From an uncultured Bacteroidales bacterium (GTDB lineage: Bacteria > Bacteroidota > Bacteroidia > Bacteroidales > CAIWKO01): a stretch of DNA of 64,000 bases. The stretch covers positions 4,068 through 68,067 of the forward strand of contig CAIWKO010000045.1 of the NCBI GenBank assembly GCA_903913285.1. Direction: 5' to 3'. Position 1 is the first letter of the stretch. Every line of letters begins with the position of its first letter. The position numbers and the translations under genes are program-made. Below are positions 1 to 64,000 of the stretch, piece by piece. The notes under the pieces were generated by a model. It was given only the letters and a program-made list of their open reading frames with translations. It ran no database searches and had not been told where the DNA came from.

Positions 1-2
1 CG

Positions 3-974
3 CATGATAATTGTTCTGTTGCAAGTGTAATTAATGATTTCAACAACTTATCCTCTTTAAATGGAGCAACGTTCCCCAAAGGAACTACAACAGTAACCTG
101 GACTGTTACAGACGGCAGTAGCAATACGGCCACCTGTACACAAACAATTATTGTAAAAGATAACGAAAATCCAATCATTACGTGTCCGGTCGATATTACG
201 GCATCTACAGACCCTGGTTTATGCACTGCTTCGGGTGTGGATTTGGGTACACCGGTAACAACTGATAATTGCAGCGTGGCTAATGTAACAAATGATGCTG
301 TTGAACCCTATCATATAGGTGTTAATTATGTGGTGTGGACTGTGACCGATTCTGCAGGAAATTCAGCTAACTGTACACAAACCATAACAGTAAGCGATAA
401 CGAAAAACCGATTATAACGTGTCCGGGAGATATTACAGTAATTGCAGATCCCGGAGTTTGTTCTACAATGGTAACTTTTTCGGATGCTACAGCAACTGAT
501 AATTGTACTTCGTCTTTGAGCGGAAATCAAACCTTCAATTTTACGGGGTCGATAGAAAACTATACTGTTCCTGCTGGTGTAACCAGTTTAACAATTGAGG
601 CAAAAGGGGCACATGGAGGAGGTGCTCCATATTGGGGAACCCTAGGAGGCTTAGGAGCAATTATGTCCGGGGTTTTTACTGTTATTCCGGGTCATGTTTT
701 AAATATCATGGTCGGCCAGCAAGCAGCTGCCGGAGAATATGGCGCTGGTGGTGGCGGTGGTTCATTTGTATGGGATGTTACTGCCGGGAATACTTTACTA
801 ATCGCTGCTGGTGGTGGTGGTGGTTCAAGTAGCACTAATGGCGCAAATGCTGTAACAAGCATTAATGGCACAAGTGGACCTGCAAATTATGGTGGCGGCG
901 GAGTTAATGGAAATGGTGCAACGGGTTCCTTCAATAAACGGATATGCCGGTGGCGGTGCTGGATGGCTGTCTGA
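3..974 (+). CDS. Giant T9SS-secreted adhesin, upstream reading-frame segment. The 5' end is cut by the window edge. It carries HYR-type repeats and then the start of a glycine-rich domain.
   Basis: Frame 3 is open from nt 3; the ORF track only starts at an internal GTG at 237. Repeated modules of the form CPxDIT...DNC...VTWTVTDxxGNxxxCTQTIxVxDNExPxIxCP are typical of HYR (hyalin repeat) domains. The frame ends at TGA 972-974 inside the Gly-rich domain, while frame 1 continues the same domain. Confidence 0.8.
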   Translation, partial: HDNCSVASVINDFNNLSSLNGATFPKGTTTVTWTVTDGSSNTATCTQTIIVKDNENPIITCPVDITASTDPGLCTASGVDLGTPVTTDNCSVANVTNDAVEPYHIGVNYVVWTVTDSAGNSANCTQTITVSDNEKPIITCPGDITVIADPGVCSTMVTFSDATATDNCTSSLSGNQTFNFTGSIENYTVPAGVTSLTIEAKGAHGGGAPYWGTLGGLGAIMSGVFTVIPGHVLNIMVGQQAAAGEYGAGGGGGSFVWDVTAGNTLLIAAGGGGGSSSTNGANAVTSINGTSGPANYGGGGVNGNGATGSFNKRICRWRCWMAV

Positions 975-3900
975 TGGTGCAAATGGAGGCGGAACAGCTT
1001 GTGCAATTGGATATGGAGGCACGAGCCCCTTATCAGGAGGTGCCGGTGGAGCATATAGTGGAAACACTTCTGCAGGCGGCTATGGCGGCGGTGGCGGCGG
1101 TGGAGGCTGGTGTAATATAGTTGGTGCCGGTGGCGGTGGTGGCTATAGTGGCGGTGGTGCAGGAGGTGCGCCTAGTCCTGGTGGTCCATTCGATGGTGGC
1201 GGTGGCGGAGGTTCCTTTAATTCAGGGACCAGCCAATCTAATAGTATTGGAAATTCAGGAATGGGATTAGTTATCATTTCATATGCTGTAATTGGTATTA
1301 CTGTGGTTCAAACTGCAGGTCTTCCAAGCGGTTCTACATTCCCAGTAGGAACAACAATTAATACATTTGAAGCAACAGATGCTTCGGGCAATTCTACAAC
1401 CTGTTCTCAAACTGTAACGGTAAAAGACACCGAAATTCCTTCGATCACTTGTTCTGGAGATGTTACAAAACAAAATAGTCCTGCTCAATGTGGTTATACT
1501 GTAGATTCATATAGTAATCCAACCGAGTTCGACCCAATTTCTGTTAGTGATAATTGTTCCGGTTGGACAGTTACCAACAATTATAACAATTTATCTACTT
1601 TATCGGGAGCATCTTTCCCCATTGGCACAACTAATGTAACATGGACCGTAACTGATGGCGGCGGCAATACCAATAGCTGCAGCTTCAATATTACAATTGA
1701 GGACCATCAAAATCCATTAGTTCAGTACTTTTATTCTATGCCAGTTACTAAAAACACCGATCCGTCAAAATGTACCTATCAAGCGGTTGGAACAGAGTTA
1801 GACCCATCCAGTGTTACGGATAATTGTCCGGATATAGCTTCATTGACCTTTTCCACATCAGGAGCTACTACTACCAGCGGTTCAAATACACTTGCCGGAG
1901 TTATTTTCAATCAGGGTACCACAAATGTTCAATGGATAGCAACCGATGCCCATGGAAATACAGGCTACGGTTTTCTGGTTGTAGAAGTAACCGATAATGA
2001 AAATCCGACAATAAGTTGTGCAACCCCATTAGCATCATACAGTACCGATGGAGGCTCATGCTATTATAAAGTTCCTGATAACAGTCTCGATCCTACTGCA
2101 AATGATAACTGCACTGTTGCAAGTGTTACCAATGATTTCAACAACGTATCCTCCTTAAATGGAGCAGTGTTCCCCAAAGGAACTTCAACAGTAACATGGA
2201 CGGTAACAGATAGCAATAATAATACAGCCACCTGCACACAAACAATTATAGTAAAAGATAACGAACTGCCAATTATTACTTGTCCGGCAGATTTTACTGT
2301 AAATGCAGATTCCGGTGTTTGCACTGCTTCAGGTGTGGTTCTGGGAACACCAACCTATTCGGATAATTGTGCATTTGCTACACCGGTCAACGAATTTTAT
2401 TGCACTAATAATGCCGGAACCAGTTTGATGAAGATCAATGCAACTACCGGAGCTGCTACCGATATAGGATCTTTCGGATTTTCCGATGCTTTTGCTTTGG
2501 CCTTCACCCCCGATGGTAAAGCATGGACACTCCTTAATGGTTATAGTAATTCACAATTAGCAAACGTGGACTTAACTACAGGAGCTGCCACACCGGTAGG
2601 AACTGCGTTTAATTTCAATTCTTTTGATCTGGAAGCTGACGCATCGGGACAATTGATAGCCGTTGGTTCCGGTGATGGAAATCTTTACAAGATAAACTCA
2701 ACAACAGGAGCCACCTCCTTAGTAGGCTTTACAGGATTATACCAAATGATGGATCTGGCATTTGATGCTTCCGGTAAATTATGGGCATACAATTCTAATG
2801 GAAATTTGTATTCCATTAATACTACCAATGGTTCGGCTACACTAGAATCAACTTTAAGTGGTGGAATCGACGTAGGTATGGCTATGGGTTTAGCAATTAA
2901 TCAGAGTGGAACTTTTTATATGACAGAATATACACCCAGTCCGCGATTATTTTCATTAGATCCTGCCACAGGTGTTACTACATATATAAGTGATTTAGCA
3001 GCATCTATGCCTCATGGCGGAGATTTCTTACCAGAGTCAGGTGCAACAAATAATGCACCTGCAATTTTCCCTATAGGTACTACTGTAGTTACCTGGTCAG
3101 TGACCGATGCAGCAGGCAATATTGGAACCTGTACACAAACGGTTACAGTAAAGGATAACGAACTGCCAATCATTACTTGTCCGGCAGATGTTGCAATAAC
3201 AAGCTTTACAGGCCTCTGTTATGCTACTGGTGTTGATTTGGGCACACCTGTAACTTCTGATAATTGTTCTGTTGACGGATTTATTAACGATGCTCCCGTG
3301 AACTTTATGCCGGGTAATACTATTGTTACCTGGACAGTTACCGACGGATCGGGCAATAACGCTACCTGTACTCAGAACGTATATGTGAACTTACTGCCTG
3401 TTGCAGCAGGAACCATTACAGGTGATGTGATTGTTTGTCAGGGAGAAAATTCTGTAACCTACACGGTACCTGATATTACCAATGCAACTTCGTATATATG
3501 GACCTTACCAACAGGCGCTACCGGAACCAGCACCACCAGCAGTATTACTGTTAATTATGGTGCAACGGCTGTTTCGGGCGATATCACAGTTACTGGAAAT
3601 AACAGCTGCGGAAACGGTGATACGTCAACACTTTCAATAACTGTTTATAACAGTGTAATTGCCAATATCAGTGGTGGTGCTTCGCCTATTTGTTATAACA
3701 CTAACCCCGGAATATTAACAGCAAGCGGAAGTAACGGAAGCGGTTCGTATACCTATTTATGGTACAAGAACGGAATAAGCACAGGTGTTACAACACAAAC
3801 GTATGATCCCGGTAATCTCACAGCAACTTCAACATTTTATTGTGCGATCACCAGTGAACCTTGCGGAACAGTGAATACGCCAACCACCACAATTATGGTT

Positions 3901-6561
3901 TATGGCAACTTGGCCGGTGTTAATAGCGGCGGAACTTCACCGCTCTGTTATAACAATGCACCGGGGACAATCACTGCAATACCCAGTGGCGGAACAGGTG
4001 TTTACACATATTTATGGTATAAGAACGGAGTTTCAACAGGAATTACAACTCAAGCCTATACTCCGGGCAATCTGACAACCACTTCGACCTTTTATTGTGA
4101 AATAACCAGTGTTCCTTGCGGTACTATCGCCACGCCAACCACTACCATTATCGTTTACGGTAATTTATCAGCGGTTATCACTGGCGGAACTTCACCGGTT
4201 TGTTATAACACATCACCGGGGGCATTAACAGCAAATGCAACAGGCGGAACCGGTTGGTACACCTATCTGTGGTACAAAAACGGAGTATCTACAGGCATTA
4301 CAACCAAAATATATACTCCCGCCAACCTCACGGTAAATACAACATTCTATTGTGTAGTTACCAGTGGTTCTTGCGGAACAGTTACAACTCCAACAGACAC
4401 TATTACCGTTTATACCAATTTGACTGCCGCTATCAGTGGCGGATCTACTTCTATTTGTTATAATACCGCACCGGGAACCTTCACGGCAACAGGTGGCGGT
4501 GGAAGTGGTATATATACCTATTTGTGGTACAAGAATGGTATAGCAACCGGAGTTACAACTCAAACCTACGCTCCCGGCAATCTGACGGCAAACGCAAGCG
4601 TTTATTGTGCAATAAGCAGCGGAACCTGTGGTCCGGTTAATACTCCAACCATCACAATTTCGGTTATGAGTAATATTATTGCCAATATCAGTGGTGGTAA
4701 TTCACCAATCTGTTATAACACTGCTCCGGGAACATTCACGGCAACTGCCAGTGGAGGCAATGGTTCGTACACTTATTTATGGTATAAAAATGGTATCTCG
4801 ACAGGGATCACTACCCAAACCTACACTCCGGGCAACCTGACAATAACTTCAACGTTCTATTGTGCTGTTTCAAGTGGCTCCTGCGGACCTGTAAATACCC
4901 CAACCACTACAATAACCGTTTATGACAATATTGTTGCTACAATTAGCGGCGGAACATCACCAATATGTTATAATTCTTTACCCGGAATGTTCACAGTTAA
5001 TGCTACAGGAGGTACAGGTACTTATTCCTACATGTGGTATAAAGATGGTGTTTCGACAGGGATAATAGCTCAAACCTATACTCCAAACGATCTGACAGCA
5101 ACTACAACATTTTACTGTGTTGTTACCAGTGGATCATGCGGACCGGTTAGTACTCCTACGATCACCATAACGGTTTATGGCAACCTAACTGCTGCTATCA
5201 GTGGCGGGACCTCACCTTTATGTTATAATTCTTCACCCGGAACTTTCACAGCAACAGCTGGTGGCGGAACGGGTAGCTATACATATTTGTGGTATAAAGA
5301 TGGTGTTTCAACAGGGGTTACAACACCAACTTATTCCCCCGGGAACCTGACAGCTACTTCAACATTCTATTGTGCAATAACCAGTGGAACATGCGGTACA
5401 GTCAACACACCGACAACCACCATAACTGTTTACGGCAATTTAACTGCAACTATAAGCGGTGGCACTTCGCCTATCTGTTATAACAGTTATCCCGGAACAC
5501 TGACTGTAACAGCAGGTGGTGGAACAGGTACCTATACGTATCTATGGTATAAAGATGGAATATCGACAGGTATTACAACCCAGATATACTTCCCCGGAAA
5601 CCTGACCACAACTACAACATTCTATTGTGTTGTAACAAGTGGATCTTGCGGATCGGTTACCAGTGCAACAACCACAATAACGGTTTACAACACACTGACA
5701 GCAGGAATTAGCGGAGGTACATCACCTATTTGTGCCAACACTTCACCGGGAACACTCACTGCAACAGGCAATGGTGGTTCAGGATCGTATACTTACTTAT
5801 GGTATAAGAACGGAACAAATACGGGTGTAACTACTCAAACGTATGCTCCCGGCAACCTGACATCAACATCTACTTTCTATTGTGCTGTAACAAGCGGATC
5901 ATGCGGAACGGTCAATACATCAACAATTACTATAACCGTTAATCCAACGTATTCGTTTACTGAAAACCATACGATATGTCATGGAGATGTTTACAACTGG
6001 CATGGAACCAACTATTCCACCGGAGGAACCTATACTGCAAACTACACTACTATCCATAGCTGCGACAGTATTTACACATTACATTTAACCGTAAATACAG
6101 TTGATGCCAGTGTTACAGTTTATAACAATATGATCACTGCAAATGCAACAGGAGCAACTTATCAGTGGGTTGATTGCAATAATGCTTACGCACCAATGAG
6201 TGGCTATACTTCTCAAAGTTTCTCAGCTACATATGATGGAAACTATGCAGTTATTGTAACAATAGGCTCCTGCTCCGATACTTCTGTTTGTGTTCCAATT
6301 CTTACTGTGGGAATTCCGTCTTCACAGGAAGAACAAATATCAATCTATCCTAATCCCGTATCTGAAGAGTTAACAATTGAAATTAGCGGAAATAAAGAAA
6401 CCAAAGAATTTGAGATCATTAATTCAATTGGTCAGATTGTTTTCGTTGGTAATATGGTAGAAAAAACCACCGTGAAAATGGATAGTTATGCTACCGGCAT
6501 ATACTTTGTTAAACTCCAAAGTGGCGGAAATATCACGTATAAGAAAATTATTAAGGAATAA
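865..6561 (+). CDS. Giant T9SS-secreted adhesin, downstream reading-frame segment. True coding probably resumes near nt 931-940. Domains are a glycine-rich domain, HYR repeats, a propeller-like repeat region, a PKD/Ig-like domain, nine 85-aa modules and a T9SS C-terminal sorting domain.
   Basis: The ORF is 1898 aa. Its N-terminal part continues the GGGGG-rich motifs of the upstream frame. HYR modules are at about 1290-2330 and 3040-3390. The C-terminus (ISIYPNPVSEELTIEI...GIYFVKLQSGGNITYKKIIKE) matches the Por/T9SS type-A CTD pattern. A rho-independent terminator follows. Confidence 0.85.
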   Translation: MAQVDLQIMVAAELMEMVQRVPSINGYAGGGAGWLSDGANGGGTACAIGYGGTSPLSGGAGGAYSGNTSAGGYGGGGGGGGWCNIVGAGGGGGYSGGGAGGAPSPGGPFDGGGGGGSFNSGTSQSNSIGNSGMGLVIISYAVIGITVVQTAGLPSGSTFPVGTTINTFEATDASGNSTTCSQTVTVKDTEIPSITCSGDVTKQNSPAQCGYTVDSYSNPTEFDPISVSDNCSGWTVTNNYNNLSTLSGASFPIGTTNVTWTVTDGGGNTNSCSFNITIEDHQNPLVQYFYSMPVTKNTDPSKCTYQAVGTELDPSSVTDNCPDIASLTFSTSGATTTSGSNTLAGVIFNQGTTNVQWIATDAHGNTGYGFLVVEVTDNENPTISCATPLASYSTDGGSCYYKVPDNSLDPTANDNCTVASVTNDFNNVSSLNGAVFPKGTSTVTWTVTDSNNNTATCTQTIIVKDNELPIITCPADFTVNADSGVCTASGVVLGTPTYSDNCAFATPVNEFYCTNNAGTSLMKINATTGAATDIGSFGFSDAFALAFTPDGKAWTLLNGYSNSQLANVDLTTGAATPVGTAFNFNSFDLEADASGQLIAVGSGDGNLYKINSTTGATSLVGFTGLYQMMDLAFDASGKLWAYNSNGNLYSINTTNGSATLESTLSGGIDVGMAMGLAINQSGTFYMTEYTPSPRLFSLDPATGVTTYISDLAASMPHGGDFLPESGATNNAPAIFPIGTTVVTWSVTDAAGNIGTCTQTVTVKDNELPIITCPADVAITSFTGLCYATGVDLGTPVTSDNCSVDGFINDAPVNFMPGNTIVTWTVTDGSGNNATCTQNVYVNLLPVAAGTITGDVIVCQGENSVTYTVPDITNATSYIWTLPTGATGTSTTSSITVNYGATAVSGDITVTGNNSCGNGDTSTLSITVYNSVIANISGGASPICYNTNPGILTASGSNGSGSYTYLWYKNGISTGVTTQTYDPGNLTATSTFYCAITSEPCGTVNTPTTTIMVYGNLAGVNSGGTSPLCYNNAPGTITAIPSGGTGVYTYLWYKNGVSTGITTQAYTPGNLTTTSTFYCEITSVPCGTIATPTTTIIVYGNLSAVITGGTSPVCYNTSPGALTANATGGTGWYTYLWYKNGVSTGITTKIYTPANLTVNTTFYCVVTSGSCGTVTTPTDTITVYTNLTAAISGGSTSICYNTAPGTFTATGGGGSGIYTYLWYKNGIATGVTTQTYAPGNLTANASVYCAISSGTCGPVNTPTITISVMSNIIANISGGNSPICYNTAPGTFTATASGGNGSYTYLWYKNGISTGITTQTYTPGNLTITSTFYCAVSSGSCGPVNTPTTTITVYDNIVATISGGTSPICYNSLPGMFTVNATGGTGTYSYMWYKDGVSTGIIAQTYTPNDLTATTTFYCVVTSGSCGPVSTPTITITVYGNLTAAISGGTSPLCYNSSPGTFTATAGGGTGSYTYLWYKDGVSTGVTTPTYSPGNLTATSTFYCAITSGTCGTVNTPTTTITVYGNLTATISGGTSPICYNSYPGTLTVTAGGGTGTYTYLWYKDGISTGITTQIYFPGNLTTTTTFYCVVTSGSCGSVTSATTTITVYNTLTAGISGGTSPICANTSPGTLTATGNGGSGSYTYLWYKNGTNTGVTTQTYAPGNLTSTSTFYCAVTSGSCGTVNTSTITITVNPTYSFTENHTICHGDVYNWHGTNYSTGGTYTANYTTIHSCDSIYTLHLTVNTVDASVTVYNNMITANATGATYQWVDCNNAYAPMSGYTSQSFSATYDGNYAVIVTIGSCSDTSVCVPILTVGIPSSQEEQISIYPNPVSEELTIEISGNKETKEFEIINSIGQIVFVGNMVEKTTVKMDSYATGIYFVKLQSGGNITYKKIIKE
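3649..5946 (+). repeat. Nine in-frame tandem repeats of 255 bp (the first is 258 bp), encoding 85-aa Cys-containing Ig-like or SprB-repeat-like modules within the adhesin.
   Basis: Unit starts are at 3649, 3907, 4162, 4417, 4672, 4927, 5182, 5437 and 5692. Each unit reads N[LI]xAxISGGTSPICYNxxPGTxTAxxxGGxGxYTYLWYKxGxSTGxTTQTYxPGNLTxTSTFYCxxTSGSCGxVxTPTTTITVY. The 21-mer gccaatatcagtggtggt recurs at 3661 and 4681, exactly 4 x 255 bp apart. Confidence 0.95.
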
Positions 6562-6592
6562 TTATCCGGGCATAATTAAACTTATATTAATG

Positions 6593-6634
6593 AAAGGCTT
6601 GTCTGAAAAGACAGGCCTTTCTTTTTATTTTTTA
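6593..6634 (+). terminator. Rho-independent terminator after the adhesin gene.
   Basis: The hairpin is aaaggcttgtc-tgaaaa-gacaggccttt, followed by ctttttatttttt. Confidence 0.75.
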
Positions 6635-6752
6635 CAATATCTAATCATATCCTGAAAAAATCAATTTATTTCCCGATAGTAAAAAGCATTTAAATCTGGC
6701 TTAAACCACATAAAATAATTAAGATAATAATGGTATAATTACAATTTTTTTC

Positions 6753-6760
6753 TACTTTTG
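6753..6760 (+). promoter_or_regulatory. Candidate Bacteroidota -7 promoter box (TAnnTTTG) for prs.
   Basis: TACTTTTG lies 20 nt upstream of the prs ATG. No clear -33 TTTG was seen. Confidence 0.4.
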
Positions 6761-6780
6761 CAGCTTCAAACCAAAAAATC

Positions 6781-7719
6781 ATGGCATCAAACGTTTCTAT
6801 TTTTTCGGGTAGAGCAACACGTTATCTGGCTGATAAAATTGCCGAAAGTTATGGCAAAAAGCTGGGTAATGTTTCGTACGCCTGTTTCAGCGATGGCGAA
6901 TTTCGTCCTTCATTCGATGAAACGATCCGCGGCGACGAGGTGTTTATCATACAATCTACTTTTGCTCCTGCCGAAAATTTACTGGAATTGTTTATGATGA
7001 TCGATGCCGCTAAAAGAGCATCTGCCCGTCATATTATTGCCGTTATACCTTATTTTGGGTTTGCCCGTCAGGACCGTAAAGACAACCCCCGGGTTCCTAT
7101 TACATCAAAATTAATTGCCGATCTTCTCACTAAAGCCGGAATCAACAGATTGATAACAATGGATCTTCATGCCGATCAGATACAAGGCTATTTTGATATC
7201 CCCGTCGACCATCTTTATGCTTCATCAGTGTTTGTTCCTTATTTAAAAAGCTTGAATCTTCCGAACCTCACTATGTCATCCCCCGATACAGGCGGAACTC
7301 GCAGAGCTGGTACTTATGCCAAATTTTTAGATGCCGAATTGGTGATCTGTTTCAAACAACGTCCCAAACCTAATATGGTTGGGAACATGATAGTGATCGG
7401 TGATGTGGTTGGTAAAAACGTTGTTCTGGTAGATGATATTATCGACACAGCCGGAACCATCACAAAAGCTGCCGGTCTTATTAAAGATCAGGGTGCAGCA
7501 AGTGTGAGAGCTCTTTGCACTCATGCCGTTTTATCGGGCAGTGCTTATGAAAAAATTGAAAATTCAGCTTTGAGCGAAGTGATCGTTACAGATACACTTC
7601 CCCTTAGAAACGAAAGCAGTAAAATAAAAGTTTTATCAACAGCCGAGATTTTTGCAGATGTCATCACCAGCGTGGTGAACTGCGAATCTATCAGTTCGCA
7701 TTTTAAATTTACAACCTAA
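6781..7719 (+). CDS. prs: Ribose-phosphate pyrophosphokinase (PRPP synthetase).
   Basis: The protein is 312 aa. The N-terminus IFSGRATRYLADKIAE, then DGEFRPSFDETIRGDEVFIIQST, RQDRK and VLVDDIIDTAGTI (PRPP-binding loop) are characteristic. It sits in the conserved prs-rplY-pth order. Confidence 0.95.
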   Translation: MASNVSIFSGRATRYLADKIAESYGKKLGNVSYACFSDGEFRPSFDETIRGDEVFIIQSTFAPAENLLELFMMIDAAKRASARHIIAVIPYFGFARQDRKDNPRVPITSKLIADLLTKAGINRLITMDLHADQIQGYFDIPVDHLYASSVFVPYLKSLNLPNLTMSSPDTGGTRRAGTYAKFLDAELVICFKQRPKPNMVGNMIVIGDVVGKNVVLVDDIIDTAGTITKAAGLIKDQGAASVRALCTHAVLSGSAYEKIENSALSEVIVTDTLPLRNESSKIKVLSTAEIFADVITSVVNCESISSHFKFTT

Positions 7720-7750
7720 CAATAATTAATTAACTAAAAAAAAACAAATT

Positions 7751-8392
7751 ATGAAAGTAGTATCAATGAGCGGTTCCCTTCGCGGGAACGTAGGGAAAAA
7801 AGATGCTAAACAAATTCGCAAGAACGGTGGCGTTCCTTGTGTGATTTATGGCGGAAAAGAACAAATTCATTTTTTTACCGATGCGAAAAGTTTTCTGAAA
7901 GTGGTTTTCACACCTGAAGTTTGCTTTATTCATATCGATATCGAAGGTAAAAAATATGAAGCTATTCTTCAGGATATTCAATATCATCCTGTAACAGACA
8001 ATATTTATCATGCCGATTTCATGGAGATCGATGCCAATAAACCTATCGTGATGAGCGTACCGGTTAGAGTTACCGGAACGGCACCCGGTGTATTAAAAGG
8101 TGGACGCATAGTGCAGAAATTCCGCAAATTAAAAATTAAAGCATTACCTTCACAAATGCCGGAATTTATCGAAGCCAGTATCGAAGGGTTCGAAATCGGA
8201 CAAGCGGTAAAAGTTGCTGATATTACCAGCGATAATTATACTTTACTGGATAATAAAAACAATTCTATTGTTGGTATCAGTGTTACCAGAGTTGTTGAAG
8301 AAGTTGCAGCAACAGAAACAGCTCCTGTAGCGGCAGCGGCAGCAGCTCCTGCAGCAACAGCAGCAGCTCCAAAAGTTGAAGCAAAGAAATAA
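7751..8392 (+). CDS. rplY: 50S ribosomal protein L25 / general stress protein Ctc.
   Basis: The protein is 213 aa. The N-terminus is GSLRGNVGKKDAKQIRKNGGVPCVIYGG, there is an Ala-rich C-terminal tail, and synteny is with prs and pth. Confidence 0.9.
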   Translation: MKVVSMSGSLRGNVGKKDAKQIRKNGGVPCVIYGGKEQIHFFTDAKSFLKVVFTPEVCFIHIDIEGKKYEAILQDIQYHPVTDNIYHADFMEIDANKPIVMSVPVRVTGTAPGVLKGGRIVQKFRKLKIKALPSQMPEFIEASIEGFEIGQAVKVADITSDNYTLLDNKNNSIVGISVTRVVEEVAATETAPVAAAAAAPAATAAAPKVEAKK

Positions 8393-8410
8393 CATCTTTG
8401 AACAAATAAA

Positions 8411-8451
8411 AAAAAGCTGCCTTCGGTGAAAACTGCTGGCAGCTTTTTTTA
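8411..8451 (+). terminator. Rho-independent terminator or attenuator between rplY and pth.
   Basis: Stem agctgcc (8415-8421) pairs with ggcagct (8438-8444) and is followed by a T7 run. Confidence 0.6.
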
Positions 8452-8466
8452 CTATCATAATATTGT

Positions 8467-9048
8467 ATGGATCCTTCTGAATCTAAAAAATTTTTAATTG
8501 CTGGTCTGGGAAATATAGGGGACGAGTATGCAAACACACGTCACAATATTGGATTTGTGGTTCTGGATGCATTGGCACAAGAACTCAAAACTACCTTTCA
8601 GAGTGGTAGATATGGTGCTGTAGCCAATGTTCGGTTCAAAGGAAGATCGCTGGTATTGCTTAAACCTTCAACCTTTATGAATTTGAGCGGAAAGGCGATA
8701 AAATATTGGATTACTGCTGAAAATATTCCCCTTGAAAACACTCTGGTTGTTCTCGATGATCTCGATCTGCCTACTGGAAATCTGCGTATGAAAAAAAAAG
8801 GCGGTGATGCTGGACATAATGGGTTAAACCATATTATCATGATGACCGGTACAGAGGAAATCCCACGACTGAGAATTGGTGTTGGAAATGAATTTGCAAA
8901 GGGATACCAGATTGATTATGTCTTGGGTAAATGGACCAAGGAAGAAGAAAAGATCATGATCCCTCGCATAAAAACAGCAGTTGATGCTATTAAAAGTATT
9001 ATTTGCGAAGGTGTTGATAAAGCAATGAACCAATACAATAATAAGTAG
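8467..9048 (+). CDS. pth: Peptidyl-tRNA hydrolase.
   Basis: The protein is 193 aa and contains FLIAGLGNIGDEYANTRHNIGF, GGDAGHNGL and RLRIGVG motifs. Confidence 0.95.
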   Translation: MDPSESKKFLIAGLGNIGDEYANTRHNIGFVVLDALAQELKTTFQSGRYGAVANVRFKGRSLVLLKPSTFMNLSGKAIKYWITAENIPLENTLVVLDDLDLPTGNLRMKKKGGDAGHNGLNHIIMMTGTEEIPRLRIGVGNEFAKGYQIDYVLGKWTKEEEKIMIPRIKTAVDAIKSIICEGVDKAMNQYNNK

Positions 9049-9084
9049 TATTTGAATTTAGAAATTTCAATACTGAACTTGCTG

Positions 9085-9768
9085 TTATTTTAATAATTTT
9101 TCTACTAAAACCGGAACACCAAGTCCGGCTTTTTCTTTTATTACAATAAGGTTGCTAAAATTAGAGGCGTTAGCCGCATTGGGGTCGATATAATATTTCG
9201 GAATATTTTGTGGTGCATAATTTATCAAGCCTGCTGCCGGATAAACATTCATTGAAGTACCAATAATCATTGCTATATCTGCCTTGCGAATTAATTCGGT
9301 TGCTTCAATAATTTTAGGGACTGCTTCGCCAAACCAAACAATATGAGGTCTTAGTTGTGAACCTTTTTCGCAGATATCACCCGTCAACAGATCTTTGTAT
9401 CCGATATCGTAAACAAGTTCATCATCGATCGAACTTCTTGCTTTTGTCAGCTCGCCATGAAGATGTAATATTTTTGTCGATCCGGCACGTTCGTGCAAAT
9501 TATCTACATTTTGAGTTATGATCTGCACATTAAATTTTTCTTCGAGTTTAGCCAAAGCATAGTGAGCAGCATTAGGTTCAACAGTTGCTAGTTGACGCCT
9601 GCGTTGATTGTAAAAATCGAGAATAAGTTTGGGATTGTTTTGCCATGCAGCATAAGTAGCAACATCTTCAATACGGTATTCCTCCCAGAGGCCATCACTA
9701 TCTCTAAAGGTCCGGATTCCGCTCTCAGCACTTATCCCGGCACCTGTTAATACAATAATTGTCTGCAT
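9085..9768 (-). CDS. cobB: NAD-dependent protein deacylase (sirtuin, Sir2 family).
   Basis: The protein is 227 aa and contains VLTGAGISAESGIRTFRDSDGLWE, ITQNVDNLHERAG and HLHGEL motifs. Confidence 0.9.
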   Translation of the reverse strand: MQTIIVLTGAGISAESGIRTFRDSDGLWEEYRIEDVATYAAWQNNPKLILDFYNQRRRQLATVEPNAAHYALAKLEEKFNVQIITQNVDNLHERAGSTKILHLHGELTKARSSIDDELVYDIGYKDLLTGDICEKGSQLRPHIVWFGEAVPKIIEATELIRKADIAMIIGTSMNVYPAAGLINYAPQNIPKYYIDPNAANASNFSNLIVIKEKAGLGVPVLVEKLLK

Positions 9769-9803
9769 TAATAAAACAATAAATACTGTTGAACTTCCTT
9801 GTA

Positions 9804-10304
9804 TTATTTTTGAACTCTGGTAAAATATTCCGATCTCCCGATTAAAGAGAATCCAACATATCCATGAATTTCCAGTACGTTTCGTTCAATAAGTTTAAGC
9901 CAGCATGAGTATTTATTTCCCGAATTCTGAGCATCATAAACCTTTCCGTCTACATATTTTCCGGTTCCAGAGTTATAAGTAAAATCTGTAAAGAGAATCA
10001 AATTTTGAAGAAGCCTGCCTCGAAGAGCTGGATTCGGATTATGTTTGTCACGTTTAGGTTTGCCGTCTTCAGGATCGTTCGGATTTTTCAACCAACTAAC
10101 CATAGCATAGTAATAACCACCACTCCGAAAAAAGGTCATTTTACCATCATTATTGGGTGTCCACCATTCACCACAAATATCATCAGCTTTGGATTTGGTT
10201 TGAGCGACTAATTTATTATCTTGAAAGATTAAAAAAAATAATAAAGTAACAGTAATACTAAACTGTAAACAATTTTTTAGGTTTTTCCTGGTTTTATTAT
10301 TCAT
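9804..10304 (-). CDS. DUF2147-family secreted protein.
   Basis: The protein is 166 aa with a signal peptide. It contains GEWWTPNNDGKM...GKVYDAQNSGNKYSCWLKL...LEIHGYVGFSLIGRSEYFTRV, the pattern I associate with DUF2147. Confidence 0.7.
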   Translation of the reverse strand: MNNKTRKNLKNCLQFSITVTLLFFLIFQDNKLVAQTKSKADDICGEWWTPNNDGKMTFFRSGGYYYAMVSWLKNPNDPEDGKPKRDKHNPNPALRGRLLQNLILFTDFTYNSGTGKYVDGKVYDAQNSGNKYSCWLKLIERNVLEIHGYVGFSLIGRSEYFTRVQK

Positions 10305-10554
10305 ACCAACTTAGATAAAATAAAGAATATTTATCCCAACATAAAAGCGATTTCAAAACTATACTATTTATTTTAAAAATCGAAAAGAAATATTTCAAAG
10401 TATGAATTTTTTTTTGAATAACGCTTTTAATAGATTGAAAATGATAACTAAATGTATAATAAAACGAAAACATAATAAAATCCTTTTTGCACTTAACAAA
10501 AAAATGTATTTTTACAAAGTCATTGTAATTGTTTTACCTAAAATTTAAATATCT

Positions 10555-12009
10555 ATGGAAAAAATTCAATTAAACCTTGAAAATTTAAACAACGCATTTC
10601 CCGAAAATTTTACTCCGGAACAAATAGCAAAAGCAAAAACGTTATTCCTAAAAAAATTAGCTGAAAGTGCACATCGTTTTTACGAAGGTAAAATTCAAAC
10701 CGTTCCGAAAGCTCCGGTGATTGGGTTCAACTGGTTTAATGTTTGGTATACACCAGGTGTGTCAAAGGTTTCAACTACTATTCGTGACAATGTTGATACA
10801 TCATTTCAGCTAAGCAATCGGGGAAATTTTGTGGCTGTTGTGAGCGATTCAACCCGTGTTTTAGGTGATGGTGATTGCGGTCCTTCCGGTGGGTTAGGCG
10901 TTATGGAAGGGAAAGCCTTTTTAATGAAATATTTGGGTGGCATTGATGCAGTTGCTCTATGTGTTGATAGCAAAAACGAAAAAGGGGAAAACGATCCGGA
11001 TAAAATTATTCAATTTGTAAAAATGGTTCAACATAGTTTTGGAGCAATTAATCTGGAAGATATTTCACAGCCAAACTGTTTCAAAGTATTGGATGTGCTG
11101 CGGGAAGAATGTGATATACCAGTTTGGCACGATGATGCTCAGGGAACCGCTTGTGTTACGTTAGCAGGACTTTTAAATGCATTGAAATTGGTGGATAAGA
11201 AAATTTCTGATGCCAAGATCGTATTATTTGGTGCGGGGGCATCAAACACAACCATAGCCAGATTAATTATTACTGATGGCGGCGATCCTAAAAAAATCAT
11301 CATGTTTGATACAAAGGGATCTTTGCATATTGACAGGGAAGATATTAAAAAAGACACACGTTTTTATCGTAAATGGGAACTTTGTGAAAAAACAAATCCT
11401 AATAAAATTATGACCATCGAGGAAGCCATGAAAGGTGCCGATGTATTAATTTCTTTATCAACACCGGGTCCTGAAACCGTAAAAAAAGAATGGGTAGCAA
11501 GCATGGCTGAAAAAGCAATTGTATTTGCTTGTGCCAATCCTGTGCCGGAAATTTATCCCTATGCTGCAAAAGAAGCAGGTGCATATATTGTAGCAACCGG
11601 TCGTGGAGATTTTCCGAATCAGGTAAACAATTCCATTGGATTTCCAGGAATTTTAAAAGGTGCATTAATGGTTCGTGCCAAAAAAATTACGGACAATATG
11701 GCAATTGCAGCAGCGCATTCATTAGCCGATTATGCTGAAAAAAGAGGTATCAACCCCGAAAATATTGTTCCGAATATGAACGAAGCATCAGTATTTCCGG
11801 AAGAAGCTGCCGATGTTGCTATGCAGGCAATAAAAGATGGTGTTGCACGCATTCATATCTCGCGCGAAGATGCATTTGCTAAAGCAGAAAAAGATATCAA
11901 AGAGGCACGTGCAATGACTCAAACTTTAGTTGACAATGATTTTATCAAGCAACCTCCTCAAATTATGTTGCAGGAGGCTATTGATTGGGCTATTCAACAA
12001 GTTTCTTAA
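10555..12009 (+). CDS. NAD(P)-dependent malic enzyme (short form, without a phosphotransacetylase domain).
   Basis: The protein is 484 aa and contains VVSDSTRVLGDGDCGPSGGLGVMEGKAFLMKYLGGIDA, NLEDISQPNCF, FGAGASNT and CANPVPEI motifs. Confidence 0.9.
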   Translation: MEKIQLNLENLNNAFPENFTPEQIAKAKTLFLKKLAESAHRFYEGKIQTVPKAPVIGFNWFNVWYTPGVSKVSTTIRDNVDTSFQLSNRGNFVAVVSDSTRVLGDGDCGPSGGLGVMEGKAFLMKYLGGIDAVALCVDSKNEKGENDPDKIIQFVKMVQHSFGAINLEDISQPNCFKVLDVLREECDIPVWHDDAQGTACVTLAGLLNALKLVDKKISDAKIVLFGAGASNTTIARLIITDGGDPKKIIMFDTKGSLHIDREDIKKDTRFYRKWELCEKTNPNKIMTIEEAMKGADVLISLSTPGPETVKKEWVASMAEKAIVFACANPVPEIYPYAAKEAGAYIVATGRGDFPNQVNNSIGFPGILKGALMVRAKKITDNMAIAAAHSLADYAEKRGINPENIVPNMNEASVFPEEAADVAMQAIKDGVARIHISREDAFAKAEKDIKEARAMTQTLVDNDFIKQPPQIMLQEAIDWAIQQVS

Positions 12010-12032
12010 TTTTGTAATGTTTTTATTGAAGC

Positions 12033-12635
12033 ATGATATATTTTATTGAAGGTACATTAGTAGAAAAAAACCCGGCGTATGCCGTTGTCGAAACGGGCGG
12101 AATAGGATATTTAATGCACATATCATTAAATACGTATTCAAAACTAAAAGAGCTAGGTACAATTTGCCGATTGTTGACATATATGGCAATAAAAAACGAA
12201 GCTGCAACACCGGTCGGTGTGACATTATATGGCTTTTATTCCGCTGAAGAACGTGATCTTTATATCAGCTTAATTTCTGTAAACGGAGTCGGAGCTAATA
12301 CAGCACGATTGATACTTTCGTCTCTTACTACTGACGAAGTTATTTCTGCAATAGCAAATGGGCAGGTTGCAATATTTGAACGCGTAAAAGGTATCGGCTC
12401 TAAAACTGCTCAAAAGATAATTATCGATCTGAAAAATAAGTATACAAAAATAGCTATTCAACAGGATATTTTATCGACTGTACACAATACAAATAAAGAA
12501 GAAGCGTTATCAGGATTAGTGATGTTGGGCTTTAATAAAAATATTGCAGAAAAGACACTTGATAAAATTATCAAATCAGATTCTGAAAGTAGCTCGGTTG
12601 AAGAATTAATCAAAAAAGCACTTAAAATATTATAA
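12033..12635 (+). CDS. ruvA: Holliday junction branch migration protein RuvA.
   Basis: The protein is 200 aa. The N-terminus is MIYFIEGTLVEK....VVETGGIGY, and VNGVGANTARLILS / VKGIGSKTAQKIIIDLK are helix-hairpin-helix motifs. Confidence 0.9.
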   Translation: MIYFIEGTLVEKNPAYAVVETGGIGYLMHISLNTYSKLKELGTICRLLTYMAIKNEAATPVGVTLYGFYSAEERDLYISLISVNGVGANTARLILSSLTTDEVISAIANGQVAIFERVKGIGSKTAQKIIIDLKNKYTKIAIQQDILSTVHNTNKEEALSGLVMLGFNKNIAEKTLDKIIKSDSESSSVEELIKKALKIL

Positions 12636-12661
12636 ACAGGTAGAACAAAACAGATTTCTTT

Positions 12662-15600
12662 TTGAAACTTACTAAATATATAGTTCGATTTTTGGCTGTT
12701 GCTTGCATATTATCAATAGCATGGGCAAGTACAATAGATGTAAAACCTAACTATCGTTACTTAACAAACAAACTTATCACTCCCCCGGATACAAATCCGC
12801 CGGATACTACATTACCTTTTCCTTTCCATGATAATTCAGGAGATCCATACAGCACCCAACAAAATGGTGGTTTGTATCTTAACACGCCTTCCAATATTAA
12901 AACAGATGTAATTTACGATCCTGATGATAATGAGTATATATTAAGAAGTACTGCCGGAACACTTGATACACGCCAGCCAACGTATATGTCTTTTGGTGAT
13001 TATCAACAATATGATATGGATCAGGCCATGCAAAAATACTGGCGCGAAAAAACAAAAGCAAACCGCATAACAAAAGGTAATGGTAGTCTTATCGGTCCGA
13101 TCAGGATTAATAATAAGACCTTTGGTGATATATTTGGAGGAAATACTATTGACATCAAACCTACCGGATCTGCAGAACTTATCTTTGGCGTTATTTCGAC
13201 CAATACAAAAAATCCGGCACTCGATGTAAAACAACGCCGATCGACCAATTTTGATTTTCAGGAAAAGATACAAATGAATGTTACGGCAAAAATTGGAGAT
13301 AAAATTCAATTTGGCGTAAATTATAATACGGAATCCTCTTTCGATTTCGAAAATAAAATGAACCTGAAATACGAAGGTAAAGAAGACGAAATCATTCAAT
13401 TGATCGAAGGTGGAGATGTTTCACTACCGCTGACTACTACGCTTATAACCGGAAATCAATCACTTTTCGGGATAAAAGCCAAACTTAAATTTGGCAGATC
13501 GACCATAACCGCACTTTGGGCTCAACAAAAAAGTAAAACGCAAAATATTACGGTATCCGGTGGAGCCCAAACCAGTACATTTGATGTGAAAGCTGATGCA
13601 TACGAAGAAAATAAACACTTTTTTCTCTCACAATATTTTCGCGATAATTATGAAAATGCTTTAAAAAAGCTCCCTATTGTAACCTCCAACATCAATATTA
13701 CAAATATTGAACTTTGGATTACCAATATTGGTGCTGCAACAACAGATAATAGAAATATTGTTGCTTTTCAGGATATAGGTGAAGGTCAAAAGATCTATAA
13801 CCCGAATATTTATTCCACAGGATATTATCCGAGTAATCACGCAAATAATTTGTACTCATTAAATGGCTCATCTTATATTGATATTTCTCAAATACGGATT
13901 CTGAATAATGTAAATAATTATTTGGCTGCAAAAAGTTTTTCAAATGGTGTAGATTACGAAAAAGTAGAACTTGCCCGAAAACTTCAGCCATCAGAATATA
14001 CATTTAACAGCAAAATTGGATTTATTTCTTTGAATACTTCACTCAATTCTGATCAGGTTCTCGCAGTTGCATATCAATATACTCTTGTTGGCGATACAAC
14101 AGTCTATCAGGTCGGAGAACTGACAAGTACCGGGGTTAGTGCACCCAGTTGTTTAATGGTTAAATTATTAAAAAGTACGTCTTTAAACACAAAGGTTCCA
14201 TTGTGGAATCTTATGATGAAAAATGTTTATGCTATTGGTGGCTATCAGATTAATCCTGAGGATTTCCGTTTAAATGTATTATTTTCGGGTAACGACCAAG
14301 GAGTTCCAATGGGCTATCTAACGGAAGGTGCTGTAAATGCTGTACCACTTATCCGTGTTTTAGGTTGTGATCGTTTGGATATGAGCCAAAATCCGATTCC
14401 GGATGGAGTGTTTGATTTTATTGGAAATGCAGCAACTGCTGGAGGTTTGATCCAAGCTTCGAACGGCCGGATTTATTTCCCGGTATTAGAACCTTTTGGA
14501 AGTAATCTGAGAAAGGCCATTACAGGAGGAAACTCTTCTTTAAATTCAATTGCGGATAAATATTGTTACGATTCACTGTATACAATGACAAAAACAGGAG
14601 CACAACAATATCCGGATAAAAACAAATTTTCATTACAAGGTTTTTACAAATCAGCTTCCGGGGCAGAAATTTCATTAGGTGCAATGAATGTTCCTCAGGG
14701 ATCAGTTAAAGTTACTGCGGGTGGCATTCCTTTAGCAGAAAACGTTGATTATACTGTAGATTATACCCTTGGAAGAGTAAAAATTATTAATCAGGGTGTA
14801 TTAAATTCCGGAACTCCCATTAATATTTCACTGGAAAATAACAGTATGTTTAACATTCAGACAAAGACATTGATGGGGTTACGGTATGATTATATGATCA
14901 GTAAGAATTTTAATATAGGCGGTACTGTTTTAAATTTGACCGAAAAACCCTTAACACAAAAAGTAAATTATGGGGATGAACCTATTTCTAATACGATCTG
15001 GGGAGTTGATGGTGCCTATTCTACGGATGCCCGTTGGTTGACAAAGCTGGTAGATATGATTCCTTTAATTCAAACTAAGGCTCCTTCTTCTATCAATATG
15101 AATGGCGAATTTGCAAATCTTATTCCCGGACATTCAAAGGCGATCGGTAAATCCGGAACTACTTATATCGACGATTTTGAAAGCAGTAATTCGAGCATCG
15201 ATCTAAAAAATGTAGGTAGTTGGTTTATGGCAAGTACACCTCAGGGTCAAACGGACCTGTTTCCTGAAGGAGCAATCAATAGCGGACTTGCTTTTAATTA
15301 TAACAGAGCAAAATTTGCTTGGTATGTGATTGACCCTTCAGTGTTTTTCAGAAATAACAATCAGTTACCTCCTAATATTACAAAAGACGATATTTCAAAT
15401 CATTTTGTTCGTGAGGTTTTTGAACAGGAAGTTTTCCCTAATAAACAACCTGTTGATGGCCAGCCATCGGATATAGCCGTTTTAAATCTTGCTTATTACC
15501 CCAGAGAAAGAGGACCGAACAATTATGATGTAACCGGTTCGGAAGGATTTTCGGCTGGTTTAAATGCAGATGGAACACTTGCTGCTCCTGATTCCCGCTG

Positions 15601-18600
15601 GGCAGGAATGATGCGCAGGATTGAATCAACCGATTTTGAAGAAACCAACGTAGAATATATTCAATTCTGGATGATGGACCCGTTTGTTTATAATACATCA
15701 GCTGTTGGCGGACAAATGTATATTAATTTAGGCGATATCTCTGAAGATGTTCTGAGAGATTCGCGTAAAAGTATAGAAAACGGATTACCCGCAAATGGGG
15801 ACACTACAGGTGTTGTTGATTATACAATGTGGGGGTTGGTTCCTAAATCTCAACCTTTAACCAATTCCTTTGATAATAATGAATCATCACGTCAATATCA
15901 GGATGTCGGACTTGATGGTTTGCGCGATGTGGATGAACGCAATTATTTCAGTGCATATATCAACAAAGTGTTGGCTGCTTTTCCGGGATCACAGGCATTG
16001 ACCAATGCAACGGCGGACCCGTCAGGAGATGATTTTCATTATTTTCGTGGACCAGATTATGACAATCAGAGTAAAACTATTTTACAACGGTATAAAAATT
16101 TTAATAGTACAGAAGGAAATTCCCCAACAGATGCTCAGACTCAGGCGAATTACGGAGTTAGTTATCCCATGCAGTCTACGACCTTACCTGATGGCGAAGA
16201 TATTAACAGGGATAATACGTTAAGTGAAAGTGAACGTTATTTCCAATATCGAATAGATCTAACTCCAAGCAAAATGTTGGTTGGGCAGAATTATATCACC
16301 GATATGCTGGATGCTACAACAGGGACACTCCCTAATGGTTCTTCGGGCACTGTGCGTTGGTATCAGTTTAAAGTACCTATTCAATCTCCTGATAAAATAG
16401 TTGGCGGAATTCAGGATTTTAAATCGATCCGTTTTATTAGAGTCTTTTTTAAAGGCGTTACCGATTCCCTTATTTGCAGATTTGCTACATTTGATCTGGT
16501 TCGTGGTGACTGGCGGCGTTATAATTATGCATTATTAAGCCCGGGAGAATATATTCCAAATGATGACCAAACTTCTACGACTTTTGATGTTTCGGCAGTT
16601 AACCTTGAAGAAAATGGTCAACGTTCACCTATTCCTTATGTTCTACCTCCCGGAATTGACCGGGAAACAAATGCTGCTAGTACAACATTACAGCAACTTA
16701 ATGAACAATCACTTTCTTTAACGGTATGCAACCTGATGGATGGTGATGCACGGGCAGTTTATAAAACCTGCGATTTTGATATGCGTCGTTTTAAAACATT
16801 AAAGATGTTCGTTCATGCTGAAGCGCACAATAGTCAAAATGATATCAAAGATGGTGACCTAAATGTTTTTATTCGTTTAGGTTCTGATTTTAAAGATAAT
16901 TATTACGAATACGAAATACCTTTAGAAATCACACCTTGGTTTGAAAGTGATCCGGATAAAATATGGCCTGAAAACAATAGAATGGAAATTACCTTGGACG
17001 ACTTGGTACAAGCAAAGAAAAACAGAAATATTCAACTGAGAGAAGCCGGTTCTGGCGTTTCATTATCTTTACCTTTCATTAGTTATGATAGCAAGAATAA
17101 TAAGATATCTGTTATTGGAAATCCAAGTATCAGCGATGTAAAAGTAATAATGATCGGGCTCAGAAATCCAAAACGAGGAAATAGTAAATCAATTGATGAT
17201 GGTAAAGATAAATGTGCAGAAGTATGGGTTGATGAATTGCGTTTAACTGATTTTAATCAGAGTGGAGGGTGGGCTGCTACGGGTCGGATTGCGGCAACCC
17301 TGGCCGATTTTGGAAATTTAAGTTTAGCTGGTGCTATCAGTACTCCAGGATTTGGAAGCATTGATAAAAAGGTTAATGAACTCCAAAAGGAAACAATTAT
17401 TTCCTACAATATCGCCACTAATCTTGAGCTTGGTAAATTTTTCCCTCAAAAATGGGGAGTAAAAATTCCTATGCACTTTGATTATTCTGAAATAAGAAGC
17501 ACACCTGAATATAGTCCTCTTAATCCAGATGAGTTCTATAAGGATGAAATTAGTACGTTCGCAAATAAGAACGATCGCGATTCAATCAGAAAAATAACTC
17601 AGGATGTTATTACACAAAAAAGTTTAAATTTCATGAATGTGAGAAAAACAAAAGTGGGGGCTTCTACAAAAAACCACATTTATGATCTGGAAAACTTTGA
17701 CTTATCATATGCTTATACCGAATTGTATCATAGAAATATTGATATAGAATATGATCGAAAAACAACACATGTAGGAGGATTAGGGTATAATTATACGGCT
17801 ACTCTCAAACCAGTGAAACCTTTCGATAAATGGAAACTTATTTCTAAATCAAAATGGCTGCGCATAGTTAAAGATTTCAACTTTTATTATATGCCCAAAA
17901 TGCTTTCGTTCAGAACCGATTTGAACAAGAATTTTGAAGAAAATTTATTACGAAATAAAACAAATGCAATTATTATTTTAGAACCTACTTATATCAAACA
18001 TTTTGGATGGACTCGCGATTATGGTTTGAAATGGGATCTTACACAAAATCTGAAACTCGACTATCAGGCACATGCTATTGCATTAATTGATGAACCTGCC
18101 GGGAAGGTTGATAAAAGTGTTCCTGATTATAAAGAAAAAAGAGATTCTATTTGGAATAACGTTTTGAATTTTGGTCGTATGACTAATTATACTCAAACTG
18201 TCGATATTAATTATACTGTACCTATAAATAAAATACCAGCATTTAATTGGTTAAACTTAACGGCACGTTATGGTGGTACCTATAATTGGCAAGCTTTGCC
18301 ATTAACCACTAATGATGCTGGGACCATTATCGACAATCCATTGGGGAATAAAATTGAAAATTCAAATACAGAGCAATTAAACCTTACAGGAAATTTGGTC
18401 AATTTATATAATAAAGTTGGGTATTTGAAAAAGATCAATGATAAAAATAAAGGAGGAGGGAAGGATGTCAATAAGAAGAAGTCAAATATGCCAGCTACTG
18501 CTGAAGATTCAATTAAACCCAAAGTAAATTACTTTAAAACAATTATCGACAATACATTAAGATTGTTAATGAGCATCAAAACCGTTAATATTTCATATCA

Positions 18601-19951
18601 GGAAAGCAACGGTCGTGCATTACCCGGCTTTATGAACAAACCGGTTGCTTTAGGAATGGATTGGAAAACCATGTCGCCTACTTTGGGATTTGTATTTGGC
18701 AGCCCGGGAGATATGTTTGCTTCAACGGGTGATATTGTTGGGAGGGCGTTTGAAAAAGGATGGATATCACATGATACCACTTTAAATACTCCATTTGCTA
18801 TAAAACAAACAAAAGTTTTGAATGGCCAGATATCTTTAGAACCAATAAACGGATTAAAGATTGATATCACTGCAAATACAAATTTTGCGAAACAAAACCA
18901 GGCATATTATAGATATTTGGGTGATAATCAGATGAGTGAACCTTTTTCTATGGTTGAAACCGGAAATTTCAGCATGACTGTTATTGCCTGGAAAACTGCT
19001 TTTAAAAAGGATAATAAAGATAATTCATCGGATATTTTTAATTTGTTCAAAACAGATCGTTTAATAATTGCAACACGTCTGGCTGAACTAAATCCACATT
19101 CAACACACCTTATTGTTGATTCTACAAAATTCCCTGATGGTTATGGGCCTACATCACAAGATGTTCTTATTCCTGCTTTTTTGGCTGCTTATTTAGGAAA
19201 AGATCCTAATAAAATATCTCTTTCACCATTTTCGGAAAAGATATTGAAGGAGATACCTCTGCCTAACTGGAGAATAACATACAATGGTCTTACCAAGATC
19301 GGATTTATCAAAAGATACTTTAAATCTATTACCTTAAGCCATACATATCGGGCTACTTATAATGTAAGTTCTTTTAATACCAATGTGGTTTATAAGGAAG
19401 ATGATGATGGTTATGCGTTTATTAGAGATCAGATCGGAAATTTCCTTTCTAAAAAAGAGATAGGTCAAATATCCATTACAGAGCAATTTAGTCCACTTTT
19501 AGGGATTGATATGACAATGGTAAACAGCTTATTGTTTAAATTTGAATGGAAGAAATCGAGAAATTTAGGCTTGAGCTTTGCCAATAATCAACTTACTGAA
19601 ATATCTACTAATGAATATATTATCGGAGCAGGATATCGTATCAAAGATGTATCTTTCTCTATCAAAATGGGTGGAAAGCTAAAACCAATAAAGAGCGATC
19701 TGAATCTAAAAGCAGATTTTTCTATCCGGCAAAATAAAACCACACTTAGAAAATTAGTAGAAAATCAGGACCAGGTTTCTGCAGGTGGTCAGATTTTATC
19801 TATTAATATTTCTGCCGACTATCAGATAAGCGAAAAATTCAATATCCGTGCATTTTACGATCATATTATAAATACTCCTTATGTTTCTTCTCAATACCCT
19901 AATTCAAATATTAATGGAGGTATAAGTTTACGGTTTACTCTTGCTCAATAA
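12662..19951 (+). CDS. sprA: T9SS translocon / cell-surface protein SprA.
   Basis: The protein is 2429 aa, with a signal-like N-terminus and beta-rich sequence throughout. The size and the position directly downstream of ruvA match the arrangement I recall for Bacteroidota sprA. The only in-frame start at the 5' end is TTG at 12662. Confidence 0.85.
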   Translation: MKLTKYIVRFLAVACILSIAWASTIDVKPNYRYLTNKLITPPDTNPPDTTLPFPFHDNSGDPYSTQQNGGLYLNTPSNIKTDVIYDPDDNEYILRSTAGTLDTRQPTYMSFGDYQQYDMDQAMQKYWREKTKANRITKGNGSLIGPIRINNKTFGDIFGGNTIDIKPTGSAELIFGVISTNTKNPALDVKQRRSTNFDFQEKIQMNVTAKIGDKIQFGVNYNTESSFDFENKMNLKYEGKEDEIIQLIEGGDVSLPLTTTLITGNQSLFGIKAKLKFGRSTITALWAQQKSKTQNITVSGGAQTSTFDVKADAYEENKHFFLSQYFRDNYENALKKLPIVTSNINITNIELWITNIGAATTDNRNIVAFQDIGEGQKIYNPNIYSTGYYPSNHANNLYSLNGSSYIDISQIRILNNVNNYLAAKSFSNGVDYEKVELARKLQPSEYTFNSKIGFISLNTSLNSDQVLAVAYQYTLVGDTTVYQVGELTSTGVSAPSCLMVKLLKSTSLNTKVPLWNLMMKNVYAIGGYQINPEDFRLNVLFSGNDQGVPMGYLTEGAVNAVPLIRVLGCDRLDMSQNPIPDGVFDFIGNAATAGGLIQASNGRIYFPVLEPFGSNLRKAITGGNSSLNSIADKYCYDSLYTMTKTGAQQYPDKNKFSLQGFYKSASGAEISLGAMNVPQGSVKVTAGGIPLAENVDYTVDYTLGRVKIINQGVLNSGTPINISLENNSMFNIQTKTLMGLRYDYMISKNFNIGGTVLNLTEKPLTQKVNYGDEPISNTIWGVDGAYSTDARWLTKLVDMIPLIQTKAPSSINMNGEFANLIPGHSKAIGKSGTTYIDDFESSNSSIDLKNVGSWFMASTPQGQTDLFPEGAINSGLAFNYNRAKFAWYVIDPSVFFRNNNQLPPNITKDDISNHFVREVFEQEVFPNKQPVDGQPSDIAVLNLAYYPRERGPNNYDVTGSEGFSAGLNADGTLAAPDSRWAGMMRRIESTDFEETNVEYIQFWMMDPFVYNTSAVGGQMYINLGDISEDVLRDSRKSIENGLPANGDTTGVVDYTMWGLVPKSQPLTNSFDNNESSRQYQDVGLDGLRDVDERNYFSAYINKVLAAFPGSQALTNATADPSGDDFHYFRGPDYDNQSKTILQRYKNFNSTEGNSPTDAQTQANYGVSYPMQSTTLPDGEDINRDNTLSESERYFQYRIDLTPSKMLVGQNYITDMLDATTGTLPNGSSGTVRWYQFKVPIQSPDKIVGGIQDFKSIRFIRVFFKGVTDSLICRFATFDLVRGDWRRYNYALLSPGEYIPNDDQTSTTFDVSAVNLEENGQRSPIPYVLPPGIDRETNAASTTLQQLNEQSLSLTVCNLMDGDARAVYKTCDFDMRRFKTLKMFVHAEAHNSQNDIKDGDLNVFIRLGSDFKDNYYEYEIPLEITPWFESDPDKIWPENNRMEITLDDLVQAKKNRNIQLREAGSGVSLSLPFISYDSKNNKISVIGNPSISDVKVIMIGLRNPKRGNSKSIDDGKDKCAEVWVDELRLTDFNQSGGWAATGRIAATLADFGNLSLAGAISTPGFGSIDKKVNELQKETIISYNIATNLELGKFFPQKWGVKIPMHFDYSEIRSTPEYSPLNPDEFYKDEISTFANKNDRDSIRKITQDVITQKSLNFMNVRKTKVGASTKNHIYDLENFDLSYAYTELYHRNIDIEYDRKTTHVGGLGYNYTATLKPVKPFDKWKLISKSKWLRIVKDFNFYYMPKMLSFRTDLNKNFEENLLRNKTNAIIILEPTYIKHFGWTRDYGLKWDLTQNLKLDYQAHAIALIDEPAGKVDKSVPDYKEKRDSIWNNVLNFGRMTNYTQTVDINYTVPINKIPAFNWLNLTARYGGTYNWQALPLTTNDAGTIIDNPLGNKIENSNTEQLNLTGNLVNLYNKVGYLKKINDKNKGGGKDVNKKKSNMPATAEDSIKPKVNYFKTIIDNTLRLLMSIKTVNISYQESNGRALPGFMNKPVALGMDWKTMSPTLGFVFGSPGDMFASTGDIVGRAFEKGWISHDTTLNTPFAIKQTKVLNGQISLEPINGLKIDITANTNFAKQNQAYYRYLGDNQMSEPFSMVETGNFSMTVIAWKTAFKKDNKDNSSDIFNLFKTDRLIIATRLAELNPHSTHLIVDSTKFPDGYGPTSQDVLIPAFLAAYLGKDPNKISLSPFSEKILKEIPLPNWRITYNGLTKIGFIKRYFKSITLSHTYRATYNVSSFNTNVVYKEDDDGYAFIRDQIGNFLSKKEIGQISITEQFSPLLGIDMTMVNSLLFKFEWKKSRNLGLSFANNQLTEISTNEYIIGAGYRIKDVSFSIKMGGKLKPIKSDLNLKADFSIRQNKTTLRKLVENQDQVSAGGQILSINISADYQISEKFNIRAFYDHIINTPYVSSQYPNSNINGGISLRFTLAQ

Positions 19952-19979
19952 AAAGTTACTGTCCGATTGTAAAAAATAG

Positions 19980-19987
19980 TATTTTTG
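19980..19987 (+). promoter_or_regulatory. Candidate -7 promoter box (TAnnTTTG) for gcvH.
   Basis: TATTTTTG lies 26 nt upstream of the ATG at 20013. Confidence 0.4.
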
Positions 19988-20012
19988 AAAAAATTTTAAA
20001 TAATAATTAAAA

Positions 20013-20393
20013 ATGAAAATAGCAGATAATTTATTGTATACTGAATCCCACGAATGGGTTAAAGTTGATGGCGATGAAGCTTACATCGGAATCTCTGATT
20101 TTGCTCAGCACGAATTGGGAGACATTGTTTTTGTTGAAGTTGATACGGTTGGTGAAACTATGGGTAAGGGTGAAACTTTTGGAACTATCGAAGCTGTGAA
20201 AACAGTGTCTGATATGTATTTACCCGTTAGCGGTGAGATTTTGGAATTTAACACCCTGATCGAATCGAATCCTGAAACCATCAATAAAGATCCTTATGGT
20301 GAAGGCTGGATCGTTAAAGTAAAAATGACCAATAAAGCCGAACTGGATTCTTTGATGAAAGCCGATGTCTATAAGTCACATGTTAATGCATAA
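20013..20393 (+). CDS. gcvH: Glycine cleavage system H protein.
   Basis: The protein is 126 aa. It contains YTESHEWVK, then GTIEAVKTVSDMYLPVSGEI (lipoyl-lysine motif) and DPYGEGWIVKV. Confidence 0.95.
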   Translation: MKIADNLLYTESHEWVKVDGDEAYIGISDFAQHELGDIVFVEVDTVGETMGKGETFGTIEAVKTVSDMYLPVSGEILEFNTLIESNPETINKDPYGEGWIVKVKMTNKAELDSLMKADVYKSHVNA

Positions 20394-20412
20394 TTAATTC
20401 ATAAAATACTTT

Positions 20413-20446
20413 AAAAGCTCCGTACAGATTGTCGGAGCTTTTTTTG
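20413..20446 (+). terminator. Rho-independent terminator after gcvH.
   Basis: Stem agctccg (20416-20422) pairs with cggagct (20433-20439) and is followed by a T7 run. Confidence 0.75.
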
Positions 20447-20579
20447 TATCATAAATAGTTCAAAAAAGCGTTACTACTAAGGAATATTTTCATAAAGGAT
20501 TATTTTCAGATAAATGCTTAAATTTATCCTTTTGTTTTTTGGCATTATGCTTGAAGAGATAATATAGAATTACAACTTG

Positions 20580-21344
20580 ATGAATAGCAACGATCGTTAT
20601 AACGAGATCATTTTTTATTATAGAAACAAACTCTATGGCGCCTATGTGATGCGCAAAAACTATAGAAAACAGTTGTTCTATTCGCTGCTAATTGCTGTTT
20701 TTGTTTTTATAATGGCTTTTGCTGTCCCCTTATGGTTACATAAACTTTCGGAACGACAACTTACCGAAAGTCCTGTTTATTCCGAATTTATGGTTACACC
20801 ACCTTTAGACAAAATACAACCCGATAATGAGGTTAATCCTGAACTTTTGAAGCTAATTAAAAAAGCAAAATTCGTTGCCCCTGTGGTTGTAACCGATTTA
20901 GACGAGACCAAGGATAATACTGATGAAGATGCTCAGGCTGCCGATTCGGCAAATAACGGAACCAGTTATAATGGCAGTAAGAATGGAGTTCTGGATGGTA
21001 ATGGAAGCGACGACAATGCAATTTACACTTACGTTCAGGAGATGCCTGAATTTCCCGGTGGTGATGTTGCTTTCAGTAATTTTCTGCAGAAAAATATCAG
21101 ATATCCGCAATTAGCTCTGAAAAACCGAATTCAGGGAAGAGTTTATGTTTCTTTTATTGTAGAAAAAAATGGAACAATTTCAAATATTAAGATATTGCAA
21201 GGCATAGGTGCTGGTTGTGACGATGAAGCGTTGAGAGTGATGCGTTTAATGCCTAAATGGAAAGCAGGAAAAAATCAGGGGCACGAAATTAGAGTTATTT
21301 TCCAAAAACCTATTAACTTTGTGCTTCAAACAAAAAGTTTATAA
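20580..21344 (+). CDS. Energy transducer TonB-family protein.
   Basis: The N-terminus is YRNKLYGAYVMRKNYRK followed by a TM helix. The C-terminal TonB domain reads YPQLALKNRIQGRVYVSFIVEKNGTISNIKILQGIGAGCDDEALRVMRLMPKWKAGKNQG. The ATG at 20580 is preferred over the TTG at 20577. Confidence 0.85.
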   Translation: MNSNDRYNEIIFYYRNKLYGAYVMRKNYRKQLFYSLLIAVFVFIMAFAVPLWLHKLSERQLTESPVYSEFMVTPPLDKIQPDNEVNPELLKLIKKAKFVAPVVVTDLDETKDNTDEDAQAADSANNGTSYNGSKNGVLDGNGSDDNAIYTYVQEMPEFPGGDVAFSNFLQKNIRYPQLALKNRIQGRVYVSFIVEKNGTISNIKILQGIGAGCDDEALRVMRLMPKWKAGKNQGHEIRVIFQKPINFVLQTKSL

Positions 21345-21345
21345 T

Positions 21346-21618
21346 ATGGGAACACATGCCGAAACAGATGAACATTTAGACCCCGAAACTAAAGCCTATA
21401 ACGATCTTATCAATGCGGGCAACGATTACGTGAAAATACAACTATATGCTTATGCCATAAAAAAATATAAGCAGGCATTATTAGTTAAACCATACGATAA
21501 GTATGCCAATGCCCAGATATACATGTGTAAAGCTAAATTTCGTAAGGATAATATGATCCTTGCAGCTATTGCATTAGTTGCTGTTATTGCTGTTTCACTT
21601 GTGATCTTTTTAAAATAA
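21346..21618 (+). CDS. Small tail-anchored protein of about 90 aa with one TPR-like helix pair and a C-terminal TM helix.
   Basis: The ATG at 21346 lies 2 nt after the tonB stop. The C-terminus ILAAIALVAVIAVSLVIFLK is hydrophobic. I recognise no family. Confidence 0.5.
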   Translation: MGTHAETDEHLDPETKAYNDLINAGNDYVKIQLYAYAIKKYKQALLVKPYDKYANAQIYMCKAKFRKDNMILAAIALVAVIAVSLVIFLK

Positions 21619-22047
21619 GATTTTTTCTTTTTTTTCAAATCTCTCGCATTTATTTTTGGCAACAGTTGTTGCTTTAATATTGTGTATCTACAACACATTA
21701 TTCTGCTGCTCTTCCATAAGCTGATCCATAATTACTTTTACTAATAAAGCCAATTTTTTATTTTCTTCCATCATTTGGGATACATACAACAGCGCCTAAT
21801 GTTGCTTCACAAAACTCATCACCTTTATATAGCTGCATAACTTGTCGATTTCATCATCGGTGAGATCGTGAGCCATAACTTTCAGGTTTAAATAAAAGGA
21901 TAATGTTGCTAAAAAACGATTGGAAATATTTGAAGGGGAAGATAATTTATGAAAACATTACTTAAATAGGTGTAAACTAAAATGATATTACTGACCAAGG
22001 GATAAAACAATACGGTTTTGCAGTTCGAAATTTCGGTTTTGTTCGTT

Positions 22048-22395
22048 GCAATATTGATCCTGACAATATCAATATTGATCCTGTTCATTGCAATATTGGT
22101 TTAATCAATATCAATATTGATTCTGTTCTTTGCAATATTGGTTTAATCAATATCAATATTGCTTTTGTTCTTCGCAATATTGGTTTAAACAATTTCAATA
22201 TTGCTTTTGTTCTTCGCAATATTGGTTTAATCAATATCAATATTGCTTTTGTTCTTTGCAATATTGGTTTAATCAATATCAATATTGCTTTTGTTCTTTG
22301 CAATATTGGTTTAATCAATATCAATATTGTTTTTGTTCTTTGCAATATTGATTTAATCAGGTTCAATATTGTTTCTGTTGGTTTCAATATTGTAA
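22048..22395. repeat. Non-coding tandem array of a 42-bp unit, eight full copies plus a partial ninth, rich in the palindrome CAATATTG.
   Basis: Units start at 22048, 22090, 22132, 22174, 22216, 22258, 22300 and 22342, with a partial unit at 22384. The consensus is GCAATATTGGTTTAATCAATATCAATATTGCTTTTGTTCTTT. Copies 5 and 6 are identical and the edge copies are diverged. Confidence 0.95.
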
Positions 22396-22881
22396 GCGTA
22401 AAATATAATATTTATCAGTGTTACCCCAAAATAATAAAGGATTTACGTTAAAGAGACATGGGTTAAAATAAGAAGAACATGAACTTTGCACTGCTTATAA
22501 AAAAACATAAGGCTATCGGTCGCAACAAGAACCTTGTTCAACTTTTGCACAAACATCAACTTTTTAATGCGCTTGTATATGCCACCAATCGTTTTTATGA
22601 GCTAGCAAAACAAAACTTCCAGCAGCTTTTTGATGAATTGGTTCAAAACTACAGTGCGGTGGTTGCCTTGTTTATGCAGGATGTTAAAACCAACGCCCAG
22701 CGCGAAGAAAATGCCGGAAGCCTGCTTCATTTTATTTCGTGCCTTATATAGGAAGCCATTCGCTATTCACAACCCGAAAAAGCAATATATAGCAATCAAC
22801 TCAAAGGCAATCTGCAGACCGATGGGTATGCAAACCCCAACAACGTGAATACCTATTGGATCACAAACAAAAATTATTGCT

Positions 22882-22916
22882 AAAAAAATCGGCTGGAATT
22901 TTGCAACCCCAGCCGA
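22882..22916 (-). terminator. Rho-independent terminator of the ppiD-like gene (minus strand).
   Basis: On the minus strand, stem tcggctgg pairs with ccagccga (8 bp) and is followed by ttttttt. It lies 25 nt past the stop codon. Confidence 0.75.
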
Positions 22917-22940
22917 ATTTCTATATTTAAAAAGATACTT

Positions 22941-25109
22941 TTAGTAGTAATTAATACGATTATCGGTTATATCCGTTTTATCTTTAATTGCCTTGAAAAC
23001 CTCGTTGGTAACCCGCGAACGGAAATAGCTGTTCATTTGCATTTTTACCATATCGGTATTCATGGCAGCAGCAGGTTGAGCAATGTCATTTAATAAAATT
23101 TCATACACTGCCATTTTGCCTTTAATAGGTTCGGAAAGAACATTCTTTTTCAATGTAAAAATAGTTCCTATAAGTTCAGGTTCAGGACCGTATTTGGGGA
23201 AATTATAAGCCGAAAATGTTAGTTGGTCAACAGTATCAACCTTAGTGTTGAATTTTACAGCTAACTGTTGAATATCTTTTATAGTGTTGGTGGCAGTTTT
23301 AACTTTTTCAATAAGTTGGTCGGCTTTCTTTTCGCGTTTCACAAGCGGTTCGATATACGATTTCACTTGCTCTAGCGGAGCTATGCCCTTTTTGCGTTTT
23401 TCAACCACTGCCGCAACCACATATTTTCCGTTTTCATCAAAAACCTGTTCTGAAATCATTCCTTTTTCGGTTTTTTCGTCATAAGCCCAACGAATAATAT
23501 CTCGGGCCGATTCAAGACCCGGTATGGTATAATCCATTTCTTTCACAAATTGAGCCGATCTTTTATTTAACCCTTTATCCGCAATGGTTTTCTTAAATTG
23601 TTCCATCGTTCTGTTGGTTCCTGCAAACTCACTTGCTTTGGCAAGATATTGATTAAAAGTTTCACTACTGGGTTTAATATCGTGTTTCACAATAGCAACT
23701 TTGATTTTCTTAATGGGTTCTTTTTTATCGGTAATATAAACTACATGATATCCCATTGAAGATTGTATAACCCTGAAATCACCTACTTTTGACTTATAGG
23801 TAGAATCATAGAAAAATTTATAATTGGCATCTCCGTCACCTATCCAACCAATTTCACCACCATCTTTCTTTGCTGACGGAAAATCAGATTTCACTTGGGC
23901 AATAGCTTTAAAGTTTTTAGGATCTTTTTTTACAACCTCAAATAAACTGTCGATTATCTTTTTTGCCTGATCTTTTGTACGTGTAATATTTTGTATAGGG
24001 TTCGGAGCATCTTTGTATGCAACCAGTATATGACTTATTTTGACAGAATCCGGACGATCTTGAATTTGCATCAATCGGGCCATATAATATGAATTGTTTT
24101 CAATATAAGGTGCTATAAAAGTTCCAACATTTGAAGCAAACATAACCGAATCTATTTTAACTGGTAAGCCACCTTTTTTATAAAAATTGCTGTCGTAAGG
24201 TGCATCGCTGTTTACTTTCATAAAGTTATCTATTTCATTACTGTTTGCTTTCTGAAAGTCAGCATAAATTCTACTCACATCTTCAGCAATCTTTTCCATG
24301 TCGGTTTTCGAAGGAAGTACTTCAAAGATCACATAATCCAGATCACGTGCATTTTCTTGTTCAAACTCATACTTATGTTCATCATAGTATTTTTGAAAAT
24401 CAGCATCTGTCACAGAAATTGCACTATCGGAAATAGTTTGATATTTAACTCCAACACAAAGCATCTTGGCAGTTTTTGCAGATTCATCAGCTATACGTTG
24501 TAAAAAGACTTTTGGCATATAATACCCCTGAGAGACGAGTGTATTGTACTTTGTATTGATCCTATCATCCTTTATGGCTTGTTCCAAACGTTTCCATTGT
24601 TGTTTTTCCTCATCCTTCATCTGGTCGAAATTCTTGACAATATTTTGAATTTGCTGAATATTAACTTGCCCGGTATTTGGATCAGCAAAATTTTGCACGA
24701 TAAAAGGATGCAGGTTTTTTCCCATCATCAGATCGTAAAGTTCTTCAGGGCTAATGGATGCTTTTGTTGTTTTTTCATGATCCTGTGCCAAGCCGAGTTC
24801 TTCATATTCTTTTTGCATGATTTGATCTTTCACCAGTTTATCCCAGGTAGAAACCATTATCTGAAAATTTTCGGCTGAGGTCAGATTTTCTTTTTTAGCC
24901 TGCTGCTTATATGATGTAACCTGTTCTTCCACTTTTTGGTCGAAATCTATCTTGCTGATCTTTTCCCCTGCAATTTTTGCAAAAAGCTGACTTTTATGTC
25001 CGGCTCCACTCTTTTTGAAAAAATCCTGAAGTACAAATCCCCCCAATGCTACACCAATTAAAATTACTAGTAACGCTGAATGTTTACGTATTTTACCAAT
25101 TACTGCCAT
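22941..25109 (-). CDS. Periplasmic chaperone / peptidylprolyl isomerase, PpiD/SurA-like with a parvulin domain.
   Basis: The protein is 722 aa. The N-terminus MAVIGKIRKHSALLVILIGVALGGFVL is a PpiD-type anchor, and the parvulin block is VKISHILVAY...GGEIGWIG. Confidence 0.85.
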   Translation of the reverse strand: MAVIGKIRKHSALLVILIGVALGGFVLQDFFKKSGAGHKSQLFAKIAGEKISKIDFDQKVEEQVTSYKQQAKKENLTSAENFQIMVSTWDKLVKDQIMQKEYEELGLAQDHEKTTKASISPEELYDLMMGKNLHPFIVQNFADPNTGQVNIQQIQNIVKNFDQMKDEEKQQWKRLEQAIKDDRINTKYNTLVSQGYYMPKVFLQRIADESAKTAKMLCVGVKYQTISDSAISVTDADFQKYYDEHKYEFEQENARDLDYVIFEVLPSKTDMEKIAEDVSRIYADFQKANSNEIDNFMKVNSDAPYDSNFYKKGGLPVKIDSVMFASNVGTFIAPYIENNSYYMARLMQIQDRPDSVKISHILVAYKDAPNPIQNITRTKDQAKKIIDSLFEVVKKDPKNFKAIAQVKSDFPSAKKDGGEIGWIGDGDANYKFFYDSTYKSKVGDFRVIQSSMGYHVVYITDKKEPIKKIKVAIVKHDIKPSSETFNQYLAKASEFAGTNRTMEQFKKTIADKGLNKRSAQFVKEMDYTIPGLESARDIIRWAYDEKTEKGMISEQVFDENGKYVVAAVVEKRKKGIAPLEQVKSYIEPLVKREKKADQLIEKVKTATNTIKDIQQLAVKFNTKVDTVDQLTFSAYNFPKYGPEPELIGTIFTLKKNVLSEPIKGKMAVYEILLNDIAQPAAAMNTDMVKMQMNSYFRSRVTNEVFKAIKDKTDITDNRINYY

Positions 25110-25172
25110 ATATTATGTTTTTTAAACAAGTTTGCAAATGTACAACTTTAAGTTTTAAGTTAAAAAACTTTT

Positions 25173-26459
25173 TTACTCCGAAATCTTTCTATCATTATTT
25201 TTAATAAATCGTATTTGTTCAATCCGATTGTTCGTTGCTTTGATGATTGTAATATCAAAAGGAGGAATAATAATCGTTTCTCTTTGCTCCGGAAAACGTT
25301 CCAAATAAAAAATAATAAAACCAGCAAGCGTTTCATATTCCGGATTTTCAGGAATGTTTAACTTATATTTATTGTTCAAATAATCGATCTCAAGCCGTCC
25401 CGAAAAAATAAATTCATTTTCAGATATTTGTTTTTCAATAAGTTCGGGATTATCAAATTCATCATTAATTTCTCCGGTAATTTCTTCAATGAGATCTTCA
25501 ATTGAAACCATGCCTGAAGTGCCGCCAAATTCATCTACCACAACTGCAATGCTTTTGTGTTGAACAATAAACATCTTTAATATCTCTTTTGCAAGTATTG
25601 ATTGGGGAACAATAAGAACAGGCTTTTTTATTGATTTAATGCTTTGTGGTTTGTCAAACATGTCGAACGAATGAACATAGCCTATTATATTGTCGATATG
25701 CTGACGATAAACCAATATTTTCGAATGACCTGAATTCACAAATTTTGAAATTAATTCTTCAATAGTATCATTTTCATCAACTGCAACGATCTCGTTTCTG
25801 GGAATCATACATTCACGAACTTTTGTAAACGAAAAATCAATTGCATTCTGAAACATTTTTATTTCAGGCAAATGTTTTTCGTTTTCAGACTCCGAAATAG
25901 AATATTCTCTCACGTAATGATTTAGATCTGCAGCACTGAATTCGTATTTTTCATCGTTAAACTTAATTCTAAAGATGTATTGGAGTATAAATTCAGAGAT
26001 CTCAACAAAGATAAATTGAATCGGAAAAAGTAAATAATACAGAACGAACAATGGAAAAATAAAAATCCGGAGAATTTTATTGGGATTTATTCTGAAAAAA
26101 ACTTTGGGAGCAAATTCTGCAACAAAAAGTATCAATAATGTTGAAACAATTGTTTGTATTATCAATACGATAAAATCTGAATGTATGCTATCAGGAAGTA
26201 AATCTTTGATATAAGGCCCTATAATATGTGCCATGGTAATACCATAAATAACCAACGAAATTGTATTACCAAGCAACATGGTTGAGATAAAATCGGCAGG
26301 ATTGTCTTTAAACCTCGACAACACTTTCCCGGAGAATAACCGGTTTTTTTTATCTAATTCTATCTTTAACTTATTCGCTGTGATAAAGGCTATTTCCATT
26401 CCGGAAAAAAAAGCAGAACTAATTATGGTTGTAATCGCTATAATAATAAATTTATCCAT
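25173..26459 (-). CDS. CNNM/CorC-HlyC family membrane protein (DUF21, CBS pair and CorC_HlyC domains; hemolysin-like or GldE-like).
   Basis: The protein is 428 aa with four N-terminal TM helices. It contains a CBS-pair region (ECMIPRNEIVAV...) and VVDEFGGTSGMVSIEDLIEEITGEI. Confidence 0.85.
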   Translation of the reverse strand: MDKFIIIAITTIISSAFFSGMEIAFITANKLKIELDKKNRLFSGKVLSRFKDNPADFISTMLLGNTISLVIYGITMAHIIGPYIKDLLPDSIHSDFIVLIIQTIVSTLLILFVAEFAPKVFFRINPNKILRIFIFPLFVLYYLLFPIQFIFVEISEFILQYIFRIKFNDEKYEFSAADLNHYVREYSISESENEKHLPEIKMFQNAIDFSFTKVRECMIPRNEIVAVDENDTIEELISKFVNSGHSKILVYRQHIDNIIGYVHSFDMFDKPQSIKSIKKPVLIVPQSILAKEILKMFIVQHKSIAVVVDEFGGTSGMVSIEDLIEEITGEINDEFDNPELIEKQISENEFIFSGRLEIDYLNNKYKLNIPENPEYETLAGFIIFYLERFPEQRETIIIPPFDITIIKATNNRIEQIRFIKNNDRKISE

Positions 26460-26468
26460 TAATTGCGC

Positions 26469-27041
26469 TTATTTTTCGCCTTCATTTTTATCGGTATTAA
26501 TATAAAATGTACCTCTTGGTTTTTTGATCACCCATTTAATGAAAGATTCGTCAGCATCCATTCCTTCTCCATAAAATATTTTATCAGCGGTGGTAATTTT
26601 AACAAAAACATCTGTATAAATTCGTTTGGTCTTTTCGTCCCAGATCAATTGTTCTGTGTTCAGTTGTTCTCCTTTTTCATTCACCACCACCACATCATTT
26701 TTGGCTTCCATAACATCTTTCTTGTCGTATTTTATAGCGTACTTAGAGGTTAAATGTGTTTTTACCCGCATAGCGGAATCATAAAAAACCACATTTATTC
26801 CCTGCGGCATCTCATGATAAGGGTTTTTTCCCATGTAATATTTATATACAGGTGCTTTTATTATTGCTTGAATTTTTGCAGAATCACTATAAATTGTCTC
26901 AACATTTTTCCCCGATTCAACAGGAAGTGTATCAACAAATGTGATAGCATTAATATCTTCAAGCTTGTTTTTACATGAAAATAATAAAAGTATTCCTAAA
27001 AAAGAGCAAACAATTAAAGGCTTCAACAGAGGAACTCGCAT
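26469..27041 (-). CDS. LptC-like lipoprotein (LPS export periplasmic component).
   Basis: The protein is 190 aa with a lipobox LLLFSCKN. It has the OstA/LptC-like beta pattern (MEAKNDVVVVNEKGEQLNTEQLIWDEKTKRIYTDVFVKITTADKIFYGEGMDADES). The position between an OMP gene and corC/ppiD matches my recollection for Bacteroidota. Confidence 0.55.
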   Translation of the reverse strand: MRVPLLKPLIVCSFLGILLLFSCKNKLEDINAITFVDTLPVESGKNVETIYSDSAKIQAIIKAPVYKYYMGKNPYHEMPQGINVVFYDSAMRVKTHLTSKYAIKYDKKDVMEAKNDVVVVNEKGEQLNTEQLIWDEKTKRIYTDVFVKITTADKIFYGEGMDADESFIKWVIKKPRGTFYINTDKNEGEK

Positions 27042-27048
27042 CGAAATT

Positions 27049-28347
27049 TTAATTTAACTTTGGTCTGAAGAACCAGAATTCTCTAAACGAAAAGCCCAAA
27101 GTGAATTTAATATAATTTTCCTGAATCAGATCTTGATTAATTGTACCTTTTTTCCCTGCTTCTATGGCTAAATTGATCATGGTTCTGATCTTTCTAAGAG
27201 GAAATCCAATACCTATTGTAACACTGAAATCGTTGATCTTTGTGTTTTTGAGTTCCAGATTACTCTGTCCGTAATTAAACCCAAACCTGTAACTCATTTT
27301 TTTCCAATAATTAGTTAAAGAAGAATAATGAGGTATAATCTCTCCACCTATTGCAAAAGTAAAACTGTTGGCTAAAGAATCCGAAACTCCGAAACTTTTA
27401 AATTTTTTCCAGTTCTGCCAATCAAAATCAGCACCAACCATCCATGCATTCTTTTTCATAAAAGTAAGTCCGCCTCCTATGCTTAATGGCATTTTTATTG
27501 TTCCGCTGGCTTCATCAATATTAATTAATGTATCTTTAATACTTTCAACATCGCCACTTGCTGTGAAACGTTCGGCCAGTTGCGATTGTTTTGCACTTAA
27601 ATTCGTAGGCAAATTAAACCTTGTCCCTAATGTTAATCCATATTTTTTCTTAATATTTATTTGATATTGTAAACCATAATCTAAATAAAGACTTGAGAGT
27701 CGCATTTTATTTATGACCCGAATATCGAAAGAATAACTTTGGTCTGGTGTATATATCGAACGATTTTTATTTGTTGAACCAAAAAGATAACCAACATTTA
27801 AACCTAACGACAAATGTTTAAATAATTTAAAAGAGGTTCCGATATAGGCTTTATTTATTCCGCCCGTAGCATCAAATTTTTCATTAACCTGACCAACATT
27901 ATCCATGGTATCACGCGTAACTACCTGATATCCTGTCTTCGAATAAGGTAATATTCCTGCTGAAATTCCGCACCAATGGTTTACCGGAAAACCAAACAGC
28001 AAATATCCAACAGATGTATGATTGGTAAAAGCTTGTGTAGCAACCGACGATTGCAATTGGTTAAAATTACTGACCAAGCCGATATCAAAAATAAAAGTAT
28101 TGGTATCAAACGCCGAATATGAAGCAGGATTCTCGTAATTGATAAAAGAAGGATTTCGAACACCCATTTTTATTCCACCCATTCCAGCAGAATATGCTGA
28201 ATGATTATCTTGTATTTCTCCCAGACCGTAATAAGAATAAGGAGAACTGATACGTACGTCTTGTGCTGATGTTGAAAAAAATGTTGCTGTGAGCAAGATA
28301 AGAATCAAAAAGTATTTAATGTTTTTATTGATTGTCATTATAATCAA
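27049..28347 (-). CDS. Outer-membrane beta-barrel protein of unknown function.
   Basis: The protein is 432 aa with a signal peptide ending SAQ. It has alternating hydrophobic beta-strand patterning and an aromatic-rich C-terminus. The 5' end overlaps coaX by 23 nt. Confidence 0.6.
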   Translation of the reverse strand: MIIMTINKNIKYFLILILLTATFFSTSAQDVRISSPYSYYGLGEIQDNHSAYSAGMGGIKMGVRNPSFINYENPASYSAFDTNTFIFDIGLVSNFNQLQSSVATQAFTNHTSVGYLLFGFPVNHWCGISAGILPYSKTGYQVVTRDTMDNVGQVNEKFDATGGINKAYIGTSFKLFKHLSLGLNVGYLFGSTNKNRSIYTPDQSYSFDIRVINKMRLSSLYLDYGLQYQINIKKKYGLTLGTRFNLPTNLSAKQSQLAERFTASGDVESIKDTLINIDEASGTIKMPLSIGGGLTFMKKNAWMVGADFDWQNWKKFKSFGVSDSLANSFTFAIGGEIIPHYSSLTNYWKKMSYRFGFNYGQSNLELKNTKINDFSVTIGIGFPLRKIRTMINLAIEAGKKGTINQDLIQENYIKFTLGFSFREFWFFRPKLN

Positions 28348-29050
28348 GAATTATTTTCAGACCTATTAAAACAATATTTGAAACTGCAAATATCTTATTT
28401 TTTAGTTTATTAACCAAATAATCTGCATCACCCCCTGATAAAACTATTGCAATTTGGGGAAAGTTATTGCGATATTGGTCAATGATACCATCAATTTCGG
28501 CAATAGTACCGTTAATAACACCTGACAATAAAGATTCCTGAGTATTTTTACCAATCAGAGTATTATAATCAATTAATTCTATTAACGGAAGTTTATCCGT
28601 AAAAGTATGTAATGCCGAAAAACGCATCTGTAATCCGGGCGAAATAGCGCCTCCTAAATATGCAGCTTTAGAATTTACAAAATCATACTTGATACAAGTT
28701 CCAGCATCAATTACCAAAACATCTTGGGTTGGAAATAAATTTTGAGCAGCAACTGCCGAAGCCAAACGATCTTTTCCAAGGCTTTCAGGAGAGTGATATT
28801 CGTTCTTTATTGGAATTGGGGTTGTATGATCAAAAACAATAAGCTTACATTTCGAACTCAAAAATGTTTCAATTTCTGTTTGATGATGAATAACGCTCGA
28901 TAATATACAGGAAGAAATTGGGAATTTATTAAAAACTGATTCCAGCAATTTTGTTTCGAATTGTGTTGGCAATTCCAACTGAACTATCTCTTCACCCGAA
29001 AAAACAGCAATTTTTGGAAATGTATTACCAAGATCGATAATCAGTTTCAT
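28325..29050 (-). CDS. coaX: Type III pantothenate kinase.
   Basis: The protein is 241 aa and contains MKLIIDLGNT, VIDAGTCIKYD, SGGDA and other type III CoaX motifs. Confidence 0.9.
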   Translation of the reverse strand: MKLIIDLGNTFPKIAVFSGEEIVQLELPTQFETKLLESVFNKFPISSCILSSVIHHQTEIETFLSSKCKLIVFDHTTPIPIKNEYHSPESLGKDRLASAVAAQNLFPTQDVLVIDAGTCIKYDFVNSKAAYLGGAISPGLQMRFSALHTFTDKLPLIELIDYNTLIGKNTQESLLSGVINGTIAEIDGIIDQYRNNFPQIAIVLSGGDADYLVNKLKNKIFAVSNIVLIGLKIILDYNDNQ

Positions 29051-29115
29051 CTGATAATTATTAGCTTTGCAAAGGTAGCTTTATGATTGCAAGATAAGCT
29101 TTTTTTTCAAAATTT

Positions 29116-29145
29116 TTTGTGGAATAGATTTATTTAGTATTTTTG
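29116..29145 (+). promoter_or_regulatory. Candidate Bacteroidota sigma-A promoter (TTTG-N18-TAnnTTTG) for tRNA-Phe.
   Basis: TTTG is at 29116-29119 and TATTTTTG at 29138-29145. The tRNA starts 19 nt downstream. Confidence 0.5.
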
Positions 29146-29163
29146 CAGTCCTTTTTAAAGGAG

Positions 29164-29236
<73 letters not shown>

Positions 29237-29240
29237 TCTA

Positions 29241-29268
29241 AAGCACATCCAACGATGTGCTTTTTTTA
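29241..29268 (+). terminator. Rho-independent terminator after tRNA-Phe.
   Basis: The hairpin is aagcacatc-caac-gatgtgctt, followed by a T run. Confidence 0.8.
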
Positions 29269-29294
29269 TTTAATTTTTTCTACCTTTGTTTAAT

Positions 29295-30620
29295 ATGCTT
29301 AAAGAATTTACTGCATTTATTAAGCAAAATGACCTTATCACCGCTAACGATAAGGTTTTGCTTACGATCAGCGGAGGTATCGATTCTGTTGTAATGGCAG
29401 AGTTGTTCAGTCGGGCAGGATTTGATTTTGCAATTGCACATTGTAATTTTTCTTTGCGCGGAGATGAATCCGATGCCGAAGCATTATTTGTTAAAGATCT
29501 TGCTATAAAAAAATATAAAAAAAATTTCTTTACCAAACGATTCGACACCGCTCTGTATTCAAAACAAAACAAACTTTCGATTCAGGAAGCAGCACGGAAT
29601 CTTCGATATGAATGGTTCGAAGAGATCATGTCAAAACATGGCTTTGATTATATTGCAACTGCACATCATCGCGATGATCAGATCGAAACATTTTTTATTA
29701 ATTTGCTTCGCGGAACAGGTATTTCAGGCTTAACCGGAATCTCTATAAAACAAAATCATATCATTCGGCCATTATTGTTTGCAAAACGAGACGAAATTGT
29801 AGATTTTGCAAACAAAGCAAAAATTCCTTTTCGCACCGATTCATCCAATGCTAGTAACAAATATTTGAGGAATAAGATTCGTCACAAATTGATTCCTTTG
29901 CTCGAAAGTTTAAATCCTCAGTTTTCGGATACAATAACGAACTCCATTTTCAATTTAAAAAACACTGAGACCATCTATCGTAAATACCTCGAACAGATTT
30001 CTCCTGTGGAAAAAACCGAAGCGGGACAAATAGTTATTTCTATAAAAAACCTACTGAAATTAATACCACTACCTCACTTTTTGTTTGAATATATTTCCCA
30101 ATATGGATTCAATATCACCGATTGCTACGATATCTGTAAAAGTTTAAGTGCAATTTCAGGAAAACAATTTTTTTCAAAAACCCATTGTCTGCTAATCGAT
30201 AGGGAGAAAATATTAATCGAGCCGCTGAACCCTACTTATGTCAATGAAGTTTATATCATTGAAGAAGAAACAAAAAGTCTGGAATATCCAATAAAATTAA
30301 AAATTTCAACTATTCACAATAGCAATAATAACTTGAATTCTGGAAAAAACACCGCGATGATTGATTTCGACAAGGTTAAATTTCCGTTAATTCTAAGGAA
30401 ATGGGGAAAAGGTGATTATTTTTGTCCTTTGGGCATGAAAAGCAGAAAAAAACTGAGTGATTTTTTTATCGATAATAAAATTTCTCGGTTTGAAAAATCT
30501 AAGATATGGCTCTTGTGCTCGCAAAAAAAAATAGTTTGGATAGTGGGATATCGCCTCGATGAACGTTTTAAGGTAGAACCAAGAACGAACCTGATTTATA
30601 AAATTGTTTCACTTGAATAG
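29295..30620 (+). CDS. tilS: tRNA(Ile)-lysidine synthetase.
   Basis: It has the PP-loop motif LLTISGGIDSVV and a TilS-like C-terminal domain. The ATG at 29295 is preferred over the TTG at 29286. A TACCTTTG box at 29281-29288 suggests a near-leaderless mRNA. Confidence 0.9.
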   Translation: MLKEFTAFIKQNDLITANDKVLLTISGGIDSVVMAELFSRAGFDFAIAHCNFSLRGDESDAEALFVKDLAIKKYKKNFFTKRFDTALYSKQNKLSIQEAARNLRYEWFEEIMSKHGFDYIATAHHRDDQIETFFINLLRGTGISGLTGISIKQNHIIRPLLFAKRDEIVDFANKAKIPFRTDSSNASNKYLRNKIRHKLIPLLESLNPQFSDTITNSIFNLKNTETIYRKYLEQISPVEKTEAGQIVISIKNLLKLIPLPHFLFEYISQYGFNITDCYDICKSLSAISGKQFFSKTHCLLIDREKILIEPLNPTYVNEVYIIEEETKSLEYPIKLKISTIHNSNNNLNSGKNTAMIDFDKVKFPLILRKWGKGDYFCPLGMKSRKKLSDFFIDNKISRFEKSKIWLLCSQKKIVWIVGYRLDERFKVEPRTNLIYKIVSLE

Positions 30621-30680
30621 AGATTGTTATACTGTTTGAACAAGTTTTTCGTTTTGTTAAATTGAAAAGAAAATATAATT

Positions 30681-32777
30681 ATGAGATCATTAAAAAAAAT
30701 CTGCCTAACCTTATTCCTTTTTGCATGTATTTTTAGTCTTAATGCTCAAATTCTAAAGCCCGTAAAATGGTCGTTCTCTTCCAAAAAAACAGGTGATAAT
30801 GAAGCTGTATTAATATTCACCGCGAAGATCGATAAAGGCTGGCATCTGTATTCTCAATATATTCCTGACAATGGCCCGGTAGCAACCACATTCACTCTTG
30901 ATAAGAACAGCAGCATTCAATTGGTCGGAAAAATAATGGAACCAAAACCTATTGTTCAGAATGACCCCAATTTCAATATGGTTTTAAAGTTTTTTGCAAC
31001 AAAAGCAGTTTTTACGCAAAAAATAAAATTACTGACCGATAAACCTGTTACGGTTACCGGTAGCATCAATTTTATGTGTTGCAACGATGTGAGTTGTTTA
31101 CCCCCGAATGATGTCAATTTCTCAATTAAAGTGGGCGATGGAACAGCATCTGTTGAACCGGTTCAAAAGAAAGATAGTGTAGTGGCTGATACTGCTTCAA
31201 AAAAGCCTTTAGATACCCTAAAAAAAGCTGCTAATGATACAACTACTAAAGAATCCGTTTCATCGTCAACAAAGGATATTAGCAATATGAGTTTATGGCA
31301 ATTATTTTGGTTTGCTTTTATATGGGGCTTATTTGCAATATTCACTCCTTGTGTTTTTCCAATGATTCCTATGACCGTATCCTTTTTCATGTCTGAAGGT
31401 GAAAACAGAGCCAAATCCATTTTCAAATCATTAGTTTTCGGTTTATCAATTATATTAATCTATACTGTTATTGGAACAATAGTAGCCGTGACACTCGGAG
31501 CAAATTTTGCTAATTTTCTTAGCACTCACTGGATTCCTAATGTCTTGTTCTTTTTAATCTTTATGGTTTTTGCTGCCTCATTTTTCGGCATGTTTGATAT
31601 CACAATGCCAAATTGGATGATTAACAAATCCGATAAGCAAGCTGATAAAGGCGGAATTTTGGGATCATTCTTCATGGCATTTACACTGGTTTTGGTTTCG
31701 TTTTCATGTACGGGACCTTTGGTAGGAGCTATTTTAGTTAAAGCAGCAGGTGGGCAGGTACTAGAGCCTATTATTGGGATGTTGGGATTTTCGATTGCTT
31801 TTGCATTGCCATTTGCCTTCTTTGCATTTTTCCCTTCATTGCTCAATCGCCTTCCAAAATCGGGCGGATGGCTCAATTCAGTGAAAGTAGTACTTGGATT
31901 CATAGAGTTGGCATTTGGTTTAAAATTTTTAAGTATAGCTGATCAAACTTATCATTGGAAAATATTAGACCGGGAAGTTTATTTAGCATTATGGATCATA
32001 ATTTTTGCATTAATGGGATTCTATTTATTAGGTAAATTAAAATTTCGCCATGACAGCGATTTAAAACATATTGGCGTTGGACGATTAATGTTGGCAATTA
32101 TCACTTTTGCTTTTGTGGTTTACATGATACCAGGTATGTTTGGTGCTCCGCTTAAAGTCTTATCGGGTTATATTCCTCCGCAGCAATCCCTCGATTTCGA
32201 TATCAATAAAATCGTTCGCGAAAATGCTGGATCAGGAACAGTTGACAACAATAAAGAAATTTGTGAAACTCCCAAATACAGCGATTTTCTGAGTTTGCCT
32301 CACGGATTGAAAGGTTATTTTGATTTTGAACAGGGTATTGCTTGTGCAAAAAGTTTAAACAAACCGGTCTTTATCGATTTCACAGGACACGGTTGCGTTA
32401 ATTGCCGCGAAATGGAAGCCAATGTTTGGTCCGACCCAAAGGTATTGAAAATCCTGAAAGAAGATTATGTAATCATTACACTCTATGTTGATGATAAAAA
32501 GGAACTGGATAAAAAAGACTGGATAACCTCAAAATACGACGGAGAAGTTAAAAAAACCATCGGCAAAAAATTCGCCGATTTTCAGATTTATTTCTTCAAT
32601 ATCAATGCTCAACCCTACTATGTATTGCTCGATCCATTTGTAGAATTAAAAGACAAATCGGTTGTTGAAAAAGCAAAGCTTACGGGAACAAAAGCTCATG
32701 ACTTGAACATTGATAATTTTGTGAACTTTTTGCAGGCAGGCAAAGACGAATTCAAAAAACGTCATCCTGCTCATTGA
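30681..32777 (+). CDS. dsbD: Thiol:disulfide interchange protein DsbD (protein-disulfide reductase).
   Basis: The protein is 698 aa with a signal peptide and an N-terminal DsbD-alpha-like domain. The multi-TM core has paired Cys (FTPCVFPMIP and SFSCTGP), and the C-terminal thioredoxin domain has GHGCVNCREME. Confidence 0.9.
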   Translation: MRSLKKICLTLFLFACIFSLNAQILKPVKWSFSSKKTGDNEAVLIFTAKIDKGWHLYSQYIPDNGPVATTFTLDKNSSIQLVGKIMEPKPIVQNDPNFNMVLKFFATKAVFTQKIKLLTDKPVTVTGSINFMCCNDVSCLPPNDVNFSIKVGDGTASVEPVQKKDSVVADTASKKPLDTLKKAANDTTTKESVSSSTKDISNMSLWQLFWFAFIWGLFAIFTPCVFPMIPMTVSFFMSEGENRAKSIFKSLVFGLSIILIYTVIGTIVAVTLGANFANFLSTHWIPNVLFFLIFMVFAASFFGMFDITMPNWMINKSDKQADKGGILGSFFMAFTLVLVSFSCTGPLVGAILVKAAGGQVLEPIIGMLGFSIAFALPFAFFAFFPSLLNRLPKSGGWLNSVKVVLGFIELAFGLKFLSIADQTYHWKILDREVYLALWIIIFALMGFYLLGKLKFRHDSDLKHIGVGRLMLAIITFAFVVYMIPGMFGAPLKVLSGYIPPQQSLDFDINKIVRENAGSGTVDNNKEICETPKYSDFLSLPHGLKGYFDFEQGIACAKSLNKPVFIDFTGHGCVNCREMEANVWSDPKVLKILKEDYVIITLYVDDKKELDKKDWITSKYDGEVKKTIGKKFADFQIYFFNINAQPYYVLLDPFVELKDKSVVEKAKLTGTKAHDLNIDNFVNFLQAGKDEFKKRHPAH

Positions 32778-32792
32778 TCTTGTTATAACTTA

Positions 32793-33137
32793 TTAAAGTT
32801 CTTTCATTGGGTTCCAGAAAACTTTCTGAAAATCCTGGATCTGATCGTCTTCTACTGTCACCCCTTCGTTTTCCAGCAATTGCTGCATTATGTCGCTTCC
32901 GCCGAAATGGTGTTTCCCGCTTAAACATCCCGATTTATTAACCACCCTATGAGCAGGCACCTGGAATTTTTGAGTATGCGAACTGTTCATTGCCCAACCA
33001 ACCATGCGCGCCGAACCTTTGCTTCCCAGATATTCAGCTATGGCGCCATAAGAAGTAACGCGGCCATACGGTATCAATCGTGCCACTTCAAAAACCCTAT
33101 CGAAGAACGAATCCTCTTTTTTCGGAGTTTTGGTCAC
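32793..33137 (-). CDS. MGMT-family DNA-binding protein lacking the catalytic Cys (alkyltransferase-like, ATL).
   Basis: The protein is 114 aa. It contains IPYGRVTSYGAIAEYLG and VPAHRVVN, where the canonical motif is PCHRV. Confidence 0.75.
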   Translation of the reverse strand: MTKTPKKEDSFFDRVFEVARLIPYGRVTSYGAIAEYLGSKGSARMVGWAMNSSHTQKFQVPAHRVVNKSGCLSGKHHFGGSDIMQQLLENEGVTVEDDQIQDFQKVFWNPMKEL

Positions 33138-33805
33138 TATTGCTTTAATGAGAAGTTTAAATAACAGATCTTTTTGCCTTCTGCCAGAAACATCGATTCG
33201 TAGTGAGTTTGTATCTGAGTCAACTCATTTTCGAGACCCGAATCATACAGGTCGTGAGTATGAAAATGCCGCTTGTGTCCATTCTCGCTGATGACTTCCA
33301 GCGTATAATCAAAAAACGCAGCATTATCGGTTTTCAGATGTATAAGTGCATCGGGGTTCAGTATCTTTTCATATCGCTTCAAAAACCGCTGGCTCGTGAG
33401 TCTTTTATTGGTTCGGGGTTTTTGCGGTTGCGGATCCGGAAAGGTTATCCATATACCACTGATCTCATCTTTTTCGAAAAACTGTTCTATCTGACCGATA
33501 TGGGTTCTTAAAAAACCCGCGTTGGAAATGTTTTCATCCAAAGCAGTTTTGGCGCCTCTCCACATACGTGCTCCTTTAATATCCATGCCGAGATAATTAT
33601 TTTCAGGATGTATTCGGGCCAGACCTACTGTATATTCGCCTTTGCCACAGCCCAATTCAAGTATCAGAGGATGGTCGTTTTTAAAGAATTCCTTGCTCCA
33701 CTTTCCTTTCAGCGGATAATCTTCAGAATAATGATATGGGGGAGGCTGAATGAAATTGCTAAAAGTCGCCGTTTCGGCAAACCGCTGAAGTTTATGTTTC
33801 GCCAC
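33137..33805 (-). CDS. trmB: tRNA (guanine46-N7)-methyltransferase.
   Basis: The protein is 222 aa. It contains the SAM-binding block LILELGCGKGEYTVGLA, plus FPDPQPQK and RLTS. Confidence 0.9.
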   Translation of the reverse strand: MAKHKLQRFAETATFSNFIQPPPYHYSEDYPLKGKWSKEFFKNDHPLILELGCGKGEYTVGLARIHPENNYLGMDIKGARMWRGAKTALDENISNAGFLRTHIGQIEQFFEKDEISGIWITFPDPQPQKPRTNKRLTSQRFLKRYEKILNPDALIHLKTDNAAFFDYTLEVISENGHKRHFHTHDLYDSGLENELTQIQTHYESMFLAEGKKICYLNFSLKQ

Positions 33806-33815
33806 AAATTTAGGA

Positions 33816-34880
33816 TTACATTTTTAACAGCCAGGCATTTGAATTTTCGTTTTGCTGAACGCTTTGCAGCTCTTTTTGTGCAGAGGTTTCCGAATCAAAA
33901 CAATCGATATACACTTTATAAAGCCCGCCGTCTTTAGGTTCTAATATATTGGCACGTGTAAAGCCTTTCTTTATCAATTCGCTTTTATAGTGTTCGGCAA
34001 GACCTTTATCTTTATTACAACTACCAATGATGTAAACGCTACACGACGAAACTTCGGTGGTTTGAGCGGTGTTTTCCTGTTTTGCCGTAGCTTCCGGCGT
34101 GGTAGTATTGCCTACAAAGCAAGGATAAACAATAGATTTGTTTCCGGCATTGGTGCTTTTCAGATCGAAAGGGTTTTGCCAGATAATGTGCGAATTCAGC
34201 CCAGTATGTTCAACCGAAGCCAAAGCGGCGGCATGAGGTTTCGTTGAAAAGATATTGAAGATGGTCGAGTAATTGGTTGAAACATCCTGTATCATGCCCA
34301 CGTTCAAAAAGCCCCAAACAAAAACGGCTGCCGCGGGAACCGAGATGATAGCGATCTTGGCAAAAGTAGTATTATGCTTATGTTCCGAACGGAATACTTT
34401 TTTCTCGCTTAAAACTTTTTCGATGCGTTTTTCTATTCCTTCACGTTGTATAGAAGGCGAAATAAATTCAGAGAGACCATACGAACTCAACAAATAATTC
34501 ACATTTTTATCTGCCTCGAACTGATAATTATTCTGCCCGTCGAGTAAAATAACACCCACTTTTTCGATGCTCAGTTTTTTGTTTTGCTGTAATGCCGACT
34601 TACTTTCTGCCACAAAGGCTGCAATAGTTTTTATGGCCTGTTCATAGGTGATAGCCTCTTTTTGCGAAATATAATTTGCCAGCAAGCCGTCGTTGTGTTT
34701 CAGGCTTGGGTTAAAAACAATTTCTTTCGAAGGAGGCATAAAACTATGCGTTACGGGATGTATCCTTGCCGAAACTGGGTTGGCAATAAAACCTCCGAAG
34801 TCCGGAACGATTACACAATCGTGGCGGAGCAGTAATTCGCTGATATATTGAAGCAGGTGCATAGTTTTTAAAAAGTTCAA
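33816..34880 (-). CDS. HU-like domain plus SPOR domain protein (septal peptidoglycan-binding).
   Basis: The protein is 354 aa. The N-terminus is LLLRHDCVIVPDFGGFIANPVSARIHP, there is a central TM helix, and the C-terminal SPOR-like block is YSVYIIGSCNKDKGLAEHYKSELIKKGF...YKVYIDCFDSETSAQKEL. Confidence 0.75.
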   Translation of the reverse strand: MNFLKTMHLLQYISELLLRHDCVIVPDFGGFIANPVSARIHPVTHSFMPPSKEIVFNPSLKHNDGLLANYISQKEAITYEQAIKTIAAFVAESKSALQQNKKLSIEKVGVILLDGQNNYQFEADKNVNYLLSSYGLSEFISPSIQREGIEKRIEKVLSEKKVFRSEHKHNTTFAKIAIISVPAAAVFVWGFLNVGMIQDVSTNYSTIFNIFSTKPHAAALASVEHTGLNSHIIWQNPFDLKSTNAGNKSIVYPCFVGNTTTPEATAKQENTAQTTEVSSCSVYIIGSCNKDKGLAEHYKSELIKKGFTRANILEPKDGGLYKVYIDCFDSETSAQKELQSVQQNENSNAWLLKM

Positions 34881-34913
34881 CTTTAATGCTGATGCTAAAT
34901 TACAAAAAATTGA

Positions 34914-35669
34914 TCAATCATCAGCAGCAGGATCAAATTTTAACAGATCTTCCCTAACATCCACGCTGTGGCTTTCGAAAGTGGTTTCCGTAACAAATAT
35001 CTCATAACCGTTTTCGAGCCATCGCAATTGTTCGAGCGATTCGACAAGTTCAAGCGCTCCGGCCTTCAGGGCAGTGATCTCTTTCAACGTGCCGGTTCTA
35101 TAAGCATAAATCCCGATGTGCTTGTAATACGTATGAAATTGCAACCAGGTTTCACTATTTTTATCCCGCATGAATGGTATGGCTGTTCGCGAAAAATAAA
35201 TGGCTCTGTCAGAACGATCTTTGATAACTTTTATAATATTGGGGCTGAATAATTCTTTAGTGTCGCAGAGTTTTTTTATCAGTGTGGCGATACTAACGCC
35301 GGGCTTTTCAAATTCGGCAGCCAGCAGGTCTATTTGTTCGGGTTGAATGTATGGCTCGTCGCCCTGTATGTTGATGGCCACATCAAAATGATTACCTTCT
35401 GCTTCAAGCTTTGTTATTATTTCGTTGCAACGGTCGGTGCCGGTGCGGTGCAGTGTTGATGTCATCAGGGCTTTGCCGCCGAAGGCGATAACATGTTCCC
35501 GAATTCTTTCATCGTCGGTAGCTACAACAACTTCTGTAAGCAGTTTTGCTTTTTTAGCCTGTTCGTAAACGCGTTGTATCATCGTTTTCCCGTTGATCTC
35601 CACCAGCGGTTTCCCCGGAAATCGCGAGGAAGCATAACGGGCAGGAATAATGCCGATGATCTTCATCAT
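34914..35669 (-). CDS. kdsB: 3-deoxy-manno-octulosonate cytidylyltransferase (CMP-Kdo synthetase).
   Basis: The protein is 251 aa and contains GIIPARYASSRFPGKPL, VVVATDDERI and NIQGDEP. Confidence 0.95.
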   Translation of the reverse strand: MMKIIGIIPARYASSRFPGKPLVEINGKTMIQRVYEQAKKAKLLTEVVVATDDERIREHVIAFGGKALMTSTLHRTGTDRCNEIITKLEAEGNHFDVAINIQGDEPYIQPEQIDLLAAEFEKPGVSIATLIKKLCDTKELFSPNIIKVIKDRSDRAIYFSRTAIPFMRDKNSETWLQFHTYYKHIGIYAYRTGTLKEITALKAGALELVESLEQLRWLENGYEIFVTETTFESHSVDVREDLLKFDPAADD

Positions 35670-35672
35670 ATT

Positions 35673-36290
35673 CTATTTAAACAATCCGAAAAGTTCGCCG
35701 TTTATCAGGTCTATGATCTTTTCCAGATCGGCCTGATTGTTGGCAAAATCTTTATCATCCACATCCACTATCAGCAGTTTGCCCGTGTCGTATGACGAAA
35801 TCCAGGCTTCGTAGCGTTCGTTCAATCGGGTGAGATAATCGATGCGTATCGAGTTTTCGTAGTCGCGTCCGCGTTTCTGAATCTGACGCACCAGTGTGGG
35901 CACTTCAGCTCTCAGGTATACCAATAAGTCGGGAGGTTTTATGAACGAAACCATCAGATCGAACAACGATTTGTAATTATCAAAATCGCGCGTGGTCATC
36001 AAACCCATGGAGTGAAGGTTGGGAGCAAATATCTGTGCATCTTCATATATGGTTCGGTCCTGAACTATCGTTTTCCCGCTTTCGCGTATCCTGATGATCT
36101 GCCGAAAACGGCTGTTCAGAAAATAGATCTGCAGGTTGAACGACCAGCGTTGCATATCTTCATAAAAACTATTCAGATACGGATTGCTTTCAACATCTTC
36201 GTAATGCGCTTCCCACTTAAATTGTTTGGCCAACAAGCCTGTCAGGGTGGTTTTTCCCGAGCCGATATTTCCTGCTATTGCTATGTGCAT
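35673..36290 (-). CDS. Deoxynucleoside kinase.
   Basis: The protein is 205 aa. It contains the P-loop IAIAGNIGSGKTTL, NPYLNSFYEDMQRWSFNLQIYFLNSRF and the DRTIYED motif. Confidence 0.9.
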   Translation of the reverse strand: MHIAIAGNIGSGKTTLTGLLAKQFKWEAHYEDVESNPYLNSFYEDMQRWSFNLQIYFLNSRFRQIIRIRESGKTIVQDRTIYEDAQIFAPNLHSMGLMTTRDFDNYKSLFDLMVSFIKPPDLLVYLRAEVPTLVRQIQKRGRDYENSIRIDYLTRLNERYEAWISSYDTGKLLIVDVDDKDFANNQADLEKIIDLINGELFGLFK

Positions 36291-36415
36291 AAAAAAACGT
36301 TTTACTTTTCTACAAAAATAGAATTTTTTAATGAAGGACAGCCTTATGGATTTCTATATATTTTCCGAAATAAAAGTACATTTTTTTTCAGAAAGACCGA
36401 AACTTATTCTGAAAT

Positions 36416-37534
36416 TTATTTACAAAACTGCGTGTAATTGCTCTCGGCTATTTTGCTGCCCAGCTCCATACCTTTTTTCCAGTCGGCGCAGGCTCCCGGT
36501 ATATCGTCAGTATTGTATTTGCCCAATCCTCGGTTGGTATATGCTTTCGCATAATCGGGGTTTATTTCTATTGCTTTGCTGTAATCATTTATCGCTTCCT
36601 GATATTTCTGCTGCTTGTCTTTACACAGTCCGCGGTTCAAATAGGTTTCGTAATCTTTCGGGTTCTTTTCCAAAACAAAGCTGTAGTCGGTTATGGCATC
36701 ATCAAATTTTTTCATTTCGTAGCGCGTCAGTCCGCGGTTATAATAAGCGTCCAGATAGTCGGCACGCAGAGTGATAGCTTTGGTATAGTCGGCTTCGGCG
36801 CCCGTAAAATCTTTCATGTTGAACTCCGTGTAGCCTTTGTTGTAATAAACATTGGCATAATCGGGTTTCATTTCAATAGCCTTATTATAATTGGCCAAAG
36901 CTTCAGGAAATTTTTTCAGGTTCGAATAGGTGAGCCCGCGGTTCACATAGGCCTGATAATCTTTGGGCGACAATTCTGTTACACGGGTGAAATCGGCAAC
37001 TGCCAGCATAAAATCGGAAGTTTTCCGATAGGCCAAACCACGGTTGTAGTATGCATCGGCATAGTTTTCGTTGATGCCAATGGCTTTCGTGTAGTCATCA
37101 ATGGCGCCTTTATCGTCTTTTAGCTGATATTTCGAATAGCCACGGGTAAAATAAGCATGATAATTTTTTTCCGAAAGCATGATAGCCGTGTCACAATCGT
37201 TCGCGGCTTCCTTGTTCTTGTTCAGATTGCTGTAGGTTATGGCACGGTTGGTATAAAACTCGGTGTTGGTGTGGTTATATCTGATAGCCAAATTTAAATT
37301 GGTGACGGCTTCGGTAAAGTTGTTGATAGAGTTCAACGATAAAGCTTTGTAGTAGTATGCTTCGGGATAATCGGCTTTTTGTGCCACGGCTTTGTTGAAA
37401 TCGAGTATGGCATCGACAAAAAAACCGTTTTTATATTTTTGCACTCCCGAATTGAAATAGCTTGCAGCATCCTGCGCGGAAACAAAAAGAGCATTTAGCG
37501 ATATTAGTATGATGAGGCAAAGATGTTTTTTCAT
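36416..37534 (-). CDS. Secreted tetratricopeptide-repeat protein.
   Basis: The protein is 372 aa with a signal peptide. It has about nine consecutive 34-aa TPR units (A.YYNRGL....L..F..A..DY.KAIE..P.Y..AY). Confidence 0.85.
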   Translation of the reverse strand: MKKHLCLIILISLNALFVSAQDAASYFNSGVQKYKNGFFVDAILDFNKAVAQKADYPEAYYYKALSLNSINNFTEAVTNLNLAIRYNHTNTEFYTNRAITYSNLNKNKEAANDCDTAIMLSEKNYHAYFTRGYSKYQLKDDKGAIDDYTKAIGINENYADAYYNRGLAYRKTSDFMLAVADFTRVTELSPKDYQAYVNRGLTYSNLKKFPEALANYNKAIEMKPDYANVYYNKGYTEFNMKDFTGAEADYTKAITLRADYLDAYYNRGLTRYEMKKFDDAITDYSFVLEKNPKDYETYLNRGLCKDKQQKYQEAINDYSKAIEINPDYAKAYTNRGLGKYNTDDIPGACADWKKGMELGSKIAESNYTQFCK

Positions 37535-37904
37535 GGAGATGTTTTTTGCAAAGATAACTTTTTTTAACTTGCTCCTTGTCCCTCATTTGGGTATGTCCGT
37601 CCATTAGCGAAGAAGTGCGCTATCTATATCTCTCTAAATAAATTCTAAAAGAGTTCTTGAATTCTGATTATACATTGATTATTTTTTAAGTCGGTTTTAT
37701 ATTTACAATAACGAACAAATTAAACTACCTGAGCTTAACCATCTGTACTGGATTATTATCCGACTGAACAACCGAAAAATTATTGTAAATAAAACCTACT
37801 AAAATTACCTTACGACAAGGTTGTTTTAGTAATAAAAACTTGTAATTGGTAACCGTTGTTCCATAGCGAAAATCTTAACATCAGGCTTCAGCCCAATCGA
37901 TGCA

Positions 37905-38741
37905 TCATTTTACTCTGATCTTCTGCCCGATTCTCAGCAGCGAAGTTTTCGTAATACCGTTCAGCGCGCACAACTTGTCCACCGTGGTTCCAAATTTACG
38001 CGAAATGGCATACAGCGAATCCCCCTTCTTAATGATGTATGTGGTGCCACCGGCAGCCGTAGTGGTGGCATTGCCAGTCGTGCCTGCAGTAGCGCTCTTG
38101 CTTTTCGAATTTTGCTGGATGATCTTCAGTGCCGAATCAAGTTTGGCAATATTATTTGGGCTCACAGGTATTCTTTTCAATTGATCCAGTTCCATGCGTT
38201 TGCTGAAAAGATAGCGTGCCGTATAATACGCGTAACCGTTATATTTGTCTATCCGGATGCCTGTTGAAGAAGAATGCAGGAAATAAATGGTGTCGTGCGA
38301 CGCCTTGTAAAAAATGGCGGTATGTCCCACACTGTGGCTTTTTGAGTTTCTGCCTTTAAAAAACATCAGGTCGCCTTTTTTCAGGCTGTCCATCGGAACT
38401 TTTTTACCCAATAAGGCTTGGGCCGGTGCGGCCCGCGGCAGATCATATCCGAAAAGCGAATACAGATAAGCTGCAAACCCCGAACAGTCCAACGGCCACG
38501 AATTATATACGCGGCTTCTGTAAGGACGGCCGATAAATTTTTTGCCTATCGCTATAATACTATCCATGATCGAATCTCGCGAAAACCCCGGATCTTTCTT
38601 CCCCGGTTTGAAAACCACATCGTGATTCACAGAAGTAGCGCTATAACTCACCGAAACCGCGCCCCCGTTCTGTTCGTGCAACGAAACGAACAAAAGGACG
38701 AAGACAGTACAGGCTATGATAATTTTTTTTGCCACTAACAT
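37905..38741 (-). CDS. NlpC/P60 (C40) peptidoglycan endopeptidase with a C-terminal LysM domain.
   Basis: The protein is 278 aa. The catalytic Cys context is LDCSGFAAYLY, with H in GHTAIF. The LysM block is YIIKKGDSLYAISRKFGTTVDKLCALNGI. Confidence 0.85.
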   Translation of the reverse strand: MLVAKKIIIACTVFVLLFVSLHEQNGGAVSVSYSATSVNHDVVFKPGKKDPGFSRDSIMDSIIAIGKKFIGRPYRSRVYNSWPLDCSGFAAYLYSLFGYDLPRAAPAQALLGKKVPMDSLKKGDLMFFKGRNSKSHSVGHTAIFYKASHDTIYFLHSSSTGIRIDKYNGYAYYTARYLFSKRMELDQLKRIPVSPNNIAKLDSALKIIQQNSKSKSATAGTTGNATTTAAGGTTYIIKKGDSLYAISRKFGTTVDKLCALNGITKTSLLRIGQKIRVK

Positions 38742-39610
38742 AAATTATTTTTAGGCTTTTTTATAAAGACTTGCTCAGGATCTCACAGATCAATTATTAT
38801 TTACAAGTCTGATTCCTATTAAATTGCAAAATTATTTGCACAAATCAATAAGCAAATATAACACTAATTTTTAAATAAACAACAATCGGCCTGCATATAA
38901 ACCCATAAAGTGATGATGAACGAAGAAGCATATTTGGCATTAAACAACGTAGCCCGCATAAAAAAGAAAACCTGCAGACAGGTACAGGTTTTCCAAAAAA
39001 AACTAAACGATTATTAATCATTAAACCATGCGTCGCGACGGTCAAAATCCCACCGTCAATTATAAAACGTTTTGCGCTAAAACTTATTGTATTCTTTTCT
39101 TGTTTTTTTATTTCCATTACCCACCCTGTTTTCCAATATCTCATTAATATCCCCCTCGAAATTAAAACCCCAACCAAATTTATTAACAAAAAAAATAGCT
39201 TATTGACTATCAGACCTCCTTCTAGCTTATCATACCTGAGCCAATCTGTTATTGAAGGCTCTTCATTTTTTACTGATTCTTCTTTTTCTTTCACTGTACC
39301 TAATTTTTCCTTCACTGTACATGTTTTTTACAACAATGAACCTAATTTTTACGACTGTGAACATGTTTTACGGATTATAACTAAGGTAATAATCATTGAA
39401 AGAGCACGTTGCCACGCTCGCGTTTTTAATGCATGCTTTTTCCCCGTTCGACTATAACACCAGATTGAGGGCTGAAGTGAATTAAATTAGGGGAAAAAGG
39501 AGTTGTAAAACCTAAAGCGTAAAAATATAAAAGCTGAAAGAACAACCTGGGAAAGTGAGTATTATAAATCAAATTTTGCAAATGATAGCTTTGCCGCAAA
39601 GCTATGGTTC

Positions 39611-40360
39611 TCATTCCAGATAATAATCTCTTTTAAGTGTTTTGATAAGATTAACGGCATGCAGTCTGGCTTCTTCCAGTCTTACCAAATAGAACATTAC
39701 AATACCCTGAAATAACTTAGCTTTATTACCGTAGGCAATTATCTTTATTTTATCGTGGTCTATCAACTTGACAGATGCCAGTGTCTTCGGGTCAGTTTCC
39801 CATTTTAACGTCTGATGGTTCAACGGGAAACATTCCAGATTGAATAACTGCTCTGTTGCATCTAATAGTACCTTCAGATGCAATTCATAATAATCCTGCT
39901 GATTTACCACTCTTTTGGTAATATCATCATAAAAAATGATACTGTCAGCCGCATCCTTTTTCTGAATCAGTCTCATGTTACCTGCATTTTTAAGCTGAAA
40001 CATGGTCCGTTCAACAGGAATAATAAAATCGGGATGCTTAATACAGTCGCGCACGACACTATACAGCCGTGCATCATCGTTTCCCTGGCTTCCATAATTG
40101 AAACAACAGTTGGCAATGGTATCAAGTTTAAATACCCTTACCTTATTCAAAACGATTGATTTATCAATATTATTGATGTCAGTCTTCGCATCTTCCACCA
40201 TCGACATAATAAATTCTTTCTCTTTTGAATGATCGGCCAAATCTTCTCTTAACCTTTCGCCAAAAAATCCTAAAGTTACTGCTGCAAAGATCATTAAGCC
40301 CTCGAAAATATACTCCTTAAAGTTTTTTTTCCGGAAATCAGGATGGTGATGTACTTCCAT
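39611..40360 (-). CDS. Hypothetical N-terminally membrane-anchored protein.
   Basis: The protein is 249 aa. The N-terminus is HHHPDFRKKNFKEYIFEGLMIFAAVTLGFFGERLRED, a pattern I have seen in many uncharacterised Bacteroidota proteins. I know of no assigned function. Confidence 0.6.
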   Translation of the reverse strand: MEVHHHPDFRKKNFKEYIFEGLMIFAAVTLGFFGERLREDLADHSKEKEFIMSMVEDAKTDINNIDKSIVLNKVRVFKLDTIANCCFNYGSQGNDDARLYSVVRDCIKHPDFIIPVERTMFQLKNAGNMRLIQKKDAADSIIFYDDITKRVVNQQDYYELHLKVLLDATEQLFNLECFPLNHQTLKWETDPKTLASVKLIDHDKIKIIAYGNKAKLFQGIVMFYLVRLEEARLHAVNLIKTLKRDYYLE

Positions 40361-40682
40361 TTTGCAAAATTTTGGTTCACAATTTTTACATGATTATGCA
40401 ATCCTCAAAGGATCAGGTAAAGATAGTAATTTTTCAGGAATTAAATTTTATTTTTGTAATTAGCCTTGTTATACAGATTTCCCTTGATAGCGCGTGTCTC
40501 CCTGTTTGCGCACGTTTTTAGCGCCTTCTTTTCCAACTCTGTGCTGCTTCACATGGGCTATACTTTTCAGTTATCCTGTTTCATCTTCCGGCGAAAGTGT
40601 TCACATTTTATACCGATTAGAGTATACTTCTGTTCTCCTGCCTTCTCAATCAGTGCTCCTAATGCTAATCTCCCCCCGAATT

Positions 40683-41273
40683 TCAGTCGCTGCCCTGCGG
40701 CAGTTCCTCTTCCCGTATCTCGAGGTGTATCACATATCCTTTAACTCCTTTTTTGATGAAATCTTTTTCGATGGTGATTTGCATATACACATTGTTGTAC
40801 ATATCGGGCATGCCTTCTTTCTTCCCCGTGGTGAAAAAATAGCGAAAATAGTTTGCTTTGGTCGAATAATCCTTGGTCTCAAGCCTCTCGCAGTATTTAA
40901 ATTCTGTGCCTGTTATCAGTTGACCTATCGAATCGGCCTTTTGGCGCACCACCGTCGAATCTTTCAGCCGGTAATTCCACAATGAATGATAGGTATACTG
41001 TTGCTGGCTCACCATGTCAAACTTTTCTGTTATATACGAAATAGCAGCATTCGGCATCGAAAGTGTTGCTTTTGTTCGTGGAGAATAGCTTCCGTTGTAC
41101 TCAAAAAAATCCTCCCCCTTCAGATCAGTAAAATTTTTAGGCATATCCGCCAAAATCAAGTTCAGCCTCGCCTGAAACACCGAATCGGGTTTTGCAACAG
41201 TTACATTGTTTTGTGCGCTGCAGGAAGCTGCAACAAATAGCACGAAAAGAAATAAACAGTTTTTCGATCTCAT
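40683..41273 (-). CDS. Hypothetical lipoprotein.
   Basis: The protein is 196 aa with a signal plus lipobox (FVAASCSAQ). I recognise no family. Confidence 0.55.
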   Translation of the reverse strand: MRSKNCLFLFVLFVAASCSAQNNVTVAKPDSVFQARLNLILADMPKNFTDLKGEDFFEYNGSYSPRTKATLSMPNAAISYITEKFDMVSQQQYTYHSLWNYRLKDSTVVRQKADSIGQLITGTEFKYCERLETKDYSTKANYFRYFFTTGKKEGMPDMYNNVYMQITIEKDFIKKGVKGYVIHLEIREEELPQGSD

Positions 41274-41285
41274 CTTCTGTCTGGT

Positions 41286-43586
41286 TTAATTGGCATATAG
41301 TGGAGGCTTCTCCCAGTTGGCCATTTTCAGGTTAGGAGTGTTGCCCATAAAAAACTCGATCAGGCCTCCGGCCTCGATGTCCTTGTGGGTGATATAATTC
41401 TTTTCGTAAGGAATGCCGTTGAGCAGTATCTTTTGAATATACACATTGGCAGCGCTGGCATTGTTGGTTTTAACGGCGAATTGTTTGCCATTGGCCAGAT
41501 GTATGGTAGCTTTTTTCAGTTGCGGCGAACCCAAACAATAAATGCCGTTGGCCGGATTTACCGGATAGAACCCCATAGCGCTAAAAACATACCAGGCCGA
41601 CATCTGTCCGCAATCTTCATTGCCCGAATATCCCGAAGATTGATCGTTGTATAGTTCGTTCACTATTTTCGCGGCATAGTATTGTGTCTTCCAGGGTTGG
41701 CTGGTGAAGTCATACAAATACACGATGTGGTGGCTGGGCTCGTTGCCGTGAGCATACTGCCCGATAAAACCCGATGCATTTCCGTTCACATCGCCGGGTT
41801 TGGCTGCAAGCGTGAAAAAAGTGTCGAGTTTGGCAATAAAGTTCTTGTCGCCGCCCATCAGCCCGATAAAAGCAGGCACATCCTGCGGCACATACCATAA
41901 ATATTGCCAGGCGTTGCCTTCCGTAAAAGGATATCCGCCGTTGCCGCCATAGGCTAGCGGGTTAAAAGGTTCTATCCATTCGCCTTTGCTGTTTTTTGCC
42001 CTGAAGAAACCTGTTTTTGCATCATACAGATTTTTGTAGCTTGCCGAACGTTTGATGAAATAGTTGTAATCGGCTTCGAAGCCCATCTTTTTGGCCATCT
42101 GAGCCACGCACCAATCGTCGTAAGCAATTTCGAGTGTCAGCGACACCGACTGGGTTTGCAGGTCTTCGGGGAAGTAGCCGTATTTATCAAGCAGCTCAAA
42201 AGGAGCATTTTTATGCGATGTTTTTGAAGAGCCTTTCACCGCTTCGTAAGCCTTTTTATAATCGAAGCCTTTGATGCCTTTAAAGTAAGCATCCACAATA
42301 ACAGGTATCGCATGGTTGCCTATCATACAATAGGTGTCGGTTCCCCACAATTGCCAGATGGGCAGATAGCCATAGGTTTCGTACTGGCGAAGCATGGAGT
42401 TGATGAACCCGGCGCTTCGTTCCTCCTGAACCAGAGTATACAAAGGATGTGCAGCGCGGTAGGTATCCCACAGCGAAAAAGTGCTGTAATGCTTTTTATC
42501 GGGAGCTTTGGCAGGACTGTTGTCGGTGCTCAGATAATTGCCCGAAACATCGGCTATATTGTTGGGTTGGATGAACAGATGGTAGAGCCCCGTGTAGAAT
42601 ATGCTTTTTTGTTGATCGCTTCCTTCCACATCTATGCACAAAAGTTCTTTGTTCCAGCTTTGTTTTGCCCGTTCAGAAATTCTGTCAAAGTTAAAATCTT
42701 TTATTTCGGTTAGGAGGTTGGCTTTGGCTCCTTCCGCCGAAACCGACGAAATGCCTACCTTAACGATCAGGGGTTTATCGTTGTCTTTACTGAAATTCAT
42801 CACTATTTTAAGTTCCGAATTGTTGGCAACCGGAACATCAGCAAACTCATACTGTCCGGCCTTCATCACATGTGTATCGAAGGGGCGCGAAAACTCAGCC
42901 CTGAAATAAACCTTGCGCAATTTCGCCCAGCCCGAAATAATGCGGTAGCCTTCAATGGTTCTGTTATCAACAACTTTTACGTGGGCGGAAATTATTTTAC
43001 AATAGCGGTAAGGGCTATTCCTCACCAGCGAATGATCCAGATCAACAATAAGGTGGTAAGGGTTTTTGTTAGCAAACGTATAGCGGTGCATCCCGCAATG
43101 TTCCGTCGCGGTCATTTCGGCTTTGATGTTATAATCGTCCAAAACCACGCTGTAATATCCCGGTGATGCTTTTTCGGTCGCATGTCTGAATTTGGAACGG
43201 AAACCTTTTGTTTTGCAGTCGTCGCTGCCTGCTTTCCATTGGATGTCGCCCCCGTAAGGCATGAACAGAAAATCGTAAAGGTCTGGACATCCGGTGCCGT
43301 TCAGATGCGTGTGGCTAAACCCAAGTATGGTCGAATCTTTATAATCATAACCGCTGCAAGGATCGTCAGGATATTCCCTCGTGTCGGGACTCAACTGCAC
43401 CAGCCCGAAAGGCAGACAAGCTCCGGGAAAATTACTTCCCGAAAGGCTCAAAGTATCCATGGCTCCTGTTCCTATGAAAGGATTGACAAATTTTGTATAG
43501 TCCTTTGCTTGTGGTTTGTTTTGACCGGGCCTGCATCCGAAAATGAACAGGGTGGCAGTAATAAGCATAAACAATAACTTTTTCAT
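41286..43586 (-). CDS. GH92-family alpha-mannosidase.
   Basis: The protein is 766 aa with a lipoprotein-type signal. It contains FVNPFIGTG, GFSHTHLNGTGC, WDTYRAAHPL and QYAHGNEPSHHIVYLYD, which are characteristic of GH92. Confidence 0.9.
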   Translation of the reverse strand: MKKLLFMLITATLFIFGCRPGQNKPQAKDYTKFVNPFIGTGAMDTLSLSGSNFPGACLPFGLVQLSPDTREYPDDPCSGYDYKDSTILGFSHTHLNGTGCPDLYDFLFMPYGGDIQWKAGSDDCKTKGFRSKFRHATEKASPGYYSVVLDDYNIKAEMTATEHCGMHRYTFANKNPYHLIVDLDHSLVRNSPYRYCKIISAHVKVVDNRTIEGYRIISGWAKLRKVYFRAEFSRPFDTHVMKAGQYEFADVPVANNSELKIVMNFSKDNDKPLIVKVGISSVSAEGAKANLLTEIKDFNFDRISERAKQSWNKELLCIDVEGSDQQKSIFYTGLYHLFIQPNNIADVSGNYLSTDNSPAKAPDKKHYSTFSLWDTYRAAHPLYTLVQEERSAGFINSMLRQYETYGYLPIWQLWGTDTYCMIGNHAIPVIVDAYFKGIKGFDYKKAYEAVKGSSKTSHKNAPFELLDKYGYFPEDLQTQSVSLTLEIAYDDWCVAQMAKKMGFEADYNYFIKRSASYKNLYDAKTGFFRAKNSKGEWIEPFNPLAYGGNGGYPFTEGNAWQYLWYVPQDVPAFIGLMGGDKNFIAKLDTFFTLAAKPGDVNGNASGFIGQYAHGNEPSHHIVYLYDFTSQPWKTQYYAAKIVNELYNDQSSGYSGNEDCGQMSAWYVFSAMGFYPVNPANGIYCLGSPQLKKATIHLANGKQFAVKTNNASAANVYIQKILLNGIPYEKNYITHKDIEAGGLIEFFMGNTPNLKMANWEKPPLYAN

Positions 43587-43794
43587 AGGTCGGCAATTTT
43601 AACGGTAGTTCAAAAATAACTAAATTGAAAGATCTTTGTAAATTTAGAGTAAAATATTTTGACAGAAAAAAATGCATAATAAAAGAGTTTGGAAATCGAT
43701 CTCACAAATACCCTTGGGCCTATTGTTGGGGTTCGGCGAGCTAAACCAAATAATAACTACATTTGCCCTAGTGTTTACCAAAAAACAATAAAGC

Positions 43795-44964
43795 GTGACA
43801 AAACTCAACATAAAAGTGATGGCATTCAGGGATGCACCAGAAGCGGTTTTCGATGACGGGGCCAAACGAATAGCAAAACTGATGCATCCCGACAGATTTG
43901 CACTTACTGAAAGCAAGCCCGATGTGCTGTTCTTTCTTTCGGGCGGCTCCGAGCAGCTTGCGCTGGAACAGGTTGCCCCTGGGCATTTTTATGTGCTGAT
44001 AGGTTCGCAGCACGACAATGCGTATGCCTCGGCCACGGAAGTGAAGGCATGTCTGAACATGATGAAAATCCCCTCTGTGCTGCTCGACGAAGAGGAAGAC
44101 GAAACGGCAGCATTTTTGAACAATTACTTTATGGCGAAACATGCACTGGAAAACCTGAAGGGAAAGAAAGTAGGGCTCATTGGGCAGGTTTCCGAATGGC
44201 TTATTGCATCGGCCGTGTCTTCTGTTTTACTTAAAGAAAAACTGGGTATAGAGTTGCTTGAAATTCCATGGAACAGTCTGCCTCATTATTCCGGATGCAA
44301 GGCGTCGGAGACCTTTCTTCGTTCTTTTCAGGAAGAAAAACATTTTGATCTTGGCGAAACCGCGAAGGTGAGCCAACTGCTGACAGATACCATTGAAAAA
44401 TATAAACTGGATGCCATCACGGTTGAATGTTTCCCGATGGTGAATAAAGATGGCGTTACCGCGTGTTTGCCACTGGCAAGATTCAACGATACAGGATTTC
44501 CGGCAGGCTGCGAAGGCGACCTCACGGCCATAGCAGGCATGATGCTGTGCAAAGAACTCACGGGCATTGTTCCCTGGATAGCCAACATCAACAAAGTTAC
44601 GAGCAATGCTTGTATGTTTTCACATTGCACCATTGCATCCGGTCTTGTTTCGGATCTTACCGTTCGCACACACTTCGAAACGGGGAAAGGTACTGCCATT
44701 GAAGGCAATTTTAAAAGCAACACGATAACAATTTTTCGTTTCGACAATAAACTCGGCAAAGCATTCATTGCTGTTGCTGGCATTAGCAGCCGGCCAAGGT
44801 CGGCAACAGCCTGCCGCACGCAAATTGAAGTAAAGCTCACCGAAAACGAAGTGCAGTTGCTCAGGCAAAACCCGCTCGGCAATCATCATCTTTTTTTTCC
44901 GGGCGATTGCAAAGAATTGTTGCAGCTTGCCTGCCTGCTTCTCGGAATTGAAGTGCTGAACTAA
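43795..44964 (+). CDS. L-fucose/L-arabinose isomerase-like family protein (tentative).
   Basis: The protein is 389 aa. The block ECFPMV...ACLPLARFNDTGFPAGCEGDLTAIAGMML resembles the sugar-isomerase family core. The start is GTG at 43795, with an alternative ATG at 43819. Confidence 0.5.
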   Translation: MTKLNIKVMAFRDAPEAVFDDGAKRIAKLMHPDRFALTESKPDVLFFLSGGSEQLALEQVAPGHFYVLIGSQHDNAYASATEVKACLNMMKIPSVLLDEEEDETAAFLNNYFMAKHALENLKGKKVGLIGQVSEWLIASAVSSVLLKEKLGIELLEIPWNSLPHYSGCKASETFLRSFQEEKHFDLGETAKVSQLLTDTIEKYKLDAITVECFPMVNKDGVTACLPLARFNDTGFPAGCEGDLTAIAGMMLCKELTGIVPWIANINKVTSNACMFSHCTIASGLVSDLTVRTHFETGKGTAIEGNFKSNTITIFRFDNKLGKAFIAVAGISSRPRSATACRTQIEVKLTENEVQLLRQNPLGNHHLFFPGDCKELLQLACLLLGIEVLN

Positions 44965-44985
44965 AACTATTAGATAAGCTTAAGA

Positions 44986-45594
44986 ATGATCAACTATCTT
45001 ATCTTCGGTTTGAGTTATGCGTTTGCCTGTGTGGTGCAGCCGGGTCCCTTTCAGGCTTTTCTGCTGTCTCAAAGCCTCACGAACGGATGGCGAAAAACAA
45101 TTCCGCTGGTATTCGCACCTTTGGTAAGTGATATTCCCGTCATAATTCTGGTATTGCTGGTGATAACAAATTTACCTCAGGCAGTTTTGTGGGGGCTTCA
45201 GTGTTTGGGAGGCTTGTTTCTCATATTTCTTGCATTCAATGCCTATAAAAGCTGGCGCAACTTTAATAATAAAAAACAGGATATTGTTCCGTATAAGAAC
45301 TTTTTCAAAGCAGTAGTGGTTAGCCTGCTGAATCCGAATCCGTACCTCGGATGGAGCTTGGTGTTGGGCCCCATATTGATCAAAGCATGGACGGCCAGTC
45401 CGGTCAATGGCGTTGTTTTGCTGACAGGGTTTTATGGTTCTATGGTCGTTTATTCAATCGGTATGATCTGGCTTTTTGCTGCTGCCAGAAACTTGGGGCC
45501 GAAAGTAACCCGCATATCGATTGCAATTTCGGCAGTCGCCTTGCTGATCTTTGGCATTTACCAGTTATGGTCGGGCATAAATGCATTTTTATAA
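44986..45594 (+). CDS. LysE-family amino-acid exporter.
   Basis: The protein is 202 aa with 5-6 TM helices. The N-terminus GLSYAFACVVQPGPFQAFLLSQS and the motif LNPNPYLGW fit the LysE/RhtB type. Confidence 0.8.
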   Translation: MINYLIFGLSYAFACVVQPGPFQAFLLSQSLTNGWRKTIPLVFAPLVSDIPVIILVLLVITNLPQAVLWGLQCLGGLFLIFLAFNAYKSWRNFNNKKQDIVPYKNFFKAVVVSLLNPNPYLGWSLVLGPILIKAWTASPVNGVVLLTGFYGSMVVYSIGMIWLFAAARNLGPKVTRISIAISAVALLIFGIYQLWSGINAFL

Positions 45595-45686
45595 TGCTTA
45601 CGAAAGATCCAAAGTTCAAGGTGGAAAATATTTCCATGTCTTTTGATTAAATAAAAAAAGTATTTTTACCCTAAAATCTATTGTTT

Positions 45687-46514
45687 ATGAAACATCTTAT
45701 TTATCTGGCAGCTTTGATTTTTCTGCTGGGCTCATGCAGCCCCAAAGCGGGGGAAAATATTGTTTCCATTCATACCACCTATGGTGTCATCAAGGTGAAA
45801 TTATACGATAAAACGCCGCTGCACCGCGATAATTTTCTGCGTCTGGCTTCAGGCGGTTTTTTCGACAGCACACTTTTCCACAGGGTGATACACGGTTTTA
45901 TGATTCAGGCCGGAGACCCGATATCGAAACATGCCCGGCCGGGCCAATTGCTGGGTGATGGCGATACCAACTATAAAATACCTGCCGAATTTGTCGACGA
46001 ATATCTGAACAAGCGTGGCGCTTTGGCAGCAGCCCGCGAAAGTGACGATGTAAATCCTAAAAAAGAATCATCAGCATGCCAGTTCTACATAGTACAAGGG
46101 CACAAATTCACCGATGCAGGCCTCGATTCGGCCGAGCGCAAACGCGAACGATACACAAAGTCATTTATCCTCATCGATATTCTCAAAAAGAAGAACGATA
46201 GTACTGAATTGAAAAATTTTCAGCAATTTGTTGAGCAACGTGATATTCCGAATGTTTATAAGATGCTGGATAAATACCATGAGGCCGTGGATGCAGAATA
46301 TGCAAAAACCAAGGTCTGGAAATTAAGCCCGACTCAGCGCGAAGTGTATAAAACGGTGGGAGGGGCACCTCATCTTGACGGAGCATACACGGTTTTCGGC
46401 GAAGTGATCAGCGGTATGGACATCGTAGATAAAATAGCCGCACTGAAATGCGATTCGAACGATCGCCCTCTGAAAGATGTCAGATTGTGGATGAAGGTTG
46501 AGAAGAAAAAGTAA
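45687..46514 (+). CDS. Cyclophilin-type peptidylprolyl isomerase lipoprotein with a helical insertion.
   Basis: It has FHRVIHGFMIQAGDP and a C-terminal YTVFGEVISGMDIVDKI. About 80 aa is inserted between the conserved halves. The lipobox is LLGSCS. The ATG at 45687 is preferred over the TTG at 45681. Confidence 0.85.
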   Translation: MKHLIYLAALIFLLGSCSPKAGENIVSIHTTYGVIKVKLYDKTPLHRDNFLRLASGGFFDSTLFHRVIHGFMIQAGDPISKHARPGQLLGDGDTNYKIPAEFVDEYLNKRGALAAARESDDVNPKKESSACQFYIVQGHKFTDAGLDSAERKRERYTKSFILIDILKKKNDSTELKNFQQFVEQRDIPNVYKMLDKYHEAVDAEYAKTKVWKLSPTQREVYKTVGGAPHLDGAYTVFGEVISGMDIVDKIAALKCDSNDRPLKDVRLWMKVEKKK

Positions 46515-46619
46515 GCCTGGCAATCCATAGTGTTCTTTAGCTTTTCTAAAAGGCTGATGATGTTAATAAAAAAGCCTGTTCCTATCGAACAGGCTTTTTT
46601 CATGATTATAAAAGGAATA

Positions 46620-47507
46620 TTATTCAATGACCTTAGCTTCCACAGCCTGCAAAATAGCTTTGCTATCGTCATCATATACATAAGCCACCACTTTGCAATG
46701 TCTGTCGACCCAAGTGGTATTGAGGGTTTTTTTATAGGTTCTGATCATGGTAGAATCCTGAGCAACACCACCACTGGTGAAGGTTTCGCCGTAAGTTCCA
46801 ACAAATTCATCGCGCATCACGTTCATGAAAACATAATTCGAAATTTCGGGTGTGGTTCCTACAGCGGAGTTGTTGTTGCTTTGATAGCCAATGATACTGT
46901 CTTCTGCTACATAAAGAGCTATTTTTAGATTTTGAGTAGATGCCGTGAGGAACCTGGTTCTGACATGCGAACAAAGTTTGCGGGTAGTAGCATCGTATTC
47001 GTTGATGATCTGCATGGACAGAACCGGAGTTTCTGCCAGAACCTGTTCGGCTTTAGCTTGCCAGGTGCTGGGCGTTAAATAGGCATAAGTGGTTCCGTCA
47101 AGTTTTTCTCTGTTAAACATGGCACTGGGTTCACCTGTGACTAAAAAATCGGTATACAATTCTTCACCATGGGTATCAGGGCGTAGATCTAGGCTGTAGT
47201 TTCCGTCTTCGGGGTCTGCCAGACTGCTTGCGTGGATCTCGAGCACGATAACACGACTTCCGTAACTTTGTTGTTGTATAAGGTCCAGATCATAAGCTCC
47301 AGTAGGGCAATAAACGCATTTATGTCCAGTGAATTCTTCGATCAATACGGTTTTTGCCGGAGCGGGAAAATCGGGAAATGCAGGCACAGGACAATCGGAA
47401 ACATCGGTTACTTTCATGTAAGGTTCTTTGACTTTATCGCACGAAACGATCAAACCTACAACTCCTGTGAAAAATAATAAGACGGCAACAATTATAACTT
47501 TTTTCAT
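46620..47507 (-). CDS. Omp28-related / thioredoxin-fold lipoprotein.
   Basis: The protein is 295 aa with lipobox LIVSCDK. The block VLIEEFTGHKCVYCPTG (a CxxC) is typical of Omp28-related outer-membrane proteins. Confidence 0.65.
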   Translation of the reverse strand: MKKVIIVAVLLFFTGVVGLIVSCDKVKEPYMKVTDVSDCPVPAFPDFPAPAKTVLIEEFTGHKCVYCPTGAYDLDLIQQQSYGSRVIVLEIHASSLADPEDGNYSLDLRPDTHGEELYTDFLVTGEPSAMFNREKLDGTTYAYLTPSTWQAKAEQVLAETPVLSMQIINEYDATTRKLCSHVRTRFLTASTQNLKIALYVAEDSIIGYQSNNNSAVGTTPEISNYVFMNVMRDEFVGTYGETFTSGGVAQDSTMIRTYKKTLNTTWVDRHCKVVAYVYDDDSKAILQAVEAKVIE

Positions 47508-47520
47508 AAGGCAATAATTT

Positions 47521-49182
47521 TTAGAAACTACTTGTTAATGTAAGCGTCAAGCCATTGGCTGCGGGAACAAATCTGCAAACACCGCCAACGCAGAAAATAC
47601 CGGCACGCTGACGGCCGTAATTCAGTGATATGCGTGTCGACCCGATAGCATATGCAGTGGCTACACCAAAATAATGAATTTGTTTGGCAGTAACCGGATT
47701 ACCATAGTTATACTGATCGGACAACGAGAAGAACCATTTGGGTGCTATAGTATATTCAACCATGGCATAAGCCCACGAGCCGTCGCCTTGAGTGGTATAC
47801 ATATACTGCAGTTCGGTGCGGATAGAGTTTTTGTCGTTGATATTGAACGTAAGATCAGCAACACCTGTATGCGAATATATGTTTGGCAGATCGTGTCCTT
47901 CGATTACTTTCGTGTTATAATTAATATAAAAATAACTCAATATCATCTTGAAAGTGTGCGTAAACTTTTTCGAGAACTCGATATTGAAATTCTGGTAATT
48001 CACTTCTTTTCCTATTTTGAAGAAATCGGATTTGTATCCCAGAGTTCCTGTAGAATCAATAGGTGTAACATCATTGATCTTTTGTTTGTCAATGTTATTG
48101 TATTGAGAGTAGGTTATTGAAAAGAATGTTCCGTATTTTCCACCTAAAGCAGATTTGCGTTTGAATGAGAATATGGTTTGAGCCTGAACGCCGAACTCAC
48201 CGTTGGGCTGCGTAGCATAAGGATACATGGCCGGCAAACTGTAGGTGGTTTGTTTGGTGATCGCAGGAATATAATTTATATTGAGATCGCTTCCCGAGGC
48301 ATCACGATCGGTCTTGTAGCTCATATTGTCGGTGCGGATGGCTGCCAGATAAAATCCCATACCTTTTTTAGCATAGGTAGCCTGAATCAGCGTGGCCTCA
48401 CCGGGTTTATAGATGCGGTTGTTAATGGCAGACGGGTCGTTAATTTTATGGGCATATTCTCCGTTAATACTGAAATTTTTATAGGAGATACTCGCGCGTC
48501 CGGCGTAAGAGCATACATTCTTAGGCAGAGTGTAAACAGGGTCGCTGGCATCCTGATATTTGCTGACAAAACTTCCGCCTACAGTTACCCTCAGATTTTT
48601 ATTGTTCAGTTTGGTGAAAATGTCGTTGATAGAAAATTCGGCATCACCTCCTCGGATAACTCCTGGGCTCAGTGCAAAATAAAAACGTTGCAAACCCCAA
48701 ATTCCTTTCAGCGTGATCCCTTTCCAGGGACGGAATTTCACATTCAATCCGTTCAGTGAATTATCGTAACCCAAACTAAAATCCTGCCACGAACGGTAGA
48801 TTAAACCTGACCCGAACTGATCGTAAGAATTACCCACTGTTACTGTGAACTTATCTTTTTCGAAAGAGATGTATTTGTAAGGAACACCAACCCCTTTATA
48901 TCTGGGATCGTATCCTTCCAAACCATAAAGATAATTCTCGAATCTGAAACCTGCTGCAAAAGGTCCGTTGGTATAATTGACATTTACAAAGGAATTCATT
49001 AAAGCTTTTTGTGGAACATCGGGAGCTCCTATCAGCGAATCTTTATTGTAGTACATTCCATCGAATTCAAAATCTCCGCTTATATGGCTATTTTGTAAAA
49101 ACTTATCAACTACCTGTGCATTTAGGTTTATTGAGAAGAAAAGACAAAGCACAACAAACAATAAAAAATATCGGTGTTTCAT
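47521..49182 (-). CDS. Outer-membrane beta-barrel protein. It resembles the family I recall annotated as DUF6029 (unverified).
   Basis: The protein is 553 aa with a signal peptide, beta-strand periodicity and a C-terminal LTLTSSF with terminal Phe. It sits 13 nt upstream of the Omp28-like gene and 36 nt downstream of the TlpA-like gene. Confidence 0.6.
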   Translation of the reverse strand: MKHRYFLLFVVLCLFFSINLNAQVVDKFLQNSHISGDFEFDGMYYNKDSLIGAPDVPQKALMNSFVNVNYTNGPFAAGFRFENYLYGLEGYDPRYKGVGVPYKYISFEKDKFTVTVGNSYDQFGSGLIYRSWQDFSLGYDNSLNGLNVKFRPWKGITLKGIWGLQRFYFALSPGVIRGGDAEFSINDIFTKLNNKNLRVTVGGSFVSKYQDASDPVYTLPKNVCSYAGRASISYKNFSINGEYAHKINDPSAINNRIYKPGEATLIQATYAKKGMGFYLAAIRTDNMSYKTDRDASGSDLNINYIPAITKQTTYSLPAMYPYATQPNGEFGVQAQTIFSFKRKSALGGKYGTFFSITYSQYNNIDKQKINDVTPIDSTGTLGYKSDFFKIGKEVNYQNFNIEFSKKFTHTFKMILSYFYINYNTKVIEGHDLPNIYSHTGVADLTFNINDKNSIRTELQYMYTTQGDGSWAYAMVEYTIAPKWFFSLSDQYNYGNPVTAKQIHYFGVATAYAIGSTRISLNYGRQRAGIFCVGGVCRFVPAANGLTLTLTSSF

Positions 49183-49218
49183 GATTATTATGATGTTATA
49201 AAAACAATAGTTTTCAGG

Positions 49219-49758
49219 TTAATTAACTTTTTCGCCTTTGGCCACTTTTCTTACAATGTCGATCAAAGTAAGTTCGCTGCCTTGTGAAAAAGAAGTGTGT
49301 TGCCAAACAATTTCACCGTTTCCGTTAATTACAAATGTATGCGGAACCAGATTCACATTCATGGCACGTTTGAATTCGCTGTTCACATCAAGCAGAACTT
49401 CATAATCCCAGTTCTTACCATTGACGGTGGTTTTTACATTACCCGATGTTTTCATATCATCAATAGAAACAGCAATAAGTTTCACTCCGGTTTCTTTTTG
49501 CCAATCGGGATAAACATCAGCAATAGTAGTAAGTTCGTTAACACACGGTTTGCACCAGGTAGCCCAAAAACTGATAATGATCGGTTTCCCGTTATTTGAA
49601 ATATCAGCAGTATTGATAGTTTTTCCATCAAGCGTTTTCAATTCAACAGACGGGATCTTTTTCAATCCTAATACACCATTGGCCTGATTGTTTTCTTGTG
49701 CAAAAAGAAGTGATAAACTAAGAAAAAACAACGAGATACTTAAGAAAATTGTTTTCAT
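49219..49758 (-). CDS. TlpA-family thiol-disulfide oxidoreductase.
   Basis: It has a signal peptide and IISFWATWCKPCVNE (WCxxC). The start is moved to the ATG at 49758 (MKTIFLS...). Confidence 0.85.
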   Translation of the reverse strand: MKTIFLSISLFFLSLSLLFAQENNQANGVLGLKKIPSVELKTLDGKTINTADISNNGKPIIISFWATWCKPCVNELTTIADVYPDWQKETGVKLIAVSIDDMKTSGNVKTTVNGKNWDYEVLLDVNSEFKRAMNVNLVPHTFVINGNGEIVWQHTSFSQGSELTLIDIVRKVAKGEKVN

Positions 49759-49951
49759 AATTTTAATGCTAAGGTTTATATAATTTGGCGCAAAGATATT
49801 AATTCCTAATAAAGTAGTAAGCAATTGTAATTCCGAACTTGGTTAAATTTACGTTAAAGTAGTTTTTATCTTCATTTATGCACTAAATTTGTATCGGCAT
49901 ACATTATTTATTTAATCATATTCCTTTTGCAGAGAATAAAAAAGTAAAATT

Positions 49952-50674
49952 ATGAAAAAAATAGTTATTCTTTTATCAATTATTTTATTTTCGGGTATAA
50001 TATCTCAAGCTCAAAATATAACATTAAAAAATTCTGGAACTAATTATGCAAATGGAGATACACTGGTCGTTAGTGGTAGTGCTTCAGTTACCCTGTCCAG
50101 CTTTATGGATGTAACTAATAATTCCGGTACTTCTATGTCAATCAAATGTCATCGTGTTGACCTGAATATTGTTGCAGGTTCAACAAATTCCATTTGTTTC
50201 GGAGGTTCATGCTGGCCTGATACGGTATCAATTTCTCCTGCATCAATAGTAGCAGCAGGAGCAACAACATCAGAGTTCAGCGGCGATTATAAAGCTCATG
50301 GCTTTGGAGGAACATCTTATATCAGATATACCTTTTATGACCAGCATACTACGACAGATACTATTTGCTTTATTGGTAAGTATATAGCTTCAGGCGTTGG
50401 TATAGATGAGTTAACCGGTGTCAGCATTTCTGATGCTTATCCAAATCCAGCCAATACTTTTGCTGTAATCAATTATGCAGTATCTTCCGCCGACAATTCA
50501 GCTCGTGTTATTGTGAGCGATCTTTTAGGAAAAGAAATGATATCGATTCCGGTCACAGAAAAGGAAGGCAAGATTAAAATTGAAACCGGAAATCTGGTCA
50601 ACGGAATTTATTTTTATTCATTCCGAACGAAAGATAAAATTGCCTACACGAAAAAACTTATTGTAAAACATTAA
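49952..50674 (+). CDS. Small T9SS-secreted protein with a C-terminal sorting domain.
   Basis: The protein is 240 aa with a signal peptide. The C-terminus DAYPNPANTFAVINY...GIYFYSFRTKDKIAYTKKLIVKH matches the T9SS CTD pattern. Confidence 0.8.
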   Translation: MKKIVILLSIILFSGIISQAQNITLKNSGTNYANGDTLVVSGSASVTLSSFMDVTNNSGTSMSIKCHRVDLNIVAGSTNSICFGGSCWPDTVSISPASIVAAGATTSEFSGDYKAHGFGGTSYIRYTFYDQHTTTDTICFIGKYIASGVGIDELTGVSISDAYPNPANTFAVINYAVSSADNSARVIVSDLLGKEMISIPVTEKEGKIKIETGNLVNGIYFYSFRTKDKIAYTKKLIVKH

Positions 50675-50706
50675 TAAAAAAACCCCGCTTTCGCGGGGTT
50701 TTTTGT
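50675..50706. terminator. Bidirectional rho-independent terminator between convergent genes.
   Basis: An A run precedes ccccgc-tttc-gcgggg and a T run follows. It serves both the T9SS cargo gene (+) and metK (-). Confidence 0.8.
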
Positions 50707-52017
50707 TTATTTCAGTTTGAATTCTTTTTTGATTTTATCAACATAATCGAGGTTTTCCCAGGCAAAAAACTCAACGGTTTTAAAATAATGTTCTTTGGAA
50801 TCGATCTTTTTGACTCTTGTATCTTTATTTTGATAATACACTTCAACTTCTTTCTTCACATAATCTCTTCCAAAATGCCCGTAGCTTGCCGTTGCATGGA
50901 AAATAGGGTTCTTCAAACCGAATCTTTTCACTATGGCGTAAGGACGCATATCGAAAATGTCGTTTATTTTTTCAGCGATTTGTCCGTCGGTTAGTTTTTT
51001 TCCGGCTTTATCAGTTACCTTCGATGTGCCGTATGTATTAACATACAAGCCCACAGGCTGTGCAACACCGATTGCATAAGCAACCTGAATCAATACTTCA
51101 TCAGCAACACCTGCAGCAACAAGATTTTTAGCTATGTGACGGGCAGCATAAGCAGCCGAACGATCGACCTTTGAAGAATCTTTGCCTGAAAAAGCGCCTC
51201 CGCCATGAGCACCTTTGCCACCATAAGTGTCAACAATGATCTTGCGACCTGTAAGCCCCGTGTCACCATGAGGTCCGCCAATGACAAATTTACCGGTAGG
51301 ATTTACATGAAGTTTGAAATTGCCTTTCAGCATTTTTTTCACACTTTCAGGCAAAGTTTTTACTTTTGCAACTCGTGGGATCAAAATTTCAAGAACATCC
51401 TTTTTAATAATTTCAAGCATCTTCTTTTCAGTATCGAAATCATCATGTTGTGTCGATATTACAATGGTATCAATTCGTTCAGCCTTACCGTTATCATTAT
51501 AGGCAATAGTTACCTGTGATTTGGCATCGGGACGCAGGTACTTCATTTTTTTACCTTCGCGGCGAATTTCGGCCAATTCCTGTAGCAACACATGCGCCAA
51601 TTCGATTGGCATTGGCATATAATTGTCCATTTCTTTGCAGGCATAGCCAAACATCATACCCTGGTCGCCTGCACCCTGATCTTCATCTTTTTTACGAACA
51701 ACACCCTGGTTGATATCGCTTGATTGTTCGTGTATGGTTGAAATTACGCCGCACGAATCAGCGTCAAAACGATATTCAGCTTTGGTATAGCCTATTTTGC
51801 GAATGGCTTCCCGGGCTATATGTTGAACGTCTGCATAGCCGTTTGTTTTTACTTCACCGCTGCAAACGGTAAGGCCTGTGGTAACCAGAGTTTCACAAGC
51901 AACTTTTGATTCAGGATCGAAACGTAAGAATTCGTCGAGTAATGCGTCGGAGATCTGATCAGCAACTTTATCCGGATGTCCTTCAGAAACAGATTCTGAT
52001 GTAAATAAATATCCCAT
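50707..52017 (-). CDS. metK: S-adenosylmethionine synthetase.
   Basis: The protein is 436 aa and contains [62 protein letters not shown] and SKVDRSAAY. Confidence 0.97.
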
Positions 52018-52181
52018 GTTGTAATGGTTTTAGTGAATAAATAGTTTGTGAAATTTTGATTGAATTGTCAAGGGGAAAGAAATTGTTTTAGCATTTTTTC
52101 CTGTGGTTGCAATCAATCAAATTTTTCCACACCAATTTGGTGGTGCAAAAGTAAAGCTTTTTTTGAGAATACAAAAAGATT

Positions 52182-53093
52182 TTATTCTTTGGTAAGCTGA
52201 TGAAAAACATCTTCCATGCTGTTGTCTTCTTTATGCATCGAAAGAACAGCCAATTTATTCGCTACAGCAAAATTAAAAATATTGGTACGAACCGCTTCAT
52301 TGTCTTCGGCCTGAAATTCCCAGATATGATCTTTTTTATGTGATACATGAATAATGCCTTCGATCTTTTTCAGCATTTCAGCATTAACTGTATCGTTGAA
52401 TTCAACCGTTATGATGTTTTTATTTTTAAGCAGATGATGCAGGTTTTGAGTCAGGTCGTCGGCAACAATGATTCCTTTGTTTATGATTATGGCACGGTTG
52501 CATACGGCTTCCACTTCCTGCATGATGTGGGTAGAAAGGATCACCGTTTTTTCAACTCCGATCTTTTTGATCAGGCTGCGGATATCAATGATCTGATTTG
52601 GATCGAGCCCTGATGTGGGTTCGTCCAATATCAATACTTCAGGATTATGCATCATGGCCTGAGCCAATCCAACACGCTGCCTGAATCCTTTTGATAAAGC
52701 CCCGATCTTCTTTTTTTGCTCTGCCTCAAGGCCGGTTATTTCAATCATTTCCTCAACCCGGTTATTTTTCGCATTGCCAAGTTTATGAATACCTGCAATA
52801 AAAAGCAGGAACTCTCTCACATACATTTCAAGATATAACGGATTATGTTCGGGCAGATACCCTACTTTTTTACGAACTTCAAGAGATTGTTCCATCACAT
52901 CAAAGCCGCATACAAACGCATCGCCGGAAGTGGGCGGAATAAAACAGCTGAGGATTTTCATCAGCGTTGATTTTCCTGCTCCGTTCGGGCCGAGTAAACC
53001 AACTATTTCACCGCTGTTTATTTCAAAAGATATGGAATCGAGCGCTTTTTGCTTTCCATACTTTTTTGTAATTTGTTCGACTTTTATTGACAT
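52182..53093 (-). CDS. gldA: ABC transporter ATP-binding protein, GldA-like (gliding-motility-associated ABC ATPase).
   Basis: The protein is 303 aa. It has Walker A GPNGAGKST, the signature LSKGFRQR and Walker B LILDEP. The block GYLPEHNPLYLEMYVREFL resembles my memory of Flavobacterium GldA. No permease gene is adjacent. Confidence 0.6.
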   Translation of the reverse strand: MSIKVEQITKKYGKQKALDSISFEINSGEIVGLLGPNGAGKSTLMKILSCFIPPTSGDAFVCGFDVMEQSLEVRKKVGYLPEHNPLYLEMYVREFLLFIAGIHKLGNAKNNRVEEMIEITGLEAEQKKKIGALSKGFRQRVGLAQAMMHNPEVLILDEPTSGLDPNQIIDIRSLIKKIGVEKTVILSTHIMQEVEAVCNRAIIINKGIIVADDLTQNLHHLLKNKNIITVEFNDTVNAEMLKKIEGIIHVSHKKDHIWEFQAEDNEAVRTNIFNFAVANKLAVLSMHKEDNSMEDVFHQLTKE

Positions 53094-53121
53094 TGTTGTA
53101 ATCTAAATAAGTAAAACCAAG

Positions 53122-53204
53122 TAGCCCCACCAAGAATCCCTGCCTGCGTGACTGCGTCAGCAGATCAGGCAGGGAACCTGAATTTAAAGTTTAGGAAACT
53201 TTCC
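53122..53204 (-). pseudogene. Truncated duplicate of the 3' half of tRNA-Arg(CCT), interrupted by a 35-nt palindrome.
   Basis: Positions 53122-53138 and 53174-53200 match 53271-53287 and 53288-53314 of the intact gene, with one mismatch. The inserted segment 53139-53173 is cctgcctgcgtgactgcgtcagcagatcaggcagg. Confidence 0.85.
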
Positions 53205-53270
53205 ATAAATGCCTTTAAATTTTGCTTCTTTAATCAAAACGCAAAGGTAATTTTTTTATTTTATCATTAG

Positions 53271-53342
53271 TAGCCCCACCAGGAATCGAACCTGAATTTA
53301 AAGTTTAGGAAACTTCCGTTCTATCCGTTGAACTATGGGGCC
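53271..53342 (-). tRNA. tRNA-Arg (anticodon CCT).
   Basis: The reverse complement folds into a cloverleaf. The acceptor stem is GGCCCCA/TGGGGCT (G1-U72 wobble), the D-arm is GTTCAACGGATAGAAC, the anticodon loop is TTCCTAA and the T-arm is TCAGGTTCGATTCCTGG. Confidence 0.9.
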
Positions 53343-53412
53343 TAAATTAATGGGCAAAGGTAAATATTTTTGTTTTATTACAGTGCCCATTATCAAAGTT
53401 TGAGGTCGTCAA

Positions 53413-53441
53413 TAAAAAACCCCGGCCTTTCAGTCGGGGTT
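53413..53441 (-). terminator. Rho-independent terminator of the alpha-2-macroglobulin gene (minus strand).
   Basis: The minus-strand RNA forms ccccg-actgaaaggc-cgggg followed by ttttttatt. It lies about 20 nt past the stop codon. Confidence 0.7.
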
Positions 53442-53461
53442 TAAATTGATTTCAAACGAAG

Positions 53462-56400
53462 CTATTTCTTAGCCGTTATAGCATCATTAAACGGAACCAC
53501 TTCTACCCATTCACCTTTGGTGCGTGCATAGATGGAATTATCGTACATGGCGTCACAACTCACGGTTGGCAAATAAAAGCGCCCTAAATAACTTGCATTC
53601 AGCAGCACTTTATAAATGCGTTTTTCATTGGTTCCTATACTGAAAAATGTAAACACGCGGTCATCGCGGAAATCCTGATAGTCAAAAGTAGACATCTGAA
53701 CTTGCCCGTACGAATCGTCCATGCGGGTGTTGTGAATTTCCCAACCCGAAGGGAAGATGTGTGAAAGTGCCATATTATAATAAAATCCAAGCAACCCGGG
53801 ATTGGTAATGGTGACTTCGGCAATAAAATCAGTTCCCTGTTGCAATTTCGAAGGATCAATTTTTTCGCCTTTCAGCGATTTGTACTGAACTTCGATCTTC
53901 AGGTTATTATCAGAAGCTTTTTCGTTGCCGGCTGCCGGAATCCCCGACATGATAAGACGGGCATATAACAAACCTTTACTGTTGTTCTTTATCTTCAACT
54001 TTCCTTTCTGCGTTACATTTTTCTGGTTCAGATCGATGGTGCATACCGGTCTCTCCGATTTTTTACTAATAGCGGCTCCGTTATTCAGCGTATATGAAAA
54101 ATCTATGCCGCCATTGCCACCGGTTGATTTCACAAATTTCGAAATGGCAAGCAAACAATAGGCTGTTGCTTGTGTATTCATCCATTCATCTTTACTCAAA
54201 CGGTCGGAGATAATTTTTACGATCGGTGCAGCTTTTGTTCGCTGATCAAGCAGTGTCAAGGCTTCCACTATCATAGCACGGTCGCGCTCGTCAGAACCAT
54301 AAGTGAACGCCATTTCCTTGTATGATTTTATCGTTGTCGATGCACCGGCAGCAAGTTGTTTGGCAACGTCGGTCTGCCCGGCAAGCTGATAGGCCGCAGC
54401 CAGTCGCCATTTTGCCTGTGCCGACAAGTTCTTTTGTTCTTTCAGCAGGTTCATGGCACCCAATTCGGGAGCCTTAGCCAAAGCCAGGGTATAAAGCCTG
54501 TATGCCTGAACCAGATCGTAATTGTAATAGTATTTCGAATAGGTCGAGGTCCATTCAAGCGATTTCCGTTTCTGATATTTTTCCCATTTCTTCAACAAAA
54601 CGGATGAAACGGTGTATCCCTTATCTTTGGCTTCGAGTAGGAAATGTCCGGCATAGCATGAGCCCCATTCATCGGCTTCATACGAGCCCGGCCAATACGA
54701 GAAACCTCCTGTCGATGTCTGGAACGAATTGATACGGCTAATACCTGCTTTAATGTTGCGTTCGATATTTTTCTTCATATTATCGTCCACATCCATCAGA
54801 TCCGACAGATACAACTGCGGAAATACCGAAGAAGTGGTCTGTTCAATACACCCGTATGGATATTCAACAAGATATTTCAATCGTTTTTCGAGATTCAATG
54901 GCGGTATCGACGAAATTTCTATCGTACACTTATTCGTTCCGGCAATGCCGACAGGAGTGAAGTTGGTGTTCCACGATTGACCCGATTTCACGATGTCACT
55001 AAGCACTTCGGTAGTCTCCGGATTCGGGTTGCGCACATCAATTTCGATATCGAAAACGGCATATTCATTTCCGCTGTTTGCCATCACCTTCACTTTTCCA
55101 ATTCCTGTTGCATCCTTTACTTTCAGTTGGAAATTCACCAGCTCGTCGCCGATTTCAGTAAAAGTTATCGATTTGGTGTTATTGTCCATGATGGTAAACA
55201 TATCATTCGTTGTTACTTTAACAGTAACATTTTTGACAAATTTTTCCATCGCGAAAACGCTTACCGGAAGCGATACGGTTTCGCCCGGTCCCACAACCCG
55301 AGGCAGAGTGGCCAGCAGCATCAATGGTTTGCGAACGGCGACTGTCTTCTCAGTCGAGCCGTATGCCCCATCCTGACCGGCAATCACCATCACACGTACT
55401 GAGCCCACGTATTGCGGCATTTTAAAGTTATACGTATTCGATGCACCTTTTTTCAAAGCAAAAGGTCCGAAGAATTTCACCATGGGCTTAAAGCGGTTGG
55501 CCCTGTTAGCGCCTTTACCACCACCGCCTTCATCACCACCGCCGATACTTAATATGCGTTCGAGTTCTCCTCCATAGGCACCCATCACCATATCGTAAAT
55601 ATCCCACGATTTCACTCCCAAAGCTTCGCGGGCGTAGAAATAATCCCACGGATTGGGGGTTTTATATTTGGTCAGATCAAGCAGTCCTTCATCCACAACA
55701 GCTACCGTATAGGTCATAGCTTTGCCGTTTTCTTCCTTGATCGTGATGCTCGCGTTTTCTTCCGGTTTCAACACATCCGCCATTTTTATAACGGGCCGCA
55801 GGTGTGTGTTTGGGTCTTCAACCATAATGGGAATAACGCCATAGAGCCTGATCGGCAAATCGTTTGCTGTTTGCTGATGCGGCTGTATCAACGTAACCCC
55901 GACATAGATGTTGGGAGCCATTTCTTCTGTGACATCGAAGGTAAAAATGGTTTGATCTTTTTGCGTATCTACCCAATACGACTGCAATATCTTCGAGCCG
56001 GTTTCAAGTGTAATCAGTGCACGGGCTCCTTCGCTGCTGGGTATGGTGAGTTTCACCTTATCGCCCACTTTGTATTTATCTTTGTCGGCCGAGAACATCA
56101 GCATGGCAGCACCTTCTTTGCCTTCGCCCGAACGGCTTGCCCAGTCGGACCAGTCGAAATACACTACTTTTCCGGTGCTGTGTCCGCTTTCAATATCCGT
56201 GATACGGACAAAATAACGTCCCCAGTCGGCATCGGGTATATTCATCAAAAATTGTCCTTTGCCCTGAATGGCAGTGAGCGTATACGACTTGTATACTTCG
56301 TGATAAACGCTCTTCACAAAATCGGCTACATCATCGCCCGAATTATCCCACCACCAGCGCCAGTTCACTTTATAAATGTCCACTTTCACCTTGCTTGACG

Positions 56401-59071
56401 GAATTAAATTTCCTTTCCAATCCAGATTGACGAAACGGAACGTATAATCTTTATCCGTATTAAGCATGCCGGTGTATTTGTCGCCCTCGGGCACATTCAC
56501 CCCCACATAGCTTTTAAACGGATAATATAAAAACGAAAACTGATCAACGCTGAAATCACCGCCGGGTTCAAACACGCGTGCTTCGAAGTTGGCACGCAAA
56601 ACCCCCGGAGCAGTATTATCAATATTGATATCGGGATACACATCTGCTTTTCCTTCGGCATCCAGGTTGGCATTAAATATCTTGTAGGTTTCCGAATAGA
56701 ATTTCTTCGAAGGATCGTCGAAAGCGTAGGTCGAATATTTTTCGAAGGCTGTGTTCGTGCGGTTCAGCACCAGCGAAATGTCGGCTTTCAGGTTGCGGGC
56801 CGTAGCGCCAACCAGCCATTTGGCTTCCAACACACCTTTCGATTCTTTGGTGATCTTTTCCGCACCGAAATCAAGTTTTATTTTCAATCGGTTGGGCTTG
56901 ATGGTCTCAATTTTCAACGATTTGCTGAAACTCGAACCTCCCACCTGAACATTGGCGGTCCAATAGCCTGTCAATGCAGCCGGATCGGTGGCCGTTCGGA
57001 AATCGTAGAATCCGTTGATCGATGAAGTTTTCACGATATGCTGAACCTTCTGCCCGCGCGGATTCGTCAGATCGAACACCACAGGGGTTTCGGGCGAAAG
57101 TTTGTTTAATTTGTCTTCCAGAATAAACGTCAGATAGATAGAGTCGCCCGGACGCCAAACGCCGCGTTCGCCATACAGGAAGCCTTTGATGCCTTTATGA
57201 ACGGCTTCGCCTCCCACGTCGAACATGCTCAGCGAAAGTGCCGAACCGCCCGTCAACTTCAGATACGTGCGCTGATCGCCTTTTTTGGCTACAATTAAAA
57301 AAGGAACTTTTTTCAGTTGAATAACTGCTTTCCCGTCGGCGTTGGTTTCAACTTTGTTCAGTTCCTGACTCTGATAATCCAGTATGGTGATAGCCACATC
57401 CGACATCGGCTTGGCAGTAACCAAATTGGTGGTAAAAATATTCAACTCACCTGTGGTGCCCACTTTTGCAATTACCCCAATATCCGTAGCCAGCACGTTT
57501 CTGCTAACGGTTTTGCCGTTATAATACGATTCTTCGCACGGATTTTCGCGTTCGCTCCAGTTATAGTAGTAGTAATCGTAGTCTTCGTCATATTCGTAGC
57601 CGTTGTCATCATAATAATACCAGTTCTCGGGTTCAACGTCTTTACTTTCGTCCCACGACGATTTCATATTTTTGTCTTCGGCCACGTCGGTGTTCGATTC
57701 GTTGCAGTTCGAATACATCGAATAGGCTTTTTTGATGCTCAGCGTAACTTTATATATGGCTCCCGGTTCGGCTTTTATCAGTTCGGCCAGATCCAGATAA
57801 TAACGGTTCCATTTGCTGTAGTTGAGCACGGCCGATTTTGCCGATTGCAGCTGTATGGTCTTTTTCAGCACCACTTTGCCCACCCGGCTCAGTTCGCGTT
57901 CGCCTTTCAGGTCGTTTACCTGTAGAAATTGCGCCACATTCGATTCGTATATCTTCAAAATTTTCACATCCACCGCGTTCACGTTCACAGCTTCAAACGG
58001 GAAAATAAGCCCGTTGGTGCTGGGCAAAATGCAACCTTCGCCCACCAAACGTATGTTAGGTTTCACATCTTCAAATGTTATCGAATCTTCAAGCCGTTTG
58101 CCGAGTTCTTTGCTGTTGAGGTTTTTGATGTTCGGCTGCAGGGTTATAATTTCCGTGCCTTTCATTTCCAGTGGTGCATAAACGCGTATCTGGTTGTCTT
58201 CTATCACAAATTTAAGGTCTTTTGTTTTGCTCAGGCTGATAAATCCCGAAAGGTCCTGATCATCCAACAGGGGATCGGAAAACTGCAGACAAATATATTG
58301 TTCGGGGCTCTGAACCGCGCGTATCGAAACAAGTTTGAATTCGTTTAAAGATGGAATGGGCACCGTAACCGAACCTTTTTCATCGGCGTTGATGGTTTTT
58401 CCGTTCCATTTCAGGTCCACTGCCGAAGCTACTGTGGTTCGTTTCACACTGTCGATGGTGAAGTTGAACGATTTTTTATCGCTGCTGGGCGTAACTTTCA
58501 CGTTCAGTTTGCGGCTTTCCTGGTTGGCTTCCAGCATGCGCTGCACGTTTTCGGCATCGGCGGCATCGGCTGTAACCAGGGTTCCCGTAACCTTTTCCAG
58601 GCCCAGACTTTTATTATTATACGCTTTATGATTGTCGATACTCACCTCGAAAGCCTGTTTGGCTGTGTGAAACTGAAACACGAAGGTCTTCATGCTGTCG
58701 GGCACTTTTATCACTTTGTTCAGGCGAAACCTAACGGTGAACAGTTCGTTGGCCGGAAGCTTTTTATCGGGCCTGAATTCAACCGTACGCGTGTCTATCC
58801 AATAGGCTTTTCCGTCCACATCGGGCGAAATGCTGAACAGATCGTCTTCAATTACCTTTTCAAACTTCGACGAGTCGGCAATGTCAAAATTCAAGCGCAC
58901 CTTCACCGTCGATTCGGTAGAGATCACCCCCGAGGTAAAAGCCGAAACATATTCGCGAAATGCAGGATTAACTTTTATGATAGCCTGCGACCGCGTTCTT
59001 ACGATCAACACGATGGCAATAATCACAAAAACTCCAATGATGGAGGAGAGAATAATTTTTTTCTTGTCCAT
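53462..59071 (-). CDS. Bacterial alpha-2-macroglobulin family protein with an intact thioester motif.
   Basis: The protein is 1869 aa with an N-terminal TM anchor and repeated MG-type beta domains. The thioester motif YPYGCIEQTTSS has CIEQ encoded at 54839-54850. The C-terminal receptor-binding-like domain follows. Confidence 0.9.
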   Translation of the reverse strand: MDKKKIILSSIIGVFVIIAIVLIVRTRSQAIIKVNPAFREYVSAFTSGVISTESTVKVRLNFDIADSSKFEKVIEDDLFSISPDVDGKAYWIDTRTVEFRPDKKLPANELFTVRFRLNKVIKVPDSMKTFVFQFHTAKQAFEVSIDNHKAYNNKSLGLEKVTGTLVTADAADAENVQRMLEANQESRKLNVKVTPSSDKKSFNFTIDSVKRTTVASAVDLKWNGKTINADEKGSVTVPIPSLNEFKLVSIRAVQSPEQYICLQFSDPLLDDQDLSGFISLSKTKDLKFVIEDNQIRVYAPLEMKGTEIITLQPNIKNLNSKELGKRLEDSITFEDVKPNIRLVGEGCILPSTNGLIFPFEAVNVNAVDVKILKIYESNVAQFLQVNDLKGERELSRVGKVVLKKTIQLQSAKSAVLNYSKWNRYYLDLAELIKAEPGAIYKVTLSIKKAYSMYSNCNESNTDVAEDKNMKSSWDESKDVEPENWYYYDDNGYEYDEDYDYYYYNWSERENPCEESYYNGKTVSRNVLATDIGVIAKVGTTGELNIFTTNLVTAKPMSDVAITILDYQSQELNKVETNADGKAVIQLKKVPFLIVAKKGDQRTYLKLTGGSALSLSMFDVGGEAVHKGIKGFLYGERGVWRPGDSIYLTFILEDKLNKLSPETPVVFDLTNPRGQKVQHIVKTSSINGFYDFRTATDPAALTGYWTANVQVGGSSFSKSLKIETIKPNRLKIKLDFGAEKITKESKGVLEAKWLVGATARNLKADISLVLNRTNTAFEKYSTYAFDDPSKKFYSETYKIFNANLDAEGKADVYPDINIDNTAPGVLRANFEARVFEPGGDFSVDQFSFLYYPFKSYVGVNVPEGDKYTGMLNTDKDYTFRFVNLDWKGNLIPSSKVKVDIYKVNWRWWWDNSGDDVADFVKSVYHEVYKSYTLTAIQGKGQFLMNIPDADWGRYFVRITDIESGHSTGKVVYFDWSDWASRSGEGKEGAAMLMFSADKDKYKVGDKVKLTIPSSEGARALITLETGSKILQSYWVDTQKDQTIFTFDVTEEMAPNIYVGVTLIQPHQQTANDLPIRLYGVIPIMVEDPNTHLRPVIKMADVLKPEENASITIKEENGKAMTYTVAVVDEGLLDLTKYKTPNPWDYFYAREALGVKSWDIYDMVMGAYGGELERILSIGGGDEGGGGKGANRANRFKPMVKFFGPFALKKGASNTYNFKMPQYVGSVRVMVIAGQDGAYGSTEKTVAVRKPLMLLATLPRVVGPGETVSLPVSVFAMEKFVKNVTVKVTTNDMFTIMDNNTKSITFTEIGDELVNFQLKVKDATGIGKVKVMANSGNEYAVFDIEIDVRNPNPETTEVLSDIVKSGQSWNTNFTPVGIAGTNKCTIEISSIPPLNLEKRLKYLVEYPYGCIEQTTSSVFPQLYLSDLMDVDDNMKKNIERNIKAGISRINSFQTSTGGFSYWPGSYEADEWGSCYAGHFLLEAKDKGYTVSSVLLKKWEKYQKRKSLEWTSTYSKYYYNYDLVQAYRLYTLALAKAPELGAMNLLKEQKNLSAQAKWRLAAAYQLAGQTDVAKQLAAGASTTIKSYKEMAFTYGSDERDRAMIVEALTLLDQRTKAAPIVKIISDRLSKDEWMNTQATAYCLLAISKFVKSTGGNGGIDFSYTLNNGAAISKKSERPVCTIDLNQKNVTQKGKLKIKNNSKGLLYARLIMSGIPAAGNEKASDNNLKIEVQYKSLKGEKIDPSKLQQGTDFIAEVTITNPGLLGFYYNMALSHIFPSGWEIHNTRMDDSYGQVQMSTFDYQDFRDDRVFTFFSIGTNEKRIYKVLLNASYLGRFYLPTVSCDAMYDNSIYARTKGEWVEVVPFNDAITAKK

Positions 59072-59199
59072 GGAATAATGAATTAATGATGGATGATATT
59101 TTACGTAAAATTAGTAAATAATTAATGCGTTTTCACGTGCAGATAAAAAAATATTTGTTTGTAAAAAAAATCACAAACAAAACATCTTTATCGCTTGAA

Positions 59200-59349
59200 T
59201 TTGGTATTAGTTTATTTTTAGCCACGAAGACACGAAGACACAAAGAATTCACTAAGAAATATACAAAACCCAATCAAATCAACTTGGTGCATCCCCGCCT
59301 GCGTCGGGCAGGTTAGTGCCTTAGAGCCCCTGCCTGACGGTAGGCATGG
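59200..59349. repeat. Cluster of GC-rich intergenic repeat motifs.
   Basis: gccacgaagacacgaagacacaaag contains a tandem cgaagaca. The small hairpins cctgc-gtcgg-gcagg and tgcct-gacgg-taggca follow. The 8-mers CCTGCCTG and GCCTGCGT are shared with the palindrome inside the tRNA-Arg fragment. Confidence 0.6.
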
Positions 59350-59403
59350 TTTGTGGCAATAATGTCTTTTAACCCTTGATTGGTATTATTTGTAATTTCC
59401 TTC

Positions 59404-59949
59404 CTAGTAAGGCCTAACAGTAATCGAATCCGTTTCTTCGGTTTGCTTATTGTATTGTTCCCAGCTTTTGTGATAGCGTTGTTTGTTGAAGGTTTCGTAA
59501 TAGTTTTTGCCCGTCATCAGGGTGGGAACCAGGCTGTATAAAATTATAAATAAGCCGGGCAGGAGCAGGTTCATCACAAAATATGTTCTTAGTTTGGCAA
59601 CCCAAAGCGTTTTTATATAAACTATCATGAGGGCAAAAAGCACTAAATACAGCGAGAAAGCCCCAAGCAAAACGTATTGCCAGTCTTCGTACTCCTGATA
59701 GGCGAATATAAATGCTATAAAACAAAGGCCTTGCAACAGCAGCGAAATGGCATTGAATTCGTGTAGAAACCAATATTTTTTAAACCTTCCGTGTGTAATT
59801 ATCATTTGCAGCACCGAAAGGATATTTAAAATGATGAACGAAACTATAATGACTGTTTGCAGAACCGGATAGCACTCATAAACCTGAATGATAAGACAGA
59901 TAAGCGAAATAAACAGAAAAGCAACACGAACAATTGCTGTGGTTCTCAT
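59404..59949 (-). CDS. Hypothetical integral membrane protein with about 5 TM helices.
   Basis: The protein is 181 aa and strongly hydrophobic, with regularly spaced TM segments. I recognise no family. Confidence 0.55.
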   Translation of the reverse strand: MRTTAIVRVAFLFISLICLIIQVYECYPVLQTVIIVSFIILNILSVLQMIITHGRFKKYWFLHEFNAISLLLQGLCFIAFIFAYQEYEDWQYVLLGAFSLYLVLFALMIVYIKTLWVAKLRTYFVMNLLLPGLFIILYSLVPTLMTGKNYYETFNKQRYHKSWEQYNKQTEETDSITVRPY

Positions 59950-60119
59950 TTTGTTTTATTAAAAAAGCGACGCCAATAATAATTAAATGTGCGTACAAAA
60001 TTAACAAATAATTTACCAAAAAGCAAACGAATTCCGATTTATTTTAACATGAAACAAAAGTTAACGAAATCAAAATTAGTTCCAACACAAGTGATACACA
60101 CAAAATGGATTTTACCCTG

Positions 60120-60375
60120 ATGGGGGAGGGAAAAATTAAGGTAACACTATTTCGTCCCGCTTCCTTTCAGTCAGGCTGAGCCGTCCCGCGTCATCCTGAG
60201 GAGCGAAGCGTCTCGAAGGAAAGCGGGCCCTCTTTCACCTTTCACCTCATTTGGGCGCGTCCCGCCTAATCGGCGGGTCGGGCTGTCAGCTCATAGTCCT
60301 CGCTTCGCTGCGGGCTAGGAGTTTATCCCGATAATTATTTATCGGGGCTTCCATCCCTCGCGCGGTTGGCAAACA
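60120..60375. repeat. GC-rich composite intergenic element of about 250 bp with multiple nested hairpins.
   Basis: CGTCCCGC occurs three times (about 60152, 60182 and 60258). Hairpins are cccgcc-taatc-ggcggg and cccgataa-ttat-ttatcggg (8-bp perfect). The inverted pair cccgcttcctttc / gaaggaaagcggg is also present. The element is embedded in AT-rich DNA upstream of nhaD. Confidence 0.7.
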
Positions 60376-60434
60376 GCCTTCAATCTTATTTTTGTTCAAT
60401 TACAACATTATGATTCTTTATTTTGAATTAATAG

Positions 60435-60442
60435 TATTTTTG
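60435..60442 (+). promoter_or_regulatory. Candidate -7 promoter box (TAnnTTTG) for nhaD.
   Basis: TATTTTTG lies 58 nt upstream of the ATG at 60501. Confidence 0.35.
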
Positions 60443-60500
60443 TAAGGTTTAATGCTAATAGTAATAAAAAGGTAATTATAAATAAAATATCACTAACACG

Positions 60501-61784
60501 ATGACCATTATTATAATAACCATTTTTATTGTTGGATATGGATTCATTGCTGTTGAAAATTCAATAAAAATAAACAAAGCAGCATCGGCTCTCCTCACAG
60601 GGGTACTTTGCTGGATGGTTTATATACTTTTTGCACCCGACAAACTGCTTGTTGCCGGAGAACTAACCGGGCATTTAGGTGAACTGTCGGGCATTTTATT
60701 TTTCTTGTTGGGAGCTATGACTATTGTGGAACTGATTGATGCCCACGATGGTTTTGAGATCATTACAAACAGAATAGATCAGACCGATAAACGAAAATTA
60801 TTATGGATAGTGGCTTTCATAACATTTTTCCTCTCTGCCGTTTTAGACAATTTAACCACCACCATTGTCGTCATCTCGCTTCTGCGCAAACTTATCCGCG
60901 ACGATAAAGATCGTATGTTTTTTGCAGGCATTGTCGTATTGGCTGCCAATGCAGGAGGAACTTGGTCGCCCATCGGAGATGTAACCACAACTATGCTGTG
61001 GATCGGTGGACAAATTACGGCCGGAAAGATCATTTTAAAACTGATACTACCGGGTTTAATGAGCTTGGTCGTACCTTTAATTTATCTCACATTTAAACTC
61101 AAAGGAAAAGTTCAACGTCCTGTTGCATTGGTCAGTGAAACAAACCAAACTCTTTCTACAAAACATCAATCCATAGTTTTCTTTTCGGGAATCATCATAT
61201 TATTGTTGGTTCCGGTTTTCAAAGTCATAACACATTTGCCGCCCTATATGGGAATCCTTCTCGGGCTTGCTTTGCTTTGGATCATAACCGCTGTTATGCA
61301 CTCAAAAAAAGAAGAACAACATAAACGCAAACTTTCAGTTGGCAATGCATTGCGCAAGATTGACATCCAGAGCATTCTTTTTTTTCTGGGCATCTTACTC
61401 AGTGTTGCTGCCCTGCAATCTGTCGGCACTCTTTTCAATCTGGCGCAATGGCTAACCATCAGTGTTCATAACAACAATATTGTTGTCATGTCTGTTGGAT
61501 TGCTGTCGTCTGTTATCGACAACGTTCCTTTGGTTGCTGCTGTGCAGGGCATGTATTCTTTGGATCAATTTCCAACCGACCATTATTTTTGGGAATTTCT
61601 GGCCTATTGTGCCGGAACCGGTGGCAGCATTCTTATAATAGGTTCGGCCGCAGGTATTGCAGCCATGGGAATCGAAAAAATAACATTCTTTTGGTATTTG
61701 CGCAAAATATCATTGTTAGCTTTACTGGGTTTTTTCGCAGGTGCCTTAACCTATATCCTCCAAAATCAACGGTTATTTTTATAA
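60501..61784 (+). CDS. nhaD: NhaD/ArsB-superfamily Na+/H+ antiporter.
   Basis: The protein is 427 aa with about 11-12 TM helices. It contains FFLLGAMTIVELIDAHDGF, LSAVLDNLTTT, ANAGGTWSPIGDVTTTMLW and SSVIDNVPLVA. Confidence 0.8.
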   Translation: MTIIIITIFIVGYGFIAVENSIKINKAASALLTGVLCWMVYILFAPDKLLVAGELTGHLGELSGILFFLLGAMTIVELIDAHDGFEIITNRIDQTDKRKLLWIVAFITFFLSAVLDNLTTTIVVISLLRKLIRDDKDRMFFAGIVVLAANAGGTWSPIGDVTTTMLWIGGQITAGKIILKLILPGLMSLVVPLIYLTFKLKGKVQRPVALVSETNQTLSTKHQSIVFFSGIIILLLVPVFKVITHLPPYMGILLGLALLWIITAVMHSKKEEQHKRKLSVGNALRKIDIQSILFFLGILLSVAALQSVGTLFNLAQWLTISVHNNNIVVMSVGLLSSVIDNVPLVAAVQGMYSLDQFPTDHYFWEFLAYCAGTGGSILIIGSAAGIAAMGIEKITFFWYLRKISLLALLGFFAGALTYILQNQRLFL

Positions 61785-61845
61785 TAGAATTAGTAGATTG
61801 CTGTAGTTCGAATCTATTCCATTTTAACTTGTTGTATTAAAATAG

Positions 61846-61965
61846 CCCCGATTCGGCTGAGGTTCCAACCTCAGTTAGGTCGTGGTTCCACCTCGGTCTT
61901 CCTATCCTTTCAGACTTTGCCTGAAAATCATCCTTATCATTTAATCAAATTAATCAGCGGTTCAG
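61846..61965. repeat. Composite intergenic repeat containing the CTGAGGTTCCAACCTCAG hairpin.
   Basis: The sequence begins ccccgattcgg, followed by ctgagg-ttccaa-cctcag (61857-61874). A degenerate second copy cgtggttccacctcgg is at 61881-61896. The tail is tccttatcatttaatcaaattaatcagcggttcagac. Confidence 0.7.
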
Positions 61966-62119
61966 ACAATTGCATAAAAAAAGCACAAAGCAATATGAAA
62001 TTTGATTTCAAAGAAAAGAAATAATTTGCATAACATTCTCTTTTTTGTATATTTGTTGTCTATTGTTTCATAATCATTAAAGTTGTTGGCTTAGTTGCAG
62101 ATGGTAATCACTTATCACG

Positions 62120-62332
62120 ATGAGTTCAACAACTTCTTTTAAGAAAATGAAGAAAAAAATTTTTTCAATCGACTCCTATTTTTTCTTATACTATGGTTTA
62201 GTATTTGTTGCCGCTATGATCTATTATGTTTCGGTGGCCAACGGTTTTTGGTGGAGCATGGTGGGTGTCCTAAAAGCATTGGCATGGCCCGTATTCATAG
62301 TATATGATATTGTGCGGCATTTTGTAAAGTAA
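62120..62332 (+). CDS. Small two-TM membrane protein of 70 aa.
   Basis: It has a basic N-terminus (KKMKKK) followed by two hydrophobic helices. I recognise no family. Confidence 0.45.
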   Translation: MSSTTSFKKMKKKIFSIDSYFFLYYGLVFVAAMIYYVSVANGFWWSMVGVLKALAWPVFIVYDIVRHFVK

Positions 62333-62409
62333 TATAAGCATTCAAAAAAAATCACTTTAAAAATAAAAATTACAAACCAACGTTATTATATAACAAAATC
62401 CAACACACC

Positions 62410-62646
62410 ATGAAAGCCCGAAAAAGATTTTTATTGCGCGACCAGCACCAAAACAAAGTGGCTACCGTAATCACATTTTTCGACACGGTCATGGGTCGTG
62501 AAATCGGATTTATCACCACATTCGATTATAACAATCACGTCTCTGACACTTTCATTAAAACCCCCGATGTCGATATAATTGCCGACTTGGCCTCACGCCT
62601 CGGTGTCACGTATCACGATTATATCGAAGTTCCCGTATCAAAGTAA
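62410..62646 (+). CDS. Hypothetical protein of 78 aa.
   Basis: The ORF has an ATG start, and a hairpin repeat plus a T run lie downstream. I recognise no family. Confidence 0.4.
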   Translation: MKARKRFLLRDQHQNKVATVITFFDTVMGREIGFITTFDYNNHVSDTFIKTPDVDIIADLASRLGVTYHDYIEVPVSK

Positions 62647-62677
62647 ATTCGTTTTAAACTTCTGAATTCCTTTTTCG

Positions 62678-62710
62678 CCCCGTACGGCTGAAGTTCAAAC
62701 CTCAGGGTTT
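62678..62710. repeat. Second copy of the CCCCGnnnCGG-CTGARGTTCMAACCTCAG hairpin repeat, here terminator-like.
   Basis: The sequence is ccccgtacgg followed by ctgaag-ttcaaa-cctcag and then ggtttttatt. It lies 30 nt after the stop of the 62410-62646 ORF. Confidence 0.65.
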
Positions 62711-62724
62711 TTATTAATATTTTT

Positions 62725-63315
62725 TCATTTATTATCCTCCAAATATTTGTCAATTACTGGTTTCATTTTGTCGTATACTTCTGTTTTAGCTCTTTCATCA
62801 GTATTACTTCCGCATTGTACAAATCTAAGAATACCTTTTTTATCTATTACCATATTCATCGGCCAACCTCCGATAATACAAAAAGTAACAGTTGTGTTCG
62901 GATAATTTGTTATTACATTATATTTGAATCCCGTTTTTTTTATAAAACCTTTTGCAACTTCTGTTATATCCTTTGAAAAAGAAATAAAAACAACGTCCTT
63001 ACCTTTATATTCATCAACCAATTTATTAAGTGCGGGCACTTCAGCCACGCATGGTTCACAAGCAGCAAAAGAAAAATTCAATACGATTACTTTGCCGGTT
63101 AATTTTTTTAAAGAAAAAAACTTACCATTTATTGACTTTGTTTCAAAATCAGGTAATTTACAACCAATCAATCTTTGCAAAATTGAATCGTTTCTTGCAG
63201 GAAAATCAAGTTCCGAATTTTCAAAATTCTTCATACAATTTTCAAAACAATTTTCCTGTGCCGATACAACACCTGAGAATAATAGGCTAATCAAAATAAT
63301 AACAACTTTTTTCAT
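62725..63315 (-). CDS. TlpA/redoxin-family thioredoxin-fold protein.
   Basis: The protein is 196 aa with a signal peptide. It contains VLNFSFAACEPCVAEVPALNKL (a CxxC) and GWPMNMVIDKKG. Confidence 0.8.
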   Translation of the reverse strand: MKKVVIILISLLFSGVVSAQENCFENCMKNFENSELDFPARNDSILQRLIGCKLPDFETKSINGKFFSLKKLTGKVIVLNFSFAACEPCVAEVPALNKLVDEYKGKDVVFISFSKDITEVAKGFIKKTGFKYNVITNYPNTTVTFCIIGGWPMNMVIDKKGILRFVQCGSNTDERAKTEVYDKMKPVIDKYLEDNK

Positions 63316-63380
63316 ACCCCTGATTTTAATTTAACATCCTAAGACTTCAACAAAAAAATAAATAAAAAATTCCCGTTTCA

Positions 63381-63421
63381 TCTGAGCTTCCACCTCAGTT
63401 CGGGTGAGGTTCCACCTCAGT
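63381..63421. repeat. Two further tandem copies of the CTGAG(G/C)TTCCACCTCAG hairpin repeat.
   Basis: ctgagcttccacctcag is at 63382-63398 and tgaggttccacctcag at 63405-63420. Both lie between two minus-strand genes. Confidence 0.65.
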
Positions 63422-63441
63422 CGTTTTTATTTCTCTTCAAA

Positions 63442-63906
63442 TTATTTTGCATCCTTTGCCCAAGTTTTTGATGCATCAGATAATTGTTTATCCAAAAACT
63501 TAAAATAATCGGAATTTTTATCCATTATTTTTCTGTCTTCTATTCCCTTAATTATATGCCCATTCTCCAAATAATATTTTTCATTTAAAGTAACTTGCAA
63601 ATTTTCTTCCGTCCAGGTGTTTTCAACGTAAATTAAAAAGCCATCTGAAAAATACCATTCCGCTTTTTTTAGCTTATAATTATCTACGTACCAAGACGTA
63701 CAATTTTTGACTGTTTTTTTAAGGCGATAAATAATTCTGACATTATTACTACTATCTTTCCAATTTTTTACCTCTGCTTTATATATGCCAATATTTTTTT
63801 TAATTTCAAAAACTTTCTTATTAATAGCCGTAATTTGGCTATCACTCTGCGAAAAAAGATTTACTGATTGTATCAGAAATGCCAAAATAAAGATGATTGT
63901 TTTCAT
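63442..63906 (-). CDS. Hypothetical secreted protein.
   Basis: The start is moved to MKTIIFILAFLIQSVNLFSQ, which is a signal peptide. The protein is about 154 aa. I recognise no family. Confidence 0.5.
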   Translation of the reverse strand: MKTIIFILAFLIQSVNLFSQSDSQITAINKKVFEIKKNIGIYKAEVKNWKDSSNNVRIIYRLKKTVKNCTSWYVDNYKLKKAEWYFSDGFLIYVENTWTEENLQVTLNEKYYLENGHIIKGIEDRKIMDKNSDYFKFLDKQLSDASKTWAKDAK

Positions 63907-64000
63907 GTTTTTGCTTTTGGTTAATATTAAAAAGAAAATACCTGTTCTTGAATCATTTCCTTCCCTCAAAAATACAAATTAATTCAATAACCTAAAAAAA

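Follow-up and report, generated by a model that had tools for sequence, protein, structure and literature searches.

The window, by which we mean the entire 64,000-nucleotide stretch of DNA analyzed here, is a segment of a Bacteroidota chromosome. To the left of an intergenic gap, its plus strand encodes SprA (12662-19951), GcvH, a TonB-C protein and a 99-aa ORF ending at 21618; to the right, the minus strand encodes a PpiD/SurA-like protein (22941-25109), then CorC, LptC and CoaX. The gap holds a tandem repeat array. The preliminary description of this DNA had called the gap gene-free, but a decayed gene of a protein family that we term A starts 86 bp 3' of the array, and the same arrangement is found in another genome. 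The gap is organized as follows:

22028-22048, no strand assigned: left edge unit AAATTTCGGTTTTGTTCGTTG, degenerate, resembling the T-rich spacer and without the core (TRF places the array start at 22037)
22049-22392, no strand assigned: core array, in which CAATATTG recurs every 21 bp as 17 exact palindromes and two spacer types alternate
22393-22478, plus strand: interval from the last core to the ATG of the A remnant, 86 nt, presumed promoter and leader
22479-22883, plus strand: A-family pseudogene remnant, a 90-codon ORF with an in-frame TAG at 22749-22751, the frame closing with TAA at 22881-22883

No tRNA was detected in the gap, and a search against Rfam 15 returned no family at the gathering threshold, only chance-level matches (E 0.57-0.99). 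Genes of the rep, par, cas or integrase type are absent within about 10 kb, and no match to the DnaA box TTATCCACA, allowing up to one mismatch, lies between 18551 and 23575. Gene orientation switches from plus to minus at about 20000-24000 and the cumulative GC skew reaches its window maximum at the array gap, which is probably mere operon convergence. A replication terminus or origin was rejected as an explanation, because a homologous module in another genome (locus L050, described below) lies off any convergence point and DnaA boxes are lacking. On the other side of the array, three overlapping short minus-strand ORFs in different frames (21688-21876; MAHDLTDDEIDKL..., MQLYKGDEF... and ...MEENKKLALLVKVIMDQL...) look like a frameshifted gene remnant. 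Farther away, the window contains a 255-bp (85-codon) tandem repeat at 3666-5918 (8.8 copies, 70% identity) inside a 1898-aa ORF (865-6561), presumably a repeated-domain surface protein, and a SAM-II riboswitch on the minus strand at 52078-52136 (65.9 bits against a gathering threshold of 44), located 5' of the minus-strand ORF 50707-52017.

TRF delimited the array to 22037-22392 with a period of 42 bp, 8.5 copies, 91% matches, a score of 528 and a 21-bp sub-period. The 42-bp tandem array originally described was thereby recovered, although 42 bp holds only as a super-period. The basic period is 21 bp, that is two helical turns, and two sub-units with different 13-bp spacers make up the longer one. 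In the 21-bp register, each unit consists of a CAATATTG core and a 13-bp spacer; since two spacer types with the consensus sequences GTTTAATCAATAT and CTTTTGTTCTTTG alternate, a 42-bp super-period results. Across the 64-kb window, CAATATTG occurs 23 times versus 2.57 expected, a count reached in none of 100 shuffles, and 17 of these 23 copies sit at 22049, 22070 and so on to 22385 in exact 21-bp steps, forming the only array of this kind in the window. The palindrome count of roughly two dozen proposed earlier has to be lowered accordingly, as the array holds 17 full 8-mer palindromes and 23 is the number of CAATAT hexamers. Within the 42-bp units, GCAATATTG and CAATATTGC could form 9-bp stems with 13-nt loops. 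With only two alternating types of 13-bp spacer, where a CRISPR array would have unique ones of ~30 bp, and no cas gene among the annotated neighbors, the array is not a CRISPR locus, as had been stated. Compared to the 42-bp consensus, core positions showed no mismatches (0/128), whereas 26 of 208 spacer positions deviated (Fisher p=2.6e-6), and the cores remain perfect even where edge units have diverged most. This perfection could partly stem from recent homogenization instead of selection. A second, short repeat of 21-bp period with the consensus TTTTTCCTTCACTGTACATAA (about 3-4 units, 39283-39375) lies directly 5' of a minus-strand ORF (38845-39315) without a Pfam family, and is possibly a smaller representative of this type of upstream array.

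Downstream of the array, a degenerate core, TAATATTT, is found at 22406, exactly 21 bp beyond the last core. We infer a promoter function for the interval 22393-22478, in which a single sigma-70-like match (22442-22469) scores no higher than shuffled sequences. The A remnant that follows shows in-frame homology past its TAG to about residue 120 of a family of about 295 aa (up to 22880) and runs into the terminator of the PpiD-like gene (22916-22889). P0001, a 294-aa hypothetical protein from a Bacteroidota MAG, is homologous to the remnant over the N-terminal ~120 residues and carries a Ser where the remnant has the TAG. Because of this stop codon, and because it falls far short of the family length, the window copy is a pseudogene remnant. 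Using a two-member seed profile that includes the window sequence itself, hmmsearch yielded E=1.9e-47 for 22467-22748 and E=1.3e-09 for 22752-22880; an independent 35-member A profile confirmed the first segment (E=6.6e-13 for 22467-22748) and gave no match for the second (22752-22880). The remnant is devoid of the basic C-terminal domain of the family. Also missing is the downstream gene of a second family, B, the profile HMM of which matched nowhere in the window. With A broken and B absent, the module in the window is a relic and an incomplete member of its kind: the array and its 5' position are present, and an intact B is not.

The preliminary description had allowed for an assembly artifact. 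The 90-aa ORF, however, occurs on 12 metagenome contigs, and metagenomes assembled independently show the array for this species as well (L045, L046, L048; locus numbers of this form denote the sequences compared), so it is not an artifact of assembly. Relative to the window, L045 has 100% identical flanks but 13 instead of 17 cores, an exact difference of 84 bp (2 x 42) inside the array, and several metagenome contigs stop within the array. Array length is therefore either polymorphic or collapsed by short reads. These observations would fit a contingency locus, in which phase or dose variation through 42-bp length steps switches or grades downstream expression: the difference is an exact multiple of the 42-bp step between identical flanks, and several assemblies break inside the repeat. 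The 84-bp difference may, however, be short-read collapse. Known contingency repeats are built from 1-7-bp units and exert their effect through promoter spacing or reading frame, whereas the array here lies upstream of the leader. Such a locus would moreover still need a binder and would thus refine, not replace, the protein-binding explanation developed below; as a reading of its own we consider it decidedly unlikely. A further metagenome contig of 830 bp (L049) carries the same A remnant but a wholly different sequence left of CCAAAATAATAAAGG, where the array would be expected; the region of the alternative junction is L049 1-52 versus window ~22375-22427. The alternative sequence had no match among the other loci compared, and the contig could represent a rearranged or array-less allele or be chimeric.

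Could the array be a functionless relic minisatellite of a former A-B module, kept by unequal crossing-over or slippage, with core invariance reflecting recent homogenization? The adjacent A gene is truncated by an in-frame TAG and B is gone, copy number varies between assemblies, and the stretch between array and ATG offers no convincing promoter match. The unit pattern fits as well: the 42-mer of the preliminary description is found exactly at 22216 and 22258 and with 32-34/42 identity at the edge copies, so that its account of identical central and diverged outer copies, as in a homogenizing array, holds. Homogenization nevertheless leaves unexplained why 26 substitutions fell into spacers and none into 128 core positions, and the cores are perfect in the diverged edge units as well. 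In addition, useless repeats are usually deleted from bacterial genomes, yet 344 bp were retained here. On balance, we regard this relic explanation as unlikely.

Scanning 185,579 species genomes for three CAATATTG cores at 21-bp spacing returned 37 loci. Many of these, from cyanobacteria, Borreliella and others, are heptad repeats within coding sequence and have no relation to the array, but a coherent set from Bacteroidota and Chlorobi comprises intergenic arrays with conserved cores, variable spacers and, often, 42-bp alternation. The same architecture is seen in another Bacteroidota lineage on L050, a contig of 168 kb, where a 19-unit array (9529-9914) is followed by P0001, a full-length A, and then by a 208-aa B. 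There, CAATATTG and CAATATGG cores alternate and the spacers differ from those in the window, while the 42-bp alternation is the same. The distance from the array to the ATG of A is 86 nt, identical to that in the window, even though the two A proteins are only distantly related (seed alignment; profile E=6.6e-13). Genes of the B family also lie 3' of CAATATTG arrays in L011, L018, L020 and L025, and a distant B-like gene follows the CAATATTG array of L030 (hhalign probability 93.5%). Some other genomes contain 2-4 arrays each, and the whole 21-bp unit can be common to arrays at different loci of one genome (L019/L023/L030, L013/L034 and L024/L029). Judged by sequence, such sharing of units within a genome resembles the regulon of one binder.

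In two other genomes, the array and the first part of the downstream gene or leader are duplicated to a second locus (L024 1-511 and L023 1811-2160). The A copy in the L024 duplicate is truncated to 111 aa, and the L023 duplicate has about 80 bp of flank in common with L030 and no gene after it. Orphan arrays with gene stumps, like that in the window, recur. In arrays of BWOrgHeat MAG6 (L023 2042-2083 and L037 38-79), the last unit is inverted, which generates a near-perfect palindrome of about 34 bp centered on the final CAATATTG (TTTGTAGCACGGACAATATTGTCCGTGCTACA). Finally, a large viral contig from IMG/VR (L041, 200,761 bp) holds three arrays of CAATATTG at 21 bp, with 4-5 units each, within a larger repeat of ~666 bp (3995-5393); these adjoin genes for C2H2-like zinc-finger proteins.

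Complementarily, we picked B homologs by protein search, making no use of the DNA motif, and then fetched their contigs. This provided seven independent B loci: L052/53 (Mangrovibacterium marinum), L054 (Arachidicoccus), L055 (a Flavobacteriales MAG), L059-61, L062, L063 and L064/65. All seven carry an array of 21- or 42-bp period with ~5-18 units just upstream of B, and none of the seven uses CAATATTG. Other cores are employed instead, including AACTC-N6-GAGTT, TCCG-N4-CGGA-like sequences, TTCATGAA (loosely TSATSA), GCAATGG / GCATGC and TGCA / TGTACA. Among 1,628 segments of 200 bp from 12 sources (~163 kb; L064/65 left out), a periodicity scan identified 24 with at least 0.5 identity at the best lag. 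All 24 had a lag of 21 or 42 and lay directly 5' of A or B, which makes this periodicity a specific and conserved attribute of the A/B neighborhood. In module members, the array lies 5' of A or B on the sense side at a distance of about 77-270 bp, the window falling at 86 nt.

Core symmetry is less general than spacing. Palindromy is frequent among the arrays; it was significant in the CAATATTG arrays, L059 and L020 but not in L054, L062 and L063, and the idea that all cores are palindromic did not hold. The neighboring regulators vary as well, the two Mangrovibacterium loci having a Crp-like gene, L055 and L059 a Trans_reg_C gene, and the window none; a shared neighboring regulator was not found across the loci compared. 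The 5-N6-5 palindromes of Mangrovibacterium fit Crp-type sites. Between array and B, L055 (3800-3900) and L059 (3800-3880) contain GGAACGGGGAACGGC twice, about 60 bp apart, a pair that could act as promoter or as an additional operator. Directly 3' of the Mangrovibacterium marinum B gene, L052 bears a 357-bp tandem repeat (4765-5582; 2.3 copies, 96% identical) that is absent from the gene calls of the other assembly.

Next to these comparisons, the possibility that the array encodes a protein of 7- or 14-residue repeats deserves consideration, as 21 bp equal 7 codons, one plus-strand frame is open from 21981 to 22448, and gene callers predicted ORFs over the arrays in L050, L052, L055 and L059. 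The sole frame open across the window array, however, has no ATG, GTG or TTG start. Comparison of units gave a pN/pS of 5.85 in the window and about 0.6-1.2 in other arrays, and in the stop-free frames of L050 pS is 0, with all differences being non-synonymous. Column entropy revealed a conservation block at the core and no 3-periodicity, in-frame stops interrupt or closely follow the arrays of L055 and L059, and arrays differ in which frame, counted from the core, is open. We consequently rejected a coding repeat protein, for which there is no start codon, no pN/pS at or below 1 in the window and no 3-periodicity, and consider it hardly credible; the periodic ORFs are read-throughs, as the preliminary description had already suggested. 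The window array is a real, constrained, non-coding element.

Being non-coding, the array might still act as RNA, namely as a repetitive leader or ncRNA with 8-mer hairpins that are bound by a protein or determine how the downstream mRNA is translated or how stable it is. Its location 5' of A/B in every module would suit such a role, as would the strong predicted fold (MFE -115 kcal/mol, z = -7.4). A fold of this strength, however, follows automatically from tandem palindromes, and there is no dominant structure (MFE frequency 0). The array has no Rfam match even at E<=1 and no known promoter 5' of it. Arrays elsewhere speak against conserved hairpins: every second core in L050 is CAATATGG, which breaks the pairing, the cores of L054, L062 and L063 are not self-complementary, and the two variable core positions in L059 do not covary. 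Action as RNA therefore appears quite unlikely to us.

What do the associated genes encode? When 1.84 billion representatives were scanned exhaustively with HMMER, 51 members of the A family emerged, with lengths of about 285-330 aa; a word-indexed protein search recovered almost none of these relatives. A has no sequence match in Pfam, NCBIfam or the PDB. Its AlphaFold model (pLDDT 89) combines an all-alpha N-domain with an alpha/beta C-domain, has no Foldseek match better than E=0.5 and displays no recognizable DNA-binding fold. The C-domain is strongly basic (median pI 9.5), which makes it a candidate binder, only where A is present. B, at about 205 aa, is predicted to consist of a three-helix bundle and an FN3 domain (pLDDT 88), and structural matches in the PDB and BFVD were obtained for the FN3 part only. 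B as the DNA binder is unlikely in view of its acidic N-domain, the FN3-only matches and the fact that CAATATTG is shared by loci with B proteins of 22-35% identity; the protein looks structural. A was also rejected as a universal partner of the array, since the A-subfamily loci L056 and L058 are without arrays. For the same reason, we consider B the tight partner of the array and A an optional insert between the two.

The form of the array had invited its interpretation as an iteron-type origin or a plasmid-type centromere, and an integrated plasmid or mobile element with a sopC/parC-like site would be the corresponding explanation. In the type Ia partition system of the F plasmid, SopB binds to sopC, where a 43-bp unit is directly repeated 12 times and every unit includes a 16-bp inverted repeat as the binding site (PMC3177203). 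By analogy, sopC can be regarded as the closest formal counterpart of the window array, both comprising tandem, near-identical units of ~42-43 bp with a palindromic motif in each (protein-binding in sopC) beside the genes they serve or would serve. The differences are substantial: the window array has two palindromes per 42 bp and hence a true period of 21 bp, is located upstream instead of downstream of its genes, and lies in a chromosomal housekeeping context with neither a ParA/ParB homolog nor plasmid homologs. The array also resembles plasmid iterons in form, and one genome (L024) carries a duplicate of the array and of the 5' portion of A at another site, which would suit this explanation.

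Several lines of evidence argue against this origin or centromere explanation. Rep, par and integrase genes are missing within the ~10 kb surveyed, as is a DnaA box in the gap. Neither A nor B belongs to a Rep family (Pfam, NCBIfam and PHROGs scans, neighbors included) or to the ParA, ParB, ParM or TubZ families, fold searches revealed no NTPase fold, and A has no Walker-type or other family match. By tblastn, A and B have no homolog in 72,556 PLSDB plasmids, and B has none in 50,697 INPHARED phage records. Moreover, arrays recur 5' of a chromosomal gene family in many taxa. Since the flanks are conserved housekeeping operons (SprA, GcvH, TonB-C, PpiD-like, CorC, LptC, CoaX), the iteron and centromere readings fail, and we rate the explanation as highly improbable.

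Other known systems share individual traits with the array. Plasmid iterons are 17-22-bp direct repeats bound by Rep initiators (R6K, pPS10, P1); they are asymmetric, usually present in 3-7 copies, and accompanied by a rep gene, an AT-rich region and DnaA boxes. Common to both are a period of ~21-22 bp on one helical face and a position beside a gene, often upstream of it; in iterons this is the gene of the binder, for which the repeats double as operator, and their specificity evolves fast, as that of the arrays would. Here, in contrast, the copies number 17-19, their core is symmetric, and rep gene, AT-rich region and DnaA boxes are all missing. Centromere-operators of type Ib, II and III (parC of R1 or pSK41, parH of TP228, tubC) are bound by ribbon-helix-helix or wHTH adaptors. 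Like our arrays, they lie directly 5' of a small operon, and, as proposed for ours, they overlap its control region and support a cooperative higher-order complex, but their periods are 7-20 bp with contiguous dimers and they need a ParA, ParM or TubZ NTPase, for which A and B show neither family nor fold. A center-to-center distance of 21 bp is also known from LytTR operators (9-bp repeats and a 12-bp spacer) and AraC I1-I2 half-sites, where this phasing places adjacent subunits on one face upstream of the regulated promoter. These, however, are direct-repeat pairs and not arrays of 12-19 units, their motifs bear no relation to CAATATTG, and the neighborhood contains neither a LytTR nor an AraC gene. 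REPs, finally, are imperfect palindromes of ~35 bp in alternating orientation, found mostly at gene 3' ends in hundreds of copies in enterobacteria. BIME/REP elements likewise form intergenic arrays of short palindromes with two alternating linker types, of which a genome can hold several near-identical ones; ours differ in their strict 21-bp period, their 8-bp core and their position 5' of a specific gene family. Literature searches on the motif and on 21-bp Bacteroidetes repeats gave nothing relevant, and no described element with the window unit or the A/B gene association was retrieved, in line with the initial assessment. The module, in the order array, (A), B, is undescribed yet widespread.

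Our preferred reading, to which we give about even chances, is that the array is a helically phased, multi-site, protein-binding regulatory platform of this undescribed chromosomal array-gene module, of which the window holds a decayed copy. It builds on the two-turn spacing, the confinement of constraint to the core, the lineage-specific cores within a conserved geometry, the fixed 5' position and the sharing of units within genomes. Of the possibilities listed originally, the cooperative platform for a dimeric regulator was indeed the best generic choice, given invariant palindromic cores, variable spacers, the strict 21-bp step and recurrence 5' of one gene family. Protein binding and a regulatory role are what we infer from these data. 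In detail, the array would be a non-coding cis element, a row of sites for a sequence-specific, probably dimeric DNA-binding protein, with one palindromic site per two helical turns and all sites on one face of the DNA. Pairing of sites at 42 bp suggests binding as a dimer of dimers or as a cooperative filament. In the proposed module, a 21/42-bp array precedes an optional A and then B, with its predicted three-helix bundle and FN3 domain, and transcription of A/B would most likely be under the control of the array, acting as a multi-site operator or a platform akin to an enhancer. The dose of the array could be tuned as 42-bp units are gained or lost. Retention of perfect cores beside relic genes points to a trans-acting binder whose gene lies elsewhere in this genome, unless the array is merely of recent origin.

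A bolder version of this platform reading, which we put forward tentatively and consider somewhat unlikely, regards the arrays as a novel class of cis element on the chromosomes of Bacteroidota and of some neighboring phyla, distinct from origins, centromeres and classical operators alike. They would form a long, rapidly evolving, phased docking track of 12-19 sites, on which a one-sided filament or condensate switches A and/or B, possibly heritably and in a manner tunable by array length, while orphan arrays, that of the window among them, would continue to serve as sinks for the protein.

If binding tracks they are, the arrays would be among the longest regular operator-like structures seen on bacterial chromosomes, tied to the two unannotated families A and B. 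Their constant geometry with cores that differ between lineages would constitute a natural experiment in the co-evolution of DNA-binding specificity and binding sites. For genome annotation, the periodic 'genes' called over such arrays are artifacts, an example being a 139-aa call in L050. Intact modules are found in the cultivable Mangrovibacterium lignilyticum, M. marinum and Arachidicoccus ginsenosidimutans, which makes the idea directly testable. Together, these arrays may represent a new case of gene control tunable by repeat length in Bacteroidota, a phylum in which transcriptional regulation is poorly mapped.
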